Origin: Escherichia coli O127:H6 str. E2348/69
Lineage (GTDB): Bacteria > Pseudomonadota > Gammaproteobacteria > Enterobacterales > Enterobacteriaceae
DNA: 64,000 nucleotides
Assembly (NCBI RefSeq): GCF_000026545.1
Contig: NC_011601.1
Reading direction: 5' to 3' (one strand)
In this document: one piece after another, positions 1 to 64,000 of the stretch
How positions within the stretch are numbered: position 1 is the first letter of the stretch
Layout of the letters: each line of letters opens with the position of its first letter
Notes under the pieces: generated by a model
The model's database searches: none
Seen by the model: the letters and a program-made list of their open reading frames with translations, nothing else
Told to the model about the DNA's origin: nothing
Translations under genes and position numbers: made by a program

Positions 1-13
1 AGGGAACAATCTC

Positions 14-901
14 ATGAAAACTGAACGAAAAAACGAGCATTACCTGGCGCTACAACAGGCGTTTGACGCGCCATGGCCTGGGCCTGTAGGAGAGTTAGTG
101 ATGCTGGAAAAAGGCAATATTCACCTGCAGATTTATCCGCATGATGGTGCCAGGATAACCTCGTTAAAGGCATTTGGTTCTGAAGTATTACGCCAATGGC
201 AGCCGCAGCGCAGAGCTTTTCAGTATAGCTGTTTCCCAATGGTGCCGTGGGCAGGGCGACTGGGGAATGCGACGCTGAATGCTGGTGGGCAATGTTATTC
301 TTTACCCGCCAATAAACCACCACATGCGTTGCATGGTATGGCTTGTTACTCAACGTGGGAAATCATCGACAAAACAGCAGATTCCCTGACTTTACGTATG
401 CCCCTGGCTTCACCGTGGCCCTGGCAAGGGGAAGTGATTCAGACTTTTTTGCTGGAGAACGATGCGCTGGTTTTGCAACTGGAAGTCCATTCATATGCCG
501 ATACATTCCCGGCCTCCGCAGGCTGGCATCCGTGGTTTGCGAAAAAGCTGACTCCGCAAAATACAGAATCGTTGCAGGTGCTTTTTGATGCGGACTGGCA
601 AGAAGAAGCGGGTAGTGATGAACTGCCAACTGGAAATCGTATCTCTCCTCAAGTTGGTCCCTGGGATGACTGTTTTGGTTTTTATGACGGGGTGAAGGTT
701 AAGTTACTGTGGCCTGGTAAACTCGCGATGACCATGACCTCTTCTGCAAACAGTCTGGTGGTATTTGATAAACAGCCCGATGCCACCTGTATTAACCCAC
801 TGACTCAGGCACCTAACGCAATAAATCTAACGCCGGAATTTGTGACACCAGATAAGCCGCTGGTCATCGAAACTCGTTGGCAATTTACACCTGAATCTTA
901 A
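14..901 (+). CDS. aldose 1-epimerase family protein (YihR-like)
   Basis: 295-aa ORF; motifs resembling the aldose-1-epimerase fold (FPMVPWAGRL, HALHGMACYSTWEI, AGWHPWF); AGGGA SD-like sequence just upstream of ATG at 14. Confidence 0.6.
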   Translation: MKTERKNEHYLALQQAFDAPWPGPVGELVMLEKGNIHLQIYPHDGARITSLKAFGSEVLRQWQPQRRAFQYSCFPMVPWAGRLGNATLNAGGQCYSLPANKPPHALHGMACYSTWEIIDKTADSLTLRMPLASPWPWQGEVIQTFLLENDALVLQLEVHSYADTFPASAGWHPWFAKKLTPQNTESLQVLFDADWQEEAGSDELPTGNRISPQVGPWDDCFGFYDGVKVKLLWPGKLAMTMTSSANSLVVFDKQPDATCINPLTQAPNAINLTPEFVTPDKPLVIETRWQFTPES

Positions 902-1041
902 CCATTCATCTATTGCGAAAAAGCCAGTGAAATTACTCTGCTTTTTCGCAATCAGCATCACAAGATTACCCTTATTGCCACATAGCCAAACCCATCCTTT
1001 CCCGCTACAGTTAATTTCTTGTGGCGCGAAAGGAGGCAAAA

Positions 1042-1641
1042 ATGCTCTATATCTTTGATTTAGGTAATGTGATTGTCGATATCGACTTTAACCGTGTGCT
1101 GGGGGCCTGGAGCGATTTAACGCGTGTTCCACTGGCTACGCTTAAGAAGAGTTTCCACATGGGCGAGGCGTTTCATCAGCATGAGCGTGGGGAAATTAGC
1201 GACGAAGCGTTCGCAGAGGCACTGTGTCATGAGATGGCCCTGCCGCTAAGCTATGAGCAGTTCTCCCACGGTTGGCAGGCGGTATTTGTTGCGCTACGAC
1301 CGGAAGTGATCGCCATCATGCATAAACTGCGTGAGCAGGGGCATCGCGTGGTGGTGCTTTCCAATACTAACCGCCTGCATACTACCTTCTGGCCGGAGGA
1401 ATACCCGGAAATCCGTGATGCTGCTGACCATATCTATCTGTCGCAAGACTTGGGTATGCGCAAACCTGAAGCACGAATTTATCAGCATGTTTTGCAGGCA
1501 GAAGGTTTTTCACCAGACGATACGGTCTTTTTCGACGATAACGCCGATAATATAGAAGGAGCTAATCGGCTAGGCATTACTAGTATTCTGGTGAAAGATA
1601 AAACCACCATCCCGGACTATTTCGCGAAGGTGTTATGCTAA
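1042..1641 (+). CDS. yihX: alpha-D-glucose-1-phosphate phosphatase, HAD family
   Basis: 199 aa from ATG 1042, preceded by AGGAGG at 1031-1036; N-terminus [10 protein letters not shown](I)VDID is the HAD motif I; the track ORF begins at an upstream GTG. Confidence 0.9.
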
Positions 1642-2507
1642 AAACCATTCAGGACAAAGCCAAGCATCGTACCCGTCCACTATGGGCCTGGCTAAAACTA
1701 CTCTGGCAACGCATTGATGAGGACAACATGACAACCCTGGCAGGTAACCTTGCCTATGTGTCGTTGCTCTCATTAGTGCCGCTGGTTGCCGTTGTTTTTG
1801 CGCTTTTCGCCGCTTTTCCCATGTTTTCCGACGTCAGCATTCAGTTGCGTCACTTTATTTTTGCCAACTTTCTGCCTGCTACTGGCGATGTTATCCAGCG
1901 ATATATCGAACAGTTTGTCGCCAATTCCAACAAAATGACCGCCGTCGGGGCGTGCGGGCTGATCGTCACGGCGTTATTGTTGATGTACTCCATCGATAGC
2001 GCGTTGAATACCATCTGGCGCAGTAAACGAGCGCGACCCAAAATTTACTCGTTTGCCGTGTACTGGATGATTTTAACGCTGGGGCCGCTGTTGGCAGGGG
2101 CCAGTCTGGCGATCAGCTCCTATCTGCTCTCTCTGCGCTGGGCGAGCGATCTCAATACTGTCATCGATAATGTGTTGCGTATTTTTCCGCTGCTGTTGTC
2201 GTGGATCTCTTTCTGGCTGCTGTACAGCATCGTTCCTACCATCCGTGTACCTAACCGCGACGCGATTGTCGGCGCGTTTGTCGCCGCGCTCCTGTTCGAA
2301 GCAGGAAAGAAAGGTTTCGCGCTTTATATCACCATGTTCCCATCATATCAGCTCATTTACGGTGTGCTGGCGGTGATCCCCATTCTCTTTGTTTGGGTCT
2401 ACTGGACATGGTGTATCGTCTTGCTTGGCGCGGAAATTACTGTCACTCTCGGGGAATACCGCAAATTAAAACAAGCTGCTGAACAAGAAGAAGACGACGA
2501 ACCATGA
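1635..2507 (+). CDS. yihY: YihY/virulence factor BrkB family inner membrane protein
   Basis: 290 aa, multiple hydrophobic segments; overlaps the yihX stop; matches K-12 gene order and size. Confidence 0.9.
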
Positions 2508-2941
2508 TTGCATTAATTCAACGCGTAACCCGTGCCAGCGTCACCGTGGAGGGAGAAGTGACGGGTGAAATTGGCGCGGGACTTTTGGTGTTATTGGGTG
2601 TCGAAAAGGATGACGACGAACAGAAAGCAAACCGTCTGTGCGAGCGTGTGCTCGGCTACCGCATCTTTAGCGATGCCGAAGGCAAGATGAATCTCAACGT
2701 GCAACAGGCGGGCGGCAGTGTACTGGTGGTTTCCCAGTTTACCCTTGCCGCAGATACCGAACGGGGGATGCGCCCAAGTTTCTCCAAAGGCGCATCACCG
2801 GATCGCGCAGAGGCGTTATATGACTATTTCGTCGAACGCTGCCGTCAGCAAGAGATGAACACGCAAACAGGACGCTTCGCTGCGGATATGCAGGTATCGC
2901 TGGTCAATGATGGCCCCGTGACATTCTGGTTGCAGGTATGA
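2504..2941 (+). CDS. dtd: D-aminoacyl-tRNA deacylase
   Basis: 145 aa, N-terminus MIALIQRV; 4-bp overlap with yihY. Confidence 0.93.
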
Positions 2942-3927
2942 GCCAGCTTCCAGGGTTGTCACGGGAAACAAGAGAGAGTATCGCTATGTATCACCTTCGG
3001 GTTCCACAAACAGAAGAAGAATTAGAGCGTTACTATCAGTTTCGCTGGGAAATGTTGCGTAAGCCCCTGCATCAACCAAAAGGTTCGGAACGCGACGCGT
3101 GGGATGCGATGGCGCATCACCAGATGGTCGTCGACGAGCAGGGTAATCTGGTAGCGGTAGGCCGACTGTATATTAATGCCGACAATGAAGCGTCCATTCG
3201 CTTTATGGCCGTTCATCCCGACGTGCAGGACAAAGGGTTAGGCACGCTGATGGCGATGACCCTGGAGTCGGTGGCACGTCAGGAAGGCGTTAAGCGCGTG
3301 ACCTGTAGCGCCCGTGAAGACGCGGTGGAGTTTTTCGCCAAGCTGGGGTTTGTTAATCAGGGAGAAATCACCACGCCAACCACCACGCCGATTCGCCATT
3401 TTTTGATGATTAAACCCGTCGCCACTCTGGATGATATTCTTCATCGCGGCGACTGGTGCGCCCAGCTCCAGCAAGCGTGGTATGAACATATCCCGTTAAG
3501 CGAAAAAATGGGTGTGCGCATTCAGCAATATACCGGGCAAAAATTTATCACCACCATGCCGGAAACCGGCAATCAGAATCCGCATCACACGCTGTTTGCC
3601 GGGAGTTTATTCTCGCTGGCTACGCTCACCGGTTGGGGGCTTATCTGGCTGATGCTGCGCGAACGCCACCTCGGCGGAACGATTATTCTGGCGGATGCGC
3701 ATATCCGCTATAGCAAACCGATTAGCGGTAAACCCCATGCGGTAGCCGACCTTGGTGCCTTAAGTGGCGATCTCGACCGTCTGGCGCGCGGACGAAAAGC
3801 GCGGGTACAAATGCAGGTCGAAATCTTTGGCGACGAGACGCCGGGTGCAGTGTTTGAAGGCACGTATATCGTTCTGCCCGCGAAGCCATTTGGCCCGTAT
3901 GAAGAGGGCGGGAACGAAGAAGAGTAG
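2938..3927 (+). CDS. yiiD: bifunctional GNAT acetyltransferase/thioesterase-domain protein
   Basis: 329 aa; size and position after dtd as in K-12. Confidence 0.88.
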
Positions 3928-3944
3928 GGGCGTTTTACTTGACT

Positions 3945-3973
3945 GAAAAGGTTTTCAATCTGAAAACCTTTTC
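3945..3973 (+). terminator. perfect 12-bp stem hairpin (GAAAAGGTTTTC-loop-GAAAACCTTTTC) after yiiD
   Basis: inverted repeat read directly; lies between yiiD (+) and the convergent esterase gene (-). Confidence 0.6.
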
Positions 3974-3990
3974 TGGGCCCTGGTCCGGAG

Positions 3991-4941
3991 TTACCTTCCC
4001 GCTCTCCAGGCAACATCCCGTAGCGCCGATCGCGCAGCCTCACTGATACCACCTAACTGAAAAAATCCGTGGATAACGCCAAGGTAGCGTTGGCAGGTGC
4101 ATTGCACTCCTTGCCCTGTCATGCGGTGATACAACGCTTCACCTTCATCGCAAAGTGGGTCGTATTCAGCGGTAATGATATGTACAGGTGGCAATCCATT
4201 GAAATCATTGCGCCAAATAGGGCTGGCTTCAGGATGCCTGCGTTCAATGCCTGGCAGGTACATCTCAAAGCCGCTCAGTAAAGTGTCGCGTGTGATGATG
4301 TAATCGTGACCATTGCGTATGTAGCTTTCGAAATGCGCAGTCGCATCAAGCATAGGATAAATTAAGATGAGTTGTGCTGGTTGCCACTCGCCAGCACGCT
4401 TCAATCGCAAAGCAGTTACCTGCGCCAGATGCCCTCCCGCACTGTCACCGGCAAGAGTTATTCGTTGTTTATCAACGCCGAGTCGTTCGGCGTGTTGCCG
4501 GACTAATTCTGCACCTCGTTGTGCATCATCATGGGCGGCGGGGAAAGTATGTTCCGGTGCCAGCCGATACTGGACGGCAATAATCCGACATTGCCCGTAA
4601 TAGGCTAACTGGCGCAGCTGGTTGTCGTGAGTTGCGAACCCGCCGCTAACAAAACAGCCACCGTAGTAATAAATTATCGTCGGGAGTAATGTCGGGGCAT
4701 TCAGCGGTGACACTATTCGTAAGGTCATCCCTTCAAGTTCGATAGTCTGAATATCTACCCGCGTTTCTGTCTCACCCGCAAGGACAGCGCTGGCGATATA
4801 GCCCTCTCTGCGCTGCGTAATACTTTGTTGGCGCGATGAGGGGCGACCCGCAGCGATAAACTCTTCGACTAACTCTGCAATTCCTTTTTCCAGTGCCATA
4901 GTAGAACTCATTTTGCTGTATGAATGTACAGTTTTATACAC
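3991..4941 (-). CDS. alpha/beta-hydrolase fold esterase/lipase (Aes/HSL-family-like)
   Basis: GDSAGG nucleophile-elbow motif and YGGCF oxyanion-hole-like motif; true start uncertain (candidates at M1, M11, M15 of the track ORF); not expected at this position from K-12 order. Confidence 0.7.
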   Translation of the reverse strand: MYKTVHSYSKMSSTMALEKGIAELVEEFIAAGRPSSRQQSITQRREGYIASAVLAGETETRVDIQTIELEGMTLRIVSPLNAPTLLPTIIYYYGGCFVSGGFATHDNQLRQLAYYGQCRIIAVQYRLAPEHTFPAAHDDAQRGAELVRQHAERLGVDKQRITLAGDSAGGHLAQVTALRLKRAGEWQPAQLILIYPMLDATAHFESYIRNGHDYIITRDTLLSGFEMYLPGIERRHPEASPIWRNDFNGLPPVHIITAEYDPLCDEGEALYHRMTGQGVQCTCQRYLGVIHGFFQLGGISEAARSALRDVAWRAGR

Positions 4942-5073
4942 CCGTTTTTACTGGATGGATACAGGGAAATTCACGGGCGTGAAAAATCTGGAAAGCGCCT
5001 CGCAAATGTAAAGACAAACCCGGCAGAGACGTGGTTTTGCTGGAGCACTATCAGTAAGCTAGTGGTTTCAAGG

Positions 5074-5090
5074 GTACGTCAATGACGTAC
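5074..5090. promoter_or_regulatory. perfect palindrome GTACGTCA-A-TGACGTAC upstream of the toxin-antitoxin pair; putative antitoxin operator
   Basis: 8-bp inverted arms read directly, about 40 bp upstream of the higB-like ATG; a TATAAT hexamer also sits at 5121-5126. Confidence 0.4.
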
Positions 5091-5127
5091 AAAAAGGATT
5101 GTTACTCTAAGCCAATGGCGTATAATT

Positions 5128-5439
5128 ATGCTCTTCATCGAAACGGAAATTTTTACTGAAGATGTTCAAAAACTGCTGACCGACGATGAATTCAGTCGTT
5201 TTCAGTTTTTCCTGGCCTTGAATCCTGACTATGGTGAGGTAATACCTGAAACTGGTGGGTTAAGAAAGGTTCGATGGGTGTCAGGAGGAAAGGGGAAACG
5301 TGCTGGTGTCAGGGTTATTTACTTTCATCAGGTTAAACATTATGAGATCAGATTACTGCTTATTTATCGTAAGGGTATTAAAGATGATCTGTCTCCCCAG
5401 GAAAAAGCAATGCTCCGGTTGTTAAATACGAGGTGGTAA
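5128..5439 (+). CDS. RelE/HigB-superfamily toxin (type II TA)
   Basis: 103 aa, basic, toxin-first order, stop abuts the antitoxin ATG; sequence style typical of HigB-like addiction-module killers. Confidence 0.7.
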   Translation: MLFIETEIFTEDVQKLLTDDEFSRFQFFLALNPDYGEVIPETGGLRKVRWVSGGKGKRAGVRVIYFHQVKHYEIRLLLIYRKGIKDDLSPQEKAMLRLLNTRW

Positions 5440-5730
5440 ATGGATAAGGCACTTTTTGAGCGGTTGACTCACAGCATGGCCCAGATGAATGAAATTATTG
5501 AAGGAACGCGACAGCCTTCGCGGACTTTTGAAGTTGATGCTATGAAAATCAAAGAAATACGCCGCGCTTCAGGGTTGTCACAATCTAAATTTGCCGATCT
5601 TATTTCTGTAAGCGTAGACACGTTGCGTAACTGGGAGCAGGGGCGACGTTCACCGACCGGGCCTGCAAAGGCTTTGCTGCGAGCGATTGCCAATGATCCG
5701 CAACATGTGCTGCAAGCACTTAACCGTTAG
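5440..5730 (+). CDS. XRE-family HTH antitoxin (HigA-like)
   Basis: 96 aa; HTH signature SGLSQSKFADLISVSVDTLRNWEQGRR; ATG immediately after the toxin TAA with GAGGTGG SD inside the toxin 3' end. Confidence 0.7.
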   Translation: MDKALFERLTHSMAQMNEIIEGTRQPSRTFEVDAMKIKEIRRASGLSQSKFADLISVSVDTLRNWEQGRRSPTGPAKALLRAIANDPQHVLQALNR

Positions 5731-6198
5731 AGGCATGGTTATGCCATACAGAAAGCACCAGCATTCAGAACTCCTGTGAAAGCGGCGTAGTGCCACCTGC
5801 TCAGGAGTTTTGCTATGACCCGTAATCGTGCTGACCGTTGCCACCCTATGATGCGATTAAAAAAACTCATCGTCGCGCCGATGATTGACGTCAATGCTAT
5901 CGGATGATGTCAGGGGTGTTCCGGAAGGAATTCCTTGTTTCCCGAACTGTTACCAACAAAATTATAACGATGAGCAAGTTAAGACCGGTTGGTAGCAGTA
6001 CTGACCGGTCTGTGATGGATGATTAATTTCACCTTAAATCCGGGTGCTGTTAGGATGCTGACATTTTTCGGCTACACCATTCAGATTATGCAATTAAAGA
6101 TCCAATCAAAAAATAAACATCCCTGTATATAATATATTCATAGCACCTATAATTCATTTTGGGCGATAACTAAACCATTTTTGAGTAACAAATGAAAC

Positions 6199-6242
6199 AA
6201 CTGCAACGGACTTATTATTTCTGGAAAACGTCTCGCAAAAAC
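6199..6242. repeat. copy 1 of a ~45-bp motif (AACTGCAAC...TCTGGAAAACGYCTCGCRAAA) upstream of yiiE
   Basis: direct comparison with the second copy at 6647-6691, roughly 75 percent identical by eye. Confidence 0.5.
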
Positions 6243-6334
6243 AAAACAATATGAAAAAATCCGCTTTCGTTAATTAACTTTCCGGCGTAATTTTCGCACA
6301 TACATTAATGAGTAATATATGTAAGGTGGTGGTA

Positions 6335-6553
6335 ATGGCGATGAATACGGTTTTTCTTCATTTATCAGAAGAGGCAATTAAACGGCTGAACAAGCTTCGG
6401 GGATGGCGTAAGGTTTCGCGCTCTGCAATTTTACGCGAAGCGGTAGAGCAATATCTGGAGCGGCAGCAATTTCCGGTGCGTAAGGCAAAAGGCGGCAGGC
6501 AAAGGGACGAGGCAGTTGGTGTTGAAGAACTATGTAAGCAGCATAAGGAATGA
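6335..6553 (+). CDS. yiiE: ribbon-helix-helix (CopG/MetJ-like) small regulator
   Basis: 72 aa from MAMNTVFLHLSEEAIKRL; position between yiiD and fdhE; symbol could equally be the paralog yiiF. Confidence 0.6.
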   Translation: MAMNTVFLHLSEEAIKRLNKLRGWRKVSRSAILREAVEQYLERQQFPVRKAKGGRQRDEAVGVEELCKQHKE

Positions 6554-6646
6554 CAAAAAGATTTTTTCATTCTTGAATATAAAAACAAAAAACCAGATGA
6601 CCTTATTCTGGTATTAATACAAGGTTGTTTTACTTGAACTTATAAT

Positions 6647-6691
6647 AACTGCAACTGTTACATCATATCTGGAAAACGCCTCGCGAAATAC
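6647..6691. repeat. copy 2 of the ~45-bp motif, downstream of yiiE with no ORF following
   Basis: see copy 1; nothing of at least 60 aa lies between it and the fdhE stop. Confidence 0.5.
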
Positions 6692-6776
6692 GAGAGATTT
6701 TGCGGGAATAGCAGGTGTCGTCACACCCTATGAGCTGTAATCCGGGCGACCAGCGCCACCCGGAAAACGTCAGAGA

Positions 6777-7706
6777 TTACTCCCCTTCACCCGGAAACAG
6801 GAACGGGTTAATGGAACTACGGGCATAGCCTTCTTGCTCCATTCGCGCGTCCAGTACCAGAGAGGCGAGGTCATCTGCCACGGCTTCAACTTTCGGTTCT
6901 TTTTCCTGATAAAGAATCTTCAGGTAAGTGCCGCAGTCATCGCAGCTTTCGGCTTTAATCGCGGCCTGTTCGTCATCCAGCGACCAGTAATGCAGTTTGC
7001 CGCTCTGTTCACAGTTGCTGCATTTTACGCGCACTACGTGCCATTCAGTTTCACACAGGTTGCAGCGCAGGTAACGCAGACCCTGAGTGGTGCCAATTTG
7101 CACCATGCTGGACACCGGCATAGAGCCACATACCGGGCAATATTGACGTTGTTCGCCGTATTCAGCGCGGGCTTTGCCGGGGATCAGATTAGCCATCTGC
7201 GCCCAGTAGAGCGACAGCGCAGCCCAGATAAACGGCGCTTTATCGCTGCTGACGGACGAGAAATCAGAGGCAAACAGCGCGCTGGCCATATCTTCCAGCT
7301 CCTGAGTCGATGCCTTCTCCAGATTCTCAATCACTGCCAGCGCCGGGCCGCTCATTTCAGGTTTCAGCTCAGCAATTAGCGCCATCAGCAGCTTTTGCCA
7401 GTGCTTATCACGCGGCAGAACGTGAATATCCAGCGGGGGCTTGCCCTGTGCGCTGGCTTCTTTAATGCGCGCGGTCAGATCCATCTCCAGCGGATGGTCG
7501 TACAGCACCACTTCCTGGGCGTGGGCGATAAGCGCAGCAAAGCGCAGGTAATCACCCAGCGGATTATTTTCTGCCAGCTCGCGCAGACGCTCGGCGCGGC
7601 GGTTGTATAAATTCTTGAGCCGAGGGAACAATAACGGCGGAATCATATCCGCCGTACGTTTCTCGCTCGAACCCAGCTCATCTTGCGGGATTATGCGAAT
7701 ACTCAT
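6777..7706 (-). CDS. fdhE: formate dehydrogenase accessory protein FdhE
   Basis: 309 aa; CxxC pairs; K-12 order. Confidence 0.93.
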
Positions 7707-8338
7707 TCAGCTTTCTTTTCCGTTGTCTTGCGGACCTCACGGTACCAGCGCGGGTGATGTTTCTTTGCCCAGGCGCTGGTCACCCATCCTTCCACCATGG
7801 CGGTAATCGTGCCTTTCACCCAAAGGGCGGCGTAGATATGCACCATGATAACCACAATTAACGCCACTGCGGCAAATGAATGCAGCATTAACGCGAATCG
7901 GATCACCGGGATTGAGAAAGCAGGCGCAAAATAAGGACGCCAGATAATCACGCCGCTCACCAGCAGCAGAACCAGGAAAATAATCGCCGCCCAGAAAACG
8001 CATTTCTGACCGAAGTTATAACGCCCGGTGTCACCTACTTCCTCGTTGACGACGATCTTACGAATATTCTTCGCCCAAAAGATATCATCCCGATTGATTA
8101 GGTTGTGATGCCAGTAACGGAAAAACATGATGATGAACGAGGCAAACATAACCACGCCGACAAACGGGTGCAGAATGCGCGCCAGCTGCGGTGTGCCCAT
8201 GATTTGCATCAACCAGTTGAAGGACGGGAACAAAAAGCCCAGCCCGCTCACCGCCGCCAGGATGAAGCAGAAGGCGGTGATCCAGTGGTTGATACGTTCC
8301 GGCGCGGTGTAGCGCACGATGGTGTCACGTCGTTTCAT
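7703..8338 (-). CDS. fdoI: formate dehydrogenase-O cytochrome b556 subunit
   Basis: 211 aa, four hydrophobic helices, overlaps fdhE and fdoH. Confidence 0.93.
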
Positions 8339-9237
8339 TTGCGCTCCTCGTCTTTCTCTTCGTGCAGATTATTCTCTTCCTCATCCGCACGGTTCGGACC
8401 GACACCCACGTAGTGGAAGATACTGGCTGCGAAGGTAGCCGCAAAGCCAACAGCTGCGAGCGGTTTCCAGATGCCTTTCCAGAATTTCACGGTTTCGCTG
8501 ATTTCCGGGTTCTCCGGCAAGCCATGATACAGATTTGGCTTGTCAGCATGGTGCAGCACGTACATAACATGTGTACCACCGACGCCTGCCGGGTCGTACA
8601 AACCCGCATTGTCGTAACCACGGGTTTTCAGCTCCGCCACGCGCTCGCTCGCCAGCGTTTTCATCGACTCTTTCGTACCGAAGTGAATCGCGCCCGTTGG
8701 GCAGGTCTTCACGCAGGCCGGTTCTTGCCCAACCACCACGCGGTCAACGCACAGCGTACATTTGTAGACGCGGTTGTCTTCCGGGTTGAGGCGCGGAATG
8801 TCGAACGGACAGCCCGCAATGCAATAACCGCAGCCGATGCACTGCTCGGACTGGAAGTCGACGATACCGTTGGAATACTGAATAATTGCCCCTTCCGCCG
8901 GGCACGCTTTCAGGCAGCCTGGATCGGAACAGTGCATACAGCCGTCTTTGCGGATCAGCCATTCCAGTTTGTCGTTCTGCTCCACTTCCGAGAATCGCAT
9001 CACCGTCCACGATTTGGCACTTAAATCATTGGGGTTGTCGTACACCCCAATGTTATTGCCGACGGTATCGCGAATGTCGTTCCACTCTGAACACGCCACC
9101 TGACAGGCTTTACAGCCGATACAGGTGGTAACGTCGATGAGTTTCGCCACTTCTTCCTGGAAGTCCCGCGCCTGAGGCGCGGGGGTCAGACCGTTAGTCG
9201 CGGAACGACGAATGATATCTTGCGATTGATAAGCCAT
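8335..9237 (-). CDS. fdoH: formate dehydrogenase-O iron-sulfur subunit
   Basis: 300 aa, multiple CxxCxxCxxxCP ferredoxin motifs, C-terminal TM helix. Confidence 0.93.
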
Positions 9238-9249
9238 ATGTCGTCTCCG

Positions 9250-12200
9250 TTACACCTTTTCCACATTCACAAGGAAGGACTTAAACTCCGGCGTCTGCGT
9301 GTTCGCATCACCGACGAATGGCGTCAACGTATTGGCAATAAAGCCTTTTTTCGCAACACCTTCATAGCCCCAGTGAATCGGAATACCGATGGTATCGATA
9401 TCTTTGCCGTTTGCTTTCAGCGTGCGAATACGTTTGGTCACTACCGCTTTGGCTTTGATATAGCCACGGTTGGAGGAGACTTTCACAGTATCGCCCTGGG
9501 CAATGCCAAGTTTATTCGCCAGCGACTCCCCGATTTCCACAAACTGCTCTGGTTGCAAAATCGCATTCAACAGCGCGTGTTTGGTCCAGTAGTGGAAGTG
9601 CTCGGTCAGACGATAGGTGGTTCCGACATACGGGAACTTATCGGCTTTACCCAATGCTTCGGCGTCGTCTTTAAAGATACGCGCAGCCGGGTTCGAGATA
9701 ACGTTTGGATGCAGCGGGTTAGTTCCCAGCGGCGTTTCAAACGGCTCGTAGTGTTCCGGGAACGGACCTTCCGCCATCTTATCGAGGGCAAACAGACGTC
9801 CCATGCCTTCCTGCTGCATGATAAACGGCCCTACGCCGCTGCCCGGAGGCGCTGCGCTGTAGTCCGGAATATCCCAGCCGGTCCACTTAGTGCCGTCCCA
9901 TTTCAGCAACTGACGCTTCGGATCCCATGGGTTACCCTGCGGATCTGCGGAGGCGCGGTTATACAGAATGCGGCGGTTTAGCGGCCATGCCCATGCCCAG
10001 CCCAGCGTGTTACCGAGGCCAGACGGATCGGCGTTATCACGACGCGCCATCTGGTTGCCTTCCGGCGTCCAGCTACCGGCGAAAATCCAGCAGCCACAGG
10101 AGGTTGTACCGTCATCGCGCAGTTGGGCGAACGAGCTAAGTTGTTGGCCTTTCTTGACGATAACCGCACCGGTTGCCGGGTCGGTAATATCGGCCAGCGC
10201 TTTGCCGTTGCTCTCCATTGCCACTTCTTCTGAAGATGGCTCATGCGGAATGGCGTAGTTCCAGGTCATGTTCAGCACCTGGTCCGGGTTCGCGCCACCC
10301 TGTTCGGCATACATCTTGCGCAAGCGCAGGAAGATACCGGAGAGGATCTCGCCATCAGTCAGCGCAATCCCCGGGGCGTCCGCACCTTTCCAGTGCCACT
10401 GTAACCAGCGACCTGAGTTAACGATAGAACCGTTCTCTTCCGCGAAGCAGGTCGATGGTAGACGGAACACTTCGGTCTGGATCTTCGACGAGTCAACTTC
10501 GTTCAGCTCACCGTGGTTCTGCCAGAAGTTAGAGGTTTCAGTGTTCAGCGGGTCGATAGTCACGAGGAATTTCAGCTTCGACAGACAGCCGATCACTTTG
10601 TTTTTGTTCGGGAATGAGGCAACAGGGTTAAAGCCCTGGCAGATATAGCCATTGACCTTGCCTTCTTTCATCATCTCGAAGTATTGCAGGACGTCGTAGC
10701 CTTTATCCCACTTCGGCAACCAGTCAAAGCCCCAGCTATTTTCCGCCGTCGCTTTATCACCAAAGAAGGCCTTCATCATAGAGACGAAGAATTTCGGGTA
10801 GTTGCCCCAGTAGTTTACCTGGCCTTCCAGCAGCGGTTTTGGCGTGTTGGCGGTAAGGTAGGTTTGCAGATCGGTCTGCTTCTCGCTTGGCAGCGTCATG
10901 TAACCTGGCAGGCTCTGCGACAGCAGCCCCAGGTCGGTCAGCCCCTGAATATTGGAGTGACCGCGCAGGGCGTTAACGCCGCCGCCAGCCATCCCCATAT
11001 TGCCGAGCAGCAACTGGATCATCGCCATCGTACGGATGTTCTGCGCACCGATGGAGTGTTGCGTCCAGCCGAGCGCGTAAAGGAACGAGGCAGTTTTATC
11101 GTGAGCACTGGTTTCGGCGATGTATTCGCAGACTTTCAGGAATGCGTCTTTTGGCGTACCACAGATGTTTTCAACCACATCTGGCGTGTAGCGGGAAACG
11201 TGCTGTTTCAGCAAGTTCCACACGCAACGTGGATGTTGCAGGGTAGTATCGCGTTTGGCGAAGCCGTTTTCGTCCAGTTCGTAAGTCCAGGTGGACTTAT
11301 CGTACTTGCGTTTTTCCGCGTCGTAGCCGGTGAACAGGCCATCTTCAAAGCCGTAATCCTCACGCACGATCAGGCTAGCGTTGGTATAGGCTTCGGTGTA
11401 TTCGCGGTTGAATTTTTCATTGTTCAGCAGGTACAGCAATACGCCTGACAGGAAAGCAATGTCAGTACCGGAACGGATAGGGGCATAGTAGTCAGCCACC
11501 GCCGCTGTACGTGTAAAGCGAGGATCGATCACAATCAGCTTCGCGCCGTTGTGAATTTTGGCTTCCATCGCCCAGCGGAACCCGACCGGGTGAGCTTCAG
11601 CGGCGTTACCGCCCATCACCACGACGAGGTTGGCATTCTTGATGTCGACCCAGTGGTTGGTCATCGCACCGCGACCAAATGTTGGAGCAAGACTTGCTAC
11701 CGTTGGTCCGTGTCAGACACGCGCCTGGTTGTCGACCGCGAGCATACCCAGCGCGCGGGAGAATTTTTGCGTTAAATAGCCGGTTTCGTTACTCGACGCG
11801 GAAGCACACAGCATCCCGGTGGAGAGCCAGCGGTTAACAGTCACGCCTTCGGCGTTTTGCGCAATGTAGTTCGCATCGCGGTCTTCTTTCATCAGTTTGG
11901 CGATGCGATCAAACGCCTCTTCCCAACTGATTTGCTGCCATTTATCAGAACCTGGCGCACGGTATTCCGGAAACTTCAGGCGGCTTTCGGAGTGGATGAA
12001 ATCCACCAGGCCAGCGCCTTTCGGACAAAGTGCTCCGCGGTTGACCGGGTGATCCGGGTCACCTTCGATATGGAAGATAGATGCTTTGGCGTTTTTTGCT
12101 CCGTCACCGAGGCTGTACATCAACAGCCCACAGCCTACGGAACAATAGGTGCAGGTATTACGGGTTTCGCGGGTGCGCAGCAGTTTATACTGCCGGGTTT

Positions 12201-12300
12201 CCGCGAGTGCTACGCTGGGTGCAAAACCCAGTGCCGCTGCCGTGGTGCCTGCCATACCGCCAGCGCAGATCTTAAAGAACTGCCTTCTGCTGACCTGCAT
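9250..12300 (-). CDS. fdoG: formate dehydrogenase-O major subunit, selenoprotein (in-frame UGA = Sec at 11713..11715)
   Basis: track ORFs 11713..12300 (195 aa, Tat signal SRRQFFK) and 9250..11664 (804 aa) are in one frame separated only by TGA; joined length is 1016 aa. Confidence 0.92.
11668..11712 (-). other. SECIS-like hairpin immediately 3' of the fdoG UGA
   Basis: mRNA reads UGA-CACGGACCAACGGUAGCAAGUCUUGCUCC..., a stem with an AGUC-type apical loop resembling the fdhF SECIS. Confidence 0.6.
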
Positions 12301-12493
12301 GGATTGCTCCTTGTTTCGACATTGTCACGTCCCATTTACATTCGCTTGCTGCGTGTGCAGGGAGTGGGAGTTATTTTTCTTTGCGGAAGGGGCCGCAAAG
12401 GTCCAGAATTGGCTCAATTTCCCTCCATCCAGGAAGGGTTTGTAACAGAATACCATAATGTTGGTGTGTGTGTTCTTATCTGGTTAATAGAAA

Positions 12494-13330
12494 GTGAAAA
12501 AAACACAGCAAAAAGAAATCGAGAATGTGACAAATATCACAGGTGTTCGTCAAATTGAGTTATGGCGGCGTGATGATTTACAACACCCACGGTTAGATGA
12601 GGTGGCGGAAGAAGTTCCCGTTGCGCTGGTCTACAACGGCATTTCGCATGTGGTGATGATGGCGTCGCCCAAAGACCTTGAGTACTTTGCGCTCGGTTTT
12701 TCGCTTTCCGAAGGAATTATCGAAAGCCCGCGCGATATCTTCGGCATGGATGTCGTTCCTTCCTGTAATGGCCTGGAAGTACAAATTGAGCTTTCCAGCC
12801 GCCGCTTTATGGGGTTGAAGGAACGCCGCCGGGCGCTGGCGGGACGTACGGGCTGTGGCGTATGCGGTGTAGAACAGCTTAACGATATCGGTAAACCGGT
12901 GCAGCCGCTGCCGTTCACCCAGACGTTTGATCTCAACAAACTGGATGATGCATTACGTCATCTCAATGATTTCCAGCCAGTGGGGCAACTGACTGGTTGT
13001 ACTCACGCCGCTGCATGGATGTTGCCATCTGGCGAACTGGTCGGCGGGCATGAAGACGTGGGTCGCCATGTGGCGCTGGACAAACTGTTAGGCCGCCGGT
13101 CACAAGAAGGGGAAAGCTGGCAGCAAGGTGCGGTGCTGGTTTCCAGCCGTGCCAGTTATGAAATGGTGCAAAAGTCGGCGATGTGCGGCGTAGAGATTTT
13201 GTTTGCGGTGTCTGCCGCGACCACACTTGCTGTAGAAGTGGCTGAGCGCTGTAATCTGACGCTGGTGGGCTTTTGTAAACCGGGTCGGGCAACGGTTTAT
13301 ACCCATCCGCAGCGTTTGGTTCATAATTAA
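12494..13330 (+). CDS. fdhD: formate dehydrogenase sulfurtransferase FdhD
   Basis: 278-aa ORF from a GTG start, divergent from fdoG. Confidence 0.9.
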
Positions 13331-13337
13331 AGAAATA

Positions 13338-13373
13338 CCGCAATTCTGATTCTGGATTGCGGTTTTATTTTTC
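13338..13373 (+). terminator. rho-independent terminator after fdhD
   Basis: CCGCAAT...ATTGCGG stem followed by TTTTATTTTTC. Confidence 0.65.
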
Positions 13374-13640
13374 TATTAAATAATCCTCAATATATTATTC
13401 AGCATTTAAATAATAATTTCACCACAATAAATTATCTCGTTAATTCCGGTTTATATCGATATACTCCGGTCGCATTAATCCTTTAAGAATTAATCATTAT
13501 TTATATAAGACATTTTGTTTTAATCATCGCGTCAATAAATAAATGTTTCTGATGAGTGAATGCAAATAACAAACCTTGCACCGGTTGTAAAAACAGCAAT
13601 GTATTTTCAATAGTGGGTGATGGATTATGAGTATTGAAAA
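13374..13640 (+). promoter_or_regulatory. strongly AT-rich leader/promoter region upstream of the Hsp90-paralog cassette
   Basis: GC roughly 25-30 percent by eye; TTGCAC at 13576-13581 as a possible -35; no precise promoter assigned. Confidence 0.3.
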
Positions 13641-15476
13641 ATGAGTACATTACAGTTACCTGGCAGTTCATATTCTACTGAAGTTAATTTAAACGGCTTA
13701 ATTGAGGTGCTCAGTAAGCACCTTTACTCTACCCCCGTGGTCGCCGTGCGCGAGCTGGTGCAGAACGGACACGATGCGATCGTGCGCCGCAGGATTGAGC
13801 AGCCCGATGCGCCAAAGGATAACCAAATTCGTGTGGTGGCAGACGTGGCGAAGTCCACCATCACCATTACCGATACCGGTGCGGGTTTGACAGAAAGCGA
13901 AATTCACGGCTTCCTGGCAACAGTGGGCGTGGGTTATACCCGAATGTTGCGCCAGCAGGATGACAACACCGGTTTAATTGGTATGTTCGGCCTTGGTTTC
14001 TTGTCAGCATTTGTACTTGCAAAAGAGGTCACGGTGTTGACCACATCCTGGCAAACGCCGGATCAGAGCTGGAAATACCACTCTACCGACGGGCAAAAAT
14101 ATACCGTTACGCCGCATCAGTCCTCGGAAACGGGAACGCAGGTGATTCTGACGCTCAAAGAAGAGTACAGCCATCTGGCGAGTAACAATTTGCTGAACCG
14201 CGTTCTTTCCCGCTACTGTGTATTGCTGCACGAACCGGTCTATGTCGGCGATGCCAGCGAGCCGGTAAATAAACTTCAACCACCGTGGCGTGAAGTTGCC
14301 CCCGAAGGCGTAACCATACACCGCGCGCTGGTACAGCGTAAAAATCTCGCCTTTGCCGCCCAGTTTGAATCCTCCTTCGAACCGATTTGCACCATTCCGG
14401 TGGTGCCAGCGGGAATGAGCGACGCGGTTGGGATTTTATGGATTCAGGATGGCGCGACCTACGGCACCAGCGATAACCGCAACCTGTCGTTGTTTTTGCG
14501 CGGCATGTTACTGGATGATGAAGCGCGTGAGTTGTTACCGCCCTGGGCCGGATTTATTGGCGGCGTGATTGAGTCATCGAAACTGACGCCGACGGCGAGC
14601 AGGGAAGATCTCCAGCGGGATGCAACCTGGGTTGCGGTACAGGAGGCGTTAAAAGAGGCGCTGATTTCTGGTTTGTCCGATCTCGCACAAAATCAGCCAG
14701 AAATCTGGCGGCGGGTATTAATGCGCCACAACGAAGCGTTGCTGGGTGCGGCCTTGTGTGATGACCGTCTGTTTGATTTGCTCAAAGATCGCTTGCAGGT
14801 GCCAACGTCAAAAGGGGCGCTGCTGGCGAAGGATTTACGCGTTAATAACAGCATTCATATTCTGTTAAGCCGCGACGGCGGTTTTGAAGAGATGTTGTTC
14901 CATATTCTGCAACGGCCTGTAGCCCGTGGCGATCGCTATGCGGTGGTGCCATTTTTACGCCGTTGGGCGCTGTTATATCACTGCCGGATTGTCGAAGTCG
15001 GTACGCAAACGGGTAATGAGCAGTTGTTCAGCCTGGCAGAATTACCCAAAGAGCAGGTGGCTTATCTGGAAGAGCATCTCTGCGACGGCGAGCAATTAAT
15101 TATCTCACGCTTCGAACCCGCCGTTTTACCGTTAGTGGTTACACCAGACCGCGAAGCAGAATTAAAACAAATTCTCGAACAGGATGACGCAGATAAACGC
15201 ATCAGTACCGCAGCGTTAATGCTGGCGCGGCAATTTACCTCGCAAATCCAAAAATCTAAAACTTCAAGTCTGTATATCAACCTTAATAACCCCTGTGTCA
15301 TGCAACTGGTGACGGCCTTACAACACCATCAACAGCCAGCGGCAGCATTACGGTTATTAAAATCGCTGAAAGTGATTTTGTGCTCCAGCGGTAATAAAGA
15401 ACAGCAGTGGGATTTACACCAGGCACTGGAAGATTTTACTCAGGTTATTCCTGTCTTAATTAATCAAGGAAAATAA
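13641..15476 (+). CDS. divergent Hsp90/HtpG-family paralog (GHKL ATPase with Hsp90 middle domain)
   Basis: 611 aa; N-terminus aligns by eye to HtpG: YSTEV..LYS..VRELVQNGHDA (HtpG FQSEV..LYS..LRELISNASDA), ITDTGAGLTESE (ISDNGVGMTRDE), GLIGMFGLGFLSAF (QLIGQFGVGFYSAF); middle domain LFLRGMLLDDEARELLP...IESSKLTPTASREDLQ (LYVQRVFIMDDAEQFMP...IDSSDLPLNVSREILQ). Confidence 0.8.
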   Translation: MSTLQLPGSSYSTEVNLNGLIEVLSKHLYSTPVVAVRELVQNGHDAIVRRRIEQPDAPKDNQIRVVADVAKSTITITDTGAGLTESEIHGFLATVGVGYTRMLRQQDDNTGLIGMFGLGFLSAFVLAKEVTVLTTSWQTPDQSWKYHSTDGQKYTVTPHQSSETGTQVILTLKEEYSHLASNNLLNRVLSRYCVLLHEPVYVGDASEPVNKLQPPWREVAPEGVTIHRALVQRKNLAFAAQFESSFEPICTIPVVPAGMSDAVGILWIQDGATYGTSDNRNLSLFLRGMLLDDEARELLPPWAGFIGGVIESSKLTPTASREDLQRDATWVAVQEALKEALISGLSDLAQNQPEIWRRVLMRHNEALLGAALCDDRLFDLLKDRLQVPTSKGALLAKDLRVNNSIHILLSRDGGFEEMLFHILQRPVARGDRYAVVPFLRRWALLYHCRIVEVGTQTGNEQLFSLAELPKEQVAYLEEHLCDGEQLIISRFEPAVLPLVVTPDREAELKQILEQDDADKRISTAALMLARQFTSQIQKSKTSSLYINLNNPCVMQLVTALQHHQQPAAALRLLKSLKVILCSSGNKEQQWDLHQALEDFTQVIPVLINQGK

Positions 15477-15477
15477 A

Positions 15478-17784
15478 ATGGATACATGGGAGTGGTACAA
15501 CAAATATAGTCAAGAGTTGCGTGATGCCGGGCAAGAATATATTCCGCAGCTTATTGATGATTTTTCAGAAAGTGTTTTGCACCTACAAATAGAAAAATGT
15601 GATTCGCTATTGCCGGAAATGAAAGCACTGAATCAAGTCGCCAAAAATCCGTGGCTGGAAATATTTATTGGTCACTGGGAAATGCGTCATCGCCTGACTA
15701 ACTATGAAGAAGGTGAAAAGGTGCTGCCAGACGTGGTAGCGCTGTTTGAAAAAGCGCATCGGGAAGAGGCGAAAGATTGCCCGCAATCTATCTGCGTTAC
15801 CCAGGATTTATCAGCCTGCTACGAAAATATTGACGCACCAGGCTGGGCGAATGAACGCATGGCGGTGTGTGAAGAAACCATCGCGCGCATTGATCCGACC
15901 TGGAGCTGTTTTCAGTGTTTGTCCACTGAATATGCCAGCGCACTGATAGATTCCAAAAGAACAGAGGAGGCACTGGCTTATCTGGATCGGCAAATCGACG
16001 CAGTTAAAGCAGCCGGGAAAGATGATATTGATCCATTACTTTATACTCGCGCCGATATTCTGATTGAACTTCAGCGTTATGATGAAGCACGCAAATTGAT
16101 TGATGAGCTGACAGAAGCCAATGATTACTGGGGCCGCGACCGCATTAGTAATCACCTAAAAAAACTGTACATCATGGCGTTATGCGGGCAGGACGAAGAA
16201 GTCTGGGAGGAATTACCGCGTTGGTCCGATCTGACTCCGCATTCATGGGGGTCATGGCTGAAAATCATTACTGTGTTACTTCCCCGTCATCCACAAAGAA
16301 ACAACTGGCAACTGGCGCGCATCATCCAGAAAATGCTGGAGCAACGTTCACAGGCCGGGGCGCATCGAAAAGTGGTTAATCTGGCAAAACTACAAATCAC
16401 CCTGGCGCTGGAGCGTGAATCCGTCTGGGTTGCCAAAATAGCGATGAAACTGGCCCAGCGACACATGCCAAAATTACGCGCGTTACTGGGCGTCGATCGC
16501 GAGTTTCTCGAACTTAGCGAAAAAATCGCCACCAAAGAAGCAGAGTTGCTTGCTCGTCCGGTTGTAGAAGTACCTGAAAATAGCGACGAAGAAACGCAGC
16601 CAGATCCAGAAAAAGACGTCGAAATATTCCGCCGCGCTTATCTGAACACACCAGACGATGCAGAGTTACTGGGCAAACTGGTCAATGCGTTAAATGCCTG
16701 TAATGCGATTAATGAGTCAATTGAACTTCTGCAACGCTATGTTGAAAGCCACCTCCATGAAGATAATGGTCTTTGCTTCGATCTGTTGGATTTATTGCTC
16801 CACCGTGACGATCTGCAAACCATTGAGCACCTGGCGAAGCAGTATGAACAGGCGGGGCTGCTACATATGGCCTTGTGGTTCCGGGCGCGAGTGATCAACC
16901 AACAGGAAGACTGGAGTGAACTGGAGTCGATTGGACAACAGTTGCTGCAAAACGAAAAAGGGCGTGAGTGGGTTGGCGTTTATCGCATGTGCTCCTGGGC
17001 AGCACAAAAACAGGAAGCCTGGGATCGACAGCTGGATTATTTACAACAATTGCAGCAACTGATGATTAGCCGTGAAGAAGATATTCGTAATCTCCAGTGG
17101 GATATCATGGCGACCGCCAGCATCCTGCAACAATGGGATTTGGTTCGTGCTATTGCTGCTGAACTGGAAATCGAACTCACGGAAGGTGAAGGTTTTATTG
17201 ACGAAAAATGGGGGCTGCTAAACATTCGCTTCCGGGAAAATTATGAATACCGCTATTACTATGCTCAACGTATTGGGCCGGTAACCGCAAGGATCATTGA
17301 GCCAACTTACCGGACCGATTATCCGCAACATGTTGATGAGGTTGTGGTATTCGATGCAGAAATGTTGAATACCCGACCAGAGGATGAGGAAGAGCAGAAG
17401 AATTTCACTCCGCTTTATGGGTGCCTGAAAACCATTATCCCGACCGAATACGGCGAGTCCTGGTTCTGCGAAGGTGTCATGCCTGGTGAAGAAGAGTTTA
17501 ATACTTTCCGTGAGGCGCTCCGTGAACGAAACTGGTACTACTGGAGCAACAGTAATGACGACTATACGTTAACGGACAGTCATCAAGGAGAAGGCGCTGA
17601 GCCGCTGTCTGCATTCTATTTTGTTATCAGTGCGCCGCGTTCAGTTTCTAAAGGTGATATCGACAAGACCTTGCACGAATTGACCGCTGACTGGAAACAT
17701 CCGTTGTGCTGGTGGCGTCTTGCCAAAGAAGCCGGGGCGAATGAAGAGAAACATGCTGCTATTGCCGAGAGATATGGAATGTAA
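15478..17784 (+). CDS. 768-aa acidic, predicted all-helical repeat protein of unknown function, coupled to the Hsp90 paralog
   Basis: ATG one nucleotide after the upstream TAA; long uninterrupted ORF; TPR-like amphipathic segments; Trp/Tyr-rich C-terminal region; no catalytic motif I can name. Confidence 0.65.
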   Translation: MDTWEWYNKYSQELRDAGQEYIPQLIDDFSESVLHLQIEKCDSLLPEMKALNQVAKNPWLEIFIGHWEMRHRLTNYEEGEKVLPDVVALFEKAHREEAKDCPQSICVTQDLSACYENIDAPGWANERMAVCEETIARIDPTWSCFQCLSTEYASALIDSKRTEEALAYLDRQIDAVKAAGKDDIDPLLYTRADILIELQRYDEARKLIDELTEANDYWGRDRISNHLKKLYIMALCGQDEEVWEELPRWSDLTPHSWGSWLKIITVLLPRHPQRNNWQLARIIQKMLEQRSQAGAHRKVVNLAKLQITLALERESVWVAKIAMKLAQRHMPKLRALLGVDREFLELSEKIATKEAELLARPVVEVPENSDEETQPDPEKDVEIFRRAYLNTPDDAELLGKLVNALNACNAINESIELLQRYVESHLHEDNGLCFDLLDLLLHRDDLQTIEHLAKQYEQAGLLHMALWFRARVINQQEDWSELESIGQQLLQNEKGREWVGVYRMCSWAAQKQEAWDRQLDYLQQLQQLMISREEDIRNLQWDIMATASILQQWDLVRAIAAELEIELTEGEGFIDEKWGLLNIRFRENYEYRYYYAQRIGPVTARIIEPTYRTDYPQHVDEVVVFDAEMLNTRPEDEEEQKNFTPLYGCLKTIIPTEYGESWFCEGVMPGEEEFNTFREALRERNWYYWSNSNDDYTLTDSHQGEGAEPLSAFYFVISAPRSVSKGDIDKTLHELTADWKHPLCWWRLAKEAGANEEKHAAIAERYGM

Positions 17785-17881
17785 GCGGCACTAACGTTTG
17801 TCCGACTCTGGTGTAGCTGAACGGTGAAATCCCAGGTCGGACAACAAACCGTACTAACGGGGGGCCCAAAAATTGTGTCTC

Positions 17882-19630
17882 TCACCCCTGACGAAGTAAC
17901 GCCATAAACGCTTCATACCCTGTTAACCTGGCAATAGTTTCCGCCGGATGCTGACACAGGACGCTGGCAAGATAGCTGAATATTTTCAACTCGTGACGCG
18001 CATCGGCGGCGGCACAGGCGATCAACACGTGGTTAATGACTTCGTTATTCACCTCGATCGGGTGGGCGAGGGTAATAAAAAATCCACGAAAACGTCGCTC
18101 CTGCTCGCTCCAGCAATGTGGGATGGCGAGGCGATTAACAATCAGGTTTTCACCTTCGCCTTCGCGGGCGATGATGCGTTGTGCTTCATCGGTGGTAATA
18201 TGGTGTTGCGTCACTAATTGCGCACAAATTTGCCGGGTAATATGTTGCCAGCTTTCACCGCGTACATTCGAATAATGAAAACTTCCGGGGGCAGAGAAAA
18301 AACGCTCCGGTTGCTGGCGAATAAATGCCGTCGCCAGAAAATGTTTTATTTGTTCGATACCGGCAGCCGTAATGATATTTTTTACGGTGATGTAATTATT
18401 TACCGCGTCATCCAGTAAATAATGGCTGTTGTTAATGATCAATAACGGCTCAATTTCTTCGCGAATGGCAACAAGTTCGCTTAAGCTACGGGCAATAATC
18501 ACCCGACAATTTAAAACATCGCGCTCAATGGCGAGCTGATTAATAGTGGCAATCGCGTTCTGATCAGAGAGCAAAATGATCGGCTGGCGTTCGTTTTGAT
18601 GCCGTTCCAGCGCACAGGCAAAATACAAACCGATCAGATCGCTGTCGAAAAGGGGAATATCGAGTTGTTCACGCAGTAGCGTAATAAAGTGCAGACTCAT
18701 ATCAAAGGCCGCAGGCCAGGCGGCTTTCAGGTTATTCATGCTGCTTTGGCGGTGCTCACCAATCCACACCGGCGCGGCAAGGCAACGTAATAAATGCCCG
18801 GTAATATTCTCAACCAGCTGCGTATCAATAATATTCAATGACGCGATGCCCGGCACCCTTTGCAGCAACCCCTGCACATTATCGGCAGAAATTACCTGTG
18901 CTTGCTGATGCTGTTTCTCTATCAAACCTGTCAGGGTTCTTACAGCGTTATCACCAAGAAACATGCCGCTTTGTTCAACGATTTGTTTTATCTCGTCACC
19001 GGGATATTGCGGCCACTCATCGGTCAGTTGATTACGCAGGGCGTAAATAGCCAGTATCAGGCTGGAGAGATAATCACCCTGCATAAGCGGCAAGCGGTGT
19101 TGGTTGTCGCAGGCTGTGGATAAATGCTGAAGGTTGTCTCGTGTTACGCCAGCCAGAGGAATTAAAAACGGATCTTTGCGCAGCAAGTTCGCCAGCAAAA
19201 TAACGCGTTTCTCTTCTGTCTCATCAATGAAATGGCCCAAACCGGGGCGACTGGCCAGGCAGCAAGTGCGCTCATAACGTTGCTTTAATCGTGGCAGACG
19301 CTCTGCGACCCACGTTTCTGGCAAATTAAGCGCCGAGGCGAGCTGCGCACGGGGAGTAAAGGTATTCAGTAATAACAACGCCAGCAGCCGATCGTCGTTA
19401 TCGTGCTTTTGCAGCAACTGAAAAAAGCTGCGGCGCTCGAAGATTTCCAGCTGATAGCCCGCACTACCACTGGCAGAAATGCGGGCTTTGCCGTTAAGGG
19501 TAAAGTTGAGATAGTCAATATCACGCAGTATGGTCCTGCCAGAAACGCCAGTCTGTTGCGCCAGCTCACCAGGCGTGCGCGGCTGTTGCTCCAGCAGATC
19601 GACAATCTTTAACTGGCGTTCGTTTAGCAT
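17882..19630 (-). CDS. frvR: frv operon transcriptional regulator
   Basis: 582 aa, N-terminal HTH, K-12 size and order. Confidence 0.9.
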   Translation of the reverse strand: MLNERQLKIVDLLEQQPRTPGELAQQTGVSGRTILRDIDYLNFTLNGKARISASGSAGYQLEIFERRSFFQLLQKHDNDDRLLALLLLNTFTPRAQLASALNLPETWVAERLPRLKQRYERTCCLASRPGLGHFIDETEEKRVILLANLLRKDPFLIPLAGVTRDNLQHLSTACDNQHRLPLMQGDYLSSLILAIYALRNQLTDEWPQYPGDEIKQIVEQSGMFLGDNAVRTLTGLIEKQHQQAQVISADNVQGLLQRVPGIASLNIIDTQLVENITGHLLRCLAAPVWIGEHRQSSMNNLKAAWPAAFDMSLHFITLLREQLDIPLFDSDLIGLYFACALERHQNERQPIILLSDQNAIATINQLAIERDVLNCRVIIARSLSELVAIREEIEPLLIINNSHYLLDDAVNNYITVKNIITAAGIEQIKHFLATAFIRQQPERFFSAPGSFHYSNVRGESWQHITRQICAQLVTQHHITTDEAQRIIAREGEGENLIVNRLAIPHCWSEQERRFRGFFITLAHPIEVNNEVINHVLIACAAADARHELKIFSYLASVLCQHPAETIARLTGYEAFMALLRQG

Positions 19631-20700
19631 TAATCCACCTGACGGAACTGGCTAAACGCGTTGACTTTCTCCGCAGTTAAGGTCGTCAGAAAATCCCGTA
19701 TCAGCATGAGCAGAGCATCGTAATCGGCTTTTGAAATCATGCCGCTGTTAGCGTGCAGATAACGAGTTGGCAGACACAGCGCAACAACCGGACGCCCGCC
19801 GCCCATTACGTTGTAGCGCCCGCCATCCGTCGCACCGGTTTTCATGGTGGAAAATTGCAGCGGTAAATCATTCTGCGTGGCACAGCTTTTTAACGCCACC
19901 ACCAGCTTCTGGTTGGGGAAGTAGCGTTTATCAAACAGCATCAGCCCCGGCCCCTGGCCCAGTTTTAGCGGGTATTTAATGTTATCAATGCCCGGAACAT
20001 CGCCTGCGACGGCGGTATCCAGCACGATCACAACATCCGGTTTAATGTGTTCCGCCGAGGTTTGCGCCCCGCGCAGGCCAACTTCTTCTTCCACACTGCC
20101 AACGCCATACAGCGTAATTTCGGGATTATTCACCGTCTGCAATAGCTCAGCCATCATTGCGCAGCCGATGCGGTTATCCAACGCCTTGCCGACCACTTTA
20201 TCTTCGCCCCAGCAGGCAAAATTGGCTTCCGGGCTAATAAAATTACCAATTTCCACGCCGCATTTTTCCGCTTCTTCGCGGCTGTTCGCGCCAATATCAA
20301 TGAACATCTCATCAAATGACAGCGGTTGTTGCTTTTGCTTTTCGGTTAACGCATGTGGCGCGACGGAACCAATCACACCAAGGATTTTAAATCCCTTGTG
20401 TGTGCGTATGGTTACCCGGTGGTTGAGCATCGACTGATTCCACCAGCCACCAATGGTGGTGAAACGCAGAAAACCGCTCTCGTCGATGTGGGTGACCATA
20501 AAGCCGACTTCATCCATATGCCCGACAACGGCAACTTTTGGACCTTTATTCCCCTTACGGGCAACAAAGCTGCCCAGACCATCAAAGGTGATCTCATTAA
20601 TGCAAGGTTCCAGCGTGTTTATCAGAATGTCGCGAACTTCCTGTTCATCGCCGCTAACGGCGCTGGCTTCGCACAACTGTTGCAGTAACTCAATGTTCAT
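19630..20700 (-). CDS. frvX: M42-family aminopeptidase/cellulase-like protein
   Basis: 356 aa from MNIELLQQL; the track ORF starts two codons upstream. Confidence 0.9.
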   Translation of the reverse strand: MNIELLQQLCEASAVSGDEQEVRDILINTLEPCINEITFDGLGSFVARKGNKGPKVAVVGHMDEVGFMVTHIDESGFLRFTTIGGWWNQSMLNHRVTIRTHKGFKILGVIGSVAPHALTEKQKQQPLSFDEMFIDIGANSREEAEKCGVEIGNFISPEANFACWGEDKVVGKALDNRIGCAMMAELLQTVNNPEITLYGVGSVEEEVGLRGAQTSAEHIKPDVVIVLDTAVAGDVPGIDNIKYPLKLGQGPGLMLFDKRYFPNQKLVVALKSCATQNDLPLQFSTMKTGATDGGRYNVMGGGRPVVALCLPTRYLHANSGMISKADYDALLMLIRDFLTTLTAEKVNAFSQFRQVD

Positions 20701-22141
20701 GGACAAGCTCCTGTTGTGCGGCTTTCGCTTTGCGGCGTAACCACAATCCTTTCAGGACGATAATGAATGAAATGTTCAGCGCCAGACCAATCGCCAGCAC
20801 CAGATAAAACGAACCTACCGGCGACATCAGGCCGATCAGCGGGTCAAAGATACCTAAACCCGGTGCCAGACGTTTGATTCCGAAAGCGATCACCAGCACG
20901 CCGGTAATGCCGCCCGCCAGCGTATTGGCGGTAATCATCGGCAACGGAGCTGCCAGAGCGTAAGGAATAGCTGGTTCGGTTGCGACTGTGGCACCGACCA
21001 CAATGGCACTACTGGCAGCCTCTTTTTCCTGTTGAGTAAACAGTTTGGGCGCAATGAACGTCGCAAGACCCGACGCGACGGGCGGCATCAGCGCGACAAC
21101 GCCGACGATGGCGTACCAGTCATAAATGTGTTTTTCCAGCAGCGAGAAGCAGAAGAACCAGGCAGTTTTGTTGATGGGGCCGCCCATATCGAACGCCAGC
21201 ATCGCACCAACCAGAAACGCCGCCGCAAACTTCATTGACGGAGGAATAGTATTCAGGAAGTGCAGCAGCCCGCCCATGAGGTCGGACATCACCGGCCCGA
21301 TAACGTAGTAAGTGAGCACGCCAAAAACCAGCAGAGTAACGAACGGGATCAGCATTGAACCGAGCAGCGGTTGTAATGCTTTGCCAAGGCGCACTTTGCG
21401 GAACCAGAAGACGAAGTAGCCAATTGCCAGCCCCAGCACCACCGCACCGAGGAAGCCCGCGCCAGACTGGGTGCCGAGCAACGCTTTGTCGTTCGCCAGA
21501 TAGCAAACCAGAAACGCCGGAGCGAAAGCGGGTTTATCGGCAATCGACGAGGCAATATAAGCGCCCATGATGGGGATCATAAAGGTGAAGCCGAGATAAC
21601 CGATGGATTCAACCACCCAGGTAAACGACGGCGCGCCTTTCGACATATCGGTATACGGCAAACCGAACTGCACCAGCATGTTGGCAAGCGCCACCAGAAT
21701 ACCGCCGCCGATGACAAACGGCAGTGCCGCAGAGACGCCCGCCATCAGGTGGCTCATCACGCTGCCGCTTTGTACTTCCTGTTTGCCGAGCTTTACGCCG
21801 CTATCTGCGGCAAAAAGCTGCGAGTTTGTCGGTAATTCACTGAAAATCTGGTCGATATTTTTCAACGCCTGGGAGATGGCAATCTCATAAACCTTCTTCC
21901 CGGCAAACCGCGCGCGATCGTCGCCGCTCAGACCACGCCCGGTGGCGAGAATCACGTAATCGGCAGCGGCAATCTCTTCGCTGGATAAGCGGTTTTCAAC
22001 GCCGCTTGATCCTTGAGTTTCCACTTTAATGGTATAGCCGAGAGAACGGGCTTTCTGTTCCAGGGCTTCCGCCACCATGTAGGTGTGAGCGATCCCGGCA
22101 GGGCAGTTGGTGATCGCGACAATACGTAAGGATGACTCCAT
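20690..22141 (-). CDS. frvB: PTS fructose-like EIIBC component
   Basis: 483 aa, N-terminal IIB Cys motif (NCPAGIAHTYM), polytopic C-terminus. Confidence 0.9.
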   Translation of the reverse strand: MESSLRIVAITNCPAGIAHTYMVAEALEQKARSLGYTIKVETQGSSGVENRLSSEEIAAADYVILATGRGLSGDDRARFAGKKVYEIAISQALKNIDQIFSELPTNSQLFAADSGVKLGKQEVQSGSVMSHLMAGVSAALPFVIGGGILVALANMLVQFGLPYTDMSKGAPSFTWVVESIGYLGFTFMIPIMGAYIASSIADKPAFAPAFLVCYLANDKALLGTQSGAGFLGAVVLGLAIGYFVFWFRKVRLGKALQPLLGSMLIPFVTLLVFGVLTYYVIGPVMSDLMGGLLHFLNTIPPSMKFAAAFLVGAMLAFDMGGPINKTAWFFCFSLLEKHIYDWYAIVGVVALMPPVASGLATFIAPKLFTQQEKEAASSAIVVGATVATEPAIPYALAAPLPMITANTLAGGITGVLVIAFGIKRLAPGLGIFDPLIGLMSPVGSFYLVLAIGLALNISFIIVLKGLWLRRKAKAAQQELVHEH

Positions 22142-22151
22142 CGCTACGTCC

Positions 22152-22598
22152 TTATGAGCTGAGGGTTTGATTTAACAAAGCAAGCACCTGGTCGGCGTCG
22201 CCCTGTCGCAGTTGGTTGATAAAATCCTGGTGGATAATTTTGCGACATAGTGTGCCGATGAGTTTGACCTGATCCTCTTCGCCGCTTTGCGGTACGCCGA
22301 GGCAGATCCAGCAATTGACGTCTTCGCCATCGCTGGCTTGCCAGTCAATGGCTTGTGTTTTACGTGCGAACAGCACGAACGGTTGTTTAACGCAGGCGCT
22401 TTTACCGTGCGGTACGGCGATGCCGGAACCAAAACCGGTGGAGTGCATTTTTTCGCGCAGTAGTAACGTTTGCAGGAATTGGTGTGAGTCGGTGATAAAA
22501 CCGTTTTGTAACGCTATTGTCGCCAGTTGCTTCAGAATGGAATAAGCGCCGTTGCCCTGAATATTCAGGTCAATACAGCTTGCAGTAAGTGCTGCCAT
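22152..22598 (-). CDS. frvA: PTS fructose-like EIIA component
   Basis: 148 aa, PTS IIA fold signature with conserved His. Confidence 0.9.
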   Translation of the reverse strand: MAALTASCIDLNIQGNGAYSILKQLATIALQNGFITDSHQFLQTLLLREKMHSTGFGSGIAVPHGKSACVKQPFVLFARKTQAIDWQASDGEDVNCWICLGVPQSGEEDQVKLIGTLCRKIIHQDFINQLRQGDADQVLALLNQTLSS

Positions 22599-23073
22599 TA
22601 TCAGACTCCATGAAAAATATTTCAGTTAATTGTAATCGCGGGGCGGGTTTGTGATGAGCGCGGATATGTCACGAAGTCGCGACAATATAAAGCAGAGTGA
22701 AAGGTAAAATTTGCGGTACCAGACACATATCAGTAGATAAAATAAACTTTGTGAATAAAGTATTATTATTTAATGATTTTGTGAATGTTTAAATGCCCAG
22801 GATATCTTGCCATAACGTTATTTATATTTGTGGCTTATGAGTCAGCGTGAATTATATCTAATATTTTTTACGATATTTAGTTAAAAACGGCACTATTGTT
22901 ATATTCCTCACATTCCAGGAAATCAGCGGATTTACTCATATTATGCAGCGGGATACTATCCATCGGCCTGCTGAAGTTGGATTAAAAATTCGAAAGTGCA
23001 CACCTTATATTTCTCTATATACGTATTCCTTTTGGAAAGCGTAGGGTCTCCTTTATTTCAGGGAACGTAAATA

Positions 23074-24468
23074 ATGAAAAAATCGACATTATCTTTAGCC
23101 ATCGGTTTATTATTGGCATGTAGTACCGGTATGGCAAAAACACAGCATTTAACGCTGGAACAACGCATGGCATTGCTGGAAGAACGCCTGGAAGCGGCAG
23201 AAATGCGGGCAGCAAAAGCAGAGGGGCAGGTTAAACAGCTTCAGACACAACAAGCCGCCGAGATCCGCGAAATTAAGATCGCACAGGGCAACACGCCGGT
23301 AAACGGTCAATCAACGACGGAGTCAGAGAAGAAAAACGCCACCCCGCCTAATCTCCTGCTTTCAGGGTATGGCGATTTAAAAATCTACGGTGACGTAGAA
23401 TTTAATATGGATGCGGAAAGTAATCATGGCCTGCTGGCAATGACCAACGCTGATGTGAATAGCGATCCCACTAATGAACAGTGGAATCTCAATGGTCGTA
23501 TTCTGTTAGGTTTTGATGGTATGCGAAAACTGGATAATGGCTATTTCGCTGGGTTCTCCGTACAACCGCTGGGGGATATGCACGGTTCAGTAAATATCGA
23601 TGATGCGGTTTTCTTCTTTGGCAAAGAAAACGACTGGAAGGTCAAAGTAGGCCGTTTTGAAGCCTACGATATGTTCCCGCTGAATCAGGATACCTTTGTT
23701 GAACATTCCGGTAATACTGCGAACGATCTTTATGACGATGGCAGCGGTTATATCTATATGATGAAAGAGGGCCGCGGGCGTTCTAACGCTGGCGGTAATT
23801 TCCTCGTCAGCAAACAACTCGATAACTGGTATTTTGAATTAAACACGTTACTTGAAGACGGAACATCTTTATATAATGACGGTAATTATCATGGACGCGA
23901 TATGGAGCAGCAGAAAAATGTTGCTTATCTGCGTCCGGTAATTGCCTGGTCGCCGACGGAAGAATTCACCGTTTCCGCAGCGATGGAAGCGAACGTAGTA
24001 AATAATGCTTATGGTTATACCGATAGCAAGGGTAATTTTGTCGATCAGTCCGATCGTACCGGCTATGGTATGAGCATGACCTGGAATGGCCTGAAAACGG
24101 ATCCGGAAAATGGCGTCGTGGTTAATCTTAATACCGCCTATTTAGATGCTAATAATGAGAAAGATTTCACTGCCGGGATTAACGCGCTGTGGAAACGTTT
24201 CGAGCTGGGTTATATCTACGCACATAATAAGATTGATGAATTTAGTGGCGTGGTTTGTGATAACGATTGCTGGATTGATGATGAAGGAACATACAACATT
24301 CACACCATTCATGCGTCTTATCAGTTCGCTAATGTGATGGATATGGAGAACTTTAATATTTACCTCGGCACGTATTACTCCATTCTGGATAGCGACGGCG
24401 ATAAGATACACGGCGACGATAGTGATGACCGTTACGGCGCACGCGTTCGCTTTAAATACTTCTTCTGA
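23074..24468 (+). CDS. putative outer-membrane beta-barrel porin with N-terminal coiled-coil (carbohydrate-porin-like)
   Basis: 464 aa; signal peptide MKKSTLSLAIGLLLACSTGMA; heptad-like LTLEQRMALLEERLEAAEMRAAKAEGQVKQLQ; alternating aromatic/polar strands; C-terminal ...RFKYFF; AGGGA SD upstream; absent from K-12 order as I recall it. Confidence 0.6.
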   Translation: MKKSTLSLAIGLLLACSTGMAKTQHLTLEQRMALLEERLEAAEMRAAKAEGQVKQLQTQQAAEIREIKIAQGNTPVNGQSTTESEKKNATPPNLLLSGYGDLKIYGDVEFNMDAESNHGLLAMTNADVNSDPTNEQWNLNGRILLGFDGMRKLDNGYFAGFSVQPLGDMHGSVNIDDAVFFFGKENDWKVKVGRFEAYDMFPLNQDTFVEHSGNTANDLYDDGSGYIYMMKEGRGRSNAGGNFLVSKQLDNWYFELNTLLEDGTSLYNDGNYHGRDMEQQKNVAYLRPVIAWSPTEEFTVSAAMEANVVNNAYGYTDSKGNFVDQSDRTGYGMSMTWNGLKTDPENGVVVNLNTAYLDANNEKDFTAGINALWKRFELGYIYAHNKIDEFSGVVCDNDCWIDDEGTYNIHTIHASYQFANVMDMENFNIYLGTYYSILDSDGDKIHGDDSDDRYGARVRFKYFF

Positions 24469-24508
24469 TGAAAGGGCGGTGCTGGATATTATCCGGCACC
24501 GCAACTCA

Positions 24509-24823
24509 TTAAGGCAGGTAAAACACTTCTTGCAGTTCGCTACTGACTGGGCTGTTATCCGCATTAGCGGGCATAACGTCGATCATATATTTCCACCAAC
24601 GTTGGCAAACATCTGTACTGGCAACCGCATTCCACCGCTCTTCAGATTCAATCTCTATCGTGGCAAATAGCAGATTACGCGCTTTGTCGAGATAGATGGC
24701 GTAGTTATGCGCACCGTGAGATTTCAGCACTGCTTCCAGTTCCGGCCAGATGGGATTATGCCGACGCTGATACTCTTCGTGGGCGTCGGGGTTTACCTGC
24801 ATGACAAAGGCTTTGCGGATCAT
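24509..24823 (-). CDS. rhaM: L-rhamnose mutarotase
   Basis: 104 aa, [22 protein letters not shown]. Confidence 0.93.
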
Positions 24824-24832
24824 GTTTGCTCC

Positions 24833-25657
24833 TTACAGCGCCAGCGCACTGGCGAGTGGTGTAACGCCGAAACGCTGGCCGAGCGCTATCAACTCTTCAC
24901 GACTGATGGTCTGTTTCATGCCGCCCATCGAATAAACCTTCACTAATACTTGTGCTGATTTTTCTGCGGTGTCGATTAAACCGAATGTTTCATCCAGTGT
25001 CGGACCGCTGCCGAAGACGCCGTGGAAGGGCCACAACACCAGCGAATGTTTTTGCATTTCCTGTGCGGTCGCCTGGCCGATTTCGTCCGTGCCGGGCACC
25101 ATCCACGGCAGAATTCCAACGCCATCCGGGAACACTACCAGACACTCGGTGCTGCCTTCCCAAAGCTGGCGAGTGAAGACCGCGGTGTCGTTTTCCAGTA
25201 CGTAGGTAAGGGCGATCAGGTTGGTGGCATGGCAGTGCATGATCACCCGATCTTTACCGTTGGTGGCTTTAATGCGCTCGCAATGAGAGAGAAAGTGAGC
25301 CGGAAGTTCGGATGTCGGGACGGCTTCGTTGGTTAACCCCCAGAGAATATGGTAGCCCGCGCCGTCGCTGTCGACTTTTACGACGCCTAAGTTAGCCGCA
25401 GGATCAAGCTGGACGTTACGGAAGAATTTGCCGGAGCCGGTGACAATAAACGGTGTATTTGCCAGTAAAGGCATGGGCTGGCTGAGCGGGATATAGCGCG
25501 GTTGTGCATGAAAGTTGCCGTGATAAGGCGCGATATCGGCGTCATCCAGGCGCAGCGTCAGGTTACCACCATTGCGCTCGTCCCAGCCTTTCAGCCAGGC
25601 ATCGGTGGTGGCTTTGATCATTCCCTGGACAAACCAGGACTGGGTTATGTTTTGCAT
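24833..25657 (-). CDS. rhaD: rhamnulose-1-phosphate aldolase
   Basis: 274 aa. Confidence 0.93.
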
Positions 25658-25699
25658 GTTCTGTGTTCCTGTTAATTGGACGTCCGTGCCTGTTGCCGG

Positions 25700-25845
25700 A
25701 TGTACGATCTGTAGGCCGGATAAGGCACTCGTGCCGCATCCGGCATTTGAGCAGGATGCCTGATGCGACGCTGTCGCGTCTTATCAGGCCTACAACTATT
25801 GCCGACCCGTAGGCCGGATAAGGCACTTGTGCCGCATCCGGCAGT
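25700..25845. repeat. BIME: three REP palindromic units between rhaA and rhaD
   Basis: GTAGGCCGGATAAGGC...GCCGCATCCGGCA twice and GCCTGATGCGACGCTGTCGCGTCTTATCAGGCCTAC once. Confidence 0.85.
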
Positions 25846-25847
25846 GT

Positions 25848-28860
<3,013 letters not shown>

Positions 28861-29697
28861 ATGACCGTATTACATAGTGTGGATTTTTTTCCGTCTGGTA
28901 ACGCGTCCGTGGCGATAGAACCCCGGCTCCCGCAGGCGGATTTTCCTGAACATCATCATGATTTTCATGAAATTGTGATTGTCGAACATGGCACGGGTAT
29001 TCATGTATTTAATGGGCAGCCCTATACCATCACCGGTGGGACGGTCTGTTTCGTACGCGATCATGATCGGCATCTGTATGAACATACCGATAATCTGTGT
29101 CTGACCAATGTGCTGTATCGCTCGCCGGATCGATTTCAGTTTCTCGCCGGGCTGAATCAGTTGCTGCCACAAGAGCAGGATGGGCAGTATCCGTCTCACT
29201 GGCGCGTTAACCACAGCGTATTGCAGCAGGTGCGACAGCTGGTTGCACAGATGGAACAGCAGGAAGGGGAAAATGATTTACCCTCGACCGCCAGTCGCGA
29301 GATCTTATTTATGCAATTATTGCTCTTGCTGCGTAAAAGCAGTTTGCAGGAGAACCTGGAAAACAGCGCATCACGTCTCAACTTGCTTCTGGCCTGGCTG
29401 GAGGACCATTTTGCCGATGAGGTGAATTGGGACGCTGTGGCGGATCAATTTTCTCTTTCATTGCGTACGCTGCATCGCCAGCTTAAGCAGCAAACGGGGC
29501 TGACGCCTCAGCGTTACCTGAACCGCCTGCGACTGATGAAAGCCCGACATCTGCTACGCCACAGCGAGGCCAGCGTTACTGACATCGCCTATCGCTGCGG
29601 ATTCAGCGACAGTAACCACTTTTCGACGCTTTTTCGCCGAGAGTTTAACTGGTCACCGCGTGATATTCGTCAGGGACGGGATGGTTTTCTGCAATAA
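28861..29697 (+). CDS. rhaS: AraC-family activator RhaS
   Basis: 278 aa, cupin N-domain plus C-terminal AraC HTH. Confidence 0.93.
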
Positions 29698-29770
29698 CGC
29701 GAATCTCCTCAACGTATTTGTACGCCATATTGCGAATAATCAACTTCGTTCTCTGGCCGAGGTAGCCACG

Positions 29771-30619
29771 GTGGCGCATCAGTTAAAACTTCTCAAAGAT
29801 GATTTTTTTGCCAGCGACCAGCAGGCAGTCGCTGTGGCTGACCGTTATCCGCAAGATGTCTTTGCCGAACATACACATGATTTTTGTGAGCTGGTGATTG
29901 TCTGGCGCGGTAATGGTCTGCATGTACTCAACGATCGCCCTTATCGCATTACCCGTGGCGATCTCTTTTATATTCATGCTAACGATAAACACTCCTACGC
30001 TTCCGTTAACGATCTGGTTTTGCAGAATATTATTTATTGCCCGGAGCGGCTGAAGCTGAATCTTGACTGGCAGGGAGCGATTCCGGGATTTAGCGCCAGC
30101 GCAGGGCAACCACACTGGCGCTTAGGTAGCGTGGGGATGGCGCAGGCGCGGCAGGTTATCGGTCAGCTTGAGCATGAAAGTAGTCAGCATGTGTCGTTTG
30201 CTAACGAAATGGCTGAGTTGCTATTCGGGCAGTTGGTGATGTTGCTGAATCGCCATCGTTACACCAGTGATTCGTTGCCGCCAACATCCAGCGAAACGTT
30301 GCTGGATAAGCTGATTACCCGGCTGGCGGCTAGCCTGAAAAGTCCCTTTGCGCTGGATAAATTTTGTGATGAGGCATCGTGCAGTGAGCGCGTTTTGCGT
30401 CAGCAATTTCGTCAGCAGACTGGAATGACCATCAATCAATATCTGCGACAGGTCAGAGTGTGTCATGCGCAATATCTCCTCCAGCATAGCCGCCTGTTAA
30501 TCAGTGATATTTCGACCGAATGTGGCTTTGAAGATAGTAACTATTTTTCGGTGGTGTTTACCCGGGAAACCGGGATGACGCCCAGCCAGTGGCGTCATCT
30601 CAATTCGCAGAAAGATTAA
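29771..30619 (+). CDS. rhaR: AraC-family activator RhaR
   Basis: 282 aa from the GTG at 29771 ([13 protein letters not shown]); the track ORF extends upstream to 29660 and overlaps rhaS. Confidence 0.85.
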
Positions 30620-31650
30620 TTCGCCATGCCGATGCCGACGATGTTAGCGGCGACAATAATCACCACACAACCGAGGCTCAACACCGTTACCGGACGGCGT
30701 CCTGCATTGTTCCACTCTTTCAGCACCAGCCCGACGATACCGCCGCACAATACATAGAAGCTCATATGCAGCATCCAGCTGATGTAGTCATACTGCGCCG
30801 GAATGCGGGCGTGGCCCCAGGCATAGAAAAAGAATTGCAGATACCACATCAACCCGCCCAGTGCTGAGAGTAACACATTGTGAATGATCAGCGGTTTTGC
30901 CAGCGAGAAGTCGGCTTTTAGCGACAAATCTTTCACTTTTGCCAGACGAATGAAGCAGAAGCCGAGGTTGATGATTGCGCCGCCGCCCATGATGACAACA
31001 TAGCTTGGCAGAGCGACATACAGGGGATCGACGCCCAGCGCGGCAGCGGCTTCATGCATCGGTTTTGCGGCGTTCATCGCAAAGGACATCCCGGCAGAGA
31101 AAATGCCGCACATCACCGCCAGCACCAGCCCTTTTTTCAGATTGAACTCTTCGGCTTTAATGCCCATCTTGCGCTCTTTCAACTGCCCGGCGCGAGTTAC
31201 AATCCCTACGCCAATCAGCGCCACCAGAACGCCGAGCAACGTCATGCGTCCGCCTTCGGTATTAATCAGCACATCGAAATTGCCGTTGATAATTGGCGTC
31301 ATCAGCGTACCGACAATCAACGTAATGCCAATGGCGATGCCAATTCCCATCGACATGCCGAGATAACGCATGGTCAGGCCGTAGTTGATATTACCGATCC
31401 CCCACATAGCGCCGAACAGAAAAACAGGCAGCAGCGTAGAGAGACTAAACGAGCTGTAATACGCCCAGAAATTCGGTAGTAACAGGGCGCTGATGGCCCA
31501 CGGCAGGATAATCCACGAAACAATCCCACCGACTGACCACATGGTTTCCCATGACCATTTTTTTACTTTTTTGAACGGAGCGTAAAAACAGGCTGCACTG
31601 GCCGCGCCGATCAAATGCCAAAATATCCCCATCGTAATCGCGTTACTCAT
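30616..31650 (-). CDS. rhaT: L-rhamnose-proton symporter
   Basis: 344 aa from [13 protein letters not shown]; ten or more TM segments. Confidence 0.9.
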
Positions 31651-31842
31651 CTTCTTATCCTCATCATTTTTTCGTCGCGTCACATCTCCGACGAGATGAG
31701 TGTAAAAATTGAGCTGTCGATTAACCTTTCGCCTGTTGCCGCCGCTGCCGATTTACTGGCAATCACGGCATTAAGTGGGTGATTTGCTTCACATCTTGGG
31801 CATTTTCCTGCAAAACCATACCCTTATGAAAAGTACGGCATT

Positions 31843-31864
31843 GATAATCATTTTCAATATCATT
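31843..31864 (+). promoter_or_regulatory. Fur-box-like sequence in the sodA promoter
   Basis: GATAATCATTTTCAATATCATT resembles the GATAATGATAATCATTATC consensus; TATAAT at 31873-31878. Confidence 0.55.
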
Positions 31865-31935
31865 TAATTAACTATAATGAACCAACTGCTTACGCGGCAT
31901 TAACAATCGGCCGCCCGACAACACTGGAGATGAAT

Positions 31936-32556
31936 ATGAGTTATACCCTGCCATCCCTGCCGTATGCTTACGATGCCCTGGAACCGCACTTCGATAAGCA
32001 GACCATGGAAATCCACCACACCAAACACCATCAGACTTACGTCAACAACGCCAACGCGGCGCTGGAAAGCCTGCCAGAATTTGCCAACCTGCCGGTTGAA
32101 GAGCTGATCACCAAACTGGACCAGCTGCCAGCAGACAAGAAAACCGTACTGCGCAACAACGCTGGCGGTCACGCTAACCACAGCCTGTTCTGGAAAGGTC
32201 TGAAAAAAGGCACCACCCTGCAGGGTGACCTGAAAGCGGCTATCGAACGTGACTTCGGCTCCGTTGATAACTTCAAAGCAGAATTTGAGAAAGCGGCAGC
32301 TTCCCGCTTTGGTTCCGGCTGGGCATGGCTGGTGCAAAAAGGCGATAAACTGGCGGTGGTTTCTACTGCTAACCAGGACTCTCCGCTGATGGGCGAAGCC
32401 ATTTCTGGCGCTTCCGGCTTCCCGATTCTGGGCCTGGATGTGTGGGAACATGCTTACTATCTGAAATTCCAGAACCGCCGTCCGGACTACATTAAAGAGT
32501 TCTGGAACGTGGTGAACTGGGACGAAGCAGCGGCACGTTTCGCGGCGAAAAAATAA
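31936..32556 (+). CDS. sodA: Mn superoxide dismutase
   Basis: 206 aa from [20 protein letters not shown]; GGAGA SD. Confidence 0.95.
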
Positions 32557-32568
32557 TCATTTGCCGCC

Positions 32569-32639
32569 TGCTGCAATGAGGCGTTTACGCCGCATTGCAG
32601 CTTAAAAAATGAACCATCGCCAACGGCGGTGGTTTTTTT
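32569..32639 (+). terminator. sodA terminator region (two hairpins, the second followed by a T-run)
   Basis: CTGCAATG...CATTGCAG stem; CCATCGCC...GGCGGTGG followed by TTTTTTT. Confidence 0.6.
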
Positions 32640-32815
32640 GTGATCAATTTCAAAATAAAAACAATGATCCGATAAAAATAAAACAGCGTTTCAATTGGTG
32701 TGGTTTTGATCACTTTTATTGATCAAATGAATGTCTATCTTCGTTTCCATCAACACTGATGCTCCGTTGAGGAATGACGCATCAGCCCTTAAAAATATGC
32801 CGACAGGTGATGGAA

Positions 32816-33799
32816 ATGCAGATAAAACGCTCGATTGAGAAAATCCCGGGGGGGATGATGCTCGTCCCGCTATTCCTTGGCGCACTGTGCCACACCTTCT
32901 CGCCGGGGGCGGGGAAATATTTTGGATCATTCACCAACGGGATGATTACCGGTACGGTGCCCATTCTGGCGGTGTGGTTTTTTTGCATGGGGGCGTCAAT
33001 AAAATTAAGCGCGACGGGAACGGTACTGCGTAAATCCGGTACGCTGGTGGTAACTAAAATTGCCGTCGCGTGGGTGGTTGCGGCAATTGCCTCGCGCATT
33101 ATTCCGGAACATGGTGTTGAAGTTGGATTTTTTGCCGGACTTTCAACGTTGGCGCTGGTGGCGGCGATGGATATGACCAACGGCGGACTTTACGCTTCCA
33201 TCATGCAGCAGTACGGCACAAAAGAAGAAGCTGGGGCATTTGTGTTGATGTCGTTGGAGTCCGGGCCGCTCATGACGATGATTATTCTGGGCACTGCCGG
33301 GATTGCCTCGTTTGAACCGCATGTTTTCGTCGGCGCAGTATTGCCGTTCCTGGTGGGCTTTGCCCTGGGGAACCTTGACCCTGAGTTACGAGAATTTTTT
33401 AGCAAAGCGGTGCAGACGCTGATTCCATTCTTTGCCTTCGCATTGGGCAATACCATTGATTTGACTGTAATTGCCCAGACAGGTTTGCTGGGGATCCTGT
33501 TGGGTGTGGCAGTAATTATCGTGACCGGTATTCCGTTGATTATCGCCGATAAATTGATTGGCGGTGGCGATGGCACTGCCGGAATTGCCGCTTCCAGTTC
33601 CGCAGGGGCCGCGGTAGCGACACCTGTGCTGATTGCAGAAATGGTGCCTGCGTTTAAACCTATGGCTCCGGCAGCAACTTCGCTGGTCGCGACGGCGGTC
33701 ATTGTGACTTCGATTCTGGTGCCAATTCTTACCTCTATCTGGTCACGTAAAGTCAAAGCCAGAGCGGCGAAAATCGAAATTTTAGGTACGGTGAAATAA
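32816..33799 (+). CDS. kdgT: 2-keto-3-deoxygluconate permease
   Basis: 327 aa from [23 protein letters not shown]. Confidence 0.9.
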
Positions 33800-33947
33800 A
33801 CCAACTTCCTTAATCCCCACAGCCGGATGAACTAACGTTCGTCTGGTTTTCAATTGCGTTTCTGCCTGGATACTTACCGCGAAAACAGCACGCCTGACAT
33901 AAAATAAATATGGTCTAATGGGGAAATTTCTCGTGGAGAGGGAACAG

Positions 33948-34622
33948 ATGCGATATCCGGTTGATGTATACACAGGCAAGATTCAGGCTTATCCCGAAGG
34001 CAAACCCAGCGCAATTGCCAAAATCCAGGTTGATGGTGAGTTGATGCTGACGGACCTGGGGCTGGAAGGTGACGAACAGGCGGAGAAAAAGATCCACGGC
34101 GGGCCAGACAGAGCGCTGTGTCATTATCCTCGTGAGCATTATCTCTACTGGGCGCGGGAATTTCCGGAACAGGCGGAGCTGTTTGTTGCGCCTGCGCTTG
34201 GCGAAAATCTCTCAACCGACGGTCTGACGGAAAGTAATGTTTATATTGGTGATATTTTCCGCTGGGGAGAGGCATTAATTCAGGTCAGCCAGCCACGCTC
34301 ACCTTGCTATAAACTCAATTACCATTTTGATATCAGCGATATAGCGCAGTTGATGCAAAACACGGGTAAAGTGGGGTGGTTGTATAGCGTAATTGCACCA
34401 GGGTTGGTATCTGCTGATGCGCCACTGGAGTTGGTTTCCCGTGTCAGCGATGTGACCGTGCAGGAGGCTGCCGCCATCGCATGGCATATGCCGTTTGATG
34501 ACGATCAGTATCACCGTTTACTCTCCGCCGCAGGGTTATCGAAAAGCTGGACGCGAACGATGCAAAAGCGCCGACTGAGCGGCAAGATCGAAGATTTTTC
34601 CCGCCGGTTGTGGGGAAAATAA
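33948..34622 (+). CDS. yiiM: MOSC-domain protein
   Basis: 224 aa from MRYPVDVYTGKIQAY. Confidence 0.88.
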   Translation: MRYPVDVYTGKIQAYPEGKPSAIAKIQVDGELMLTDLGLEGDEQAEKKIHGGPDRALCHYPREHYLYWAREFPEQAELFVAPALGENLSTDGLTESNVYIGDIFRWGEALIQVSQPRSPCYKLNYHFDISDIAQLMQNTGKVGWLYSVIAPGLVSADAPLELVSRVSDVTVQEAAAIAWHMPFDDDQYHRLLSAAGLSKSWTRTMQKRRLSGKIEDFSRRLWGK

Positions 34623-34632
34623 CCCCCGGAGT

Positions 34633-34716
34633 GTAGGCCTGATAAGACGCTATCAGCGTCGCATCAGGCATCCTGCTCAAATGCCGGATGCGGCGTAAAC
34701 GCCTTATCCTGCCTAC
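34633..34716. repeat. REP palindromic units (two) between yiiM and cpxA
   Basis: GTAGGCCTGATAAGACGC...GCATCAGGCA and ATGCCGGATGCGGCGTAAACGCCTTATCCTGCCTAC. Confidence 0.85.
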
Positions 34717-34727
34717 AAATGCGGAGT

Positions 34728-36101
34728 TTAACTCCGCTTATACAGCGGCAACCAAATCACCAGCCGTAAACCGCCCAGCGGGCTGTCTTCTGCCTTCACC
34801 CAGCCACGATGCTGCTGAATGGCGGTTTCTACAATCGCCAGCCCCAAACCTGTACCGCCAGATTCACGATCGCGTGCTTCATCGGTCCGATAGAATGGAC
34901 GGAAAATCTGTTCGCGATCTTCCGGGCTAACGCCAGGACCATCGTCGTCCACCGTAATGGTGATACCGTCTTTATCTACCGCAAAGCCCACTTCAATCTT
35001 CGTATGGGAATAACGCAGAGCATTACGAACAATGTTTTCCAGCGCACTTTCCAGGGCGTTCGGGTTGCCGTACAGCGGCCACGGCCCAGGTGGGAAGTTA
35101 ACCGTCAACGACTTGCCCATTTGCTCGGCTTCGAACGCCGCGTTATCCAGCACTTCACTCCACAACTGGTTGGCTTTGATGGTCTCGCTAACCAGCGCAT
35201 TTTTCTGCTGATTACGTGACATCACCAACAGATCGTTGATCATGCTGTCCAGACGTTGCGCTTCGGTTTCAATACGCTCCAGTTCCTTGCTTTCACCGCT
35301 ACGACGGCGCAGTAACGCCGTACCCAGTTGCAGACGCGTCAGCGGGGTGCGCAGTTCGTGAGAGATATCAGAAAGTAGACGCTGCTGAGAGGTCATCATG
35401 CGCTCCAGCGCGGTGACCATCTGGTTAAAACTGGCACCGGCGGCAAGGAATTCCTGTGGCCCCGCTTCCAGTTCCGGGTGCTGGCGTAAGTTTCCCTGGG
35501 CAACTTCATCGGCAGCGTTTTTCAGCTTACGCGCCGGTTTTGCCAGACTCCAGGCCAACCACAACAGCAGCGGCGTACTGACCAGCATGGTGACAATCAG
35601 CAGTAATAGCGGGCGGTCAAACAGTAAGTTGATGAAATCGGATTGAGAACTGCTGGCCGGACGAATCAGATAAAGTTGGTAATTATCTTCGCCATCACGC
35701 ACGGAGAACGGACCGACCAGTTCCACGCGGCCATACTTTTTCTTCTGCGGATGATCGGCGTTATCGGCCTGACCAATAAAGTTACGAATGATCTGCATTT
35801 CGCTGCGTTCAGCGCCGATCACGCGGCCTTCGGTGGTCACCAGTAACAAACGCTGTCCTGGCGGTGCCCACTTATCAATCGCCCGGAACAGACGCCGCCA
35901 CCACATTAAATCGTTGGGCGGATCGTTCGCCAGCTCCGCTTCGACATGCTGCTCAATCATCAGACCCTGACGCTGTTCGCTATCCAGAAGCTCGGTCATC
36001 TGGCGTGAATCGAGCTTGGGTAACATCAAAACCAACATCAACACCAGCGCCAGCGTCAGCCAGAAGATGGCGAAGATGCGCGCGGTTAAGCTGCCTATCA
36101 T
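34728..36101 (-). CDS. cpxA: envelope-stress sensor histidine kinase
   Basis: 457 aa, two TM segments, HisKA H-box (SHELRTPL), HATPase. Confidence 0.95.
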   Translation of the reverse strand: MIGSLTARIFAIFWLTLALVLMLVLMLPKLDSRQMTELLDSEQRQGLMIEQHVEAELANDPPNDLMWWRRLFRAIDKWAPPGQRLLLVTTEGRVIGAERSEMQIIRNFIGQADNADHPQKKKYGRVELVGPFSVRDGEDNYQLYLIRPASSSQSDFINLLFDRPLLLLIVTMLVSTPLLLWLAWSLAKPARKLKNAADEVAQGNLRQHPELEAGPQEFLAAGASFNQMVTALERMMTSQQRLLSDISHELRTPLTRLQLGTALLRRRSGESKELERIETEAQRLDSMINDLLVMSRNQQKNALVSETIKANQLWSEVLDNAAFEAEQMGKSLTVNFPPGPWPLYGNPNALESALENIVRNALRYSHTKIEVGFAVDKDGITITVDDDGPGVSPEDREQIFRPFYRTDEARDRESGGTGLGLAIVETAIQQHRGWVKAEDSPLGGLRLVIWLPLYKRS

Positions 36102-36796
36102 GAAGCAGAAACCATCAGATAGCCGCGACCACGCAGGGTTTTAAACCACGGGTGACCATCTTTACGATCCGGCAGTTTACGACGCAGGTTGGAAATGTGC
36201 ATATCGATAGCGCGGTCGAAAGGCGTCAGGCGCTTGCCCAGCACTTCCTGGCTTAAATGCTCACGGGAAACCACCTGACCCAGATGCTGTGCCAGCAAAT
36301 AGAGCAGGGTAAACTCAGTACCGGTTAACTCCAGTGTTTGCCCGTCGAAGCTGGCTTCCTGGCGACCAGGATTGAGACTTAAGGCATCAACTTCCAGTGT
36401 CGGTGAACCGTTGTCGTTGTTTTGCTGTTGTTCGCTCCAGTGCGAACGGCGCAGGATCGCGCGAATACGTGCCACCAGCTCACGATCATTAAACGGTTTT
36501 GGGAGATAGTCATCTGCGCCCAGCTCAAGCCCGAGAACGCGATCAAGTTCACTGCCGCGCGCCGTCAACATAATGACAGGCGTCTGGTGTGTCTGGCGAA
36601 GTGCTTTTAATGTGTCGATACCATTTTTCTTCGGCATCATTACATCAAGCAAAAGTAAATCAATGCTGTCGTCCAGAAGATCAAGCGCCTGTTCCCCATC
36701 GTGGGCAACAATCACGTTGAAGCCTTCCATCTCGAGCAGCTCCTTTAATAGGGAAGTCAGCTCTCGGTCATCATCAACTAACAGGATTTTATTCAT
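36098..36796 (-). CDS. cpxR: envelope-stress response regulator
   Basis: 232 aa, OmpR family; overlaps cpxA. Confidence 0.95.
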   Translation of the reverse strand: MNKILLVDDDRELTSLLKELLEMEGFNVIVAHDGEQALDLLDDSIDLLLLDVMMPKKNGIDTLKALRQTHQTPVIMLTARGSELDRVLGLELGADDYLPKPFNDRELVARIRAILRRSHWSEQQQNNDNGSPTLEVDALSLNPGRQEASFDGQTLELTGTEFTLLYLLAQHLGQVVSREHLSQEVLGKRLTPFDRAIDMHISNLRRKLPDRKDGHPWFKTLRGRGYLMVSAS

Positions 36797-36851
36797 TGTT
36801 TAAATACCTCCGAGGCAGAAATTACGTCATCAGACGTCGCTAATCCATGAC

Positions 36852-36866
36852 TTTACGTTGTTTTAC
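36852..36866 (-). promoter_or_regulatory. CpxR box GTAAA-N5-GTAAA in the cpxR/cpxP divergent region
   Basis: plus strand TTTACgttgtTTTAC is the reverse complement of the tandem GTAAA consensus. Confidence 0.7.
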
Positions 36867-36945
36867 ACCCCCTGACGCATGTTTGCAGCCTGAATCGTAA
36901 ACTCTCTATCGTTGAATCGCGACAGAAAGATTTTGGGAGCAAATG

Positions 36946-37446
36946 ATGCGCATAGTTACCGCTGCCGTCATGGCCTCAACGCTGGCAGTCAGTTCATTAA
37001 GCCACGCTGCTGAAGTCGGTTCAGGCGATAACTGGCATCCGGGTGAAGAACTTACGCAGCGCAGTACGCAGAGCCATATGTTCGACGGCATAAGTTTAAC
37101 CGAACATCAGCGTCAGCAGATGCGAGATCTTATGCAACAGGCCCGGCACGAACAGCCTCCTGTTAATGTTAGCGAACTGGAGACAATGCATCGCCTTGTC
37201 ACCGCAGAAAATTTTGATGAAAACGCTGTGCGTGCACAGGCAGAAAAAATGGCGAACGAGCAAATAGCTCGTCAGGTTGAGATGGCAAAAGTCCGCAACC
37301 AAATGTATCGCCTGTTAACGCCGGAGCAGCAAGCGGTTTTAAACGAGAAACATCAACAACGAATGGAGCAGTTGCGCGACGTGACGCAATGGCAAAAAAG
37401 TTCATCGTTGAAGCTATTGAGTAGTAGCAACTCACGTTCCCAGTAG
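36946..37446 (+). CDS. cpxP: periplasmic Cpx pathway inhibitor/adaptor
   Basis: 166 aa from [21 protein letters not shown]; LTxxQ motifs. Confidence 0.93.
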
Positions 37447-37454
37447 TAAACCCT

Positions 37455-37512
37455 GTTTTCCTTGCCATAGACACCATCCCTGTCTTCCCCCACATGATGT
37501 GGGGGTTTTTTT
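37455..37512 (+). ncRNA. cpxQ: cpxP 3'UTR, expected source of the 3'UTR-derived sRNA CpxQ
   Basis: about 58 nt between the cpxP stop and its terminator T-run; assignment rests on the known K-12 locus arrangement, boundaries approximate. Confidence 0.45.
37487..37512 (+). terminator. cpxP rho-independent terminator
   Basis: CCCCCACATGATGTGGGGG followed by TTTTTTT. Confidence 0.85.
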
Positions 37513-37593
37513 ATCCTCAATTTGCCTGCTGCTTAATGCATTGCAGATGATTTGCTTCCGTTATACTACCGTCAGTTGATAGCGGGAGTATTT

Positions 37594-38496
37594 ATGAATC
37601 AATCTTATGGACGGCTGGTCAGTCGGGCGGCGATTGCTGCGACGGCGATGGCTTCGCTGCTATTGCTGATTAAAATTTTTGCATGGTGGTATACCGGGTC
37701 GGTGAGTATTCTCGCCGCGCTGGTGGATTCGCTGGTGGATATCGGCGCGTCGTTGACGAATTTACTGGTGGTGCGATATTCCCTGCAACCTGCCGACGAT
37801 AATCACTCGTTTGGTCACGGTAAAGCTGAGTCTCTCGCGGCGCTGGCGCAAAGTATGTTTATCTCCGGTTCGGCACTATTCCTGTTTTTGACGGGTATTC
37901 AACATCTGGTATCTCCAACACCGATGACAGATCCAGGCGTCGGGGTTATCGTGACAATTGTGGCGCTAATTTGTACGATTATCCTTGTCTCGTTTCAGCG
38001 TTGGGTGGTGCGCCGGACGCAAAGCCAGGCGGTGCGGGCTGATATGCTACATTACCAGTCTGATGTTATGATGAACGGCGCAATTCTGCTGGCGCTGGGG
38101 TTGTCCTGGTACGGCTGGCATCGCGCCGATGCTCTGTTTGCATTGGGGATCGGCATCTATATTTTATATAGCGCGTTACGCATGGGATATGAGGCGGTAC
38201 AGTCATTACTGGATCGCGCATTGCCTGATGAGGAACGGCAAGAAATTATTGATATCGTGGCTTCCTGGCCGGGTGTTAGCGGCGCTCACGATCTTCGCAC
38301 GCGGCAGTCAGGGCCGACCCGCTTTATTCAGATTCATTTGGAAATGGAAGACTCTCTGCCTTTGGTTCAGGCACATATGGTGGCGGATCAGGTAGAGCAG
38401 GCTATTTTACGGCGTTTTCCGGGATCGGATGTGATTATCCATCAGGACCCCTGTTCCGTCGTACCCAGGGAGGGTAAACGGTCTATGCTTTCATAA
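37594..38496 (+). CDS. fieF: cation diffusion facilitator (ferrous iron/zinc efflux)
   Basis: 300 aa from [14 protein letters not shown]. Confidence 0.9.
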
Positions 38497-38676
38497 TCAG
38501 TATAAAAGAGAGCCAGACCCGCATTTTGTGTATAAAATACCGCCATTTGGCCTGACCTGAATCAATTCAGCAGGAAGTGATTGTTATACTATTTGCACAT
38601 TCGTTGGATCACTTCGATGTGCAAGAAGACTTCCGGCAACAGATTTCATTTTGCATTCCAAAGTTCAGAGGTAGTC

Positions 38677-39639
38677 ATGATTAAGAAAATCGGTGTGTTG
38701 ACAAGCGGCGGTGATGCGCCAGGCATGAACGCCGCAATTCGCGGGGTTGTTCGTTCTGCGCTGACAGAAGGTCTGGAAGTAATGGGCATTTATGACGGCT
38801 ATCTGGGTCTGTATGAAGACCGTATGGTACAGCTAGACCGTTACAGCGTTTCTGACATGATCAACCGTGGTGGTACGTTCCTCGGTTCTGCGCGTTTCCC
38901 GGAATTCCGCGACGAGAACATCCGCGCCGTGGCTATCGAAAACCTGAAAAAACGTGGGATCGACGCGCTGGTGGTTATCGGCGGTGACGGCTCCTACATG
39001 GGGGCAATGCGTCTGACCGAAATGGGCTTCCCGTGCATCGGCCTGCCGGGCACTATTGACAACGACATCAAAGGCACTGACTACACGATCGGTTTCTTCA
39101 CTGCGCTGAGCACCGTTGTAGAAGCGATCGACCGTCTGCGTGACACCTCTTCTTCTCACCAGCGTATTTCCGTGGTGGAAGTGATGGGCCGTTATTGTGG
39201 CGATCTGACGTTGGCTGCGGCCATTGCCGGTGGCTGTGAATTCGTTGTGGTTCCGGAAGTTGAATTCAGCCGTGAAGACCTGGTAAACGAAATCAAAGCG
39301 GGTATCGCGAAAGGTAAAAAACACGCGATCGTGGCGATTACCGAACATATGTGTGATGTTGACGAACTGGCGCATTTCATCGAGAAAGAAACCGGCCGTG
39401 AAACCCGCGCAACTGTGCTGGGCCACATCCAGCGCGGTGGTTCTCCGGTGCCTTACGACCGTATTCTGGCTTCCCGTATGGGCGCTTACGCTATCGAGCT
39501 GCTGCTGGCAGGTTACGGTGGTCGTTGCGTAGGTATCCAGAACGAACAGCTGGTTCACCACGACATCATCGACGCTATCGAAAACATGAAGCGTCCGTTC
39601 AAAGGCGACTGGCTGGACTGCGCGAAAAAACTGTATTAA
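38677..39639 (+). CDS. pfkA: 6-phosphofructokinase I
   Basis: 320 aa from [23 protein letters not shown]; AGAGG SD. Confidence 0.95.
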
Positions 39640-39694
39640 TGATTTCGGAAAAAGGCAGATTCCTTTAGCCTGAAACCGATGACAGAAGCAAAAA

Positions 39695-39793
39695 GGCCTG
39701 ATGCGCTTCGCTTATCAGGCCTACATGAATTCTGTAATCTATTGAATTTGCAAACTTTTGTAGGCCGGATAAGGCGTTTGTGCCGCATCCGGC
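39695..39793. repeat. REP palindromic units after pfkA
   Basis: GCCTGATGCGCTTCGCTTATCAGGCCTAC and GTAGGCCGGATAAGGCGTTTGTGCCGCATCCGGCA. Confidence 0.85.
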
Positions 39794-39958
39794 ATGGACA
39801 AAGCGCACTTTGTCAGCAATATGAGGCGGATTTCTTCCGCCTTTTTAATCCCCCAACATATACTCGCAAGTTATAGCCAATCTTTTTTTATTCTTTAATG
39901 TTTGGTCAACCTTCTGGCACGCTTTGCTCATCACAACACAACATAAGAGAGTCGGGCG

Positions 39959-40948
39959 ATGAAAAAGTGGGGCGTAGGGTTAACATTTTTGCTGGCGGCA
40001 ACCAGCGTTATGGCAAAGGATATTCAGCTTCTTAACGTTTCATATGATCCAACGCGCGAATTGTACGAACAGTACAACAAGGCATTCAGCGCCCACTGGA
40101 AACAGCAAACTGGCGATAACGTGGTGATTCGTCAGTCACACGGTGGTTCAGGCAAACAAGCGACGTCGGTAATCAACGGTATTGAAGCTGATGTTGTCAC
40201 GCTGGCTCTGGCCTATGACGTGGACGCGATTGCTGAACGCGGGCGGATTGATAAAGAGTGGATCAAACGTCTGCCGGATAACTCCGCACCGTACACTTCC
40301 ACCATTGTTTTCCTGGTACGTAAGGGTAATCCGAAGCAGATCCATGACTGGAACGATCTGATTAAACCGGGTGTTTCGGTGATCACGCCTAATCCGAAAA
40401 GCTCTGGTGGCGCGCGCTGGAATTACCTGGCAGCCTGGGGCTACGCGCTGCATCACAACAACAACGATCAGGCAAAAGCACAGGATTTTGTTCGTGCACT
40501 GTATAAAAACGTCGAAGTTCTGGATTCTGGCGCGCGCGGATCCACTAACACTTTTGTCGAGCGCGGAATTGGCGATGTACTGATTGCCTGGGAAAATGAA
40601 GCTCTGCTGGCAGCGAATGAACTGGGGAAAGATAAATTCGAAATCGTTACGCCGAGTGAGTCTATCCTCGCAGAGCCAACCGTGTCGGTGGTCGATAAAG
40701 TGGTCGAGAAAAAAGGCACCAAAGAGGTGGCGGAAGCCTACCTGAAATATCTCTACTCGCCAGAAGGTCAGGAAATTGCAGCGAAAAACTACTACCGTCC
40801 GCGCGACGCTGAGGTAGCGAAAAAGTACGAAAATGCGTTTCCAAAATTGAAGTTATTCACCATTGATGAAGAGTTCGGCGGCTGGACGAAAGCGCAAAAA
40901 GAGCATTTTGCTAACGGCGGTACGTTCGATCAGATCAGCAAACGCTGA
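39959..40948 (+). CDS. sbp: periplasmic sulfate-binding protein
   Basis: 329 aa with signal peptide. Confidence 0.93.
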
Positions 40949-41054
40949 TTTCCCCAGGATAATTATCAAGCCCGGTGGTTTCTCGCGACTGGGTTTTTTA
41001 TTTGTCACGATTTTGCGTTACCCTTGCATCTCTTTGAGGTACAGGGAAAAAAAG

Positions 41055-41810
41055 ATGAAAAAAGCGGGTCTTCTTTTTTTGGTGATGATAGTTATCGCCG
41101 TTGTGGCTGCCGGTATTGGTTACTGGAAATTAACCGGTGAAGAGTCAGACACGTTACGTAAGATTGTTCTTGAGCAATGTTTGCCCAACCAGCAGGAAAA
41201 CCAAAACCCGTCGCCATGTGCGGAAGTCAAACCCAACGCCGGATACGTGGTTTTAAAAGATCGTCATGGCCCACTGCAATATCTGTTGATGCCAACGTAC
41301 CGTATTAACGGTACTGAAAGCCCATTGTTGACCGATCCGTCAACGCCTAATTTTTTCTGGTTAGCCTGGCAGGCGCGTGATTTTATGAGCCAAAAATACG
41401 GCCAGCCTGTTCCCGATCGCGCGGTATCTCTGGCGATCAACTCCCGGACCGGGCGTACGCAAAACCATTTTCATATTCATATTTCTTGTATTCGTCCTGA
41501 TGTGCGCGAACAACTGGATAACAATCTGGCGAACATCAGTAGCCGCTGGTTGCCACTGCCAGGTGGTTTGCGTGGGCATGAGTACCTGGCGCGTCGGGTA
41601 ACGGAAAGCGAACTGGTACAACGCAGCCCATTTATGATGCTGGCGGAAGAAGTGCCTGAGGCGCGGGAACATATGGGAAGCTACGGGCTGGCGATGGTAC
41701 GGCAGAGTGATAACTCATTTGTATTGCTGGCGACACAACGAAATCTACTGACGCTGAACCGTGCTTCAGCCGAGGAAATCCAGGATCATCAGTGTGAGAT
41801 TTTGCGTTAA
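41055..41810 (+). CDS. cdh: CDP-diacylglycerol pyrophosphatase
   Basis: 251 aa from [17 protein letters not shown]; the track ORF extends 64 codons upstream. Confidence 0.9.
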
Positions 41811-41832
41811 GGCGAGGAGTTTAGGAAAGTAA

Positions 41833-41855
41833 GTGCCGGATATGAAATCCGGCAC
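41833..41855. terminator. hairpin between convergent cdh and tpiA
   Basis: GTGCCGGA-tatgaaa-TCCGGCAC inverted repeat; no strong T-run. Confidence 0.4.
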
Positions 41856-41864
41856 CTGTCAGAC

Positions 41865-42632
41865 TTAAGCCTGTTTAGCCGCTTCTGCAGCTTTAACGAT
41901 CACGGCGAAAGCGTCAGCTTTCAGAGAAGCACCGCCAACCAGCGCGCCGTCGATGTCTGGCTGAGCAAACAGTTCTGCAGCGTTAGACGCGTTTACAGAG
42001 CCGCCGTACTGAATGATCACTTGTTCAGCGATGTTAGCGTCAACTTTAGCAATGTGGTCACGGATGAATTTGTGAACAGCCTGTGCCTTAGCCGGAGTTG
42101 CAGATTTGCCAGTACCGATTGCCCATACAGGTTCGTAAGCGATAACCGCACCTTCGAATGCCGCAGCACCCTGAGTTTTCAGTACCGCGTCGATCTGACG
42201 TGCACAAACTTCTTCAGTTTTGCCCGCTTCGTTTTCCGCTTCGGTTTCACCGATGCACAGAACCGGAGTCAGTCCCTGCTCTTTCAGCACCGCGAATTTT
42301 TTCGCGATCAGTTCGTCAGATTCTTTGTGGTAAGTACGACGTTCAGAGTGGCCGATGATGATGTACTGTGCGCCGATGTCTTTCAGCATAGCAGCAGAGG
42401 TTTCACCGGTGAATGCGCCGGACAGGTTCAGGTCCACGTTTTGCGCACCCAGCATGATGTGGCTGCCTTCAGCTTCACGCTTCGCCATATCGATGTACAT
42501 TTCCGGTGGTGCGATTGCAACCGCACAGCCAGCAACACCTGCCAGCTCTTTACGCAGGTTAGATACCAGCTCGTGAACCATGTGGCGGCTGCCGTTCAGT
42601 TTCCAGTTACCCATCACTAAAGGATGTCGCAT
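41865..42632 (-). CDS. tpiA: triosephosphate isomerase
   Basis: 255 aa, [14 protein letters not shown]. Confidence 0.95.
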
Positions 42633-42739
42633 TTTAATTCTCCACGCTTATAAGCGAATAAAGGAAGATGGCCGCCCCGCAGGGCAGCAGGTCTGTGAAA
42701 CAGTATAGAGATTCATCGGCACAAAGGCTTTGCTTTTTG

Positions 42740-43339
42740 TCATTTATTCAAACCTTCAAGCGATTCAGATAGCGCCAGCTTAATCGGTTCAACAGCGAAG
42801 GTCAGCCCCTTTTCGCCGTTGTCCGCGACAACATAACGCAGTGCACCTTCTGTCTCGGTGTAATAACGTTTGTTTTTCCCCGCCGTTAGTAGCGACTGCA
42901 GTTTTTTCTGGCTTTGAGTTTTGGTCATTAATGGGGTGAGTGTGCGGATCACCGCTGCCATGTATGCCTGAGCTTTCGTTTTCGCGGCTTTTTGCTCTGG
43001 CCCCTGGATGGGTAGCCAGGTTATTTGAATGCTTTTGATTTTTAAGGTACCGCGCTCCAGTGCAGTAGAAGCATACAAGTTCTCGTTAATTTTACTTGCT
43101 GCACGAGTGAGATTGGCTTTGTCGGGACTGCTGTCGATGGCACGAAATTCGTTCAGTGGCAGGCTGGGATTCTGGCTGTTAAAGTCTTCTCGAAACTGGC
43201 TGATGGAGAGATCGAAAGTAGGGGCTCCAGCCAGCAGATAAGGCGCGGTCGTTGCCGTATCTGGTGTTTGTGCATGCGCCGTTGTTGTAACGGTTAATGC
43301 AGAACATAAGAGAAAAAACAGCGTACACCCTGGCTTCAT
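42740..43339 (-). CDS. yiiQ: DUF1454-family periplasmic protein
   Basis: 199 aa with signal peptide; K-12 order. Confidence 0.85.
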   Translation of the reverse strand: MKPGCTLFFLLCSALTVTTTAHAQTPDTATTAPYLLAGAPTFDLSISQFREDFNSQNPSLPLNEFRAIDSSPDKANLTRAASKINENLYASTALERGTLKIKSIQITWLPIQGPEQKAAKTKAQAYMAAVIRTLTPLMTKTQSQKKLQSLLTAGKNKRYYTETEGALRYVVADNGEKGLTFAVEPIKLALSESLEGLNK

Positions 43340-43439
43340 TGACAGTACCTTTTGTTATGACTGGCTCCGATTAAAACGATATCTGTCGCCCTTGTCAAAA
43401 GGGTAGAATCCTGGAAAAGACAACCATCAAGGAACTTAC

Positions 43440-43880
43440 ATGACCATACAGCAATGGTTATTCTCATTTAAAGGGCGTATTGGACGCCGTGATTTCTGGA
43501 TTTGGATAGGCCTGTGGTTCGCAGGCATGCTGGTGCTTTTCTCACTGGCGGGTAAAAATTTACTTGATATTCAGACCGCGGCGTTTTGCCTTGTGTGCTT
43601 GCTTTGGCCAACAGCGGCAGTAACCGTTAAGCGCTTGCATGATCGCGGGCGTTCCGGCGCATGGGCATTTCTGATGATTGTGGCGTGGATGCTGCTGGCG
43701 GGTAACTGGGCAATTTTACCGGGTGTCTGGCAATGGGCGGTGGGGCGTTTTATCCCGACATTGATTCTGGTGATGATGCTTATCGATCTTGGTGCGTTTG
43801 TTGGCACACAAGGCGAAAATAAATATGGTAAAGATACCCAGGATGTGAAGTATAAAGCCGACAATAAATCAAGTAATTAA
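43440..43880 (+). CDS. yiiR: DUF805 inner membrane protein
   Basis: 146 aa, hydrophobic. Confidence 0.85.
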   Translation: MTIQQWLFSFKGRIGRRDFWIWIGLWFAGMLVLFSLAGKNLLDIQTAAFCLVCLLWPTAAVTVKRLHDRGRSGAWAFLMIVAWMLLAGNWAILPGVWQWAVGRFIPTLILVMMLIDLGAFVGTQGENKYGKDTQDVKYKADNKSSN

Positions 43881-44091
43881 CCTTTAATATATCTCTTACT
43901 GCTATTTTTTTCCGGGATTGTTATTTCCACGATGCAAGTGACAATGCCCGGAAAATCCTTCTGAACTCTTCACCTTAAGCAATATCAAAAAAAATGGTAA
44001 TCCATAAGATCATTACTTGTTTGTTCTTCCTTTAACGGCGCATTATTCTTAAGTCGTAATCGACAGAGAGGCGAATATACAGAGGTGCCCT

Positions 44092-44391
44092 ATGAAAGAT
44101 GTCGTAGATAAATGCAGTACTAAAGGATGTGCGATTGATATCGGTACGGTGATTGATAACGACAACTGTACCAGTAAGTTTTCGCGCTTTTTTGCCACCC
44201 GCGAAGAAGCTGAGTCCTTTATGACCAAACTGAAAGAGCTTGCCACCGCTGCATCCTCTGCGGATGAAGGGGCCAGCGTGGCCTATAAGATTAAGGATCT
44301 GGAGGGGCAAGTTGAGCTTGATGCGGCCTTCACCTTCTCATGCCAGGCCGAGATGATTATTTTTGAGTTATCACTGCGTTCGTTAGCTTGA
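44092..44391 (+). CDS. yiiS: UPF0381/DUF406 protein
   Basis: 99 aa. Confidence 0.85.
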
Positions 44392-44417
44392 TGGAGTTGC
44401 TTTAGAAGGAGTTAAAT

Positions 44418-44846
44418 ATGGCTTATAAACACATTGGCGTGGCAATTTCCGGGAATGAAGAAGATGCCTTACTGGTGAATAAAGCCCTGGAGCTCGCCAG
44501 ACATAATGACGCTCACCTGACGTTAATTCATATTGATGATGGCTTAAGCGAGTTGTATCCGGGTATCTACTTCCCTGCAACAGAAGATATTCTTCAATTG
44601 TTGAAGAATAAGTCGGATAACAAGCTGTATAAACTGACGAAAAATATTCAATGGCCGAAGACAAAACTGCGTATTGAACGCGGAGAAATGCCGGAAACAC
44701 TGCTGGAAATTATGCAAAAAGAGCAGTGCGACCTCCTTGTCTGTGGTCATCACCACTCATTTATCAACCGTTTGATGCCGGCATATCGCGGGATGATCAA
44801 TAAGTTGAGTGCGGATCTCTTGATCGTGCCGTTTATCGACAAGTAA
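44418..44846 (+). CDS. uspD: universal stress protein D
   Basis: 142 aa. Confidence 0.9.
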
Positions 44847-44850
44847 CCGC

Positions 44851-45597
44851 TTACCAGTAATGCTCCGCTGTCATATGGCCCGGTCGGCGACGTAAATGTT
44901 TCGTCATCTGCCGGGTCTCCTTCAGCAACTGTTGTGTATCGCGCACCATCTGTGGATTGCCGCACAGCATCACATGGCTGGTTTCTTTATTCATCGGCAG
45001 GCCAACCGCGCTTTCCAGTTCACCACTTTCAATTAACGCCGGTAATCGCCCAGTGAGCGAACCCGCAGCCGTTTCCCGACTGACCACCGTCTGAATGCGC
45101 AGTTTCCCCTCGTAGCGTTTTTCCAGTTCCTGCATCAGAGGTAGATAGCTTAAGTCGGCGGCATATCGTGCGGCGTGAACCAGCACCATGTTTTTGAAGC
45201 GTTCTAAATCTTTGCCCAATTGCAGAATCGATAAATAAGGGCCAATCGCTGTACCGGTTGCCAGCATCCATAGCGTTTCGCAATCTGGTACTTCATCCAG
45301 CACAAAGAAGCCAGCGGCTTCGCTAACCACCTGCACTTCATCGCCCGGTTTCAGTGCCGCCAGTCGCGGGCTTAATTTGCCATCGGGGACGGTGACCAGG
45401 TAAAACTCCAGATCCGGATTATCGGGCGAGTTAACATAGGAGTAGGCGCGCTGAACGCGTTCGCCTTCAATTTCAAGGCCAAGTTTGGTGAATTGCCCGG
45501 CGGTAAACGGAAGCACGGGAGCGTGAACGGTGAGACTAAACAGGGCGTCGGTCCAGTTCTGCACTTTAGTGACTTTGCCTGTTACCCAATCAGCCAT
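44851..45597 (-). CDS. fpr: ferredoxin/flavodoxin-NADP+ reductase
   Basis: 248 aa, MADWVTGKVTKVQNWTDALFSL. Confidence 0.93.
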   Translation of the reverse strand: MADWVTGKVTKVQNWTDALFSLTVHAPVLPFTAGQFTKLGLEIEGERVQRAYSYVNSPDNPDLEFYLVTVPDGKLSPRLAALKPGDEVQVVSEAAGFFVLDEVPDCETLWMLATGTAIGPYLSILQLGKDLERFKNMVLVHAARYAADLSYLPLMQELEKRYEGKLRIQTVVSRETAAGSLTGRLPALIESGELESAVGLPMNKETSHVMLCGNPQMVRDTQQLLKETRQMTKHLRRRPGHMTAEHYW

Positions 45598-45642
45598 GTT
45601 TTTCTCCTGTTTTGATTGACTTGCCTTATCTTCGTTCTCCGA

Positions 45643-45671
45643 ACAAAAAAATTCCAGTCCCGAAGGACTGG
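45643..45671 (-). terminator. glpX terminator
   Basis: minus strand reads CCAGTCC-ttcg-GGACTGG followed by AATTTTTTT. Confidence 0.7.
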
Positions 45672-45693
45672 AAGGCTCAATCGATCAAATCAC

Positions 45694-46704
45694 TCAGAGA
45701 ATGTGCACCTGCATTTCCGGGTCTTTACGATCCAGATAGTGGATGGACTGAATGCGACGAATGGTGCGTGATTTACCACGGATCAGCAGCGTTTCGGTAG
45801 TCGCGATATTGCCTTTGCGGCTAATGCCTTCCAGCAGATCACCTTTGGTGATGCCGGTGGCAGAAAAGATGACGTTGTCGCTGCGCGCCATATCGCCCAA
45901 ACGCAATACTTTACCGGCTTCGATGCCCATCGCTTTGCAGCGTGCCAGCTCCTGCTCGCCAATGCGACGATTCTCTTCGTTGTCGCCTTTGACGTCATGA
46001 CGTGCCAGCAGACGACCATTCATGTCGCCATCTAATGCGCGGATCACCGCCGCAGAAACCACGCCTTCCGGCGCGCCGCCAATGCCGTACAGTACATCGA
46101 CTTCACTGTCCGGCATACAGGTGAGAATTGAGGCCGCCACATCGCCATCCGGAATAGCAAATACGCGTACGCCGAGTTGTTGCATTTCTGCGATAACGGC
46201 ATCGTGGCGCGGTTTTGCCAGAATCGTTACCGTCAGTTCGCTCAACGGTTTGCCGAGCGCCGCCGCAACATTGCGCAGGTTATCCGCCAGCGGCAGGTTC
46301 AGATCAATGGTGCCTTTGGCTCCCGGTCCGACGATCAGCTTCTCCATATACATATCTGGCGCGTTGAGGAAACAGCCTTTATCGCCTACTGCCAGCACCG
46401 CCAACGCGTTAGCCTGGCCCATCGCCGTCATGCGCGTGCCTTCAATCGGATCAACAGCAATATCTACCGCGTCGCCGCGACCAGTACCGACTTTTTCACC
46501 AATGTAGAGCATCGGTGCTTCGTCGATTTCACCTTCACCAATGACGATGGTGCCGTCAATGTTGACCTGGTTGAGCATAATACGCATGGCGTTTACCGCC
46601 GCGCCGTCCGCGGTGTTTTTATCGCCGCGTCCTAACCATTTGTAGCCAGCCAGCGCCGCTGATTCGGTGACGCGGGAAAATTCGATGGCAAGTTCTCGTC
46701 TCAT
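45694..46704 (-). CDS. glpX: fructose-1,6-bisphosphatase class II
   Basis: 336 aa. Confidence 0.93.
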   Translation of the reverse strand: MRRELAIEFSRVTESAALAGYKWLGRGDKNTADGAAVNAMRIMLNQVNIDGTIVIGEGEIDEAPMLYIGEKVGTGRGDAVDIAVDPIEGTRMTAMGQANALAVLAVGDKGCFLNAPDMYMEKLIVGPGAKGTIDLNLPLADNLRNVAAALGKPLSELTVTILAKPRHDAVIAEMQQLGVRVFAIPDGDVAASILTCMPDSEVDVLYGIGGAPEGVVSAAVIRALDGDMNGRLLARHDVKGDNEENRRIGEQELARCKAMGIEAGKVLRLGDMARSDNVIFSATGITKGDLLEGISRKGNIATTETLLIRGKSRTIRRIQSIHYLDRKDPEMQVHIL

Positions 46705-46807
46705 AGCAAACTCTAAGCAGTAAGGAATGGCGCGAAGTGTAGCACAGGGGAAGGGCGGGATTATTGATGTGTGCGGGGTTGCCCCCGCACGGTTTCAGAG
46801 TCTGCGT

Positions 46808-46866
46808 GATGCCGGATGTGTATCCGACTCGTAGGCCTGATAAGACGCGCAAGCGTCGTATCAGGC
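46808..46866. repeat. REP palindromic unit(s) between glpK and glpX
   Basis: GTAGGCCTGATAAGACGCGCAAGCGTCGTATCAGGCA. Confidence 0.8.
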
Positions 46867-46874
46867 AATCATTA

Positions 46875-49251
<2,377 letters not shown>

Positions 49252-49627
49252 AATCGGATCCTGAAGAGTTAATGTTTGTTGTATGCGTGAAAGTCACGGA
49301 CCTCCACGATGCTTGTAGGCATGCTGTAAACTTATCGTTAACGAGCAAAAACGAGAAATATCGAACTTAAAATGTGTGTGCTTCGTCATAAAATGAGCGT
49401 TATCGCGCCATTTGTTCCATCTGATTGTACATGATGCATGTCTGTTAGATCATTCGCGCAACAAATTTATTAACATTTTCGATTGGTGTGGATTATGTCA
49501 CCAGGAGAAGGATGAAAAGTGTAGCAAACCGTAATCTGCAAGGCGTGCCGCTGGACAGCGATGGCGCGGCTTCATACAATCGGAGCTAACTAAAGTGCGC
49601 TCGTATTTATTAAGGCGTCACCGGTAA

Positions 49628-49921
<294 letters not shown>

Positions 49922-49976
49922 TTACACTTCATCTTTCGCGTAATTTCTTTACTGTGTAGGCCAACAGGTAACGCAG

Positions 49977-50004
49977 AAAAAAGGCACCTTGCGGTGCCTT
50001 TTCT
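49977..50004. terminator. bidirectional terminator between zapB and rraA
   Basis: AAAAAA-GGCACC-ttgc-GGTGCC-TTTTCT. Confidence 0.75.
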
Positions 50005-50005
50005 A

Positions 50006-50491
50006 TCATTCAATATCCAGCGGATCTTCTGAAAGAATAATCCCGGTATTGTCGGCATAAAGATGGTCGCCGGAGAAGAAGGTGACACCGCCAAAATTGA
50101 CGCGGACATCGCTTTCGCCAATGCCTTCGCCAGCGGCACCAACCGGAATTGCCGCCATCGCCTGGATGCCGATATCCAACTCTTCCAGGTCATCTACCTG
50201 ACGCACCGCGCCGTAAATGACCAGACCTTCCCATTCATTTTGTACTGCCAGACGCGCCAGTTCAGCATCGACCAGTGCGCGACGAACAGAACCTCCGCCA
50301 TCGACGACAAGAACACGACCACGGCCATTCTGTTCGAGCAGATCGTACAGCAACCCGTTGTCCTCGAAACATTTTACCGTGATTATTTGTCCGCCAAACG
50401 ACGCCCGTCCGCCAAAGTTGGAGAACAGCGGTTCCACGACGTTAACATCTTCTTGATAGATGTCACAAAGCTCGGAAGTATCGTATTTCAT
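50006..50491 (-). CDS. rraA: RNase E inhibitor RraA
   Basis: 161 aa, [23 protein letters not shown]. Confidence 0.93.
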
Positions 50492-50583
50492 AGGCTTAAC
50501 ATTCAGTTGCTGCGAGAATTTTCAGTATATCGCGCTATGTGGGCTGTTGGCAAAATCATCAATTGTTAATTGATATTTGTCAG

Positions 50584-51510
50584 TTATGCTGCCCACTGGC
50601 TTAGGAATATCCCTAAAACAAACAGCAGGTTAGTCAGTAACGCTCCTTTGACAGTGCGTTCCAGCATTGGTCGCATCGCCACCGGGTCCATTTCGCGCAT
50701 CACATAACGAGCTTGCTTCACCAGCAACGGTGCCGCCAGCAGGAACAGCCAGCCCCACAGGCTATGCAGCGAAAAGAGATTAAACAGCGCCAGACACACC
50801 AGAGAGCCCATCAGCAGGCAGGCATGATAACGACGTGCGTTTACTGCGCCTAAGCGCACCACCAGCGTGTTTTTGCCGTTTTCGCGGTCGCTATTGATAT
50901 CACGCAGGTTATTAATGTTCAGTACTGCCGTTGCCAGCAGGCCGCATGCGGTTGCCGGAAGGATCAGTGCCGGAATCAATGTATGAGCCTGTAAATACCA
51001 GCTCCCCATGACGCTCAACCAGCCAAAGAAAACCAGTACGGAAATATCACCCAAACCGATATAACCATAAGGACGATTGCCCACGGTGTAGGTGATAGCG
51101 GCAATGATCGACAACCCACCAAGAATCAGGAAACCGACAAAATCGGCCAGCGTATGGCACGCCACTGCAACCAGTGCCAGCCCGGAAAGACAGATGAGCA
51201 CAACGGTAATAATGAGCGCCCGTTTCATCTCTTGCTGGGTAATGACCCCTTTTTGCATGCCGCGTAGCGGCCCAATGCGGTCAGGTTTATCGCTGCCTTT
51301 TACCGCATCGCCGTAATCATTGGCGAGGTTAGAAAGGATCTGTAATAGCCCGGCGGTAATCAATGCCAGCAGGGCGACCAGTGGATCGAAGTGACCTTGC
51401 CACCATGCCAGCGCCGTCCCGACGATAATTGCAGCAAAGGCGAGGGGGAGGGTTTTAGGTCGTAAACTTTCCAGCCACGCCTGAGTTCGGCTAATTTGTT
51501 GTTCAGTCAT
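50584..51510 (-). CDS. menA: 1,4-dihydroxy-2-naphthoate octaprenyltransferase
   Basis: 308 aa from MTEQQISRTQAWLESLRPKT. Confidence 0.9.
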   Translation of the reverse strand: MTEQQISRTQAWLESLRPKTLPLAFAAIIVGTALAWWQGHFDPLVALLALITAGLLQILSNLANDYGDAVKGSDKPDRIGPLRGMQKGVITQQEMKRALIITVVLICLSGLALVAVACHTLADFVGFLILGGLSIIAAITYTVGNRPYGYIGLGDISVLVFFGWLSVMGSWYLQAHTLIPALILPATACGLLATAVLNINNLRDINSDRENGKNTLVVRLGAVNARRYHACLLMGSLVCLALFNLFSLHSLWGWLFLLAAPLLVKQARYVMREMDPVAMRPMLERTVKGALLTNLLFVLGIFLSQWAA

Positions 51511-51520
51511 AATACGCGCC

Positions 51521-51545
51521 AATAAAAATGGGGCCTTTCAGCCCC
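51521..51545 (-). terminator. hslVU operon terminator
   Basis: minus strand reads GGGGC-tgaaag-GCCCC followed by ATTTTTATT. Confidence 0.7.
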
Positions 51546-51576
51546 ATCAAACAATGATGAAAATGATTGAACGCGA

Positions 51577-52908
51577 TTATAGGATAAAACGGCTCAGATC
51601 TTCATCTGCCACCAACGCATCCAGATGTTTGCTCACATAATCTGCGTCAATAGTGATAGTTTGACCGCTTAAATCGCTGGCGTCGTAGGAAATCTCTTCC
51701 ATTAAACGCTCCAGAACGGTATGTAAACGACGAGCACCGATGTTTTCGGTAGATTCGTTCACCTGCCATGCCGCTTCCGCGATGCGCTTAATACCGGAGT
51801 CGGTAAACTCGATATTTACGCCTTCAGTCGCCATCAGTGCTTTGTACTGCACGGTAATAGAGGCATTCGGCTCGGTCAGAATACGCTCGAAGTCGCTGGT
51901 GGTCAGTGCCTGCAGCTCAACGCGGATTGGCAGACGACCTTGCAGTTCCGGGATCAGGTCAGACGGTTTCGCAATCTGGAACGCGCCAGAAGCGATAAAC
52001 AGAATGTGGTCAGTTTTGACCATCCCGTGTTTGGTGGAAACAGTGCAACCTTCTACCAGCGGCAGCAGGTCACGCTGAACGCCTTCACGAGAAACATCCG
52101 GACCGGAAGACTCGCCGCGCTTACAGATTTTGTCGATTTCGTCGATAAACACGATCCCGTGCTGCTCAACAGCGTCGATAGCATCTTGCTTCAGCTCTTC
52201 CGGGTTCACCAGTTTCGCCGCTTCTTCTTCAATCAGCAGCTTCATGGCGTCTTTGATTTTCAGCTTACGCGCTTTTTGCTTCTGACCGCCCAGGTTCTGG
52301 AACATGGACTGCAGCTGGCTGGTCATCTCTTCCATGCCCGGAGGAGCCATAATTTCAACGCCCATCGGTGCTGCGGCAAGATCGATCTCGATTTCTTTGT
52401 CATCAAGCTGGCCTTCACGCAGTTTTTTGCGGAATGCCTGACGAGCAGCGGACGGTTCCTGCTGCTGTTCGGTCTGTCCCCAGTTGTTTTTAGCAGGTGG
52501 GATCAGCACGTCGAGAATACGTTCTTCTGCCAGTTCTTCAGCGCGATAACGGTTTTTCTCGATAGCCTGGACGCGTACCATTTTCACGGCGGCATCGGTC
52601 AGATCGCGAATAATAGAATCCACTTCCTTACCGACATAGCCCACTTCGGTGAATTTGGTCGCTTCAACTTTGATGAACGGCGCATTCGCCAGCTTAGCCA
52701 GACGACGGGCGATTTCAGTTTTACCGACACCGGTCGGGCCGATCATCAGGATATTTTTCGGGGTCACTTCATGGCGCAGCTCTTCGTTGAGCTGCATGCG
52801 ACGCCAGCGGTTACGCAGAGCAATCGCCACGGAACGCTTGGCGTTGTCCTGGCCGATGATGTGCTTATCCAGTTCGCTGACGATTTCGCGTGGGGTCATT
52901 TCAGACAT
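51577..52908 (-). CDS. hslU: ATP-dependent protease ATPase subunit HslU
   Basis: 443 aa, Walker A GPTGVGKT. Confidence 0.95.
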
Positions 52909-52917
52909 GGGAGATCC

Positions 52918-53448
52918 TTACGCTTTGTAGCTTAATTCTTCGATGGTGTGGAAATGGTTGGTATAGATGCAAATGTCGCCTGCAATATCCAACGCCTTTT
53001 CAGCAATTTCACGGGCGCTAAGTTCAGTGTTTTCTAACAGCGCGCGCGCCGCAGCCTGGGCGTAAGGGCCGCCAGAGCCGATAGCAATAAGATCGTTTTC
53101 TGGCTGCACCACGTCACCGTTACCGGTGATGATAAGCGATGCAGTTTCATCCGCGACTGCCAGCAGTGCTTCAAGTTTGCGCAGCATGCGATCGGTACGC
53201 CAGTCTTTCGCCAGCTCAACGGCGGCTTTGACCAGATGGCCCTGATGCATTTCCAGTTTACGTTCAAACAGTTCGAACAGCGTAAAAGCATCCGCAGTAC
53301 CGCCCGCAAAGCCCGCGATGACTTTGTCGTTGTACAGACGGCGGACCTTTTTCACGTTGCCTTTCATTACGGTATTGCCCAACGTGGCCTGACCATCACC
53401 AGCGATGACCACATGGCCGTTACGGCGTACGCTTACTATAGTTGTCAC
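52918..53448 (-). CDS. hslV: ATP-dependent protease subunit HslV
   Basis: 176 aa, [20 protein letters not shown]. Confidence 0.95.
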
Positions 53449-53516
53449 GAGCTGACCCCTTGGTTACGAATACAGAGTACAAACCCCGTACAAAAGTACG
53501 GGGCATAATGCAATTA

Positions 53517-53544
53517 TAGATGGGGGGGATTTTGAGGGTTTCAA
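53517..53544 (-). promoter_or_regulatory. sigma32 heat-shock promoter of hslVU (TTGAAA -N13- CCCCATCTA)
   Basis: minus strand reads TTGAAAccctcaaaatcccCCCCATCTA, matching the sigma32 -35/-10 consensus; the -35 overlaps the ftsN stop codon. Confidence 0.65.
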
Positions 53545-54425
53545 CCCCCGGCGGCGAGCCGAATGCAGTTTGTATGACCCGCCATCTTCAAGCGATTGAG
53601 GGTGCTGTCTGCGTTCTCTTTGCCTTTCACCGGGCCAATCACCACACGATTCCAGCCATTGTTGGTGGTAATTTTTGAGTCAAAGCCTTCGAACGCCAGC
53701 TGAGCACGTACCGTCTCTGCCTGTTCCGCGCCTCTGAACGAACCGCACTGCACCATCCAGCGGCGTTCGTCTTTTTTCTCCGCCGTCGGTTTTGGCGCGT
53801 CAGCGGCACGAGCAACCGGCGCAGCTTGCTGCGGCTTCGACTGCGCGGTCGTGTGCGCAGGGGTTTGCAGCAGATCCTGGTACGGCTGCTGAGTAGAAGC
53901 CGGTTTAGACTGGCGCGGTTGCGCCTGTACCGGCGCGGCTTGCGACGTACGCGTCTGCTGCTGCCAGCTTTGTTCAGTCGTACGCGACTGCTGAGCCAGG
54001 CGTTGCTGCTCCGCTAATTGCTGCGCCTGACGCTGGCGCATATCAGCCTGCATTTGCTCAAGAAGCTGGCGTTGTTCTGGTGTCAGTTGCTCCGGCGTTT
54101 TCACTTCACCACCGGCAGAAGGTTCTGTAGGCGCACGCACACCCGGCTGGCGACTTTCCAGCTCTTTGATGTAGCGCCAGCGTTCTTCTGGTTTTGGTGG
54201 TAGTCCGTTTCCGGTCACTTTCTGGCTTTGCAGCGTCTCGGACTCTTCTTTCTTGTGATGCGTAATGAAGTACAGACCACCGATAAAGGTCACAAGAACG
54301 GCGGCAGCAATAGCGACCATAGCGGGAGAAACCGCAGGCAGATTTCGTTGCTTTTTCCGTGAGGTGCTCTTTTTTCGCCGCGAAGGTGCCGGTTGGCTGC
54401 GGCGTACATAATCTCGTTGTGCCAC
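53541..54425 (-). CDS. ftsN: cell division protein FtsN (shorter Gln-rich linker than the K-12 form)
   Basis: 294 aa, MAQRDYVRRSQPAPSRRKK, TM helix, C-terminal SPOR domain. Confidence 0.9.
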   Translation of the reverse strand: MAQRDYVRRSQPAPSRRKKSTSRKKQRNLPAVSPAMVAIAAAVLVTFIGGLYFITHHKKEESETLQSQKVTGNGLPPKPEERWRYIKELESRQPGVRAPTEPSAGGEVKTPEQLTPEQRQLLEQMQADMRQRQAQQLAEQQRLAQQSRTTEQSWQQQTRTSQAAPVQAQPRQSKPASTQQPYQDLLQTPAHTTAQSKPQQAAPVARAADAPKPTAEKKDERRWMVQCGSFRGAEQAETVRAQLAFEGFDSKITTNNGWNRVVIGPVKGKENADSTLNRLKMAGHTNCIRLAAGG

Positions 54426-54516
54426 TATCGTTTCGCTGTATTTATTCGTTCGTCAGCCCGCCATGTTACTTAAGCGGCGGGCCTTTGACCAGTCACGGCA
54501 GTCTTAAAGGTTTACT

Positions 54517-55542
54517 TTAAGGTAACGCGCGTGTTGATCCCCGGATGATAAGTTCGCAGTCCATTAAACGAGAGCCACTGCCAACGTGTTGCCCCTGCAT
54601 TTGATCAAGCAATAACAGCATAGCTTCCCGACCGATTTCGTAACGCGGCTGCGCGATGGTTGTCAGCGGCGGATCACAAAATTGCGTCAGGTCGATGTTA
54701 TCAAAACCGATTATGGAAAGGTCTTCCGGTACTTTCAGCCCCTGGCGTTTTGCCTGCGAAAGTGCGCCGAGCGCCATCACATCGCTATGGCAGAAGACAG
54801 CAGTAGGCGGTTGTGGAAGATCAAGCAGCTGTTGCATTGCTTTGCTTCCGGCTTCGAAGGTGAAGTCGCCACGGGCGATGTATTGCGGATCAACCATAAT
54901 GCCGCAGCGACGCAGCGCCTGAACGTAGCCTTGCAGGCGGTAGTGACACAGCGGCATCTCTTCGGGACCGGCTATACAGCCAATCCGTTTATGCCCTTGC
55001 TCATATAAATAATTTACTGCATCAAATGCGGCGGTCAGATTGTCGATATGAACTGTAGGCAGCTCCAGTTCCGGTGCAAATTCGTTCGCCATCACCATCG
55101 GCGGCAGATTACGCTGTTCCTCAATGCTGGCATCAAACGGCAGCCTTGAACCCAGCAGCAACATGCCATCAATTTGCTTGGTGATGATCAAATCGATAAA
55201 GGTTTTTTCCTGCTGATTTTGATGCGCACAGTCGCCAATCAGCACCAGATATCCGTGATTTGCCGCCGTAACTTCGATACCGCGAATAATTTCGCTAAAG
55301 AAAGGGTCGCAGATATCCGGGACAATCACCAGAATAGTGCGGGATTCATTACGCTTGACGTTGCGCCCCATAGGCTGTGGTAAATAACCCACTTCCCGGG
55401 CCGCTTTTTCAACCCGATTACGAGTGGTCTGGGAGACTTTATCGGGATTCATTAATGCTCGGGAGACGGTCGCTGTAGAGACTTTTGCCTTGAGGGCAAC
55501 GTCTTTCATGGTCGCGGCAGTTTCCTGCTTCTTCGCTTTCAC
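54517..55542 (-). CDS. cytR: LacI-family repressor CytR
   Basis: 341 aa from a GTG start (MKAKKQETAATMKDVALKAKVS). Confidence 0.9.
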   Translation of the reverse strand: MKAKKQETAATMKDVALKAKVSTATVSRALMNPDKVSQTTRNRVEKAAREVGYLPQPMGRNVKRNESRTILVIVPDICDPFFSEIIRGIEVTAANHGYLVLIGDCAHQNQQEKTFIDLIITKQIDGMLLLGSRLPFDASIEEQRNLPPMVMANEFAPELELPTVHIDNLTAAFDAVNYLYEQGHKRIGCIAGPEEMPLCHYRLQGYVQALRRCGIMVDPQYIARGDFTFEAGSKAMQQLLDLPQPPTAVFCHSDVMALGALSQAKRQGLKVPEDLSIIGFDNIDLTQFCDPPLTTIAQPRYEIGREAMLLLLDQMQGQHVGSGSRLMDCELIIRGSTRALP

Positions 55543-55697
55543 ACTCACTCCTCGCCTGGCACGTCAGGCGTACTACATCCATGTTTACTTCACATCGGCA
55601 ACATTTTTAGCAGATAGCGCGTGAAAACGGTTACAGAATTTTCATGAAAAGTGTGATGAATATTGAATTTTTCGATCCGCCTCGCATCGTGAGCGGT

Positions 55698-58055
<2,358 letters not shown>

Positions 58056-58059
58056 TTAG

Positions 58060-58311
<252 letters not shown>

Positions 58312-58324
58312 GACCGGATTTCCG

Positions 58325-58352
58325 AAAAAAGCGCCGCACGGCGCTTTTTTTG
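58325..58352. terminator. bidirectional terminator between rpmE and yiiX
   Basis: AAAAAA-GCGCCG-cac-GGCGC-TTTTTTT. Confidence 0.85.
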
Positions 58353-58371
58353 TGCCTGAATTTTGGTCGTA

Positions 58372-58980
58372 TTACCAGGAAAACAGCGGCCATTCTTTGG
58401 CGACCGTGGTGAGTTGTGGCGCGTCGAAAACGGCTTGTGGTGAAACTACCGTTTCCTCAAGCGGAATATTTTTGCCGTAGCGTTCTTTGAGCTTTGCCTG
58501 AACCAGCGGGTTACTAAGATCGAACTCTTTCAGCTTCTGCTGCTCGCCCACACGCATTCCCAGCGCATTCTGGTAGACCTTCCACACCACTTCCGAACAG
58601 TACTGGCGATCGTCGCTCCATGAGAAGCTGAAGTCATACGATTTACCGAGATAACGTTTTGCCGTTTGCGCCAGTTTTTGCTGTTGTTCAACACTCAGTC
58701 CGCCTTCAACGCGGCGAACAACGTATTTGCCCTTTTCACCATGGGCGATCCACTGCTTGAGTGGGGTGTATTTCACCGGGCCGACCGCTTCAAAAACGTA
58801 GGGCTTTTTGTTACGCATCACCAGCATACCGGTGTGGCTGTAATCGGAATGGGTCGCCAGTTGGATCGCTTTACTTTGCGATGAGCGAGAGATTTGAAAG
58901 ATGATGTCGCCAGTTTGCGGCTGCCAGGCAAAGGCAGGCACAGAAACCAGCAGGCTGAGGATCAGTAGCCTGATTTTCAT
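58372..58980 (-). CDS. yiiX: YiiX-family (permuted papain-like, DUF830) protein
   Basis: 202 aa with signal peptide. Confidence 0.85.
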   Translation of the reverse strand: MKIRLLILSLLVSVPAFAWQPQTGDIIFQISRSSQSKAIQLATHSDYSHTGMLVMRNKKPYVFEAVGPVKYTPLKQWIAHGEKGKYVVRRVEGGLSVEQQQKLAQTAKRYLGKSYDFSFSWSDDRQYCSEVVWKVYQNALGMRVGEQQKLKEFDLSNPLVQAKLKERYGKNIPLEETVVSPQAVFDAPQLTTVAKEWPLFSW

Positions 58981-59039
58981 CGTTAAACGTCCATGTATGA
59001 AAAAAGCGGCTGGTTAACTCCGCGCCGCTCTTTTCCGCT

Positions 59040-59357
59040 TTAGTATTCCCACGTCTCCGGGTTAATCCCCATCTCACGCATGATCTCTTTTGCCGCTTCC
59101 GGGATTTCGTCGCTGCGCTCTTTACGCAGGTCGGCATCATCCGGCAAAGGTTGCCCGGTAAAGGCATGCAGAAACGCTTCGCACAGCAGCTCGCTGTTGG
59201 TCGCGTGACGCAGGTTGTTCACCTGACGACGCGTGCGTTCATCGGTGAGGATTTTTAACACCTTAAGAGGAATGGAAACCGTAATTTTTTTGACTTGTTC
59301 ACTCTTCTTGCCGTGCTCAGCGTATGGGCTGATATATTCGCCGCTCCATTCAGCCAT
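59040..59357 (-). CDS. metJ: methionine repressor MetJ
   Basis: 105 aa from [34 protein letters not shown]; the track ORF extends 46 codons upstream. Confidence 0.95.
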
Positions 59358-59544
59358 GAGATACTTAATCCTCTTCGTCAATAAATTGAGGCCAGACCAC
59401 ACAATTAATATGGGTACTGACCGTAAACCCGCATAGTTTACCGTACAGGCGTTACCGTGACATCGTGTAATGCACCTGTCGGCGTGATAATGCATATAAT
59501 TTTAACGGCTATTTGAGATTTGCTCAATCTATACGCAAAGAAGT

Positions 59545-59572
59545 TTAGATGTCCAGATGTATTGACGTCCAT
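59545..59572. promoter_or_regulatory. tandem met-box-like repeats (MetJ operator) upstream of metB
   Basis: TAGATGTC CAGATGTA TTGACGTC: 8-bp tandem units resembling AGACGTCT. Confidence 0.6.
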
Positions 59573-59633
59573 TAACACAATGTTTACTCTGGTGCCTGAC
59601 ATTTCACCGACCAAGCCCAGGGAACTTCATCAC

Positions 59634-60794
59634 ATGACGCGTAAACAGGCCACCATCGCAGTGCGTAGCGGGTTAAATGACGACGAACAGTATGGTTGCG
59701 TTGTCCCTCCCATCCATCTTTCCAGTACCTATAACTTTACCGGATTTAATGAACCGCGCGCGCATGATTACTCGCGGCGCGGCAACCCAACGCGCGATGT
59801 GGTTCAGCGAGCGCTGGCAGAACTGGAAGGCGGTGCTGGTGCAGTACTTACTAATACCGGCATGTCCGCGATTCACCTGGTAACGACCGTCTTTTTGAAA
59901 CCTGGCGATCTGCTGGTTGCGCCGCACGACTGCTACGGCGGTAGCTATCGCCTGTTCGACAGCCTGGCGAAACGCGGTTGCTATCGCGTGTTGTTTGTTG
60001 ATCAAAGCGATGAACAGGCATTACGGGCAGCGCTGGCAGAAAACCCCAAACTGGTACTGGTAGAAAGCCCAAGTAATCCATTGTTACGCGTCGTGGATAT
60101 TGCGAAAATCTGCCATCTGGCAAGGGAAGTCGGGGCGGTGAGCGTGGTGGATAACACCTTCTTAAGCCCGGCATTACAAAATCCACTGGCATTAGGTGCC
60201 GATCTGGTGTTGCATTCATGCACGAAATATCTGAACGGTCACTCTGACGTGGTGGCAGGCGTAGTGATTGCTAAAGACCCGGACGTTGTCACTGAACTTG
60301 CCTGGTGGGCAAACAATATTGGCGTGACGGGCGGCGCGTTTGACAGCTATCTGCTGCTGCGCGGGTTGCGAACGCTGGTGCCGCGAATGGAGCTGGCACA
60401 GCGCAACGCGCAGGCGATTGTGAAATATCTGCAAACCCAGCCGTTGGTGAAAAAACTGTATCACCCGTCGCTGCCGGAAAATCAGGGGCATGAAATTGCC
60501 GCGCGCCAGCAAAAAGGCTTTGGCGCAATGTTGAGTTTTGAACTGGATGGCGATGAGCAGACGCTGCGTCGTTTCCTGGGCGGGCTGTCGTTGTTTACGC
60601 TGGCGGAATCATTAGGGGGAGTGGAAAGTTTAATCTCTCACGCCGCAACCATGACACATGCAGGCATGGCGCCAGAAGCGCGTGCTGCCGCCGGGATCTC
60701 CGAGACGCTGCTGCGTATCTCCACCGGTATTGAAGATGGCGAAGATTTAATTGCCGACCTGGAAAATGGCTTCCGGGCTGCAAACAAGGGGTAA
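59634..60794 (+). CDS. metB: cystathionine gamma-synthase
   Basis: 386 aa from MTRKQATIAVRSGLNDDEQYG. Confidence 0.95.
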   Translation: MTRKQATIAVRSGLNDDEQYGCVVPPIHLSSTYNFTGFNEPRAHDYSRRGNPTRDVVQRALAELEGGAGAVLTNTGMSAIHLVTTVFLKPGDLLVAPHDCYGGSYRLFDSLAKRGCYRVLFVDQSDEQALRAALAENPKLVLVESPSNPLLRVVDIAKICHLAREVGAVSVVDNTFLSPALQNPLALGADLVLHSCTKYLNGHSDVVAGVVIAKDPDVVTELAWWANNIGVTGGAFDSYLLLRGLRTLVPRMELAQRNAQAIVKYLQTQPLVKKLYHPSLPENQGHEIAARQQKGFGAMLSFELDGDEQTLRRFLGGLSLFTLAESLGGVESLISHAATMTHAGMAPEARAAAGISETLLRISTGIEDGEDLIADLENGFRAANKG

Positions 60795-60796
60795 AA

Positions 60797-63229
60797 ATGA
60801 GTGTGATTGCGCAGGCAGGGGCGAAAGGTCGTCAACTGCATAAATTTGGTGGCAGTAGTCTGGCTGATGTGAAGTGTTATTTGCGTGTCGCGGGCATTAT
60901 GGCGGAGTACTCTCAGCCTGACGATATGATGGTGGTTTCCGCCGCCGGTAGCACCACTAACCAGTTGATTAACTGGTTGAAACTAAGCCAGACCGATCGT
61001 CTCTCTGCGCATCAGGTTCAACAAACATTACGTCGTTATCAGTGCGATCTGATTAGCGGCCTGCTACCCGCCGAAGAAGCCGATAACCTCATTAGCGCTT
61101 TTGTCAGCGATCTTGAGCGCCTGGCGGCGTTGCTCGACAGCGGTATTAACGATGCGGTGTATGCGGAAGTGGTGGGCCACGGTGAAGTGTGGTCGGCGCG
61201 CCTGATGTCTGCGGTGCTTAATCAACAAGGGCTGCCATCGGCCTGGCTTGATGCCCGCGAGTTTTTACGCGCTGAACGCGCTGCGCAACCGCAGGTTGAT
61301 GAAGGGCTTTCGTACCCGTTGCTGCAACAGCTACTGGTACAACATCCGGGCAAACGTCTGGTGGTGACCGGGTTTATCAGCCGTAACAACGCCGGTGAAA
61401 CGGTGCTGCTTGGGCGTAACGGTTCCGACTATTCCGCGACACAAATCGGTGCGCTGGCGGGTGTTTCTCGCGTAACCATCTGGAGTGACGTCGCCGGGGT
61501 ATATAGCGCCGACCCGCGTAAAGTGAAAGATGCCTGCCTGCTGCCGTTGCTGCGTCTGGATGAAGCCAGCGAACTGGCGCGTCTGGCGGCTCCCGTTCTT
61601 CATGCCCGTACTTTACAGCCCGTTTCTGGCAGCGAAATCGACCTGCAACTGCGCTGTAGCTACACGCCGGATCAAGGTTCCACGCGCATTGAACGCGTGC
61701 TGGCCTCCGGTACTGGTGCGCGTATTGTCACCAGCCATGATGATGTCTGCTTGATTGAGTTTCAGGTGCCCGCCAGCCAGGATTTCAAACTGGCGCATAA
61801 AGAGATCGACCAGATCCTGAAACGTGCTCAGGTGCGCCCACTGGCGGTTGGCGTGCATAACGATCGCCAGTTGCTGCAATTTTGCTACACCTCAGAAGTG
61901 GCCGACAGTGCGCTGAAAATCCTCGACGAAGCGGGATTACCTGGCGAACTGCGCCTGCGTCAGGGGCTGGCGCTGGTGGCGATGGTTGGGGCGGGCGTCA
62001 CCCGTAACCCGCTGCATTGCCACCGCTTCTGGCAGCAACTGAAAGGCCAGCCGGTCGAGTTTACCTGGCAGTCTGATGATGGCATCAGCCTGGTGGCAGT
62101 ACTGCGCACCGGCCCGACCGAAAGCCTGATTCAGGGGCTGCATCAGTCCGTCTTCCGCGCGGAAAAACGCATCGGCCTGGTATTGTTCGGTAAGGGCAAT
62201 ATCGGTTCCCGCTGGCTGGAACTGTTCGCCCGTGAGCAGAGTACGCTTTCGGCACGTACCGGCTTTGAATTTGTGCTGGCAGGCGTGGTGGACAGCCGCC
62301 GCAGCCTGTTGAGCTATGACGGGCTGGACGCCAGCCGCGCGTTAGCCTTCTTCAACGATGAAGCGGTCGAGCAGGATGAAGAGTCGCTGTTCCTGTGGAT
62401 GCGCGCCCACCCGTATGATGATTTAGTGGTGCTGGACGTTACCGCCAGCCAGCAGCTCGCTGACCAGTATCTTGATTTCGCCAGCCACGGTTTCCACGTC
62501 ATCAGTGCCAACAAACTGGCAGGAGCGAGCGACAGCAATAAATATCGCCAGATCCACGACGCCTTCGAAAAAACCGGGCGTCACTGGCTGTACAATGCCA
62601 CTGTCGGTGCGGGTTTGCCGATCAACCATACCGTGCGCGATCTGATCGACAGCGGCGATACCATTTTGTCGATCAGTGGGATCTTCTCTGGCACGCTCTC
62701 CTGGCTGTTCCTGCAATTCGACGGTAGCGTGCCGTTTACCGAACTGGTGGATCAGGCGTGGCAGCAGGGCTTAACCGAGCCTGACCCGCGTGATGACCTT
62801 TCCGGCAAAGACGTGATGCGCAAGCTGGTGATTCTGGCGCGTGAAGCGGGTTACAACATTGAACCGGACCAGGTACGTGTTGAATCACTGGTACCTGCCC
62901 ATTGCGAAGGCGGCAGCATCGACCATTTCTTTGAAAATGGCGATGAACTTAACGAGCAGATGGTGCAACGACTGGAAGCGGCCCGCGAAATGGGGCTGGT
63001 GCTGCGCTACGTGGCGCGTTTCGATGCCAATGGCAAAGCGCGTGTGGGCGTGGAAGCGGTGCGTGAAGACCATCCGCTGGCATCACTACTGCCATGCGAT
63101 AACGTCTTTGCCATCGAAAGCCGCTGGTATCGCGACAACCCGCTGGTGATCCGCGGGCCAGGTGCAGGGCGCGACGTCACCGCCGGGGCGATTCAGTCGG
63201 ATATCAACCGGCTGGCGCAGTTGTTGTAG
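60797..63229 (+). CDS. metL: bifunctional aspartokinase II / homoserine dehydrogenase II
   Basis: 810 aa, 3 bp after the metB stop. Confidence 0.95.
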   Translation: MSVIAQAGAKGRQLHKFGGSSLADVKCYLRVAGIMAEYSQPDDMMVVSAAGSTTNQLINWLKLSQTDRLSAHQVQQTLRRYQCDLISGLLPAEEADNLISAFVSDLERLAALLDSGINDAVYAEVVGHGEVWSARLMSAVLNQQGLPSAWLDAREFLRAERAAQPQVDEGLSYPLLQQLLVQHPGKRLVVTGFISRNNAGETVLLGRNGSDYSATQIGALAGVSRVTIWSDVAGVYSADPRKVKDACLLPLLRLDEASELARLAAPVLHARTLQPVSGSEIDLQLRCSYTPDQGSTRIERVLASGTGARIVTSHDDVCLIEFQVPASQDFKLAHKEIDQILKRAQVRPLAVGVHNDRQLLQFCYTSEVADSALKILDEAGLPGELRLRQGLALVAMVGAGVTRNPLHCHRFWQQLKGQPVEFTWQSDDGISLVAVLRTGPTESLIQGLHQSVFRAEKRIGLVLFGKGNIGSRWLELFAREQSTLSARTGFEFVLAGVVDSRRSLLSYDGLDASRALAFFNDEAVEQDEESLFLWMRAHPYDDLVVLDVTASQQLADQYLDFASHGFHVISANKLAGASDSNKYRQIHDAFEKTGRHWLYNATVGAGLPINHTVRDLIDSGDTILSISGIFSGTLSWLFLQFDGSVPFTELVDQAWQQGLTEPDPRDDLSGKDVMRKLVILAREAGYNIEPDQVRVESLVPAHCEGGSIDHFFENGDELNEQMVQRLEAAREMGLVLRYVARFDANGKARVGVEAVREDHPLASLLPCDNVFAIESRWYRDNPLVIRGPGAGRDVTAGAIQSDINRLAQLL

Positions 63230-63241
63230 TGATTATTGAAC

Positions 63242-63268
63242 AAAAGCTGGCAGTTGCCAGCTTTTGTT
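63242..63268 (+). terminator. metL rho-independent terminator
   Basis: AAAA-GCTGGCA-gtt-GCCAGC-TTTTGTTGT. Confidence 0.85.
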
Positions 63269-63330
63269 GTCACCCCTAAACCTCTTCCTGGGGAAGTGGT
63301 GATTGATTGTCATTTTGCCTTTGGTCAGTG

Positions 63331-63358
63331 CCCCCGGTAATAAGGGGGCTTTTGTGTT
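63331..63358 (+). terminator. second hairpin plus T-run downstream of metL
   Basis: CCCCC-ggtaataa-GGGGG followed by CTTTTGTGTT. Confidence 0.5.
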
Positions 63359-63446
63359 GAGCGATGAAGTAACAGAGTGAATGGTGAAGTTATTAATGAC
63401 AATTACAAAATGACATTAAGTAACAATATCTAAAATGTCACCTAAT

Positions 63447-64000
63447 TTAAAATTGATAACCAATAGTAGTATAGGTTCCCCATCCTGTATTTTTTAATTC
63501 AAATGGACCATCTCCGAAGTTAACCTTCTCTCCCGCATTCCATTGTCCACCGTTGTGAAAATAACGTAGTGTAAATGCAAATTTCCAGTGTTCATATAGA
63601 AGGGAAAGGATATGGCTTGAAGCAATAGCATTACTGGTTCGTTTATTATTGTGTGACTTGTCCGCAAGATCGGAGCCAAAATCAAAGTTAGTAAAACTAT
63701 TGTATACCAATCGTCCTCCGAATAAATTTGTAAGAGGGATGCTATATTTTATTTTGAATCGATATCCGTCCCATTCATTTTCATTAGCGGCACCATAGTT
63801 TTGCCACTGATACTTGGCGTATATATTGGCAGAAAGCTTAATTGGTAGACCCGTGTCGATATCTGTACCAAGCCCCATATACCATGTACTTTGCCGGGAT
63901 GACTGGTTGTCACCCATATCATAGACATAGTTGTTTGCAATGAACCATTCTTTAAATGGGCCGAACGCAAGATTTAATCCGGTCAATTTGTCAATGGAAA
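63447..64000 (-). CDS. Tsx-family nucleoside-specific outer-membrane channel paralog (partial; 5' end lies beyond the window)
   Basis: C-terminal ~180 aa align closely to E. coli Tsx (FGPFKEW..ANNY.YDMG...[18 protein letters not shown]...[26 protein letters not shown]...GWG.Y...GY.F); the reading frame continues open to position 64000 (..SIDKL..). Confidence 0.8.

Follow-up and report, generated by a model that had tools for sequence, protein, structure and literature searches.

A conserved AT-rich leader ahead of an Hsp90-family/TPR operon in the fdhD 3′ end of Escherichia coli E2348/69

The 310-bp spacer between the fdhD stop codon and the ATG of the next gene, ORF1 (positions 13331-13640), in E. 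coli E2348/69 probably acts in cis, in our view, as the front end of a long-established accessory operon, which encodes an Hsp90-family ATPase and a TPR protein and lies in the 3′ end of fdhD. All positions refer to the window, the whole analyzed stretch of 64,000 nucleotides. The AT-rich part of the spacer (13374-13640), here called the leader, had been read in the initial annotation as horizontally acquired and H-NS-silenced DNA in front of a gene cassette.

It is convenient to begin with base composition. Sliding-window GC calculation agrees with the initial annotation that this stretch is far more AT-rich than its surroundings: the leader has 27.3% GC versus 51.4% for the whole window of E2348/69. 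This is the minimum of the 64 kb; a GC content of 27.3% or less occurs in merely 0.05% of its 267-bp windows, and the AT content of 72.7% across 267 bp stands far over the genome average for a length of at least 200 bp. The whole spacer from fdhD stop to ORF1 ATG has 28.4% GC. Of the window's annotated intergenic regions with a length of 50 bp or more, 39 in all, it is the lowest, the runner-up having 34.9% and the set a mean of 44.5% and a median of 43.6%, so its GC content is not typical of E. coli intergenic DNA. A chance low-GC fluctuation is ruled out because the leader is an extreme outlier in the window. TpA steps in the AT-rich spacer number 32 against 11.5 expected, a ~2.8-fold enrichment. 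The finer texture described earlier stands only in part. Homopolymeric A/T tracts are present, but merely as five runs of 4-5 nt each, and the repeats resembling TAAATAAT are loose, with 73% identity in the direct repeat of 33 nt at 13381/13476.

Where does homology to cassette-free alleles end? The left junction is at 13318/13319, within the final fdhD codons: in every non-carrier genome listed, the megablast match to 12900-13420 went no further than query position 419, which is window 13318. When the region was aligned with K-12 and UTI89, it emerged that the last four fdhD codons (13319-13330, plus strand, GTT CAT AAT TAA, giving ...QRLVHN*) are specific to the cassette allele. The FdhD protein of carriers is 278 aa long, that of non-carriers 277 aa. 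Junction mapping thus confirms that the AT-rich stretch is not ordinary conserved fdhD-downstream DNA. As ordinary downstream DNA, or as a chance product of low GC, the leader is hardly credible: the K-12 fdhD-yiiG spacer without the cassette is indeed also very AT-rich (23.7% GC, more so than the leader), but the leader sequence is unrelated to it, is missing from 5172 of 5426 genomes, and forms the composition extreme of the window.

Between the junction and the leader, a terminator scan found a rho-independent terminator on the plus strand (13337-13373). It consists of a hairpin at 13337-13363, with a 10-bp stem ACCGCAATTC/GGATTGCGGT and a 7-nt loop, and of a T-run, TTTATTTTTC, that extends to 13373 (TTTATTTTT). 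The RNA fold has a centroid hairpin of −14.3 kcal/mol and z = −3.79 for a 56-nt segment, so the stem-loop with its U-run is more stable than expected by chance. Across five Escherichia species the stems are invariant and substitutions are restricted to the loop. The fdhD terminator noticed earlier ahead of the AT-rich region is therefore real, strong, and intrinsic. Because the left junction falls inside the last fdhD codons, however, it is cassette-borne and part of the cassette-specific DNA; the K-12 fdhD terminator is a different hairpin. Together with the fdhD tail (13319-13373), this terminator would insulate the operon against read-through from fdhD.

The leader was found in exactly 254 of 5426 complete E. 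coli genomes (4.7%, the EPEC reference strain among them), and these are the same 254 genomes that carry the Hsp90-family ATPase and TPR pair. Leader and cassette are present in one copy each per carrier and are always chromosomal; a distant-mode search gave the same counts. The same locus with the same leader occurs in E. fergusonii, E. ruysiae, E. whittamii, and one cryptic clade. The order fdhD-cassette-yiiG is common to E. fergusonii, E. ruysiae, E. whittamii, and Superficieibacter, and the Salmonella cassette occupies an fdhD-yiiG-like interval at the same locus. Within Escherichia, four species besides E. coli have the cassette at this fdhD-yiiG position. The ORF1-ORF2 pair is kept in 20 loci from several phyla, and the GC content of the cassette homologues follows that of the host, from 38% to 71%. 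Searches of plasmids and phages for mobile-element carriage returned solely one chromosomal contig of Salmonella, together with replicons of Xanthomonas and Pseudomonas in which the neighbouring genes are like those of a chromosome. No integrase or IS is annotated within 7 kb upstream or 7 kb downstream of the leader or elsewhere in the window, no integrase or recombinase is annotated in the related Escherichia loci examined, and a tRNA/tmRNA scan of 9000-26000 was negative. Annotation and tRNA scan thus support the earlier remark that neither boundary has an integrase, IS, or tRNA. The idea of recent acquisition is not supported: GC content of the cassette genes is host-like (ORF1 51.2%, ORF2 47.9%, window 51.4%), synteny extends across genera, and the cassette-free K-12 spacer is still more AT-rich. 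The genes look neither compositionally foreign nor recently acquired, the four-fold divergence of the ORFs resembling that of core fdhD. The low GC content of the leader is no evidence for its foreign origin.

The right side of the cassette tells more about its history. Most carriers retain yiiG and have, after ORF2, a decayed second fdhD 3′ end that makes a direct repeat; E2348/69 has neither of the two any longer. The arrangement ORF2-spacer-yiiG was detected in at least 245 of the 254 carriers, so the cassette does not in general replace yiiG, as had been supposed. In E2348/69 a spacer of 97 bp (17785-17881) separates ORF2 from the frvR stop; it is specific to a yiiG-less variant and was found in only 6 of 5426 genomes. 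It takes the place of ~1.36 kb in the other carriers, comprising the fdhD-end remnant, a K-12-type terminator, and yiiG, and homology with K-12 restarts at the frvR stop, 17882. By these alignments, E2348/69 is a secondary yiiG-deletion variant. The fdhD-end duplicate of the at least 245 other carriers is degenerate, with 26-34 bp at ~60-70% identity; its local alignments gave P = 0.0015-0.03 in four of six alleles and 0.07 in another, while the remaining allele had no such alignment. In thousands of non-carriers, BLAST matches to the spacer after ORF2 start within fdhD. The absence of a direct repeat at the edges, reported earlier, is thus correct for E2348/69, where no flanking repeat was found, but not for the sister alleles with their degenerate fdhD-end repeat.

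This arrangement suggests that the cassette entered the 3′ end of fdhD long ago, with duplication of about 26-34 bp of fdhD. The insertion is probably older than the Escherichia radiation, with later loss from most E. coli and no recent import. The question of acquisition raised earlier would then have an answer, namely an insert in the fdhD 3′ end with its own gene tail and terminator. Genomic islets at gene 3′ ends with att-type repeats are similar in two respects: the insert begins in the last fdhD codons and supplies tail and terminator, and most carriers show the displaced fdhD end duplicate and the original terminator after the cassette. The cassette differs from them in having no integrase, excisionase, or tRNA and in being a unit of just 4.5 kb with two cargo genes, and its right repeat is heavily decayed (~60-70%) and entirely missing in E2348/69.

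ORF1 (13641-15476, plus strand, 611 aa) is the gene that the leader would control. It encodes an HSP90-family paralogue with a GHKL ATPase and a middle domain (Pfam HATPase_c_3, HSP90), which scores 288 bits against NCBIfam NF010683 "HSP90 family protein", under the cutoff of 455, and has structure matches to TRAP1 and HtpG at E ~1e-30. ORF2 (15478-17784, plus strand, 768 aa) starts 1 nt past the ORF1 stop and encodes a TPR-containing protein (Pfam TPR_19) without a sequence relative in PDB; it is always found paired with ORF1. Homologues of both genes in the same order form the Hsp90-paralogue/TPR pair of Pseudomonas, which in P. aeruginosa we take to be PA1068/PA1069 in PAO1 numbering. Next to the Pseudomonas pair lies a gene for a LysR-type regulator, and an AT-rich leader of this kind is absent there; the Escherichia cassette has no adjacent regulator gene. 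A known anti-phage defence system was considered and rejected, there being no PADLOC match over most of the protein: the sole match of ORF1 was a weak one, in the ATPase domain, to TmtA (E = 5e-6, 110 of 1302 positions), and ORF2 gave none. The proteins are not listed in the DefensePredictor paper and its supplements, and literature searches on the cassette proteins, Hsp90xo, yiiG/fdhD, and yiiG/E2348 H-NS found nothing relevant. Codon positions 1 and 2 of ORF1 and ORF2 diverge by 1.4-3.9% and position 3 by 15-22%. Both ORFs are under purifying selection and so must be expressed at least sometimes; they cannot be permanently silent.

How much distinction has accumulated in the leader itself? 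Its mean divergence between alleles is 3.3%, while four-fold sites diverge by 20% in fdhD, 19% in ORF1, and 26% in ORF2. Two local controls were compared: the fdnG-fdhD promoter spacer with 1.3% divergence and the ORF2-yiiG spacer, equally AT-rich (30-32% GC), with 32%. The latter value rules out the explanation that AT-rich DNA simply mutates slowly. Purifying selection on the leader is genus-wide and, as judged from these comparisons, as strong as that on a core-gene promoter region. Since the leader is conserved while an equally AT-rich spacer diverges, it is probably a functional regulatory region. The same contrast bears on a further reading, in which the leader would be a non-functional relic, the decayed attL-like arm of a former element that lost its integrase, AT-rich as att arms are. 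The position of the cassette in a gene 3′ end with a substitute end, and the decayed ~26-34 bp fdhD duplicate in most carriers, fit such a relic, but neither the window nor the Escherichia loci that were examined contain an integrase, and functionless DNA would be expected to diverge like the ORF2-yiiG spacer (32%) and not by only 3.3%. We consider this reading very improbable and return to a functional leader.

Conservation is not uniform along the plus strand. The distal AT-rich block (13374-13450) is the least conserved, with 6.1% mean pairwise divergence. The most conserved block, a candidate core promoter/operator (13451-13550), diverges by 1.7%, which equals codon positions 1 and 2 of fdhD and ORF1; only 6 of its 100 columns vary among seven alleles of five species. 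The proximal leader (13576-13640), with the 5′ UTR end and the ribosome-binding region, is the sole part alignable with the Salmonella copy, and the blastn match of Salmonella Infantis begins at query position 260, window 13578. Comparison of the distal leader with upstream regions of Salmonella and Superficieibacter revealed no significant homology (P = 0.11, 0.81, and 0.87), so its support is limited to conservation at the level of Escherichia. A 33-nt block around a palindrome in the leader, chosen post hoc, was marginal against the same upstream regions (P = 0.009). A small-protein reading of the leader was rejected, because the only ORFs of at least 20 aa, one on the plus strand (24 aa) and two on the minus strand (28 and 56 aa), are interrupted in other species by 1-nt indels, as is every ORF in 13550-13615. 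No ORF of at least 20 aa lies within 13374-13500, and a mini-ORF at 13551 was rejected as not conserved.

It is tempting to explain such a leader by xenogeneic silencing, in which H-NS or StpA would polymerise from a nucleation site on recently acquired AT-rich DNA and keep the cassette silent. Some ~270 bp at 72% AT, the lowest of 39 spacers, and TpA steps enriched ~2.8-fold agree with this explanation, as do weak promoter-like sites on both strands, usual in AT-rich DNA, and the presence of the cassette in just 4.7% of E. coli genomes. Four matches to TCGATAAATT at 2 mismatches lie in 155 bp (13387-13541) versus ~1 per 760 bp window-wide, an enrichment that largely follows base composition. 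The best of these TCGATAAATT- or TCGATATATT-type matches is TCGATATACT, which by eye agrees with the TCGATATATT variant at 9 of 10 positions. However, GC content of the ORFs is host-like (51% and 48%), the same locus and leader recur across Escherichia, with synteny to Superficieibacter and the same locus in Salmonella, and the cassette-free K-12 spacer is more AT-rich (23.7% GC). In addition, both ORFs are under purifying selection, and the per-position conservation of the leader exceeds what AT-driven H-NS binding needs, the neighbouring AT-rich spacer having diverged. We regard this explanation as unlikely; a silenced cassette, as first proposed, cannot be the whole story when the leader and both ORFs are under purifying selection. 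AT content, TpA density, and TCGATATACT make H-NS binding alone, without recent import, plausible, and we give it about an even chance. H-NS-bound accessory promoters such as those of proU, bgl, and pathogenicity islands likewise have high AT and TpA over more than 200 bp upstream, a near-consensus motif of the nucleation type (here TCGATATACT), and only weak promoter-like hexamers on both strands. The present case differs from them in four ways: the genes that follow lack a high AT content, the locus is old with synteny across genera, the leader is conserved at the level of single bases, and the allele without the cassette is still more AT-rich.

What elements could make the leader a regulatory region? 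No strong sigma-70 consensus was detected in it, and a simple promoter scan gave no plus-strand site. The only conserved −10-like hexamer is TATACT (13460-13465), which lies at a 17-nt spacer from TCGTTA (13437-13442) and scores 8.4 bits with the position weight matrix (PWM). The top plus-strand sigma-70 PWM site, with 10.2 bits, is specific to E2348 and ranks only near the 90th percentile when compared with random 330-bp blocks (background median 7.1 bits, 90th percentile 10.3). A −10-like TAAATT (13428-13433) accompanied by TTTAAA at 13405 is E2348/69-specific, other alleles having GAAATT, a G-to-T difference at 13428. From the conserved hexamer, transcription may start near 13472. An inverted-repeat search found a 24-bp palindrome, CCGGTTTATATC/GATATACTCCGG (13446-13469, P ~0.1), whose core TTATATCGATATACTCC is invariant across alleles and which includes both the H-NS-nucleation-like TCGATATACT (13456-13465) and the TATACT hexamer. 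Just 3′ of the putative start lies a nearly invariant 21-bp palindrome, ATTAATCCTT-T-AAGAATTAAT (13474-13494, P ~0.1), a candidate operator; taken singly, neither palindrome is significant. The motif WTTAATC, picked post hoc, occurs at 13474, 13489, and 13519, three times against 0.27 expected (P = 0.005). A sigma-32 or sigma-54 promoter near TTGCAC (13576-13581) was rejected, since by eye it has no acceptable −10/−24 and it is not conserved in Salmonella. Inspection of the leader for Fur, IHF, TyrR, and CpxR boxes gave no convincing match.

The two palindromes, the WTTAATC triplet, and TATACT would together form an AT-rich promoter/operator core (13446-13550). A DNA-binding repressor, a nucleoid protein such as H-NS or StpA, or both probably exert control there, and expression of the operon would then be low but inducible. 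A literature search found no transcription-start, ChIP, or expression data on the leader or the operon.

The predicted transcript would have a ~170-nt unstructured AT-rich 5′ UTR ending in a small hairpin that offers a Shine-Dalgarno (SD) sequence, GGTGA, together with a short upstream ORF (uORF). The predicted hairpin (13604-13640, plus strand) has arms TTTTCAATA (13604-13612) and TATTGAAAA (13632-13640), complementary at 9 of 9 positions, and a 19-nt loop containing the SD-like GGTGA (13616-13620) and the uORF AUG; its 3′ arm adjoins the ORF1 AUG. The fold has −7.1 kcal/mol in E. coli and −9.0 kcal/mol in Salmonella. In six sequences from three genera, 96.3% of cells are paired, versus 44-64% when the arms are slid. 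Covariation amounts to a single pair (UA/CG/UG), with a non-significant shuffle control.

The uORF ATGAGTATTGAAAAATGA (MSIEK*, 13627-13644, plus strand) has five codons. GGTGA lies 6 nt ahead of its AUG at 13627, and its UGA overlaps the ORF1 AUG at 13641 (ATGA), ORF1 itself having no good SD. Salmonella has the same layout with MSVEK*, and in Superficieibacter the uORF is in frame with ORF1. The uORF appears to be a relic of the ancestral N-terminus, which a 1-nt deletion in an A-run parted from ORF1. Its own SD, overlapping stop, and conservation in relatives are the features predicted of a coupled uORF, and because UGA overlaps the ORF1 AUG, ORF1 is probably translated by termination-reinitiation coupling. 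Known AUGA-overlap coupling likewise joins a short ORF with a good SD to the following AUG through an overlapping UGA, here kept in Salmonella; the difference is that the predicted uORF is the leftover of a former N-terminus.

Does the leader then act at the RNA level, as an sRNA from either strand or as a cis element of the 5′ UTR, for example a thermosensor? Strong conservation without coding potential would suit this possibility, and so would a hairpin of the ribosome-binding region kept in three genera with a UA/UG/CG series, its A-U-rich stem being of marginal stability (−7 to −9 kcal/mol). Against it, Rfam at E ≤1 gave chance-level matches only, and folds of 13440-13660 on the plus strand, of 13364-13640 on the minus strand, and of 13576-13700 were no better than shuffles (z = +0.84, −0.46, and +0.36, respectively). 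No promoter and terminator pair bounds an sRNA, and in P. aeruginosa the orthologue partner PA1069 falls and does not rise on heat shock (PMC4957987). With the SD exposed in the loop and not sequestered, a classical thermometer does not fit, and shuffle-like z-scores and the lack of an Rfam match speak equally against a thermometer or riboswitch. We find an RNA-level regulator distinctly unlikely and keep to the leader as a front end with a probably coupled uORF.

A more specific but rather unlikely proposal is that the leader is a dedicated genus-conserved module of RBS hairpin, relic uORF, and palindromes as operators for a trans-acting regulator. It would hold the Hsp90-paralogue/TPR pair under tight repression and release it upon a particular signal, and leader and genes together would be an ancient integrase-less islet with its own fdhD 3′ end and terminator. 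If true, the leader, as regulator bait or signal reporter, would be an experimental handle for learning what this widespread gene pair does. The core at 13451-13550 and the uORF/hairpin region are defined targets for asking how and when the Hsp90-family/TPR operon turns on. These results also correct the tempting but weak inference that AT-rich DNA is foreign and silenced, since this leader is the best-conserved part of the insert. The operon it precedes is an uncharacterised Hsp90-family/TPR operon that roughly 5% of E. coli carry, among them the reference strain of EPEC.

The leader (13374-13640) lies within the 310-bp spacer (13331-13640) that separates fdhD (12494-13330) from ORF1 (13641-15476), which is followed by ORF2 (15478-17784). 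On the minus strand, fdoGHI-fdhE are located upstream of fdhD and frvRXBA downstream of ORF2. The initial annotation rightly described the leader as exceptionally AT-rich: sliding-window calculation gave 27.3% GC versus 51.4% for the whole window, the deepest minimum in 64 kb, and only 0.05% of 267-bp windows are equally low. Among the 39 intergenic regions that measure 50 bp or more in the RefSeq gene table of the window (mean 44.5% GC), the fdhD-ORF1 spacer ranks lowest with 28.4% GC, and the next lowest has 34.9%. The latter spacer (22599-23073; 267-bp minimum 29.6%) separates the divergent frvA and porin genes. TpA steps in the leader spacer are about 2.8-fold enriched, and A/T homopolymers are short (five runs, 4-5 nt each). 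As also noticed earlier, mobility genes are lacking: no integrase or IS is annotated anywhere in the 64-kb window, and a tRNA scan over 9-26 kb found none. The E. coli E2348/69 chromosome NZ_CP059840.2 is 100% identical to the window.

Of 5426 complete E. coli genomes, 254 contain the leader, always as a single chromosomal copy, and the same number carry ORF1 and ORF2; a more sensitive search for additional leader copies gave none. All non-carriers listed lose homology to the window after 13318, so the leader is not ordinary conserved DNA downstream of fdhD. The final four codons of fdhD here are GTT CAT AAT TAA, versus AGC AAT TAA in the alignment of K-12 (C600) and UTI89, and the hairpin terminator after fdhD is also unlike theirs. 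The terminator ascribed to fdhD is therefore cassette DNA. It is a strong one, in which a 10-bp stem closes a 7-nt loop and a T-run follows (fold z = -3.8 for a 56-nt segment), with variation restricted to the loop across five Escherichia species. Thus, the left junction of the cassette is inside fdhD, and the leader is part of the cassette. On the right side, K-12 homology restarts at 17882, precisely where the stop codon of frvR lies.

The cassette had been thought to replace yiiG, but other carriers keep this gene after ORF2. The order fdhD-ORF1-ORF2-yiiG-frvR occurs in WP5-S18-ESBL-09, 2014C-3075 and Escherichia sp. MOD1-EC7003, and fdhD-cassette-yiiG, seen up to yiiG, in E. whittamii, E. 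ruysiae and one E. fergusonii-protein locus (L029); at a second such locus, the genome-derived L028, no gene was called after ORF2. Queries spanning ORF2, spacer and yiiG from two haplotypes were at least 80% covered in 236 and 245 genomes, and the 97-bp spacer 3′ of ORF2 in E2348/69 is found in only 6. E2348/69 is therefore a secondary yiiG-deletion variant, and the cassette is an insertion rather than a yiiG replacement. The six genomes are three O127:H6 strains and three soil or water isolates; their spacer (17785-17881) contains a 7+4-bp interrupted inverted repeat, GTCCGAC..CTGG / CCAG..GTCGGAC. In the carrier 2017-02-2CC, ORF2 likewise directly adjoins frvR. Between frvA and rhaM is a gene for a 464-aa RafY-like glycoporin (23074-24468, plus strand; Pfam Porin_8, E = 1e-155). 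UTI89 shares this gene, lacks the entire frv operon and carries a truncated and frameshifted yiiG; these differences from E2348/69 make the fdhD-rhaM interval a multi-state variable region.

No direct repeat had been seen at the edges; an imperfect one appears in the yiiG-retaining alleles. There, a decayed duplicate of the final 26-34 bp of fdhD, K-12-type tail included, lies downstream of ORF2 and ahead of the K-12-type terminator, so that the cassette is bracketed by the fdhD 3′ end. Six alleles were examined by local alignment of this duplicate: four gave P = 0.0015-0.03, one gave 0.07 and one showed no signal. By BLAST, K-12 homology reaches 21-33 bp into fdhD in these alleles, and in thousands of non-carriers the post-ORF2 spacer begins to match within the annotated fdhD gene. 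The repeat probably records an old event in which a unit carrying its own replacement gene end inserted into the fdhD 3′ end; the left copy stays intact via selection on FdhD. No recombinase remains with the cassette. In Superficieibacter sp. 1612_C1 (locus L010, about 10139-10175), the sequence right after the ORF2 stop weakly resembles its own fdhD 3′ end (P = 0.08); if real, the duplication predates the Escherichia-Superficieibacter split.

How old is the cassette? The leader had been read as a mark of recently acquired foreign DNA, which host-like ORF composition, synteny across genera and the spacer of K-12 all contradict. ORF1 has 51.2% GC and ORF2 47.9%; the pair ranges from Wohlfahrtiimonas (38% GC) to Myxococcota (71% GC), and ORF GC follows that of the host. 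Superficieibacter has the cassette after fdhD, in one genome with yiiG downstream as well, and Salmonella Infantis has it in the equivalent fdhD-yiiG-like interval with three extra small genes between. Among Escherichia alleles, divergence at four-fold sites is 19% for ORF1 and 26% for ORF2, similar to core fdhD (20%). The cassette-free K-12 fdhD-yiiG spacer has 23.7% GC, below the leader, and in other enterics non-homologous spacers upstream of the homologues are AT-rich too (about 33-44% GC). AT-richness is a trait of promoter-bearing spacers at the fdhD locus and no marker of foreign origin, and the cassette is old. ORF2 alleles, compared with homologous loci L005-L030, show unusual divergence and mosaicism (3.9% at codon positions 1+2 versus 1.4% in ORF1); between E2348/69 and WP5-S18, four-fold divergence is 1.4% in fdhD versus 24% in ORF2, indicating recombination breakpoints within the cassette. 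The Salmonella Infantis SARB27 leader includes, at 5822-5950 of locus L004, a 129-bp dispersed repeat of the intergenic type that looks ERIC/IRU-like and of which E. coli genomes have a median of 11 copies; without it this leader has 33.5% GC.

Eight leader alleles were compared (three E. coli, a cryptic clade, E. whittamii, two E. fergusonii and E. ruysiae). Mean divergence of the 310-bp spacer is 3.3% versus about 20% at flanking four-fold sites. Divergence is 1.3% for the spacer with the divergent fdnG-fdhD promoters (46% GC) and 32% for the ORF2-yiiG spacer, which is equally AT-rich (30-32% GC), so low GC does not explain the conservation. The leader is thus under strong purifying selection and behaves like a working promoter region. 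Mean pairwise divergence is 6.1% in the distal block (13374-13450), 1.7% in the central block (13451-13550), matching codon positions 1+2 of fdhD and ORF1 (1.4-1.9%), and 2.0% in the block of hairpin, SD and uORF (13604-13640). A conserved peptide is excluded, as ORFs are absent and some species have 1-nt indels; leader folding energies on both strands were no better than those of shuffles, and an Rfam search of the leader gave no match. Conservation therefore most likely reflects protein binding at the DNA level.

The conserved core contains palindromes of 24 bp (CCGGTTTATATC/GATATACTCCGG, 13446-13469) and 21 bp (ATTAATCCTTTAAGAATTAAT, 13474-13494), each modest alone (P about 0.1), and three copies of WTTAATC (P = 0.005 for a motif chosen post hoc). 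The only conserved -10-like hexamer, TATACT, lies in the 24-bp palindrome with TCGTTA 17 bp upstream (8.4 bits). The best-scoring promoter-like site, TTTAAA-17-TAAATT (10.2 bits), relies on T at 13428, a position occupied by G in the other six alleles of the alignment (GAAATT to TAAATT); this T may be a strain-specific promoter-up mutation. No candidate rises above background (90th percentile 10.3 bits), so the promoter assignment is inferred. The 24-bp palindrome also includes TCGATATACT, near the published H-NS nucleation motifs, with the consensus as reported by Lang et al. (2007) and by Bouffartigues et al. (2007). AT content, TpA density and this motif make H-NS/StpA binding plausible, with chances roughly balanced. 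Of the proposed H-NS silencing of acquired DNA, probable binding by nucleoid proteins survives and recent foreign origin does not; purifying selection on both ORFs makes permanent silencing unlikely. A literature search for H-NS/StpA occupancy or expression at the leader found none.

The Salmonella copy is alignable with the leader only over 13576-13640. Here, a predicted 9-bp A-U-rich hairpin (13604-13612 paired with 13632-13640) holds in its loop GGTGA and the AUG at 13627 of a five-codon ORF, MSIEK*, whose UGA overlaps the ORF1 AUG. In six sequences that represent three genera, 96% of pair cells stay paired versus 44-64% in slid controls, and one pair varies U-A, U-G, C-G; the shuffle control, with so few sequences, was not significant. 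The upstream AUG of Superficieibacter shares the reading frame of ORF1 (MGVEEMRALQ), which makes the Escherichia/Salmonella uORF a relic of the ancestral N-terminus that would have arisen when an A-run lost 1 nt. Lacking a good SD of its own, ORF1 is most likely translated through termination-reinitiation coupling with the uORF. Far less probable is translation by a -1 slip on the A-run; at 13636-13644, A5 followed by UGA (GAA AAA UGA) would permit a tRNA-Lys slip into the ORF1 frame, and the predicted product, MSIEK-MSTLQ..., resembles the in-frame Superficieibacter N-terminus.

ORF1 encodes a full-length HSP90-family paralogue (Pfam HATPase_c_3 and HSP90; NCBIfam "HSP90 family protein", below its cutoff; structure matches to TRAP1 and HtpG at 1e-30). 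ORF2 is a TPR protein for which no solved-structure relative was found; PADLOC gave no defence-system match for the cassette beyond the ATPase fold. The P. aeruginosa homologues, presumably PA1068 and PA1069, adjoin a LysR regulator and bra/liv genes. PA1069 drops about four-fold upon heat shock (PMC4957987). The "plasmid" copies of the pair, on Xanthomonas vasicola pXVH29 (L033) and P. aeruginosa p2014S05-249-1 (L034), are embedded in housekeeping-type genes (radA, liv/bra transporter genes, LysR regulator); unlike in Escherichia, a transcription-factor gene lies immediately upstream of both.

The region consists of a cassette-borne terminator, a conserved AT-rich putative promoter/operator region and a 5′ UTR that retains a relic uORF, all as part of an ancient insertion in the fdhD 3′ end; the initial annotation was right in its observation of the leader and only in part in its interpretation. 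Elements of this kind are familiar, and this one is a new, previously undescribed case.

What the first reader, a model, noticed from the sequence alone, without database searches (positions are those of the whole stretch)
13641..15476. The Hsp90 paralog keeps every ATPase hallmark I can align, so it is probably an active ATPase, not a decayed copy
By eye against E. coli HtpG: the catalytic Glu and Bergerat N-box (VRELVQNGHDA, E38 at 13752-13754, versus LRELISNASDA), the G1 box (ITDTGAGLTESE versus ISDNGVGMTRDE), the G2 box (GLIGMFGLGFLSAF versus QLIGQFGVGFYSAF), and the middle-domain catalytic-loop arginine (TPTASREDLQ versus PLNVSREILQ) are all conserved. Overall identity is low, with H in place of S in the N-box and no long charged linker, and the length (611 aa) is close to HtpG (624 aa). 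Retained catalytic residues in a divergent scaffold argue for selection on ATPase function with a changed client or partner surface.
Basis: partly seen in the sequence, partly recalled or inferred. Interest (0 to 1): 0.65.

Follow-up and report, generated by a model that had tools for sequence, protein, structure and literature searches.

The report
Hsp90 paralog with obligate TPR partner
This E. coli gene encodes an intact second Hsp90-type ATPase that, across many bacterial phyla, is almost always followed by the same large uncharacterised TPR protein, so it may be the first bacterial Hsp90 with a dedicated partner.

Summary
ORF 13641-15476 (611 aa; E. coli E2348/69, WP_000105780.1) aligns to K-12 HtpG at 26% identity (E 1e-30). 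All the cited residues are in register: E38=E34, N42=N38, D78=D80, both glycine boxes, R321=R336. These residues are invariant in 46 family representatives (35-50% identity) and in 58 remoter relatives (~30%). dN/dS among Escherichia alleles is 0.02-0.05, as low as core fdhD. The AlphaFold model (pLDDT 89.5) superposes on full-length HtpG, TRAP1 and Hsp90. It is not an htpG allele, since canonical htpG is in 5424 of 5426 genomes and this gene in 254.

The next gene (15478-17784, 768 aa, 1 nt away) lies immediately downstream, on the same strand, in 76 of 80 loci from other species. It encodes a helical module with four invariant cysteines, a TPR domain and an unknown alpha/beta domain. Flanking genes differ between genera. 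The P. aeruginosa orthologues are PA1068/PA1069, which are uncharacterised.

Best reading: an active Hsp90-type ATPase working with a dedicated partner, either co-chaperone or client. The biological role is open. Remoter relatives are fused to TIR-like domains beside ThsB/SLATT genes, so an immune role is a live rival. ATPase activity is inferred, not measured.

The parts
13337..13363 (+). Terminator-like hairpin plus T-run after fdhD. It separates fdhD from the Hsp90/TPR unit.
   Evidence: Terminator scan; sequence.
13364..13640 (+). AT-rich 5' intergenic region, the presumed promoter/regulatory region of the two-gene unit. It is almost identical across Escherichia alleles and has no sigma-32-type promoter.
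   Evidence: Alignment A4; sigma-32 scan, best match 9 of 14; promoter scan no better than shuffles.
13627..13644 (+). Five-codon mini-ORF (MSIEK-stop). Its TGA overlaps the ATG of the Hsp90 gene (ATGA), and a GGTGA Shine-Dalgarno-like site lies 6 nt upstream. It is in frame with the gene in Superficieibacter. Possible translational coupling; unproven.
   Evidence: Read from the sequence and alignment A4.
13641..15476 (+). Hsp90-family paralog, 611 aa (WP_000105780.1, annotated 'ATP-binding protein'). It is the orthologue of P. aeruginosa PA1068 and has a full N-M-C Hsp90 architecture.
13746..13778 (+). N-box VRELVQNGHDA: catalytic base E38 (13752-13754), Mg-ligand N42, the clade-specific H44, and D45.
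13866..13901 (+). G1 box ITDTGAGLTESE, with D78 (adenine contact), G80 and G82.
13971..14012 (+). G2 box GLIGMFGLGFLSAF (G114, G117, G119). It follows an ATP lid about 5-7 residues shorter than HtpG's.
14586..14615 (+). Middle-domain catalytic loop TPTASREDLQ. R321 (14601-14603) aligns with HtpG R336.
15478..17784 (+). Partner gene, 768 aa (WP_000382016.1, annotated 'tetratricopeptide repeat protein'), the orthologue of P. aeruginosa PA1069. It starts 1 nt after the Hsp90 stop codon.
15478..16557 (+). Partner N-terminal helical-repeat module (residues 1-360). It is the only part retained in the short ~365-aa Pseudomonas forms and in the 351-416 aa partners of remoter relatives, so it is the likely Hsp90-interacting part (inference).
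15778..15918 (+). Four invariant cysteines (C101, C106, C144, C147), with H66 and H94 also invariant. A putative metal or redox site (inference; the geometry was not checked).
   Evidence: Alignment A2.
16606..17163 (+). Partner TPR domain proper (residues 377-562).
17200..17781 (+). Partner C-terminal alpha/beta domain (residues 575-768), conserved but with no match to any described family.
17797..17846 (.). Imperfect inverted repeat (TTGTCCGAC..CTGG / CCAGGTCGGACAA) between the convergent partner gene and frvR. It may be a terminator but has no T-run.
   Evidence: Read from the sequence; not reported by the terminator scan.

Best explanation
The gene encodes a functional, selected Hsp90-type ATPase of a distinct bacterial lineage (the PA1068 type, with signature N-x-H-D in place of HtpG's N-A-S-D). 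It is one half of a self-contained two-gene module. Its invariable neighbour (the PA1069 type) has an N-terminal helical module with four invariant cysteines, a TPR domain and an unknown C-terminal alpha/beta domain. The proposed mechanism follows that of other Hsp90s. The protein dimerises through its C-terminal domain and binds ATP in the Bergerat pocket (N42/Mg, D78/adenine, glycine boxes). It closes its lid and N-domains, and it hydrolyses ATP with E38 as general base and R321 reaching in from the middle domain. This cycle would be coupled to the partner, which acts as a dedicated co-chaperone or adaptor that brings or selects a client, or is itself the obligate client being matured. What is shown: the sequence and predicted-fold identity, residue invariance, purifying selection, and strict gene linkage across phyla. 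What is inferred: ATP hydrolysis, dimerisation, physical contact with the partner, metal binding by the cysteines, and the cellular role.
For: Motifs are in register with HtpG. The catalytic set is invariant in 46 close representatives and in 58 remoter ones. dN/dS is 0.02-0.05 for the Hsp90 gene and 0.07-0.12 for the partner, against 0.02-0.06 for core fdhD. The AF2 model has pLDDT 89.5, and Foldseek puts full-length HtpG, TRAP1 and Hsp90 on top at TM about 0.7 over roughly 650 columns. The partner lies immediately downstream on the same strand in 76 of 80 loci, from Gamma- and Betaproteobacteria, Holophaga and Chloroflexi; three of the four misses are contig ends. The gap between the two genes has a median of 24 nt and is 1 nt here. 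Flanking genes are unrelated between genera and are ordinary metabolic or regulatory genes. Three of four sampled remoter relatives have a coupled 351-416 aa helical partner, one beginning MSVWDWY like the E. coli MDTWEWY. The module is stable in whole genera (Xanthomonas, Stenotrophomonas) and sits among chromosomal-type housekeeping genes in P. aeruginosa. PA1069 protein is detected in proteomes and was noted as apparently operonic with the Hsp90 gene (PMC4053335).
Against: No biochemical data exist for any member. The Hsp90 paralog has no conserved C-terminal EEVD-like tail, so the eukaryotic way of docking a TPR co-chaperone does not apply. The partner's TPR resembles sensor-type TPRs (MalT, AimR, Rap, NprR) as much as chaperone TPRs. 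The P. aeruginosa partner transcript fell about 4-fold at 46 C (PMC4957987) and no sigma-32 promoter is present, so this is not a classical heat-shock chaperone. Remoter relatives are fused to TIR-like domains in defence-type neighbourhoods. In Thorsellia the partner is not adjacent to the Hsp90 gene.
Confidence: 0.55

Rival explanations
1. The pair is an immune or conflict module. The Hsp90-like ATPase serves as the nucleotide-driven switch, playing the part a STAND NTPase plays elsewhere. The TPR region of the partner senses an invader-derived ligand or protein, and the unknown C-terminal domain (or a host target) is the effector.
For: Relatives at about 30% identity, with the same invariant catalytic set, carry C-terminal TIR-like extensions (PADLOC 'Effector TIR', 1.9e-10 for P0245). 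They sit beside ThsB-like TIR (2.4e-63), LD_cluster3 and SLATT genes. The partner's best structural matches are ligand-sensing TPRs: MalT domain III, AimR, Rap and NprR. The pair is patchy in E. coli, in 254 of 5426 genomes. It has moved between phyla. The partner diverges faster than the ATPase, at 89-97% against 97-99% amino-acid identity among Escherichia alleles.
Against: There is no PADLOC hit beyond generic GHKL similarity to TmtA, and none at all for the partner. No recognisable effector domain was found. Flanks in E. coli, P. aeruginosa and five other genera are metabolic or regulatory genes, not defence islands. The pair is present in many species of Xanthomonas and Stenotrophomonas and in a P. 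aeruginosa region of chromosomal-type housekeeping genes, which is unusual for defence genes. It is absent from genuine phage records and nearly absent from plasmids. Purifying selection is strong, with no sign of diversifying selection at the whole-gene level.
Confidence: 0.25
2. The gene is a redundant general chaperone that works alone or with DnaK, as HtpG does. The downstream TPR gene is merely a neighbour with an unrelated function.
For: The full Hsp90 architecture and ATPase residues are retained. HtpG itself needs no co-chaperone (established knowledge of the E. coli HtpG/DnaK system).
Against: Adjacency in 76 of 80 loci, with different flanks in each genus and a gap of -23 to +122 nt, is very unlikely without functional coupling. 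Remoter relatives also keep a coupled helical partner. Whether the DnaK-binding and client-binding surfaces of HtpG are kept was not tested.
Confidence: 0.1
3. The gene is a decaying or catalytically dead Hsp90 copy (a pseudo-enzyme) left over from horizontal transfer.
For: Overall identity to HtpG is low (26%). The pair is absent from about 95% of E. coli genomes. NCBI names it only 'ATP-binding protein'.
Against: All catalytic residues are invariant across 104 diverse relatives. dN/dS is 0.02-0.05 and the reading frames are intact in every allele read. All 254 E. coli copies are near full length. The predicted fold has high confidence.
Confidence: 0.03

Closest known systems
E. coli HtpG (Hsp90Ec, bacterial Hsp90 group A)
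   Same: It has the same three-domain architecture in the predicted fold. The catalytic Glu, Mg-Asn, adenine-Asp, glycine boxes and middle-domain Arg are the same. The length is similar and there is no charged linker.
   Different: Identity is only 26%, and only over the first ~360 residues. The N-box reads N-G-H-D rather than N-A-S-D, and the ATP lid is shorter. The gene sits at a different locus, is accessory in E. coli (4.7% of genomes), and is always paired with a TPR gene. It is below the NCBIfam HtpG cut-off.
NCBIfam NF010683 (PRK14083) 'HSP90 family protein', probably the HtpG 'Group C' (hsp90C) lineage of Chen et al. 2006 and Stechmann & Cavalier-Smith 2004
   Same: This is the best-scoring curated model, with a match over residues 13-571. 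Chen et al. place the second Hsp90 copies of gammaproteobacteria and actinobacteria in Group C and note its shorter variable regions (PMC1525184).
   Different: It scores 287.7 bits against a cut-off of 455, so it is not an equivalog. The assignment to Group C is my inference, because no reference Group B or C sequences were available to build a tree. Those papers describe phylogeny only, with no partner gene and no function.
P. aeruginosa PA1068 / PA1069
   Same: These are the orthologous pair (57.5% identity for the Hsp90 protein), in the same order, between a LysR gene and braG. PA1069 was noted as apparently operonic with the Hsp90 gene and as Ca2+/biofilm-responsive (PMC4053335).
   Different: The mapping to PA numbers rests on gene order and my memory of the PAO1 annotation. 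No functional study was found in the library searched.
Eukaryotic Hsp90 with TPR co-chaperones (Hop/Sti1, CHIP, PP5, FKBP51/52)
   Different: The paralog has no conserved C-terminal MEEVD or acidic tail. The minimal conserved part of the partner is the N-terminal cysteine-bearing helical module, not the TPR. No homology beyond the generic TPR fold was seen.
STAND/AVAST-type and Thoeris-type immune systems
   Same: The components are an NTPase, a TPR sensor-like domain and possibly an effector. Remoter relatives are fused to TIR-like domains next to ThsB-like genes.
   Different: The ATPase is a GHKL/Hsp90 fold, not a P-loop STAND NTPase. The window's pair has no recognised effector and no defence-island context.

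Membership tests
Hsp90 family (HtpG/Hsp90/TRAP1/Grp94) | GHKL (Bergerat) N-domain with N-box E-x3-N-x2-D, G1 box D-x-G-x-G and G2 box G-x2-G-x-G | tested here: met
   E38/N42/D45, D78/G80/G82 and G114/G117/G119 are aligned to HtpG and invariant in the family.
Hsp90 family (HtpG/Hsp90/TRAP1/Grp94) | Middle-domain catalytic-loop arginine (HtpG R336, yeast R380) | tested here: met
   R321 aligns with R336. It is conserved in 45/46 close and 58/58 remoter relatives.
Hsp90 family (HtpG/Hsp90/TRAP1/Grp94) | Three-domain N-M-C architecture with a C-terminal dimerisation domain | tested here: met
   In the AF2 model (pLDDT 89.5), Foldseek aligns about 650 columns to full-length HtpG, TRAP1 and Hsp90 at TM about 0.7. 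This rests on a predicted structure only.
Hsp90 family (HtpG/Hsp90/TRAP1/Grp94) | ATP hydrolysis, homodimerisation, and inhibition by geldanamycin or radicicol | not testable with these tools
   Needs purified protein.
Housekeeping HtpG (NCBIfam NF003555 equivalog) | Score at or above the curated cut-off of 371 bits | tested here: not met
   198.4 bits.
Housekeeping HtpG (NCBIfam NF003555 equivalog) | Core single-copy gene of E. coli at the recR-htpG locus | tested here: not met
   The window gene lies between fdhD and frvR and is in 254 of 5426 genomes. Canonical htpG is in 5424 of 5426.
NCBIfam NF010683 'HSP90 family protein' (PRK14083) | Score at or above the curated cut-off of 455 bits | tested here: not met
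   287.7 bits. It is the best model but below the cut-off.
Eukaryote-type Hsp90/TPR co-chaperone pair | Conserved acidic C-terminal (M)EEVD peptide on the Hsp90 | tested here: not met
   The C-terminal 25 residues of 46 family members share no motif.
Eukaryote-type Hsp90/TPR co-chaperone pair | TPR domain in the partner | tested here: met
Eukaryote-type Hsp90/TPR co-chaperone pair | Carboxylate-clamp residues in the TPR groove and physical binding to the Hsp90 | not tested
Known anti-phage defence systems (PADLOC-DB 2.0.0) | Specific HMM match of the components to a described system | tested here: not met
   There were only weak N-terminal GHKL matches to TmtA (5.4e-6), and no match for the partner.
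Known anti-phage defence systems (PADLOC-DB 2.0.0) | Recognisable effector domain and defence-island neighbourhood | tested here: not met
   The C-terminal domain has no Pfam or PDB sequence match. Flanks are metabolic or regulatory genes.
Known anti-phage defence systems (PADLOC-DB 2.0.0) | Protection against phage | not testable with these tools
   Needs a plaque assay.

The most novel reading that the evidence does not exclude
The 'N-x-H-D' Hsp90 clade could be a previously unrecognised class of ATP-driven immune switches. The Hsp90-like ATPase would replace the STAND NTPase, the TPR partner would sense an invader, and the output would be either a fused TIR-like domain (in the remoter relatives) or the unknown C-terminal domain of the PA1069-type partner. 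On this reading the E. coli and Pseudomonas pair is a new anti-phage or conflict system.
Probability: 0.2. Interest if true: 0.85.

Novelty: new variant of a known kind. Interest (0 to 1): 0.6.

Why it matters
To my knowledge, bacterial Hsp90 (HtpG) is held to work without dedicated co-chaperones, with few known clients and mild mutant phenotypes. Here a second, widespread Hsp90 lineage keeps the full ATPase machinery and is genetically locked to one conserved TPR/cysteine-cluster protein. That makes a two-protein system that can be purified and tested. It could show how an Hsp90 cycle is coupled to a specific partner or client without the eukaryotic EEVD/TPR mechanism. It is present in important pathogens: EPEC E2348/69, other E. 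coli lineages, P. aeruginosa, Stenotrophomonas and Xanthomonas. If the immune reading is right instead, it would add a GHKL/Hsp90-based switch to the known bacterial immune NTPases. It would also echo the dependence of plant and animal NLR immunity on Hsp90.

Tried and rejected
These checks led nowhere or ruled something out.

- PADLOC gave only generic GHKL similarity to TmtA. PHROGs gave two families of unknown function for the Hsp90 gene and nothing for the partner.
- tblastn against phage records: the only full-length hit is a Salmonella Infantis chromosomal contig filed among phages. The other hits are remote Hsp90-like genes.
- tblastn against plasmids gave 9 records. The two Xanthomonas vasicola records were not examined. 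The P. aeruginosa record carries chromosomal-type housekeeping genes around the pair, in a record typed as a conjugative 847-kb plasmid.
- A sigma-32 heat-shock promoter upstream was not found (best 9 of 14). The sigma-70 scan was no better than shuffled sequence.
- An EEVD-like tail on the Hsp90 paralog is absent.
'Hsp90xo', a name seen in one database record, is in no held paper.
- My first residue mapping for the remoter relatives was wrong because hmmalign --trim shifted the numbering. It was discarded and redone.
- My crude ORF calls failed in high-GC loci, so linkage was scored by tblastn instead.
- Conservation of HtpG's DnaK-binding and client-binding residues was not tested. The paper read did not list the DnaK-contact residues, and the client site lies beyond the region alignable by sequence.
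Full report
**What is in the window.** The window is the chromosome of enteropathogenic E. coli E2348/69 (100% identity to NZ_CP059840.2). ORF 13641-15476 on the + strand encodes 611 aa (WP_000105780.1, annotated only as 'ATP-binding protein'). It lies after fdhD, which has its own terminator-like hairpin at 13337-13363, and after a 277-bp AT-rich spacer. One nucleotide after its stop codon begins a 768-aa ORF (15478-17784, WP_000382016.1, 'tetratricopeptide repeat protein'). Beyond that ORF, frvR converges from the other strand. In K-12 the same interval holds only yiiG. Other E. coli carriers have the pair plus yiiG.

**Check of the observation.**
- BLASTP against K-12 HtpG gives 26% identity over residues 20-357, E 1e-30.
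- A profile alignment gives the same register.
- Pfam finds HATPase_c_3 and HSP90. PDB sequences of TRAP1 and HtpG match at about 1e-30.
- Sequence similarity ends near residue 360. An AlphaFold2 model built on 46 homologues (pLDDT 89.5) superposes over about 650 columns on full-length HtpG, TRAP1, Hsc82 and human Hsp90, at TM about 0.7. The rest of the middle domain and the C-terminal domain are therefore also Hsp90-like.

**Is it an active enzyme or a decayed copy?**
- An exhaustive search of 1.84 billion representatives found about 55 full-length relatives at 35-52% identity, and then a second tier at about 30%.
- In 46 close representatives, E38, N42, D45, D78, G80, G82, G114, G117, G119 and E322 are invariant, and R321 is conserved in 45 of 46.
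- In 58 second-tier proteins the same set, including R321, is conserved 58/58.
- Among five Escherichia alleles dN/dS is 0.02-0.05, as low as for fdhD, and all reading frames are intact. All 254 E. coli copies cover at least 80% of the query.
- It is not an allele of htpG. It scores 198 bits against the 371-bit cut-off of the HtpG model, and 288 against 455 for 'HSP90 family protein' NF010683. Canonical htpG is present in 5424 of 5426 complete genomes.

ATP hydrolysis itself remains an inference.

- I scanned one genome per species (100,044 species) with the family alignment, which gave 361 relatives, and kept the best 80 loci.
- The 768-aa neighbour is found immediately downstream, on the same strand and at full length, in 76 of them. 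Three of the four misses are contig ends.
- The loci come from Escherichia, Superficieibacter, Phytobacter, Pantoea, Xanthomonas, Stenotrophomonas, Lysobacter, Pseudomonas, Wohlfahrtiimonas, betaproteobacteria, Holophaga and a Chloroflexi genome.
- The gap between the two genes is -23 to +122 nt, with a median of 24.
- Flanking genes are unrelated between genera. Where they could be named they are ordinary regulators, transporters and enzymes.

This is a self-contained two-gene module.

**Anatomy of the partner.** The partner model (pLDDT 91.1) has three parts:
- a helical-repeat module (residues 1-360) with four invariant cysteines (C101, C106, C144, C147) and two invariant histidines;
- a true TPR domain (377-562);
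- a conserved alpha/beta domain (575-768).

The alpha/beta domain has no Pfam, NCBIfam, PADLOC, PHROG or PDB sequence match. Some Pseudomonas species keep only the first ~365 residues. Three of four sampled second-tier relatives have a translationally coupled 351-416 aa helical protein downstream, one starting MSVWDWY like the E. coli MDTWEWY. The N-terminal module is therefore the minimal conserved partner, and I infer that it is the part that contacts the Hsp90.

**What is already known.**
- In P. aeruginosa the pair sits between a LysR gene and braG. By gene order and my memory of the PAO1 annotation, this is PA1068 ('probable heat shock protein, hsp90 family') and PA1069.
- One proteomics paper noted that PA1069 'appears operonic' with the Hsp90 gene and responds to Ca2+ and biofilm growth (PMC4053335).
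- A heat-shock transcriptome found PA1069 down about 4-fold at 46 C (PMC4957987). This fits the absence of a sigma-32 promoter here.
- Phylogenetic papers describe divergent bacterial Hsp90 groups B and C, without function or partners (PMC1525184, PMC3708813).
- The best NCBIfam model, and the statement that gammaproteobacterial second copies fall in Group C, make Group C the likely home. I could not test this with reference sequences.
- None of the ten literature searches found a functional study.

**Mechanism.**
- The best-supported reading is an Hsp90-type ATPase cycle: a C-terminal dimer, ATP-dependent lid and N-domain closure, and hydrolysis through E38 and R321.
- That cycle would be coupled to a dedicated partner that is either a co-chaperone or adaptor, or the obligate client.
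- Docking cannot use the eukaryotic EEVD peptide, because the family has no conserved C-terminal tail.
- The cysteine cluster suggests a metal or redox site. This is unverified.

**The main rival.**
- Fifteen of the 58 second-tier relatives are 800-908 aa, and the twelve whose C-terminal tails I read carry an extension after a coiled coil.
- The extension has the motif CFVAMPF...RAD...ADIT..NPNVM.E.G. For two of them it matches PADLOC's TIR effector model (1.9e-10 and 6e-4).
- Their neighbours include a ThsB-like TIR gene (2.4e-63), LD_cluster3, SLATT and a second Hsp90 paralog.

So part of this Hsp90 clade is embedded in conflict-type systems, and the partner's TPR looks like sensor TPRs (MalT, AimR, Rap, NprR). 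Several points count against an immune role for the window's own pair:
- its presence in many species across Xanthomonas and Stenotrophomonas, and among chromosomal-type housekeeping genes in P. aeruginosa;
- its metabolic neighbourhoods;
- the absence of an effector match;
- its near-absence from plasmids and absence from genuine phages;
- strong purifying selection.

I put this rival at about 0.25.

**Verdict.**
- The finding is real and its interpretation is supported. The more interesting result is the obligate Hsp90/TPR gene pair.
- It is a new variant of a known kind: an Hsp90 with a dedicated bacterial partner, uncharacterised although present in model pathogens.
- Interest is 0.6. A specialist in bacterial chaperones would be moderately surprised, and the hypothesis is directly testable with two purified proteins and two deletions.

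Noticed in passing
Proteins P0223, P0224, P0229, P0237, P0245, P0259, P0260, P0262, P0263, P0265, P0268; loci L093 and L094: Relatives of the Hsp90 paralog at about 30% identity (840-908 aa) carry a coiled-coil plus a TIR-like/deoxyribosyltransferase-like C-terminal domain (PADLOC 'Effector TIR', 1.9e-10 for P0245). They lie next to ThsB-like TIR, LD_cluster3, SLATT and a second Hsp90-paralog gene. All keep the catalytic Glu, Asn, Asp and Arg.
   Followed up: partly
window 13627-13644: A five-codon mini-ORF (MSIEK) has a better Shine-Dalgarno-like site than the annotated start. It ends in a TGA that overlaps the ATG of the Hsp90 gene (ATGA). In Superficieibacter the same ATG is in frame with the gene. 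It may be a leader peptide or translational coupling.
   Followed up: partly
window 13331-13645 compared with L085, L086, L087, L004, L005: The 310-bp region upstream of the pair is almost identical among Escherichia alleles, yet the coding sequences differ at dS 0.1-0.5. This suggests either a constrained regulatory region or a recombination boundary.
   Followed up: partly
window 12494-17784 compared with L085 (E. coli Ecol_448): E2348/69 and Ecol_448 have identical FdhD and FdnG proteins (fdhD dS 0.015), but their Hsp90 genes differ at dS 0.15 and their TPR genes at dS 0.43. Divergence rises steeply toward the 3' side, which indicates recombination that brought in a foreign allele.
   Followed up: partly
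window 17785-17881; K-12 locus L084 3003-4058: E2348/69 lacks yiiG (a DUF3829 lipoprotein). K-12 has it at this position, and the three other E. coli carriers read (Ecol_448, 702/18, wlxctx60) have it downstream of the pair. Here the TPR gene abuts frvR, with only a 97-bp spacer holding an imperfect inverted repeat.
   Followed up: partly
L076, L079, L081, L082 (Pseudomonas sp. KNUC1026, P. viridiflava, P. ovata, P. cedrina): The partner is a short ~365-aa form holding only the N-terminal cysteine-bearing helical module. In L079 and L081 it is followed by an unrelated 709-aa gene, which in L079 matches methyl-accepting chemotaxis proteins. The TPR and C-terminal domains are dispensable in these lineages.
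   Followed up: partly
L083 (Thorsellia anophelis) and AFDB entry A0A1I0F9H8: In Thorsellia the Hsp90 paralog is followed by aspS, not by the partner. A 768-aa structural twin of the partner nevertheless exists in that species' proteome. It is the one case seen where the two genes are not adjacent.
   Followed up: no
H38/H48: AFYI01000005.1, listed in the phage collection: A 156-kb Salmonella Infantis whole-genome contig is filed among phage records. It carries the pair (91% and 76% amino-acid identity). It is not evidence of phage carriage.
   Followed up: no
window 9250-12300, - strand: The formate dehydrogenase alpha subunit appears as two ORFs (195 aa and 804 aa) split by an in-frame stop. 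The record annotates them as one 3051-nt CDS (fdnG/fdoG), consistent with the known UGA-selenocysteine codon of this enzyme.
   Followed up: no

Follow-up and report, generated by a model that had tools for sequence, protein, structure and literature searches.

A rare 97-bp spacer with a hairpin between an Hsp90-like/TPR gene cassette and frvR in the E2348/69 lineage of Escherichia coli

A stem-loop located between two convergent genes can be compared with several described arrangements. A canonical intrinsic terminator has a G+C-rich stem of 5 or more bp, a loop of about 3-8 nt, and a U-rich tract directly 3′ of the stem; a bidirectional terminator carries an additional A-tract 5′ of the stem. 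REP hairpins form a genome-wide family with loops of 3-4 nt. Integron attC sites have RYYYAAC and GTTRRRY as inversely oriented motifs at their 5′ and 3′ ends, respectively, and lie close to an integron integrase. Filler-DNA deletion junctions, that is, scars of illegitimate recombination, are a further relevant class, and the spacer considered here, from E. coli O127:H6 strain E2348/69, resembles them in two respects: a short orphan sequence stands where all relatives have a longer segment, and homology resumes abruptly on both sides of its 97 bp. In contrast to such junctions, its breakpoints are unusually exact, as they fall at two stop codons. How far the spacer agrees with each of the other arrangements is set out below, together with the gene orders found at this locus in other strains.

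The spacer was analyzed within a window of 64,000 nt (the whole stretch of DNA under study, to which all positions refer; Table 1), which is 100% identical to the E2348/69 sequence NZ_CP059840.2. The region singled out in the preliminary description, 17785-17881, is exactly the whole intergenic spacer between the TPR gene and frvR. The inverted repeat reported there exists and is perfect over 9 nt (TTGTCCGAC and GTCGGACAA), and its left arm had been placed correctly (GTTTGTCCGAC at 17796-17806). The right arm, however, starts at 17836, which is 3 nt earlier than the ~17839 given before, and the perfect arms are separated by 29 nt rather than by a loop of ~32 nt. With respect to the arm length of 9-11 bp, the lower figure holds, whereas 11 bp are reached only via a 3-nt bulge, with GT (17796-97) pairing with AC (17848-49). 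RNA folding, which had been proposed as a check, paired the 9-nt arms and added four inner pairs, resulting in a stem of 13 bp with one bulge and a loop of 20 nt. The sequence said to trail the arms is also present (G6C3A5TTGTG at 17859-17877). The hairpin is flanked by a direct repeat, exact over 7 nt and matching at 11 of 14 positions when extended to 14 nt; its copies are unequally spaced from the arms, by 1 nt on the left side and by 8 nt on the right.

Table 1. Features of the locus around the TPR-gene/frvR spacer of E. coli E2348/69.
Feature	Position	Strand	Remark
fdhD	12494-13330	+	upstream of cassette
HSP90-family (GHKL) ATPase gene, 611 aa	13641-15476	+	first cassette gene, annotated ATP-binding protein
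TPR-repeat protein gene, 768 aa	15478-17784	+	second cassette gene; 3′ end linked to hairpin
97-bp lineage-specific spacer	17785-17881		between TPR-gene stop (TAA, 17782-84) and frvR stop (TCA on the + strand, 17882-84)
Direct repeat ACTAACG, left copy	17790-17796		within AAGCGGCACTAACG, 17783-96
Left arm, perfect 9-nt inverted repeat	17798-17806		TTGTCCGAC
Inner stem CTGG (17808-11) / CCAG (17832-35)	17808-17835		loop 17812-17831, 20 nt; T17807 bulged
Right arm, perfect 9-nt inverted repeat	17836-17844		GTCGGACAA
Direct repeat ACTAACG, right copy	17853-17859		within AAACCGTACTAACG, 17846-59
Tail G6-C3-A5-TTGTGTCTC	17859-17881		holds the substitutions at 17861 and 17865; dense SC477 divergence starts here
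frvR	17882-19630	-	convergent with cassette; K-12-type homology begins exactly at its stop codon; then frvX, frvB, frvA

Folded by itself, the hairpin reaches -21.2 kcal/mol (z -2.9) on the + strand and -20.5 kcal/mol (z -2.4) on the - strand; when the entire 97 bp are folded, z is -1.55 and -1.49 for the two strands. Perfect 9-nt inverted repeats with a loop of up to 40 nt amount to 42 k-mer hits (~25 places) in the window, compared with 11.3 ± 4.5 in shuffled sequence, and about 0.02 such repeats are expected per 97 bp by chance. Of all 58-nt windows of the + strand, 4%, spread over 144 distinct places, fold as well or better. Thus, the inverted repeat exceeds chance only modestly; it is real and locally unlikely, yet not exceptional for the genome.

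Three haplotypes are found between fdhD and frvR. In the K-12-type arrangement (type A), fdhD is followed by yiiG, a 49-bp spacer containing a REP-like hairpin (GTGTCGGATGCGGCGCATCCGACAC), and frvR. In type B, fdhD is followed by the ATPase and TPR genes, a spacer of ~195-220 bp, yiiG, a REP-type spacer of 49-101 bp, and frvR; this order is carried by the E. coli strains Eco-15, MB53, 100248, AST85, and 2014C-3075, as well as by E. whittamii, Escherichia sp. E1V33, and Escherichia sp. MOD1-EC7003. E2348/69 represents type C, in which fdhD, the ATPase gene, the TPR gene, and 97 bp lead directly to frvR; yiiG is missing from this position and was not found anywhere in the 64-kb window. It was kept downstream of the cassette in all of the seven other carriers inspected (four E. 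coli types and three other Escherichia), and ~260 other cassette-carrying E. coli were assigned the same order of cassette, ~200 bp, and yiiG. As the cassette carriers have the yiiG segment (219 + 1044 + 101 bp in Eco-15) and E2348/69 does not, its 97 bp replace ~1.36 kb. To the right of the cassette in type B lie the 3′ stub of K-12 fdhD, then the hairpin of the K-12 fdhD terminator and the promoter region of yiiG. The position of the fdhD stub puts the true right junction of the cassette ~40-50 bp after the TPR stop.

These haplotypes bear on what the spacer had been taken for. Had the same sequence been present downstream of yiiG in K-12-type genomes, it would simply have been the terminator region of frvR; a different, REP-like hairpin is located there. 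The proposal of a recombination scar stands insofar as the 97 bp are confined to very few genomes (see below), but not as the downstream junction of the cassette insertion, the true one being elsewhere. Because the cassette's 3′ flank, the fdhD stub, and yiiG are all missing from E2348/69, the 97 bp instead mark a second, yiiG-removing event. The comparison of gene orders thus shows the spacer to be a rare sequence, specific to its lineage, that has taken the place of the yiiG segment where the cassette was present, that is, the scar of a secondary event.

Of 5426 complete E. coli genomes, about 266 have the 3′ end of the TPR gene (267 matched the query, nearly all of them via this 3′ end), and 6 have the 97 bp, as a single copy in each. 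The six carriers are three O127:H6 isolates (the E2348/69 lineage) and three environmental, SC477-like isolates. In six further public assemblies with the exact TPR protein, the 97 bp were identical without exception. Homology of E2348/69 to more than 4000 genomes restarts precisely at 17882, the stop of frvR, and homology to other cassette alleles ceases at the TPR stop, even when the last 250 bp are 98% identical, as in E1V33. A comparison of E2348/69 with SC477 yielded zero differences over 17323-17860, a stretch comprising the 3′ end of the TPR gene and the leftmost 76 nt of the spacer with the hairpin; the two differ at 17861 and 17865, and then by 13 differences per 100 bp at 17900-18000, within frvR. 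Identity through the hairpin followed by divergence indicates that the left ~76 nt of the spacer, hairpin included, travel with the cassette allele, and that a recombination breakpoint lies just right of the hairpin. Two spacer variants are known; both substitutions (17861 and 17865) lie outside the stem, and all copies of the hairpin are identical.

The region from fdhD to frv, with the cassette and the frv operon, is itself strongly mosaic, with 82-100% identity between E. coli strains in adjacent 250-bp windows (13300-21500 compared with loci L002-L011), and fdhD and fdoG, upstream of the cassette/frv region, show a steady 98-100%. This mosaicism suggests frequent recombination or diversifying selection. 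The annotation of SC477 gives a frameshift in the TPR gene (L004, 4695-7000), listed there as a pseudogene, and another in fdnG. Between frvA and rhaM, E2348/69, Eco-15, and SC477 have a gene for a carbohydrate porin (window ~23074-24468; L001, 14375-15769); the K-12-type locus is without this gene, frvA and rhaM being adjacent there.

The position of the hairpin, a stem-loop between two convergent stop codons that is foldable on both strands, is that of an intrinsic or bidirectional terminator, and 8 of its 13 pairs are G-C, in keeping with the stem of such an element. Its remaining properties are not: the loop of 20 nt (29 nt between the perfect arms) is far longer than 3-8 nt, U- or A-tracts do not flank the stem, which 3′ runs into CAAACCGTAC on the + strand and into ACGTTAGTGC on the - strand, and a consensus scan for terminators and promoters found no terminator-like site in 17785-17881. 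A shared terminator, as suggested in the preliminary description, is therefore not supported as one of the canonical kind. As to the suggestion of a structured RNA, the spacer had no match in Rfam; the sole match, to a snoRNA family, was located within the TPR gene and is attributed to chance (E 0.67, below the gathering score). ARAGORN, run over 17500-18100, found no tRNA or tRNA fragment at the junction.

A non-canonical element could still have been selected here, either as a shared (bidirectional) terminator or as a stabilizer of mRNA 3′ ends for the convergent TPR gene and frvR, retained after the deletion had taken away the REP hairpin and the U-tract terminator that serve these genes elsewhere. 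We regard this as unlikely. The hairpin's place between the convergent stop codons, its stability of about -21 kcal/mol on both strands (z -2.4 to -2.9), the similarly stable hairpin at the same place in the other haplotypes (about -20 kcal/mol, adjoining the frvR stop in all three), and a small CCGU/ACGG stem on the - strand that is followed by UUUGUUGU are all consistent with it. What argues against it, besides the main stem lacking a U-tract on both strands, the 20-nt loop, and the empty scan, is that 4% of random 58-nt windows in the region fold equally well, and that the invariance of the hairpin leaves no variation that could show selection. By eye, a hairpin of unrelated sequence appears to follow every version of the TPR gene within ~15-40 nt, the Superficieibacter homologues included (L012, 7305-7420; L013, 7305-7400; L002, 6500-6525); of these, the one of Eco-15 was folded, and those examined are mostly without a clear U-tract.

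The stable hairpins next to frvR in the other haplotypes raise the question of whether the spacer hairpin is a degenerate REP/BIME remnant, namely, a diverged allele of the REP hairpin that other strains have between yiiG and frvR. The REP hairpins of the K-12-type and ST131-type yiiG-frvR spacers likewise adjoin the frvR stop between convergent genes at about -20 kcal/mol, and the hexamers TCCGAC/GTCGGA are common to the arms and to the REP-type hairpins of K-12 (GTGTCGGATGCG...CATCCGACAC) and Eco-15. In addition, TAACGTTTG resembles TAAACGTTTTTG, which comes after the end of yiiG. Beyond the hexamers, however, there is no significant sequence similarity: in local alignments, two consensus sequences of REP and two REP-type spacers of this locus scored no better than shuffled sequence (p = 0.18-0.77), and the same applied to both spacer alleles (p = 0.17-0.66). 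Moreover, the order of the arms is reversed relative to REP, the hairpin segregates with the cassette side and not with the frvR side, and, unlike a member of a genome-wide family with 3-4-nt loops, it occurs at one place per genome in the six carriers and has a loop of 20 nt. A derivation from REP was consequently rejected, and we hold this origin to be very improbable indeed.

The direct repeats invite another interpretation, in which a small mobile element of hairpin type, MITE-like or the remnant of an IS, inserted behind the cassette, left ACTAACG as a target-site duplication, and mediated the adjacent deletion of yiiG, the hairpin being its footprint. The inverted arms are flanked by the repeat described above, and a rough estimate puts the probability of a 7-mer recurring so close (within 15 nt) to each of the arms at about 0.005. 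Furthermore, two assemblies have an IS630-family transposase gene directly beside the cassette, which indicates that IS activity occurs at this locus. Against such a footprint speaks that the sequence is single copy wherever present, with no other among the 5426 E. coli genomes, that searches of plasmids, phages, viral contigs, and metagenome contigs did not recover it (five unrelated hairpins were retrieved from the metagenome contigs), that the arms do not lie at the termini set by the direct repeats, and that no known IS end was recognized. We consider a mobile-element footprint very unlikely. In the two IS630-bearing public assemblies, which carry the identical cassette and 97-bp spacer, the IS630-family (DDE_3) transposase gene is located directly upstream of the Hsp90-like gene, in the usual place of fdhD (L021, 1-513; L023, 1-513). 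An integron attC site was rejected by inspection, the CTAAC-containing motifs being direct instead of inverted and no integrase being annotated in the 18-kb locus. It is likewise very unlikely that the hairpin with its flanking ACTAACG copies constitutes the footprint or recombination site of an undescribed small hairpin-type mobile or recombination element, which would have mobilized or remodelled the cassette and deleted yiiG, or else a 3′-UTR structure specific to the cassette and controlling its expression.

A donor of the 97 bp did not emerge from any of the searches. There was no second copy elsewhere in the 5426 complete E. coli genomes or within the 64-kb window, no match in plasmids, none in viral contigs, and a single chance match in phages (E 0.9). 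Among metagenome contigs, the stems with the fixed loop returned 0 matches, and the arms with a variable loop returned 5 unrelated hairpins with dissimilar flanks. Homology to the spacers of the other haplotypes, which a MAFFT alignment had made look plausible, was rejected after Smith-Waterman comparison with shuffles of seven cassette-yiiG spacers, three yiiG-frvR spacers, and the K-12 fdhD-yiiG spacer (p > 0.17 for all). Searching the fetched loci with the 97 bp by blastn-short gave random 9-11-mers only, and a literature search on yiiG/frvR gave nothing relevant. By these searches, the 97 bp are an orphan sequence of untraceable origin.

Taken together, the 97 bp are probably filler sequence at a lineage-specific junction, and their hairpin is probably a generic one; “filler” is meant descriptively here and does not imply a mechanism. 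Of the three readings in the preliminary description, a recombination scar is thereby the best supported, albeit in altered form. According to this proposal, an ancestor would already have carried the Hsp90-like/TPR cassette between fdhD and yiiG, and a second event would have deleted everything between the stop codons of the TPR gene and frvR, namely, the 3′ flank of the cassette, the displaced fdhD stub with its terminator, yiiG, and the REP hairpin, the place of which would now be occupied by unrelated DNA. Both breakpoints match the stop codons within about 1-3 nt. This is unexpectedly tidy for a random deletion; selection, or a spacer allele that is old and evolved independently, could account for it instead. 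The coincidence with the stop codons, together with ACTAACG, keeps the selected terminator and the mobile-element footprint alive at small probabilities. The perfect conservation of the hairpin in two otherwise mosaic lineages agrees weakly with selection, but the 538 bp around it are identical as well. For the hairpin with its 13-bp stem and 20-nt loop, we infer no dedicated function beyond that of any stable 3′ stem-loop. At most, it would block 3′-5′ exonucleases, or pause the convergent transcripts (TPR mRNA from the + strand and frvR mRNA from the - strand) after factor-dependent termination. By analogy, it would then stand in for the REP-type hairpins at the same position in haplotypes A and B.

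About 5% of complete E. coli genomes carry the Hsp90-like/TPR cassette (13641-17784 in the window), as do E. whittamii and two further Escherichia species, and homologues that are 73-74% identical occur in Superficieibacter in a different context. Its ATPase matches NCBIfam NF010683 with E 1.7e-85 (below the cutoff of the model) and TRAP1/HtpG structures with E about 1e-30, and contains the Pfam domains HATPase_c_3 and HSP90 middle domain. Judged by these matches, the annotated ATP-binding protein is a genuine HSP90-family paralogue, and its pairing with a TPR protein is reminiscent of eukaryotic Hsp90 and its TPR co-chaperones. PADLOC did not call the cassette a defence system; there were weak matches to Tiamat TmtA in the N-terminal ATPase region and none for the TPR protein. 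The insertion point of the cassette is in the last codons of fdhD (window 13318-13363); the gene's new 3′ end and a U-tract terminator (13337-13363) both come from the cassette. The stub of the original fdhD 3′ end (GCAAAGGTTG..TTAATTAAAATAAG) and the original fdhD terminator hairpin are found right of the cassette in the yiiG-retaining haplotypes (L002, 6520-6600; L003, 2725-2800), an arrangement that looks like att-type direct repeats, though no integrase is present.

For the E2348/69 lineage, the spacer documents that yiiG was lost in a secondary rearrangement of this highly mosaic locus, and its presence in 6 of 5426 complete genomes makes it a convenient lineage marker. The junction hairpin matters little by itself; the neighbouring cassette of an Hsp90-family ATPase and a TPR protein is the more interesting element.

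Follow-up and report, generated by a model that had tools for sequence, protein, structure and literature searches.

RafY, the porin encoded on plasmid pRSD2 (Ulmke et al. 1997; Andersen et al. 1998), is presented by the sources that cite these papers as a wide general diffusion pore, passing raffinose, stachyose and maltodextrins, and the title of Andersen et al. 1998, as listed in PMC4827864, denies it saturable sugar binding. A second member of the family, GlyP of Klebsiella pneumoniae, serves as an alternative nutrient channel; it is controlled by a LacI-type repressor, GlyR, and its expression alters carbon-source access and gut-community fitness (bioRxiv 10.64898/2026.03.29.715108). The chromosomal gene that is the subject of the present analysis has been named rafY2 in a paper on O157:H7; in the searchable literature we have found no experiment on the chromosomal copy, and no solved structure exists for the RafY family. 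The gene, its family and its annotation are thus already public and the gene is of a known kind, so that no new question is opened by its identification.

Here, we have analysed a stretch of 64,000 nucleotides from the chromosome of Escherichia coli O127:H6 E2348/69, the whole of which we refer to as the window. The spacer between frvA and rhaM, which coincides exactly with the interval 22599-24508 considered in the initial annotation, contains the secreted 464-residue open reading frame that had been reported there (Table 1). It is highly probable, in our assessment, that this gene is the chromosomal orthologue of the RafY of raffinose plasmids (PF16966, TCDB 1.B.15), that its place beside the rha genes is ancestral, and that it has been lost in E. 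coli of the K-12 type.

Table 1. Features in and around the frvA-rhaM spacer of E2348/69 (positions in the window).
Feature	Position	Strand	Remarks
frvA	22152-22598	-	left flank of the porin gene
frvA-proximal part of the spacer	22599..22770		shared with the K-12-type empty allele, ~66-71% identity
CRP-like site TGTTATATTCCTCACA	22897..22912	+	about -61.5 from the putative start; consensus TGTGA-N6-TCACA
Putative sigma-70 promoter	22931..22959	+	-35 TTTACT (22931-22936), 17-nt spacer, -10 TACTAT (22954-22959)
Shine-Dalgarno AGGGAA	23060..23065	+	8 nt 5' of the ATG; inside the cross-genus conserved block CTTTATTTCAAGGAA
RafY-family porin CDS	23074..24468	+	ATG start, 464 aa plus stop; RefSeq WP_000749929.1 'carbohydrate porin'
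Signal peptide, residues 1-21 (MKKSTLSLAIGLLLACSTGMA / KT)	23074..23136	+	cleavage site predicted
Periplasmic N-terminal coiled-coil extension, residues ~24-71	23143..23286	+	heptads, AF2 helix
Low-confidence linker, residues 72-100	23287..23373	+	AF2; allele comparison
16-strand beta-barrel, residues 101-464, C-terminal ...RFKYFF signal	23374..24465	+	AF2
Long loop between strands 5 and 6, residues 195-240, short helix 215-221	23656..23793	+	AF2 position
GC-rich hairpin GCGGTGCTGGAT-ATT-ATCCGGCACCGC	24476..24502		between the convergent stop codons of the porin gene and rhaM
rhaM	24509-24823	-	right flank of the porin gene

The assignment to the family is carried by the Pfam profile PF16966 (Porin_8, "glycoporin RafY"), which is matched over its full length (model positions 1-372 of 372) by residues 104-464 with 518 bits and E 1.4e-155; this match, the 658 database homologues and dN/dS values of 0.03-0.07 exclude a chance open reading frame. 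The same profile is found in all 120 of the porin homologues listed. Over 450 residues, the porin is 78% identical (86% positives) to plasmid RafY, both proteins being 464 residues long; the RafY used in this comparison is the product encoded after rafR-rafA-rafB-rafD on an E. coli plasmid and on a pheV island. No raf genes are present at the porin locus of E2348/69; such linkage is not part of the definition of RafY as a sequence family. NCBIfam assigns no family to the porin, and its naming therefore rests on Pfam. The Pfam search of the porin gave no match to LamB, OprB or KdgM, and, with 16 strands in the predicted barrel, the initial view that porins with N-terminal coiled coils are sugar-specific channels does not suit the RafY family. 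A search of the PDB with the single sequence returned chance matches only (E about 0.3 or more), while a profile of 58 porin sequences returned only coiled coils, none of them significant.

The AlphaFold (AF2) model and the heptad pattern, together with the Pfam match, bear out the outer-membrane barrel with a coiled-coil extension that had been proposed. Across the family, Ala21 is at least 90% conserved and Cys16 is not, and for this reason we infer a signal peptide of the signal peptidase I type, by which the porin would be exported. Between residues 24 and 72, one heptad register has hydrophobic residues at 11 of its 14 a/d positions, where each of the remaining six registers has 4-6, and AF2 places a single helix at residues 28-71; the Pfam domain Sugarporin_N (PF11471), precomputed as present in some homologues, matches residues 27-52 weakly, below significance (E 0.08). 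Among E. coli alleles, variation is greatest in the linker, where 8 of 29 positions differ. Following the linker, the model contains 16 long beta-strands spanning residues 101-463, a number that the TCDB also predicts for the RafY family, and the chain ends in ...RYGARVRFKYFF; confidence is 80-90 pLDDT in the core, with a mean pLDDT of 66 that is only moderate overall. As modelled, the protein is an outer-membrane barrel with a signal peptide and a C-terminal aromatic signal, and a fold search with the model matches 16-strand porins, the closest being general or ion porins. The loop between strands 5 and 6 is where the family is most conserved, with 29 of the 115 invariant alignment columns lying in residues 193-241; from its place in the model, it is the counterpart of the constriction loop L3 of 16-strand porins, and it would fold into the lumen, its modelled conformation being unreliable at pLDDT below 50.

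We propose that the porin forms a 16-strand barrel in the outer membrane and is most likely a trimer, whose subunits are probably held together by the periplasmic coiled coil; the trimeric state is carried over from the fold neighbours, and channel width and selectivity from RafY. By analogy with RafY, it would be a wide, non-saturable diffusion channel for di- to tetrasaccharides (raffinose, melibiose, stachyose, maltodextrins) and for other solutes too bulky for OmpF/OmpC, and would feed inner-membrane carriers such as LacY and MelB; E. coli offers it no dedicated partner.

Of the complete E. coli genomes, the porin is present in 2543 (47%), and 2814 have the K-12-type empty spacer of 300 bp, the gene having been lost in 52%. 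The carriers include the EPEC strain E2348/69, O157:H7 and BL21; in MG1655 (K-12), the 300 bp between frvA and rhaM hold no gene, and the absence from K-12 on which the initial annotation had staked its claim is thereby confirmed. Phylogroup A holds both states (BL21 with, K-12 without), and the frvA/frvB flanks of these two strains are 98.5-100% identical despite their opposite porin states, while the ~200 bp of spacer that the two types of allele share differ by ~30%; the cassette therefore seems to have been swapped whole by recombination. We have also asked whether the 140 bp at the distal end of the K-12 spacer are a remnant of the porin promoter; the best local alignment scores 26 against a shuffle mean of 28, and we have rejected the idea. 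A CRP-like TGTGATTTACTCACA is seen there by eye.

According to the initial annotation, the porin is an accessory gene that was inserted between frvA and rhaM. The term accessory holds in the pangenome sense, given the two states of the spacer, and fails where it means an acquired insertion. Horizontal acquisition in some E. coli lineages would be in keeping with the absence from K-12 and the presence in only 47% of complete genomes, with a porin GC content below that of its flanks (the coding sequence has 45.0%, the whole window 51.4%) and AT-rich upstream DNA, and with the related copies on plasmids and on a tRNA-Phe island. However, the porin gene and rhaM converge in Citrobacter, C. rodentium, Kluyvera, Pseudocitrobacter, Superficieibacter, Trabulsiella and RIT691 (the genes of Superficieibacter and Trabulsiella having been identified by ORF calling and BLAST labelling), and in Trabulsiella the order frvA, porin, rhaM is identical to that of E2348/69. 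Because at least six other genera share this adjacency, the porin was there ancestrally, and K-12 has lost it or had it replaced, which reverses the direction implied by "inserted". The GC content of the porin gene is 7-12 points below that of rhaD in every genus checked, so that its low GC is intrinsic and does not point to recent import; the synonymous divergence of the E. coli gene from Citrobacter and Kluyvera is 2.7-3.4, the value for Citrobacter (2.7) being saturated, as expected for vertical orthologues; and at the borders of the locus in E2348/69, we have found no integrase, IS element, tRNA or direct repeat. Horizontal acquisition is thus largely refuted and, in our estimate, very unlikely. 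For the Escherichia-Citrobacter-Kluyvera-Klebsiella group, the preferred reading would make the porin an ancestral neighbour of the rha operon at its 3' end, with the locus in E. coli being an old presence/absence polymorphism of which K-12 carries the empty allele.

The AT-rich upstream region of some 470 bp that had been noted measures 475 bp (22599-23073), with 34.9% GC. Its frvA-proximal part, in which blastn homology to K-12 stops near 22716, contains blocks that are conserved across genera and presumably holds the frv promoter/operator. Closer to the porin, the promoter elements are conserved amid upstream DNA that is otherwise unalignable among 16 orthologues: TTTAC with a hexamer nTAnTn 17 nt downstream recurs across genera, and TGTTA-N6-TCAC occurs at a fixed spacing to the -35/-10 pair in all 16 chromosomal orthologues examined (8 genus-level groups) but is lacking in front of plasmid rafY and of the K. 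oxytoca copy that is linked to raf. This CRP-like motif, in whose left half-site a T replaces the most critical G, has a single match in the window, where 0.34 would be expected by chance. Judging from these elements, CRP may bind at the site listed in Table 1, transcription would start near 22966, leaving a 5' UTR of ~108 nt, and the porin would have its own promoter, the expression of which cAMP-CRP probably raises under carbon limitation. A generic scan chose a different promoter, at 22982-23011; the promoters and terminators that it reports are no more numerous than in shuffled sequence. More speculatively, silencing by H-NS through the AT-rich surroundings may add to the control of the porin. 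At the other end of the gene, the segment 24462-24515 folds with -27 kcal/mol (z = -6.2; equalled by none of 200 shuffles), and the hairpin is probably a bidirectional terminator. Between 22000 and 25000, no RNA family is found in Rfam at E up to 1.

The initial annotation had also suggested a role in sugar uptake, connected with the neighbouring frv and rha loci, and had remarked that no cognate transporter or catabolic gene accompanies the porin. The latter is correct, as neither kind of gene occurs inside the E. coli presence/absence segment; the role in sugar uptake agrees with the association of the RafY family with such uptake, while the link with frv and rha has no support beyond position. 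A channel specific for rhamnose or for the frv substrate, serving these genes, could account for the adjacency with rhaM over many genera and for the divergent arrangement with frvA across one shared intergenic region in E. coli, Trabulsiella and Enterobacter ENT03. Against this, the porin gene and rhaM are convergent with a strong hairpin between them, so that they are not co-transcribed; the frv operon is missing upstream in Citrobacter and in E. coli strain 2547, where the porin stays; K-12 retains frv and rha without the porin; and the conserved upstream motif resembles a CRP site. We know of no resemblance of this motif to RhaS/RhaR sites, and L-rhamnose (164 Da) requires no special porin. 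The cargo that recurs beside the porin consists instead of alpha-galactoside genes: rafRAB adjoins the orthologue in Superficieibacter, K. oxytoca and Enterobacter ENT03, and other genera have at this place a GH4 alpha-galactosidase with a PTS IIC component and a GntR regulator or, alternatively, a galactoside acetyltransferase with a GPH symporter. A porin dedicated to rha or frv is, on balance, quite unlikely.

Returning to the orthologue of RafY, the plasmid protein nests inside the chromosomal porin clade in a neighbour-joining tree that carries no bootstrap support, and the plasmid gene, at a dS of 0.86 from the E. coli chromosomal gene (as against the 2.7-3.4 that separate the latter from Citrobacter and Kluyvera), shows faster protein evolution (dN/dS 0.16, compared with 0.03-0.07 for the chromosomal genes). 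The rafY of the plasmid raf operon would thus descend from the chromosomal lineage. It is also conceivable, if rather doubtful, that the chromosomal site is the place where the mobile raf operon was assembled.

The porin gene is under strong purifying selection, with dN/dS at 0.06-0.07 within E. coli and at 0.03 relative to Citrobacter and Kluyvera. This bears on the possibility that it is a cryptic, normally silent gene that is disappearing from E. coli and no longer has a function there, a view that the missing raf partners, the loss from 52% of the genomes and the independent IS1-associated truncations, including that of H22, would favour, as would AT-rich upstream DNA, which may be taken as typical of H-NS-silenced genes. 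Against it stand an intact reading frame in 2543 genomes, conserved promoter elements, only 31 variable positions out of 464 among 13 E. coli alleles, and the low dN/dS just given between alleles that differ by a dS of 0.07-0.19; we regard a cryptic gene as very unlikely. A functional porin remains the preferred reading, and since half of E. coli do without it, its contribution would be conditional.

That the frvA-rhaM site is a long-lived surface-porin polymorphism maintained by selection is conceivable, if rather doubtful; the near 50:50 division of states would fit a trade-off between access to bulky sugars and exposure to phages, colicins, bile or large antibiotics. The K-12-centred view of this locus is corrected by our analysis, as the deletion in the laboratory strain is the derived condition, and what would be, by analogy, an extra wide-channel porin is present in about half of natural E. 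coli. This porin could affect how raffinose-family and other bulky sugars are used in the gut and, upon loss of OmpF/OmpC, how readily large antibiotics cross the outer membrane, as has been shown for the related GlyP in Klebsiella, and possibly the sensitivity to phages or colicins.

Among the known systems, the carbohydrate-selective OprB porins have a profile that the porin does not match, and the oligogalacturonate porins of the KdgM type have 12 strands, compared with the 16 predicted here, and likewise no Pfam match. ScrY and LamB overlap with RafY-type porins in their physiological role in oligosaccharide entry, and ScrY also has an N-terminal coiled coil, but both are 18-strand, sugar-specific channels of a Pfam family that the porin does not match. 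DcaP of Acinetobacter baumannii (6eus) and OprP of Pseudomonas aeruginosa (2o4v) are 16-strand barrels like the porin; they share with it only 12% sequence identity and no sequence-level match, do not belong to the same family, and differ in their substrates, dicarboxylates and phosphate. DcaP reportedly has an N-terminal periplasmic coiled coil too. GlyP is, like the E. coli porin, a member of the RafY family (bioRxiv 10.64898/2026.03.29.715108), but it is encoded in a regulator-permease-hydrolase-porin operon, whereas the E. coli gene is solitary and no specific regulator adjoins it. The closest system is RafY of pRSD2, which has the same length, belongs to the same clade of the tree and shares the succession of signal peptide, coiled coil, linker and barrel, as well as the C-terminal RFKYFF. 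This plasmid protein is said to complement lamB and scrY mutants. Unlike it, the porin that we have described is encoded on the chromosome, between frvA and rhaM, without rafRABD partners in E. coli and with a conserved CRP-like promoter of its own.

The interval between frvA and rhaM contains a single open reading frame, the product of which (hereafter, the porin) belongs to the RafY family: residues 104-464 cover the whole Pfam model Porin_8, “Porin-like glycoporin RafY” (E 1.4e-155), while the NCBIfam search has returned no model for the porin. An E. coli plasmid and a pheV-integrated island both encode, directly 3' of rafR-rafA-rafB-rafD, a porin that shares 78% identity with the present one; this plasmid and island porin is RafY itself. 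The initial annotation has correctly spotted a gene that was, nevertheless, already known as an annotated RafY-family porin: RefSeq names it “carbohydrate porin”, its exact product sequence is found on 137 contigs in public databases, and the same chromosomal gene, which lacks accompanying rafRABD genes, has been named rafY2 in O157:H7 (PMC4809568). The features that had been read directly from the DNA are all confirmed: the window is 100% identical to E2348/69 across the 1910 bases of the interval (megablast), the reading frame and its flanks lie as listed in the table, and the GC content is 34.9% in the 475 bp 5' of the coding sequence and 45.0% in the coding sequence itself, versus 51.4% in the window. 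The protein starts with MKKSTLSLAIGLLLACSTGMA|KT and ends with RFKYFF; in residues 24-72, 11 of the 14 a/d positions of the heptad pattern are hydrophobic in one register, against 4-6 in the six others.

Features of the porin locus (window positions) and of the porin model (residues)
Feature	Position	Strand	Remark
frvA	22152-22598	minus	left flank of porin ORF
CRP-like site, putative	22897-22912	plus	centre at -61.5 from putative start
-35 element, putative	22931-22936	plus	consensus and conservation
-10 element, putative	22954-22959	plus	consensus and conservation
Transcription start, putative	near 22966	plus	from promoter position
Porin ORF	23074-24468	plus	464 aa; single ORF in 22599-24508
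rhaM	24509-24823	minus	right flank of porin ORF
Single long helix	residues 28-71		AlphaFold2 model
Disordered linker	residues 72-100		AlphaFold2 model
16 long beta-strands	residues 101-463		AlphaFold2 model
46-residue loop with short helix	between strands 5 and 6		AlphaFold2 model

None of the solved structures is related to the porin by sequence; the fold has been modelled with AlphaFold2 from an alignment of 58 sequences (mean pLDDT 66, with the barrel blocks mostly at 80-90). Since the model shows long strands throughout its C-terminal part, the beta-barrel that had been proposed stands, together with the rest of the structural description; the predicted barrel, however, belongs with the general porins rather than the maltoporins, and the label “sugar-specific” does not suit the RafY family. 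The best-conserved stretch of the family, residues 193-241 (29 of the 115 invariant columns), falls on the loop between strands 5 and 6, which the model places where classical porins have the constriction loop L3. Two cysteines located four residues apart (Cys 395 and Cys 399, VVCDNDCW), both also present in the family consensus, occur in the long loop that joins predicted strands 13 and 14, where they could form a disulfide.

The gene had been regarded as inserted between frvA and rhaM; our comparison across genera reverses this direction. Orthologues that are 81-85% identical, and likewise convergent with rhaM, occur in Citrobacter species, C. rodentium and Kluyvera. Scanning one genome per species has yielded at least 54 porin loci, the neighbouring genes of which were then labelled: among the loci listed, the porin is also adjacent to rhaM in Pseudocitrobacter, Superficieibacter, Trabulsiella and isolate RIT691, the order in Trabulsiella odontotermitis (frvRXBA, porin, rhaM) being exactly that of E2348/69, and the rhaM side is fixed, while the upstream neighbour varies (frvA, azlCD with an HTH-cupin gene, or raf genes). 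The GC content of the porin is 7-12 points below that of rhaD in every genus checked, and the low value is therefore intrinsic to the gene; neither mobility genes nor repeats have been found at the borders of the locus. The fixed adjacency, the intrinsic low GC and the borders free of mobility genes argue that presence of the porin is ancestral, with the K-12 state arising by deletion or allelic replacement. A strong hairpin (-27 kcal/mol, z -6.2) lies between the porin and rhaM. In Kluyvera genomosp. 3 YDC799 (locus L031), nearly all genes of the locus are fragmented, the porin and rha genes included, in what looks like assembly indel errors and not real pseudogenes.

Within E. coli, the porin interval is present (at least 80% of its 1910 bp) in 2543 of 5426 complete genomes, and a K-12-type spacer of 300 bp takes its place in 2814, the two states accounting for 5357 genomes. 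K-12 MG1655 has the spacer only, in line with the absence that had been noted, whereas BL21(DE3), likewise of phylogroup A, carries the porin, as do O157:H7 and E2348/69. The locus shows further losses: in strain HS30-1, an IS1-associated deletion has spared just the final 75 bp of the porin gene, next to IS1 (L002:3288-4077), and strain H22 has an IS1 insertion. Some B2-type strains keep the porin and lack the frv operon; in strain 2547 (L005:4514-5068), which retains the porin, a deletion has removed all of frv together with part of yiiG. In the nearby rhaD-rhaA spacer (~450 bp in K-12 versus ~190 bp in the window), the segment 25705-25843 (~139 bp) can be aligned to the longer K-12 counterpart in more than one place, the matches being offset and overlapping, which indicates copy-number variation of a REP/BIME-like repeat.

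Across frvB and frvA, as far as the spacer, BL21 and K-12 share 98.5-100% identity, but the ~200 bp of spacer common to both allele classes are only 66-71% identical between classes, and in its distal 140 bp the K-12 spacer has no alignable match in the porin allele; for this reason, the two states look like old, deeply diverged cassettes that have been swapped by recombination. In this common part, porin-bearing alleles are 82-89% identical to one another; the two known empty alleles are 99% identical across the first 200 bp, although they form two identity classes when all 300 bp are compared. The recombination boundary is sharp and falls at the frvA start codon (22599-22800, compared with loci L004:4825-5124 and L070). 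The frvA-proximal spacer also contains an inverted repeat, ATATGTC-N10-GACAATAT (22664-22688), whose cores ATATGTC and TGACA are kept in both E. coli allele classes, Trabulsiella, Enterobacter ENT03, Kluyvera and RIT691; it is a candidate operator of the uncharacterised frv operon, perhaps bound by FrvR.

The porin is under purifying selection (dN/dS 0.06-0.07 within E. coli and 0.03 in comparisons with other genera), with 31 of 464 positions variable among 13 E. coli alleles, most densely in the linker. Upstream, all 16 chromosomal orthologues examined share TGTTA-N6-TCAC(G/A), TTTAC 18 nt further and nTAnTn after another 17 nt, at fixed spacing in otherwise unalignable DNA; the three elements are missing from plasmid rafY and from the K. 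oxytoca copy that is linked to raf genes. From consensus and conservation, we read these elements as a class I CRP-dependent sigma-70 promoter. The motif has one match in the 64-kb window, against 0.34 expected by chance, and a generic promoter scan preferred a different hexamer pair; the left half of the CRP-like site has T at a position where CRP sites usually have G.

None of the loci listed has the porin in one operon with rha or frv genes; instead, alpha-galactoside genes recur beside it, since raf, GH4 and galactoside modules all adjoin it. The rafRAB genes are located just upstream in Superficieibacter and K. oxytoca, and Enterobacter sp. ENT03 has the order frvRXBA, porin, rafR-rafA-rafB. 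In Superficieibacter and a Pseudocitrobacter MAG (L016:6057-9548, L015:3615-7019), three genes (GntR regulator, lactose/cellobiose-family PTS IIC and GH4 alpha-galactosidase-like enzyme) form a module that has been inserted on either side of the porin, suggesting a PTS-type alpha-galactoside pathway at this hotspot; elsewhere, a galactoside O-acetyltransferase, a LacI-type regulator and a GPH symporter adjoin it. A neighbour-joining tree without bootstrap nests plasmid RafY among the rha-locus porins, beside the chromosomal gene of E. coli, and the dS between the two is 0.86, versus 2.7-3.4 between the E. coli gene and Citrobacter/Kluyvera; because of this placement and low dS, mobile rafY probably descends from an Escherichia-like chromosomal copy. 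The dN/dS of the plasmid copy is higher (0.16). A complete rafR-rafA-rafB-rafD-rafY cluster lies by a tyrosine integrase at tRNA-Phe in the chromosome of chicken isolate GPEC1176 (L006:142-9319); a 125-kb plasmid (L003:1728-9319) carries the cluster in this same form, and the genome survey has returned ~200 plasmid matches.

We propose that the porin, its expression switched up by CRP, would act as a wide-channel outer-membrane diffusion pore, probably with the N-terminal coiled coil stabilising a periplasmic trimer; through such a pore, raffinose-family sugars and further bulky solutes may enter more easily, to be taken up by carriers already present in the cell, e.g. LacY and MelB. The RafY-family porin GlyP of Klebsiella (bioRxiv 10.64898/2026.03.29.715108) shows that porins of this kind are able to alter fitness in gut communities and to make up for the loss of major porins.

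Follow-up and report, generated by a model that had tools for sequence, protein, structure and literature searches.

The 64,000-nucleotide stretch of DNA analyzed here, hereafter referred to as the window, carries on its plus strand, at positions 37456 to 37512, a segment that according to its sequence is CpxQ, an already known small RNA (sRNA) that is intact at this locus. The best explanation for the observations described below is almost certainly that the window encodes CpxQ as a Cpx-induced, RNase E-released and Hfq-dependent regulator of the cell envelope. The present analysis provides the position of the gene, its identity with an annotated RNA, its terminator, its deep conservation with compensatory changes in the stem, a CpxR-box motif and its complementarity to three targets, while the literature is the source for processing by RNase E, dependence on Hfq, the targets and the physiology, all of which would apply here by analogy. 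The locus comprises the following elements.

36946-37446, plus strand: cpxP coding sequence, 166 aa plus TAG, providing the parental mRNA of CpxQ (ORF listing).
37447-37455, plus strand: linker from the cpxP stop to the CpxQ 5′ end, 9 nt, UAAACCCUG (from the K-12 cpxQ annotation).
37456-37512, plus strand: CpxQ sRNA, 57 nt, UUUUCCUUGCCAUAGACACCAUCCCUGUCUUCCCCCACAUGAUGUGGGGGUUUUUUU (aligned to K-12 b4716).
37456-37468, plus strand: 5′ seed, CpxQ nt 1-13, UUUUCCUUGCCAU, same as in K-12.
37469-37485, plus strand: predicted hairpin AGACA/UGUCU, 5 bp, with loop CCAUCCC (minimum free energy [MFE] fold).
37487-37505, plus strand: Rho-independent terminator hairpin, 8 bp, with a UGA loop (fold and terminator scan).
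37506-37512, plus strand: U7 tail, the expected Hfq-binding 3′ end; T8 in K-12.
37594-38496, plus strand: fieF, the neighbor downstream of CpxQ.

Genes are arranged in the order cpxA and cpxR (both on the minus strand), cpxP (plus strand), a 147-nt gap and fieF (plus strand), and since fieF adjoins the locus, no insertion follows CpxQ in the window. RefSeq places cpxP identically in E2348/69 and K-12. The start of the gene reads ATGATG (36943-36948), of which the annotation takes the second ATG, and its TAG stop codon (37444-37446) is directly followed by an in-frame TAA (37447-37449), forming tandem stops. Over positions 36800 to 37620 (821 nt), the window shows 100% identity to E. coli E2348/69 (O127:H6, EPEC), and 5425 of 5426 complete E. 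coli genomes contain this cpxP-fieF stretch. A core of 31 nt (37460-37490) has a single occurrence in the window and none in 100 shuffles.

The initial annotation expected the CpxQ locus in the cpxP 3′ untranslated region (UTR), and alignment to K-12 b4716 bears this out, with the RNA lying on the same strand, 9 nt past cpxP and in the expected gene context. The strong terminator followed by seven T residues was also found as described, i.e., hairpin CCCCCACATGATGTGGGGG at 37487-37505 and T7 at 37506-37512. The sRNA had been attributed to about 60 nt lying between the stop codon and this terminator. While the 66-nt interval does hold CpxQ, the distance from stop to hairpin is only 40 nt (37447-37486); the hairpin and the U-tail are parts of the sRNA itself, and the mature RNA corresponds to 37456-37512.

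In K-12, RefSeq annotates the ncRNA gene cpxQ (b4716) at 4106330-4106387, with a length of 58 nt and a start 9 nt after cpxP. Checking the window against this annotated CpxQ showed that 56 of 57 aligned bases are identical and that the seed is intact. The two differences are a C-to-A change at loop base 37497 and a tail of U7 in the window instead of the U8 found in K-12. As the initial annotation had stated, nothing suggests disruption: all seed and stem positions are as in K-12, and nothing is inserted or deleted. Sequence around the putative cleavage site is also the same as in K-12. The CpxQ RNAs of E. coli K-12 (b4716) and Salmonella (Chao & Vogel 2016; Grabowicz et al. 2016) share with that of the window their locus, strand and distance from the stop codon, as well as the 5′ seed, the second conserved stretch and the terminator stem.

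The exact 91-nt allele of the window was found in 60 of 5426 matching E. coli records and the K-12 allele in 1053, most other E. coli records being less than 100% identical to either allele query. The two intact-site genomes that were sampled, O121:H19 16-9255 and strain 272, have the loop A together with a tail of at least 8 T residues. Given that loop A is the state in most other species among the matches listed, the C of K-12 is probably derived. Of 107 orthologous sequences among the matches listed, 94 have a T8 tail and 8, including the window, have a T7 tail. The window allele, with its loop A and U7 tail, would be expected to behave like the K-12 and Salmonella RNA.

Conservation was examined by scanning species-representative genomes with a two-block pattern, which retrieved at least 120 loci, 12 of them chance matches in unrelated phyla. 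This pattern demands both conserved blocks, and lineages with a diverged CpxQ escape retrieval. One locus (L100) was dropped at extraction because no upstream T-run was present, and the tallies given here refer to 107 species plus the window, i.e., 108 sequences, with a species range extending from Escherichia to Rosenbergiella, Edwardsiella, Serratia and Erwinia. Once the chance matches are set aside, 104 of the 108 loci listed are immediately preceded by a cpxP homologue, and the remaining 4 are found at locus edges with fieF downstream. Identity of the CpxP protein to that of the window ranges, among the same matches, from 98% (E. albertii) down to 41% (Rosenbergiella).

Among the matches listed, TTTTCCTTGCCATAGACACCATCCCTGTCTTCCCC hardly varies over the 107 further Enterobacterales species; the 9-nt spacer, on which the pattern placed no constraint, reads TAGACACCA in 104 of 108 sequences; the two bases that precede the stem, likewise unconstrained, are TT in 107 of 108; and the CCCTG/TTTT context at the putative cleavage site is kept in nearly all 107 species. 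The terminator, for its part, is represented by at least 41 distinct hairpins, all of which fold. Its stem measures 6 to 9 bp in all of the 80 distinct orthologous sequences among the matches listed, and the third pair from the loop is AU in 29, UA in 17, GC in 15 and CG in 18 of these 80. Such a pattern is the expected signature, as read from the alignment, of a single-stranded part under strong purifying selection and a stem maintained by compensatory change. The cpxP 3′ UTR was reported to be more conserved than cpxP itself (PMC9438474), and our cross-species set agrees.

These data bear on whether the segment could be a plain cpxP 3′ UTR with its terminator that does not act in trans in this strain. 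Insulation of fieF calls for a terminator in any event. Yet the 31 nt preceding the hairpin are useless for termination and are nonetheless near-invariant in species where CpxP is only 41 to 60% identical (among the matches listed). Moreover, the RNA is annotated in K-12 and was captured with Hfq in E2348/69 (PMC8550237). We thus consider a plain terminator extremely unlikely and retain the assignment to CpxQ.

Folding of 37447-37512 gave -17.4 kcal/mol, corresponding to a z-score of -2.44 relative to shuffles, and the terminator scan reported 8 pairs, 6 of them G-C, with a 3-nt loop. Together with its flanking bases, the predicted hairpin at 37469-37485 would constitute the second conserved stretch and a putative second seed. 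Positions 37469-37485 are invariant across species among the matches listed and, because of this invariance, covariation speaks neither for nor against the helix.

The 3′ part of cpxQ is also a phage attachment site, which in the window is empty, in contrast to lysogens in which it is occupied.

37470-37516, no strand assigned: vacant attB core for WPhi-type P2-like (Peduovirus) phages, which shares with CpxQ the 43 nt at its 3′ end.

This core is carried by 62 phage records, with an exact 43-nt copy of 37470-37512 among the matches listed; carriers with 43 of 43 nt include WPhi, L-413C, fiAA91-ss and several Yersinia and Salmonella peduoviruses. In WPhi, the core copy is located between ogr and int. 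Approximately 832 of 5425 complete E. coli genomes (about 15%) lack a contiguous match across the cpxQ locus, and the split genomes that were sampled (O157:H7, O55:H7, WL7562 and SCU-171) carry a P2-family prophage between cpxP and fieF, oriented in these cases with int adjoining cpxP and ogrK adjoining fieF. Examples of split loci are L133 (NZ_CP038383.1 5351800-5390000), L003 and L006. In O55:H7 DEC5E, a 47-nt direct repeat, GACACC...TTTTTTTTATC, whose copies are 31,287 bp apart, flanks a prophage of about 31 kb (31.3 kb), with a complete CpxQ at attL and only its 3′ part at attR. In the lysogen SCU-171 (L007, NZ_CP054363.1 3082044-3082408, approximately 150-215), the CpxQ terminator at attL is phage derived, CCCCCACGTGACGTGGGGG, and displays a compensatory change from A-U to G-C as well as a C that breaks the U-tail (GTCTTTTTTTT). 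Phage sites in the 3′ ends of other RNA genes (P2 at the cyaR sRNA gene; tRNA and tmRNA genes) are similar in that the core likewise duplicates the 3′ part of the RNA gene, which integration rebuilds at attL.

Beyond E. coli, integrase genes or their remnants follow CpxQ in 9 to 10 of the 107 species representatives (among the matches listed). WPhi-type integrase genes were seen about 135 nt past CpxQ in other genera (L107, L012, L020, L018, L094, L079, L070, L045, L034 and L082), for which reason the attachment site is used across Enterobacterales. The integrase is intact and accompanied by C and cox in Serratia (L107) and Acerihabitans (L012), and the remaining loci contain fragments. The exact E. 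coli/WPhi-type terminator hairpin was also observed in Edwardsiella hoshinae (L036), Pantoea sp. 1.19 (L019) and Erwinia sp. 198 (L086); their congeners (L032, L026/L053 and L043/L070) have different stems, and fieF is not directly downstream in L036, L019 and L086. With regard to past phage replacement at these three loci, no P2-family genes were found in the downstream sequence examined.

The cpxP-fieF site has been listed for Wphi1 in E. coli W, beside 'cyaR RNA', both being P2-type (PMC3032704). That report, published in 2011, names the site by its flanking genes, as CpxQ was then undescribed. We found no paper tying the cpxP-fieF attachment site to CpxQ in the open-access literature, whose coverage is incomplete, including for the primary WPhi papers.

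Phage attachment offers another way to account for the conservation described above, as P2-like phages carry the same 43 to 47 nt, would repeatedly overwrite the host copy and could in this manner keep the site uniform without any sRNA function. The exact core copies in 62 phage records, the splitting of the site in about 15% of complete E. coli genomes with P2-family prophages in the sampled cases, the integrases or remnants after CpxQ in other species and the phage-supplied terminator variant at the SCU-171 attL all point in this direction. However, the 5′ 14 nt of CpxQ (37456-37469) are located outside the core and are equally invariant, whereas the stem of the terminator, which falls within the core, varies more between genera than any other part. 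In addition, attachment and sRNA roles are not mutually exclusive; phages often pick conserved RNA 3′ ends and rebuild them. It is therefore very unlikely that phage attachment is the main source of the conservation, and the function of CpxQ as an sRNA remains the preferred reading.

The attachment core takes in the 3′ two-thirds of CpxQ, with its second conserved stretch, terminator and U-tail. Whether this overlap has regulatory consequences is a separate matter, and we consider such consequences unlikely, although two forms can be envisaged. Phage or prophage transcripts ending at the copy located after ogr could give rise to a CpxQ-like RNA that binds Hfq, lacks the 5′ seed and either competes with CpxQ or mimics it. 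Alternatively, phage integration and loss could swap host CpxQ terminators, as at the SCU-171 attL, and alter the dosage of CpxQ in lysogens.

An Rfam scan had been proposed as a further check on the assignment, and it gave no sense-strand match to CpxQ and only a subthreshold antisense match to Hrs1. Rfam 15 applied to the whole window at the gathering threshold returned nothing at the CpxQ locus, and it contains no sense-strand CpxQ family; the inability of the scan to confirm CpxQ thus reflects the database rather than the locus. Under permissive settings, family RF02628 (Hrs1) matched the minus strand at 37441-37512 with 42.4 bits and an E value of 4e-7, the gathering score being 56.4. Sense-strand candidates RyhB, Esr41, NsiR1 and OmrA-B (E values of 0.39 to 5.7) were rejected as generic hairpin-plus-U-tail matches driven by the terminator. 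Elsewhere in the window, matches above the gathering threshold were obtained at 11660-11718 (minus), 25714-25790 (plus), 34636-34713 (minus), 39717-39758 (minus), 53446-53503 (minus) and 58040-58092 (plus); these six comprise SECIS_3, two naRNA4 (REP-type), ES036, a ClpQY promoter element and an L31 ribosomal-protein leader, all ordinary here.

The Hrs1 match would, if taken at face value, imply a functional RNA on the minus strand, where RF02628 is the sole Rfam match with a low E value, albeit under its gathering score. Several observations argue against this orientation. The RF02628 consensus opens with A7 followed by a hairpin, i.e., a terminator read backwards, and no T-run follows the hairpin on the minus strand. 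The model reaches 82.7 bits in Erwinia persicina and 72.8 bits in E. aphidicola (L043 5697-5771 and L039 1298-1373), in both cases on the strand opposite to cpxP and CpxQ. By contrast, hrs1 of Erwinia amylovora was described as encoding an Hfq-dependent RNA located between cpxP and fieF, on their strand and with a Rho-independent terminator (PMC4070566 Table 1). The chance that the functional RNA lies on the minus strand is consequently negligible, and RF02628 appears to model the Erwinia CpxQ orthologue in reverse complement.

Based on its position between cpxP and fieF, the shared strand, the terminator and Hfq dependence, Hrs1 is the Erwinia CpxQ orthologue. Hrs1 (Zeng & Sundin 2014; RF02628) resembles CpxQ in locus, strand and terminator and aligns with it once reverse-complemented, but it is annotated as 74 nt and reaches further 5′ than CpxQ. 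Because RF02628 is tuned to Erwinia, the E. coli sequence falls below the gathering threshold (42.4 versus 56.4 bits). Annotation based on Rfam consequently misses CpxQ, the family being both reverse-complemented and Erwinia-specific.

Upstream of cpxP, a motif scan revealed a candidate element for control by the Cpx system.

36852-36866, no strand assigned: CpxR-box-like tandem repeat TTTAC-N5-TTTAC in the cpxR-cpxP divergent promoter region (motif scan).

This repeat is the reverse complement of GTAAA-N5-GTAAA, the CpxR box consensus, and it has a single match in the 64-kb window compared to 0.05 expected by chance. It is presumed to be the element through which the Cpx system controls the cpxP-CpxQ transcript. 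No sigma-70-like promoter was detected by motif scan in 36700-37700, which would fit with CpxQ being made by processing alone.

Activation of cpxP by CpxR-P has been described. RNase E, together with Hfq, is known to cut the cpxP mRNA near the stop codon and thereby free CpxQ (PMC9438474). In the window, we infer that the RNase E site lies between G37455 and U37456. The half-life of CpxQ exceeds 16 min in E. coli (PMC10250213), and RIL-seq performed in EPEC E2348/69 found CpxQ on Hfq and in chimeras with the perA and bfp mRNAs (PMC8550237). Other sRNAs of this type, namely SdhX, SroC, NarS and MicL-S, likewise share the terminator of an mRNA, possess a 5′-monophosphate end made by RNase E near a stop codon and bind Hfq (PMC9438474). 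Unlike them, CpxQ is conserved over its full length and originates from a monocistronic, stress-induced mRNA (PMC9438474, PMC8550237).

Reported targets of CpxQ include nhaB, skp, agp, ydjN, fimA and cfa, on which it acts by blocking ribosome binding or through RNase E decay (PMC9438474, PMC4817254, bioRxiv 10.1101/271551, PMC10250213); in E. coli, it acts on skp (PMC4817254). CpxQ has two conserved seeds (bioRxiv 10.1101/271551), which were placed here from secondary literature and, for the second seed, from our own reading of the sequence. The 5′ end, UUUUCCUUG, includes C5, C6 and U7, and repression of cfa is abolished in the CpxQ M2 mutant, in which these three bases are altered (bioRxiv 10.1101/271551).

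To evaluate complementarity, RNAduplex was run on CpxQ nt 1-31. Against nhaB, skp and cpxP, between 40 and 55% of shuffles paired as well, and cfa alone stood out. Since these duplexes were uninformative for nhaB, skp and cpxP, we adopted seed-restricted duplexes, using nt 1-13 with target sequences from K-12 and shuffled seeds for comparison. The predicted pairing with skp at -18 to -6 reached -15.2 kcal/mol (fraction of shuffled seeds pairing as well, 0.004), that with K-12 nhaB at -17 to -5 from the ATG reached -15.1 kcal/mol (0.014), and that with cfa at -136 to -127 reached -14.1 kcal/mol (0.018). The predicted cfa site is consistent with the published C5/C6/U7 mutant. CpxQ was reported to repress nhaB in E. 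coli, and the site in the translation initiation region (TIR) was stated not to be conserved in this species (PMC10250213); the TIR pairing predicted here in K-12 contrasts with that statement. No significant pairing was predicted by RNAduplex between the CpxQ seed and the cpxP 5′ region, which according to Grabowicz et al. is required for the effect of CpxQ on CpxP (PMC4817254).

Taken with the published work, these elements outline how the locus would operate. Under envelope stress, active CpxR would drive the cpxP promoter, and transcription would stop at 37487-37512, the intrinsic terminator. Hfq would first guide and then block RNase E, whose cleavage just past the stop codon, putatively at 37455/37456, would yield a stable 5′-monophosphate RNA of about 57 nt. 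The single-stranded 5′ seed and the second conserved stretch of this RNA would base-pair with transcripts that encode envelope proteins (nhaB, skp, agp, ydjN, fimA and cfa). Such pairing would stop translation or promote RNase E decay, and the load on the inner membrane would fall.

Within the Cpx inner-membrane stress response, CpxQ constitutes the noncoding arm, and the copy carried by the window is intact. In addition, cpxQ doubles as an integration site for P2-like phages and is split in about one-seventh of complete E. coli genomes, an overlap that matters whenever cpxQ is scored as present or disrupted from assemblies.

Follow-up and report, generated by a model that had tools for sequence, protein, structure and literature searches.

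The heat-shock promoter of the hslVU (clpQY) operon was reportedly described in 1993. The closest described system is the stem-loop in the 5' leader of this same operon, catalogued in Rfam as RF02401, for which the experiments were carried out on the E. coli K-12 sequence (Lien et al., 2009, Open Microbiol J 3:29; PMC2681174). Expression of a clpQ::lacZ fusion and its heat induction require rpoH and not rpoS, and this dependence was shown with lacZ fusions together with Northern blots in rpoH mutants, in which basal expression from a 141-bp fragment was reduced yet persisted (Lien et al., 2009; PMC2681174). The 141-bp fragment, which starts with CCGGGGGTTGAAA and reaches only 7 nt beyond the -35 hexamer on the upstream side, has an activity equal to that of a 478-bp fragment (Lien et al., 2009; PMC2681174), and read-through from the upstream ftsN gene is therefore not needed. 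A C-to-T change in the -10 element CCCCATCT lowered expression 1.7-fold and abolished the heat induction (Lien et al., 2009; PMC2681174).

The leader of the operon was characterized in the same study. Deletion of the inverted repeat, or replacement of one of its arms by U's, gave less mRNA and faster decay after rifampicin treatment, while a different sequence that restored the stem also restored the mRNA, indicating that the structure, and not the sequence, is stabilizing (Lien et al., 2009; PMC2681174). The constructs used for stabilization were based on pBAD33 and carried additional vector and promoter-derived 5' sequence (primer F5) (Lien et al., 2009; PMC2681174). The hairpin was thus not 5'-terminal in them, so a strict protection of the 5' end is not what those assays probed. 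For this operon, published experiments hence show that expression depends on RpoH, that the -10 element plays a role in it, and that the mRNA is stabilized by structure.

Two other groups of elements are similar in part. The 5' stem-loop stabilizers of ompA and papA (Emory, Bouvet and Belasco, 1992; Bricker and Belasco, 1999; cited in PMC2681174) resemble the hslVU leader in that the half-life of the mRNA is prolonged by the structure, and not the sequence, of a stable hairpin close to the 5' end. The sigma32 promoters of dnaK P1 and groES share with the hslVU promoter the TTGAA(A) hexamer, a 13-nt spacer, and the -10 sequence CCCCATNT, but canonical sigma32 promoters have C before TTGAAA where hslVU has G.

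The region described here lies in a window of 64,000 nucleotides (the whole stretch of DNA that was analysed) from E. coli O127:H6 str. E2348/69 (NC_011601.1). It is, with very little room for doubt, the promoter from which RpoH drives heat-shock expression of the hslVU (clpQY) operon, together with the known 5'-leader stem-loop. Both elements were already known, having been published and catalogued before (RF02401; Lien et al., 2009), and the analysis adds little in this respect since promoter and hairpin are already in the literature and curated. Its exact anatomy, K-12 identity, Rfam membership, conservation, and covariation come from the present analysis.

The genes of the window are arranged on the minus strand in the order priA-cytR-ftsN-hslV-hslU-menA. 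The ftsN coding sequence (53541-54425, minus strand) encodes 294 amino acids here and is identified by the open reading frame list, a SPOR domain (PF05036, E 6.8e-18), and the RefSeq annotation of identical DNA. The hslV (clpQ) gene (52918-53448, minus strand) starts with GTG at 53448 and encodes a proteasome-type peptidase of 176 amino acids (open reading frame list; PF00227, E 2.1e-25; RefSeq annotation), and the second gene of the operon, hslU (clpY; 51577-52908, minus strand), encodes an AAA ATPase of 443 amino acids (open reading frame list; AAA_2, PF07724, E 1.4e-36; K-12 annotation). The span singled out in an earlier note made from the sequence, 53449-53545, corresponds precisely to the stretch between ftsN and hslV together with the stop codon of ftsN. 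From the end of ftsN to the start of hslV, the minus-strand DNA reads ...GCC GCC GGG GGT TGA AACCCTCAAAATCCCCCCCATCTATAATTGCATTATGCCCCGTACTTTTGTACGGGGTTTGTACTCTGTATTCGTAACCAAGGGGTCAGCTC GTG, in which AACCCTCAAAATCCCCCCCATCTATAATTGCATTATGCCCCGTACTTTTGTACGGGGTTTG begins the intergenic stretch after the TGA and AAGGGGTCAGCTC directly precedes the GTG of hslV. The hslVU promoter takes its -35 region from GGG GGT TGA, the last codons of ftsN. Over 191 nt surrounding the site, the sole difference from E. coli K-12 MG1655 is one synonymous-looking base inside ftsN; the comparison with the K-12 promoter region that the earlier note had called for thus returned base-for-base identity to MG1655, and the element shows no difference from the one used in the RF02401 experiments. 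Among 5,426 complete E. coli genomes, the 401-nt region sits between annotated ftsN and hslV in 5,425.

The sigma32 promoter has its -35 hexamer TTGAAA at 53539-53544 and its -10 element CCCCATCTA at 53517-53525 (both minus strand). The -10 sequence CCCCATCT occupies 53525-53518, and the spacer between hexamer and -10 (53538-53526) is 13 nt long, the same as in dnaKp1. The -10 assignment is further supported by the published C-to-T mutant and by conservation as CCCCATNT in nearly all loci, and the -35 hexamer does not vary among the 45 aligned species. The 64-kb window contains a single exact TTGAAA-N12-15-CCCCATNT, where shuffled sequences would lead one to expect 0.03. The ftsN stop TGA (53543-53541) falls within the hexamer (53544-53539), so that both statements of the earlier note, a minus-strand sigma32 promoter of the form TTGAAA-N13 plus -10 and a -35 element overlapping the ftsN stop, are borne out, the first of them by the exact motif, its conservation, and the published rpoH genetics. 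The base before TTGAAA is G and not the consensus C, because this base is the middle of the last glycine codon of ftsN; the coding overlap costs the promoter one consensus position.

A run of seven C's (53522-53528, minus strand) covers the last bases of the spacer and the first of the -10 element, thereby setting the -35/-10 spacing. It is nearly fixed, with six C's in 17 of 5,426 complete E. coli genomes and eight in none, and sequencing errors in the homopolymer may account for some of the six-C variants. Heat-evolved laboratory strains were reported to have lost 2 bp of the C run (PMC10044804). Further downstream, the Shine-Dalgarno sequence AAGGGG (53456-53461, minus strand) is placed 7 nt before the GTG, lies in the conserved block AAGGGGTCTGCTCGTG, and is outside the hairpin in the predicted fold.

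For the comparison across species, 80 loci were collected with HslV as bait and one genome per species, and 77 of them have an ftsN-like SPOR gene upstream. The TGA stop is embedded in TTGAAA in 67 of these 77 loci, and -35, -10, and stop overlap occur together likewise in 67 of 77. The exceptions to the overlap are Budvicia, two Pantoea assemblies, and the outgroups from Vibrionaceae and Alteromonadales. In the Vibrionaceae, the upstream gene is followed by a distinct terminator and a separate promoter; for instance, Photobacterium has a separate hairpin-plus-U terminator and then a CTTGAAA...CCCCAGAT promoter. The sequence GGGGTTGAAA is invariant in the 45-species alignment, and with it the wobble bases of GGG GGT, the two glycine codons ahead of the ftsN stop; this invariance suggests that the coding sequence of ftsN is under promoter constraint. 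The double use of the stop codon and the -35 element is old and has been retained in most Enterobacterales. The overlap behind the compact arrangement of the earlier note, in which ftsN read-through and heat-shock initiation would share DNA, is real and conserved in most of this order. The breadth of this conservation is new, and the locus is a clean case of coding and promoter constraints sharing the same DNA. A pairing between GGGG at the end of ftsN (53545-53549) and CCCC of the -10 element (53522-53525), proposed by RNAalifold in 45 of 45 species (alignment columns 3-6 and 27-30), was set aside: both sides are invariant and show no covariation, and the pairing is uninformative because both sides are invariant for other reasons.

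The transcription start of hslV has been placed at different positions. It was put 71 nt upstream of the GTG, which corresponds to C53519 and falls inside CCCCATCT (Lien et al., 2009; PMC2681174). Another study recorded in its Table S1 a single 454 5'-end read for hslV at -61, 6 nt from the "known" start (Mendoza-Vargas et al., 2009; PMC2760140), and the 6-nt offset implies a database start at -67, which is A53515. The -71 position is physically implausible for the present -10 element, and -67 is likewise too close to it.

Comparative data and promoter geometry bear on the same question. All 45 aligned species have A at position 53509, and 42 of them have a pyrimidine, C or T, at 53510. A pyrimidine followed by a purine is the usual start pair. 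In the dnaKp1 scaffold used for the structure of the sigma32 open complex, the A of CCCCAT is at -11, a geometry that would place the hslV start at C53510 or A53509; from the A of CCCCAT to A53509 the distance is 12 nt, compared with 11 nt in the scaffold. The most likely start of hslVU is therefore A53509 (minus strand), 61 nt upstream of the GTG, giving a 61-nt leader, as supported by the one read together with the invariant A and the sigma32 geometry. A mapped start inconsistent with the promoter elements had been named as the result that would speak against them; the older -71 and the implied -67 are indeed inside or just after the -10 element and do not fit, while the sequenced -61 end does. 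This discrepancy between -61 and -67/-71 is new, with comparative data and one 5' end favoring -61, and database entries may need correcting given that -71 is inside the -10 element. A usable hslV entry was not found in the start-site supplements of Cappable-seq (PMC4782308), Kim et al. (2012), Cho et al. (2014), and Conway et al. (2014). A second 5' end was listed 449 nt upstream of hslV, at about 53897 (minus strand), with a frequency of 3 and a sigma38-like -10 GCCAGTCTAA (PMC2760140); it is on the sense strand inside ftsN and could feed transcription toward hslVU.

A perfect sigma70-type -10 hexamer, TATAAT (53513-53518, minus strand), overlaps the sigma32 -10 element and is 20 nt from TTGAAA. 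It might be argued that the non-stress start at -61 comes from sigma70 acting through TTGAAA and this TATAAT (53518-53513), which would make the promoter a dual sigma32/sigma70 one. Table S1 of Mendoza-Vargas et al. assigns the -61 start to exactly this pair with a spacing of 20 (PMC2760140), the basal expression that remains in rpoH mutants comes from the 141-bp fragment (PMC2681174), and the 2-bp deletion of the heat-evolved strains would give a spacing of 18 nt (PMC10044804). However, a 20-nt spacing is beyond the usual range of sigma70, and a sigma70 scan with spacings of 16-18 nt found no promoter here. A53509 is just 4 nt past TATAAT, too close for sigma70 and suited to the sigma32 geometry, and the basal expression itself is lowered in rpoH mutants (PMC2681174). 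In the 45-species alignment, TATAAT is not conserved outside Enterobacteriaceae, unlike CCCCATNT, which is. A dual promoter is thus unlikely, though it is the alternative that survives best, and the use of TATAAT by sigma70 is at best a weak basal contributor beside the sigma32 promoter.

The leader of hslVU contains the inverted repeat CCCCGTAC/GTACGGGG at 53503-53496 and 53491-53484, which has 8-nt arms with 100% complementarity and a 4-nt loop, a pattern with no chance matches in shuffled sequences. The hairpin (53483-53504, minus strand) consists of the 8-bp core CCCCGUAC-UUUU-GUACGGGG (53503-53484) and a closing pair G53504-U53483, and is supported by the inverted repeat, the fold, covariation, and the published mutants. 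The earlier note had the arms and the place in the hslV leader right, while its loop, given as "aaaa", is the plus-strand reading, and the mRNA has UUUU; the arms read identically on both strands, and the slip in the loop alters nothing else. The predicted fold of the 61-nt leader has 5 unpaired nucleotides followed by a 9-bp hairpin (-21.8 kcal/mol, z -3.4). The energy of the hairpin core is about -16.5 kcal/mol. The core hairpin begins about 12-16 nt past the -10 element in those loci whose fold isolates the core.

The Rfam model RF02401 (ClpQY_promoter) matches 53446-53503 on the minus strand with a score of 63.6 bits (E 1.8e-12; gathering score 42), covering model positions 1-57 of 57, and the match spans the hairpin, the remaining leader, the Shine-Dalgarno sequence, and the GTG. 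The window element is hence the full RF02401 model at the same site upstream of the GTG of hslV. Of 20 diverse Enterobacterales loci scored with the model, 8 exceeded its threshold. Among those below it are several lineages whose hairpins are long or interrupted (Photorhabdus, Rahnella, Proteus, and Siccibacter), with a hairpin still at the same place.

Pairing of the hairpin has been maintained through changes in sequence. Over the 45 species, 93.3% of the cells are paired, and changes on both sides are found in 57 cells. Two-sided changes are seen in seven of the nine pairs, a result matched by 0 of 500 shuffles, and controls slid along the alignment were 41-55% paired. The arm sequences differ between species with the pairing kept, for example CCCCGCAC/GTGCGGGG, CCCTGAGC/GCTCAGGG, and CTCCGCGC/GCGCGGAG. 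The extended lower stem of the published structure (-24.6 kcal/mol) has no comparative support in this alignment, being 57.7% paired, and the covariation backs the core of 8-9 bp only and not the published extended stem. The covariation statistics and the lack of such support for the extended stem are new.

Much longer hairpins were seen at the same position in Serratia, Yersinia, Rahnella, and Photorhabdus. Pectobacterium zantedeschiae (locus L048, 2320-2500) has about 139 nt between the conserved CCCCG...CGGGG arms, and five Photorhabdus loci (L042, L046, L050, L052, and L063) have leader structures of 54-93 nt. All six retain the promoter and the stop overlap, and L042 is below the Rfam threshold when scored.

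Taken in order, RNA polymerase with sigma32 recognizes TTGAAA (53544-53539) and CCCCATCT (53525-53518) and most probably begins transcription at A53509, which would give the 61-nt leader. The transcript would then carry 5 unpaired nucleotides followed by the 9-bp G+C-rich hairpin (53504-53483) near its 5' end, and the hairpin lengthens the life of the hslVU mRNA by its structure rather than its sequence. We infer the precise start site and the mechanism by which nucleases are blocked: the hairpin would hinder RNase E from entering at the 5' end or scanning from it. Obstruction of scanning may suit the pBAD33 constructs better than a strict masking of the 5' terminus. In ompA-type stabilizers, as reported by Emory et al. 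in 1992, no more than about 2-4 nt separate the start of the stem from the 5' end. The stem of hslVU differs from those of ompA and papA in being preceded by about 5 unpaired nucleotides, given a start at A53509, and would in that case be a little further in than the ompA-type rule allows.

A wider role for the hairpin may also be considered, in which it is a multi-purpose protector of RNA ends, serving the 5' end of hslVU mRNA, the termination of ftsN where a U-tract follows, and the 3' end of an antisense transcript, with slippage in the seven-C run acting as a dial between sigma32 and sigma70 control, of the kind met in the heat-evolved strains. This reading is speculative and somewhat less probable than the dual promoter.

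More doubtful still is the proposal that the hairpin is mainly an intrinsic terminator of ftsN that insulates hslVU, its effect on hslVU mRNA being secondary. With intrinsic terminators it shares a G+C-rich stem of 8-9 bp and a 4-nt loop, and no other terminator-like structure is present on the minus strand from the ftsN stop to hslV. A run of 4-7 U's follows the hairpin in 11 of 45 species, namely Dickeya, Pectobacterium, Tatumella, Rosenbergiella, and some Pantoea and Erwinia, giving it the look of a canonical terminator in these members of the Erwiniaceae and Pectobacteriaceae; moreover, the Vibrionaceae have a clear separate terminator downstream of the upstream gene. In E. coli, however, the G+C-rich stem is followed by UUUGUACU, and the U-tract is missing in most Enterobacteriaceae although the hairpin is conserved. 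The site was not called in a terminator scan of the window, and in the complete set of curated 3' ends that Adams et al. (2021) obtained by Term-seq under three growth conditions, no sense-strand end falls at the hairpin. In addition, a strong terminator 6 nt past the hslVU start would stop the hslVU transcripts as well. With this tail, no scan call, and no sense 3' end, a terminator role for ftsN is unsupported in E. coli, and the hairpin is better read as the stabilizer of hslVU mRNA.

The only entry at this place in the Term-seq table is an RNA 3' end on the opposite strand, at K-12 position 4122347 (plus), which is 53508 in the window (Adams et al., 2021). This plus-strand end is antisense to hslV/ftsN, is 5 nt beyond the hairpin, and lacks a U-tract; it probably reflects an antisense transcript whose 3' end was trimmed as far as the hairpin. 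The same base is where a chance open reading frame on the plus strand (53236-53508) terminates.

The position of the hairpin in the leader of a heat-shock gene could also suggest an RNA thermometer or translational switch that governs the access of ribosomes to hslV, the more so as an opened hairpin would leave its CCCC arm free, in principle, to pair with GGGG in the Shine-Dalgarno sequence. This is very improbable, and it was rejected, since neither the Shine-Dalgarno sequence (53461-53456) nor the GTG is sequestered, both being placed outside the stem-loop by the predicted fold, and a 9-bp G+C-rich stem with a core of about -16.5 kcal/mol would not melt at 42 C. Covariation favors the hairpin pairing itself, and a thermosensitive segment was not reported by Lien et al. 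(PMC2681174). Lastly, that motif and inverted repeat are functionless chance matches is next to impossible: short consensus matches do arise by chance (1.9 expected per window when two mismatches are allowed), but the exact match (0.03 expected), the 67 loci of distant genera, the covariation, and the published genetics refute it.

The upstream gene differs from its usual form in this strain. The ftsN product has 294 amino acids here compared with 319, as a result of a 75-bp in-frame deletion with its junction at 54032/54033 (minus strand). The deletion takes out K-12 residues 132-156, which belong to the glutamine-rich periplasmic linker, and is flanked by short GCGCCA repeats. The deleted 75 bp are present in 5,422 of 5,426 complete E. 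coli genomes, and the exact junction is found in only three of these 5,426, all of them E2348/69 / O127:H6.
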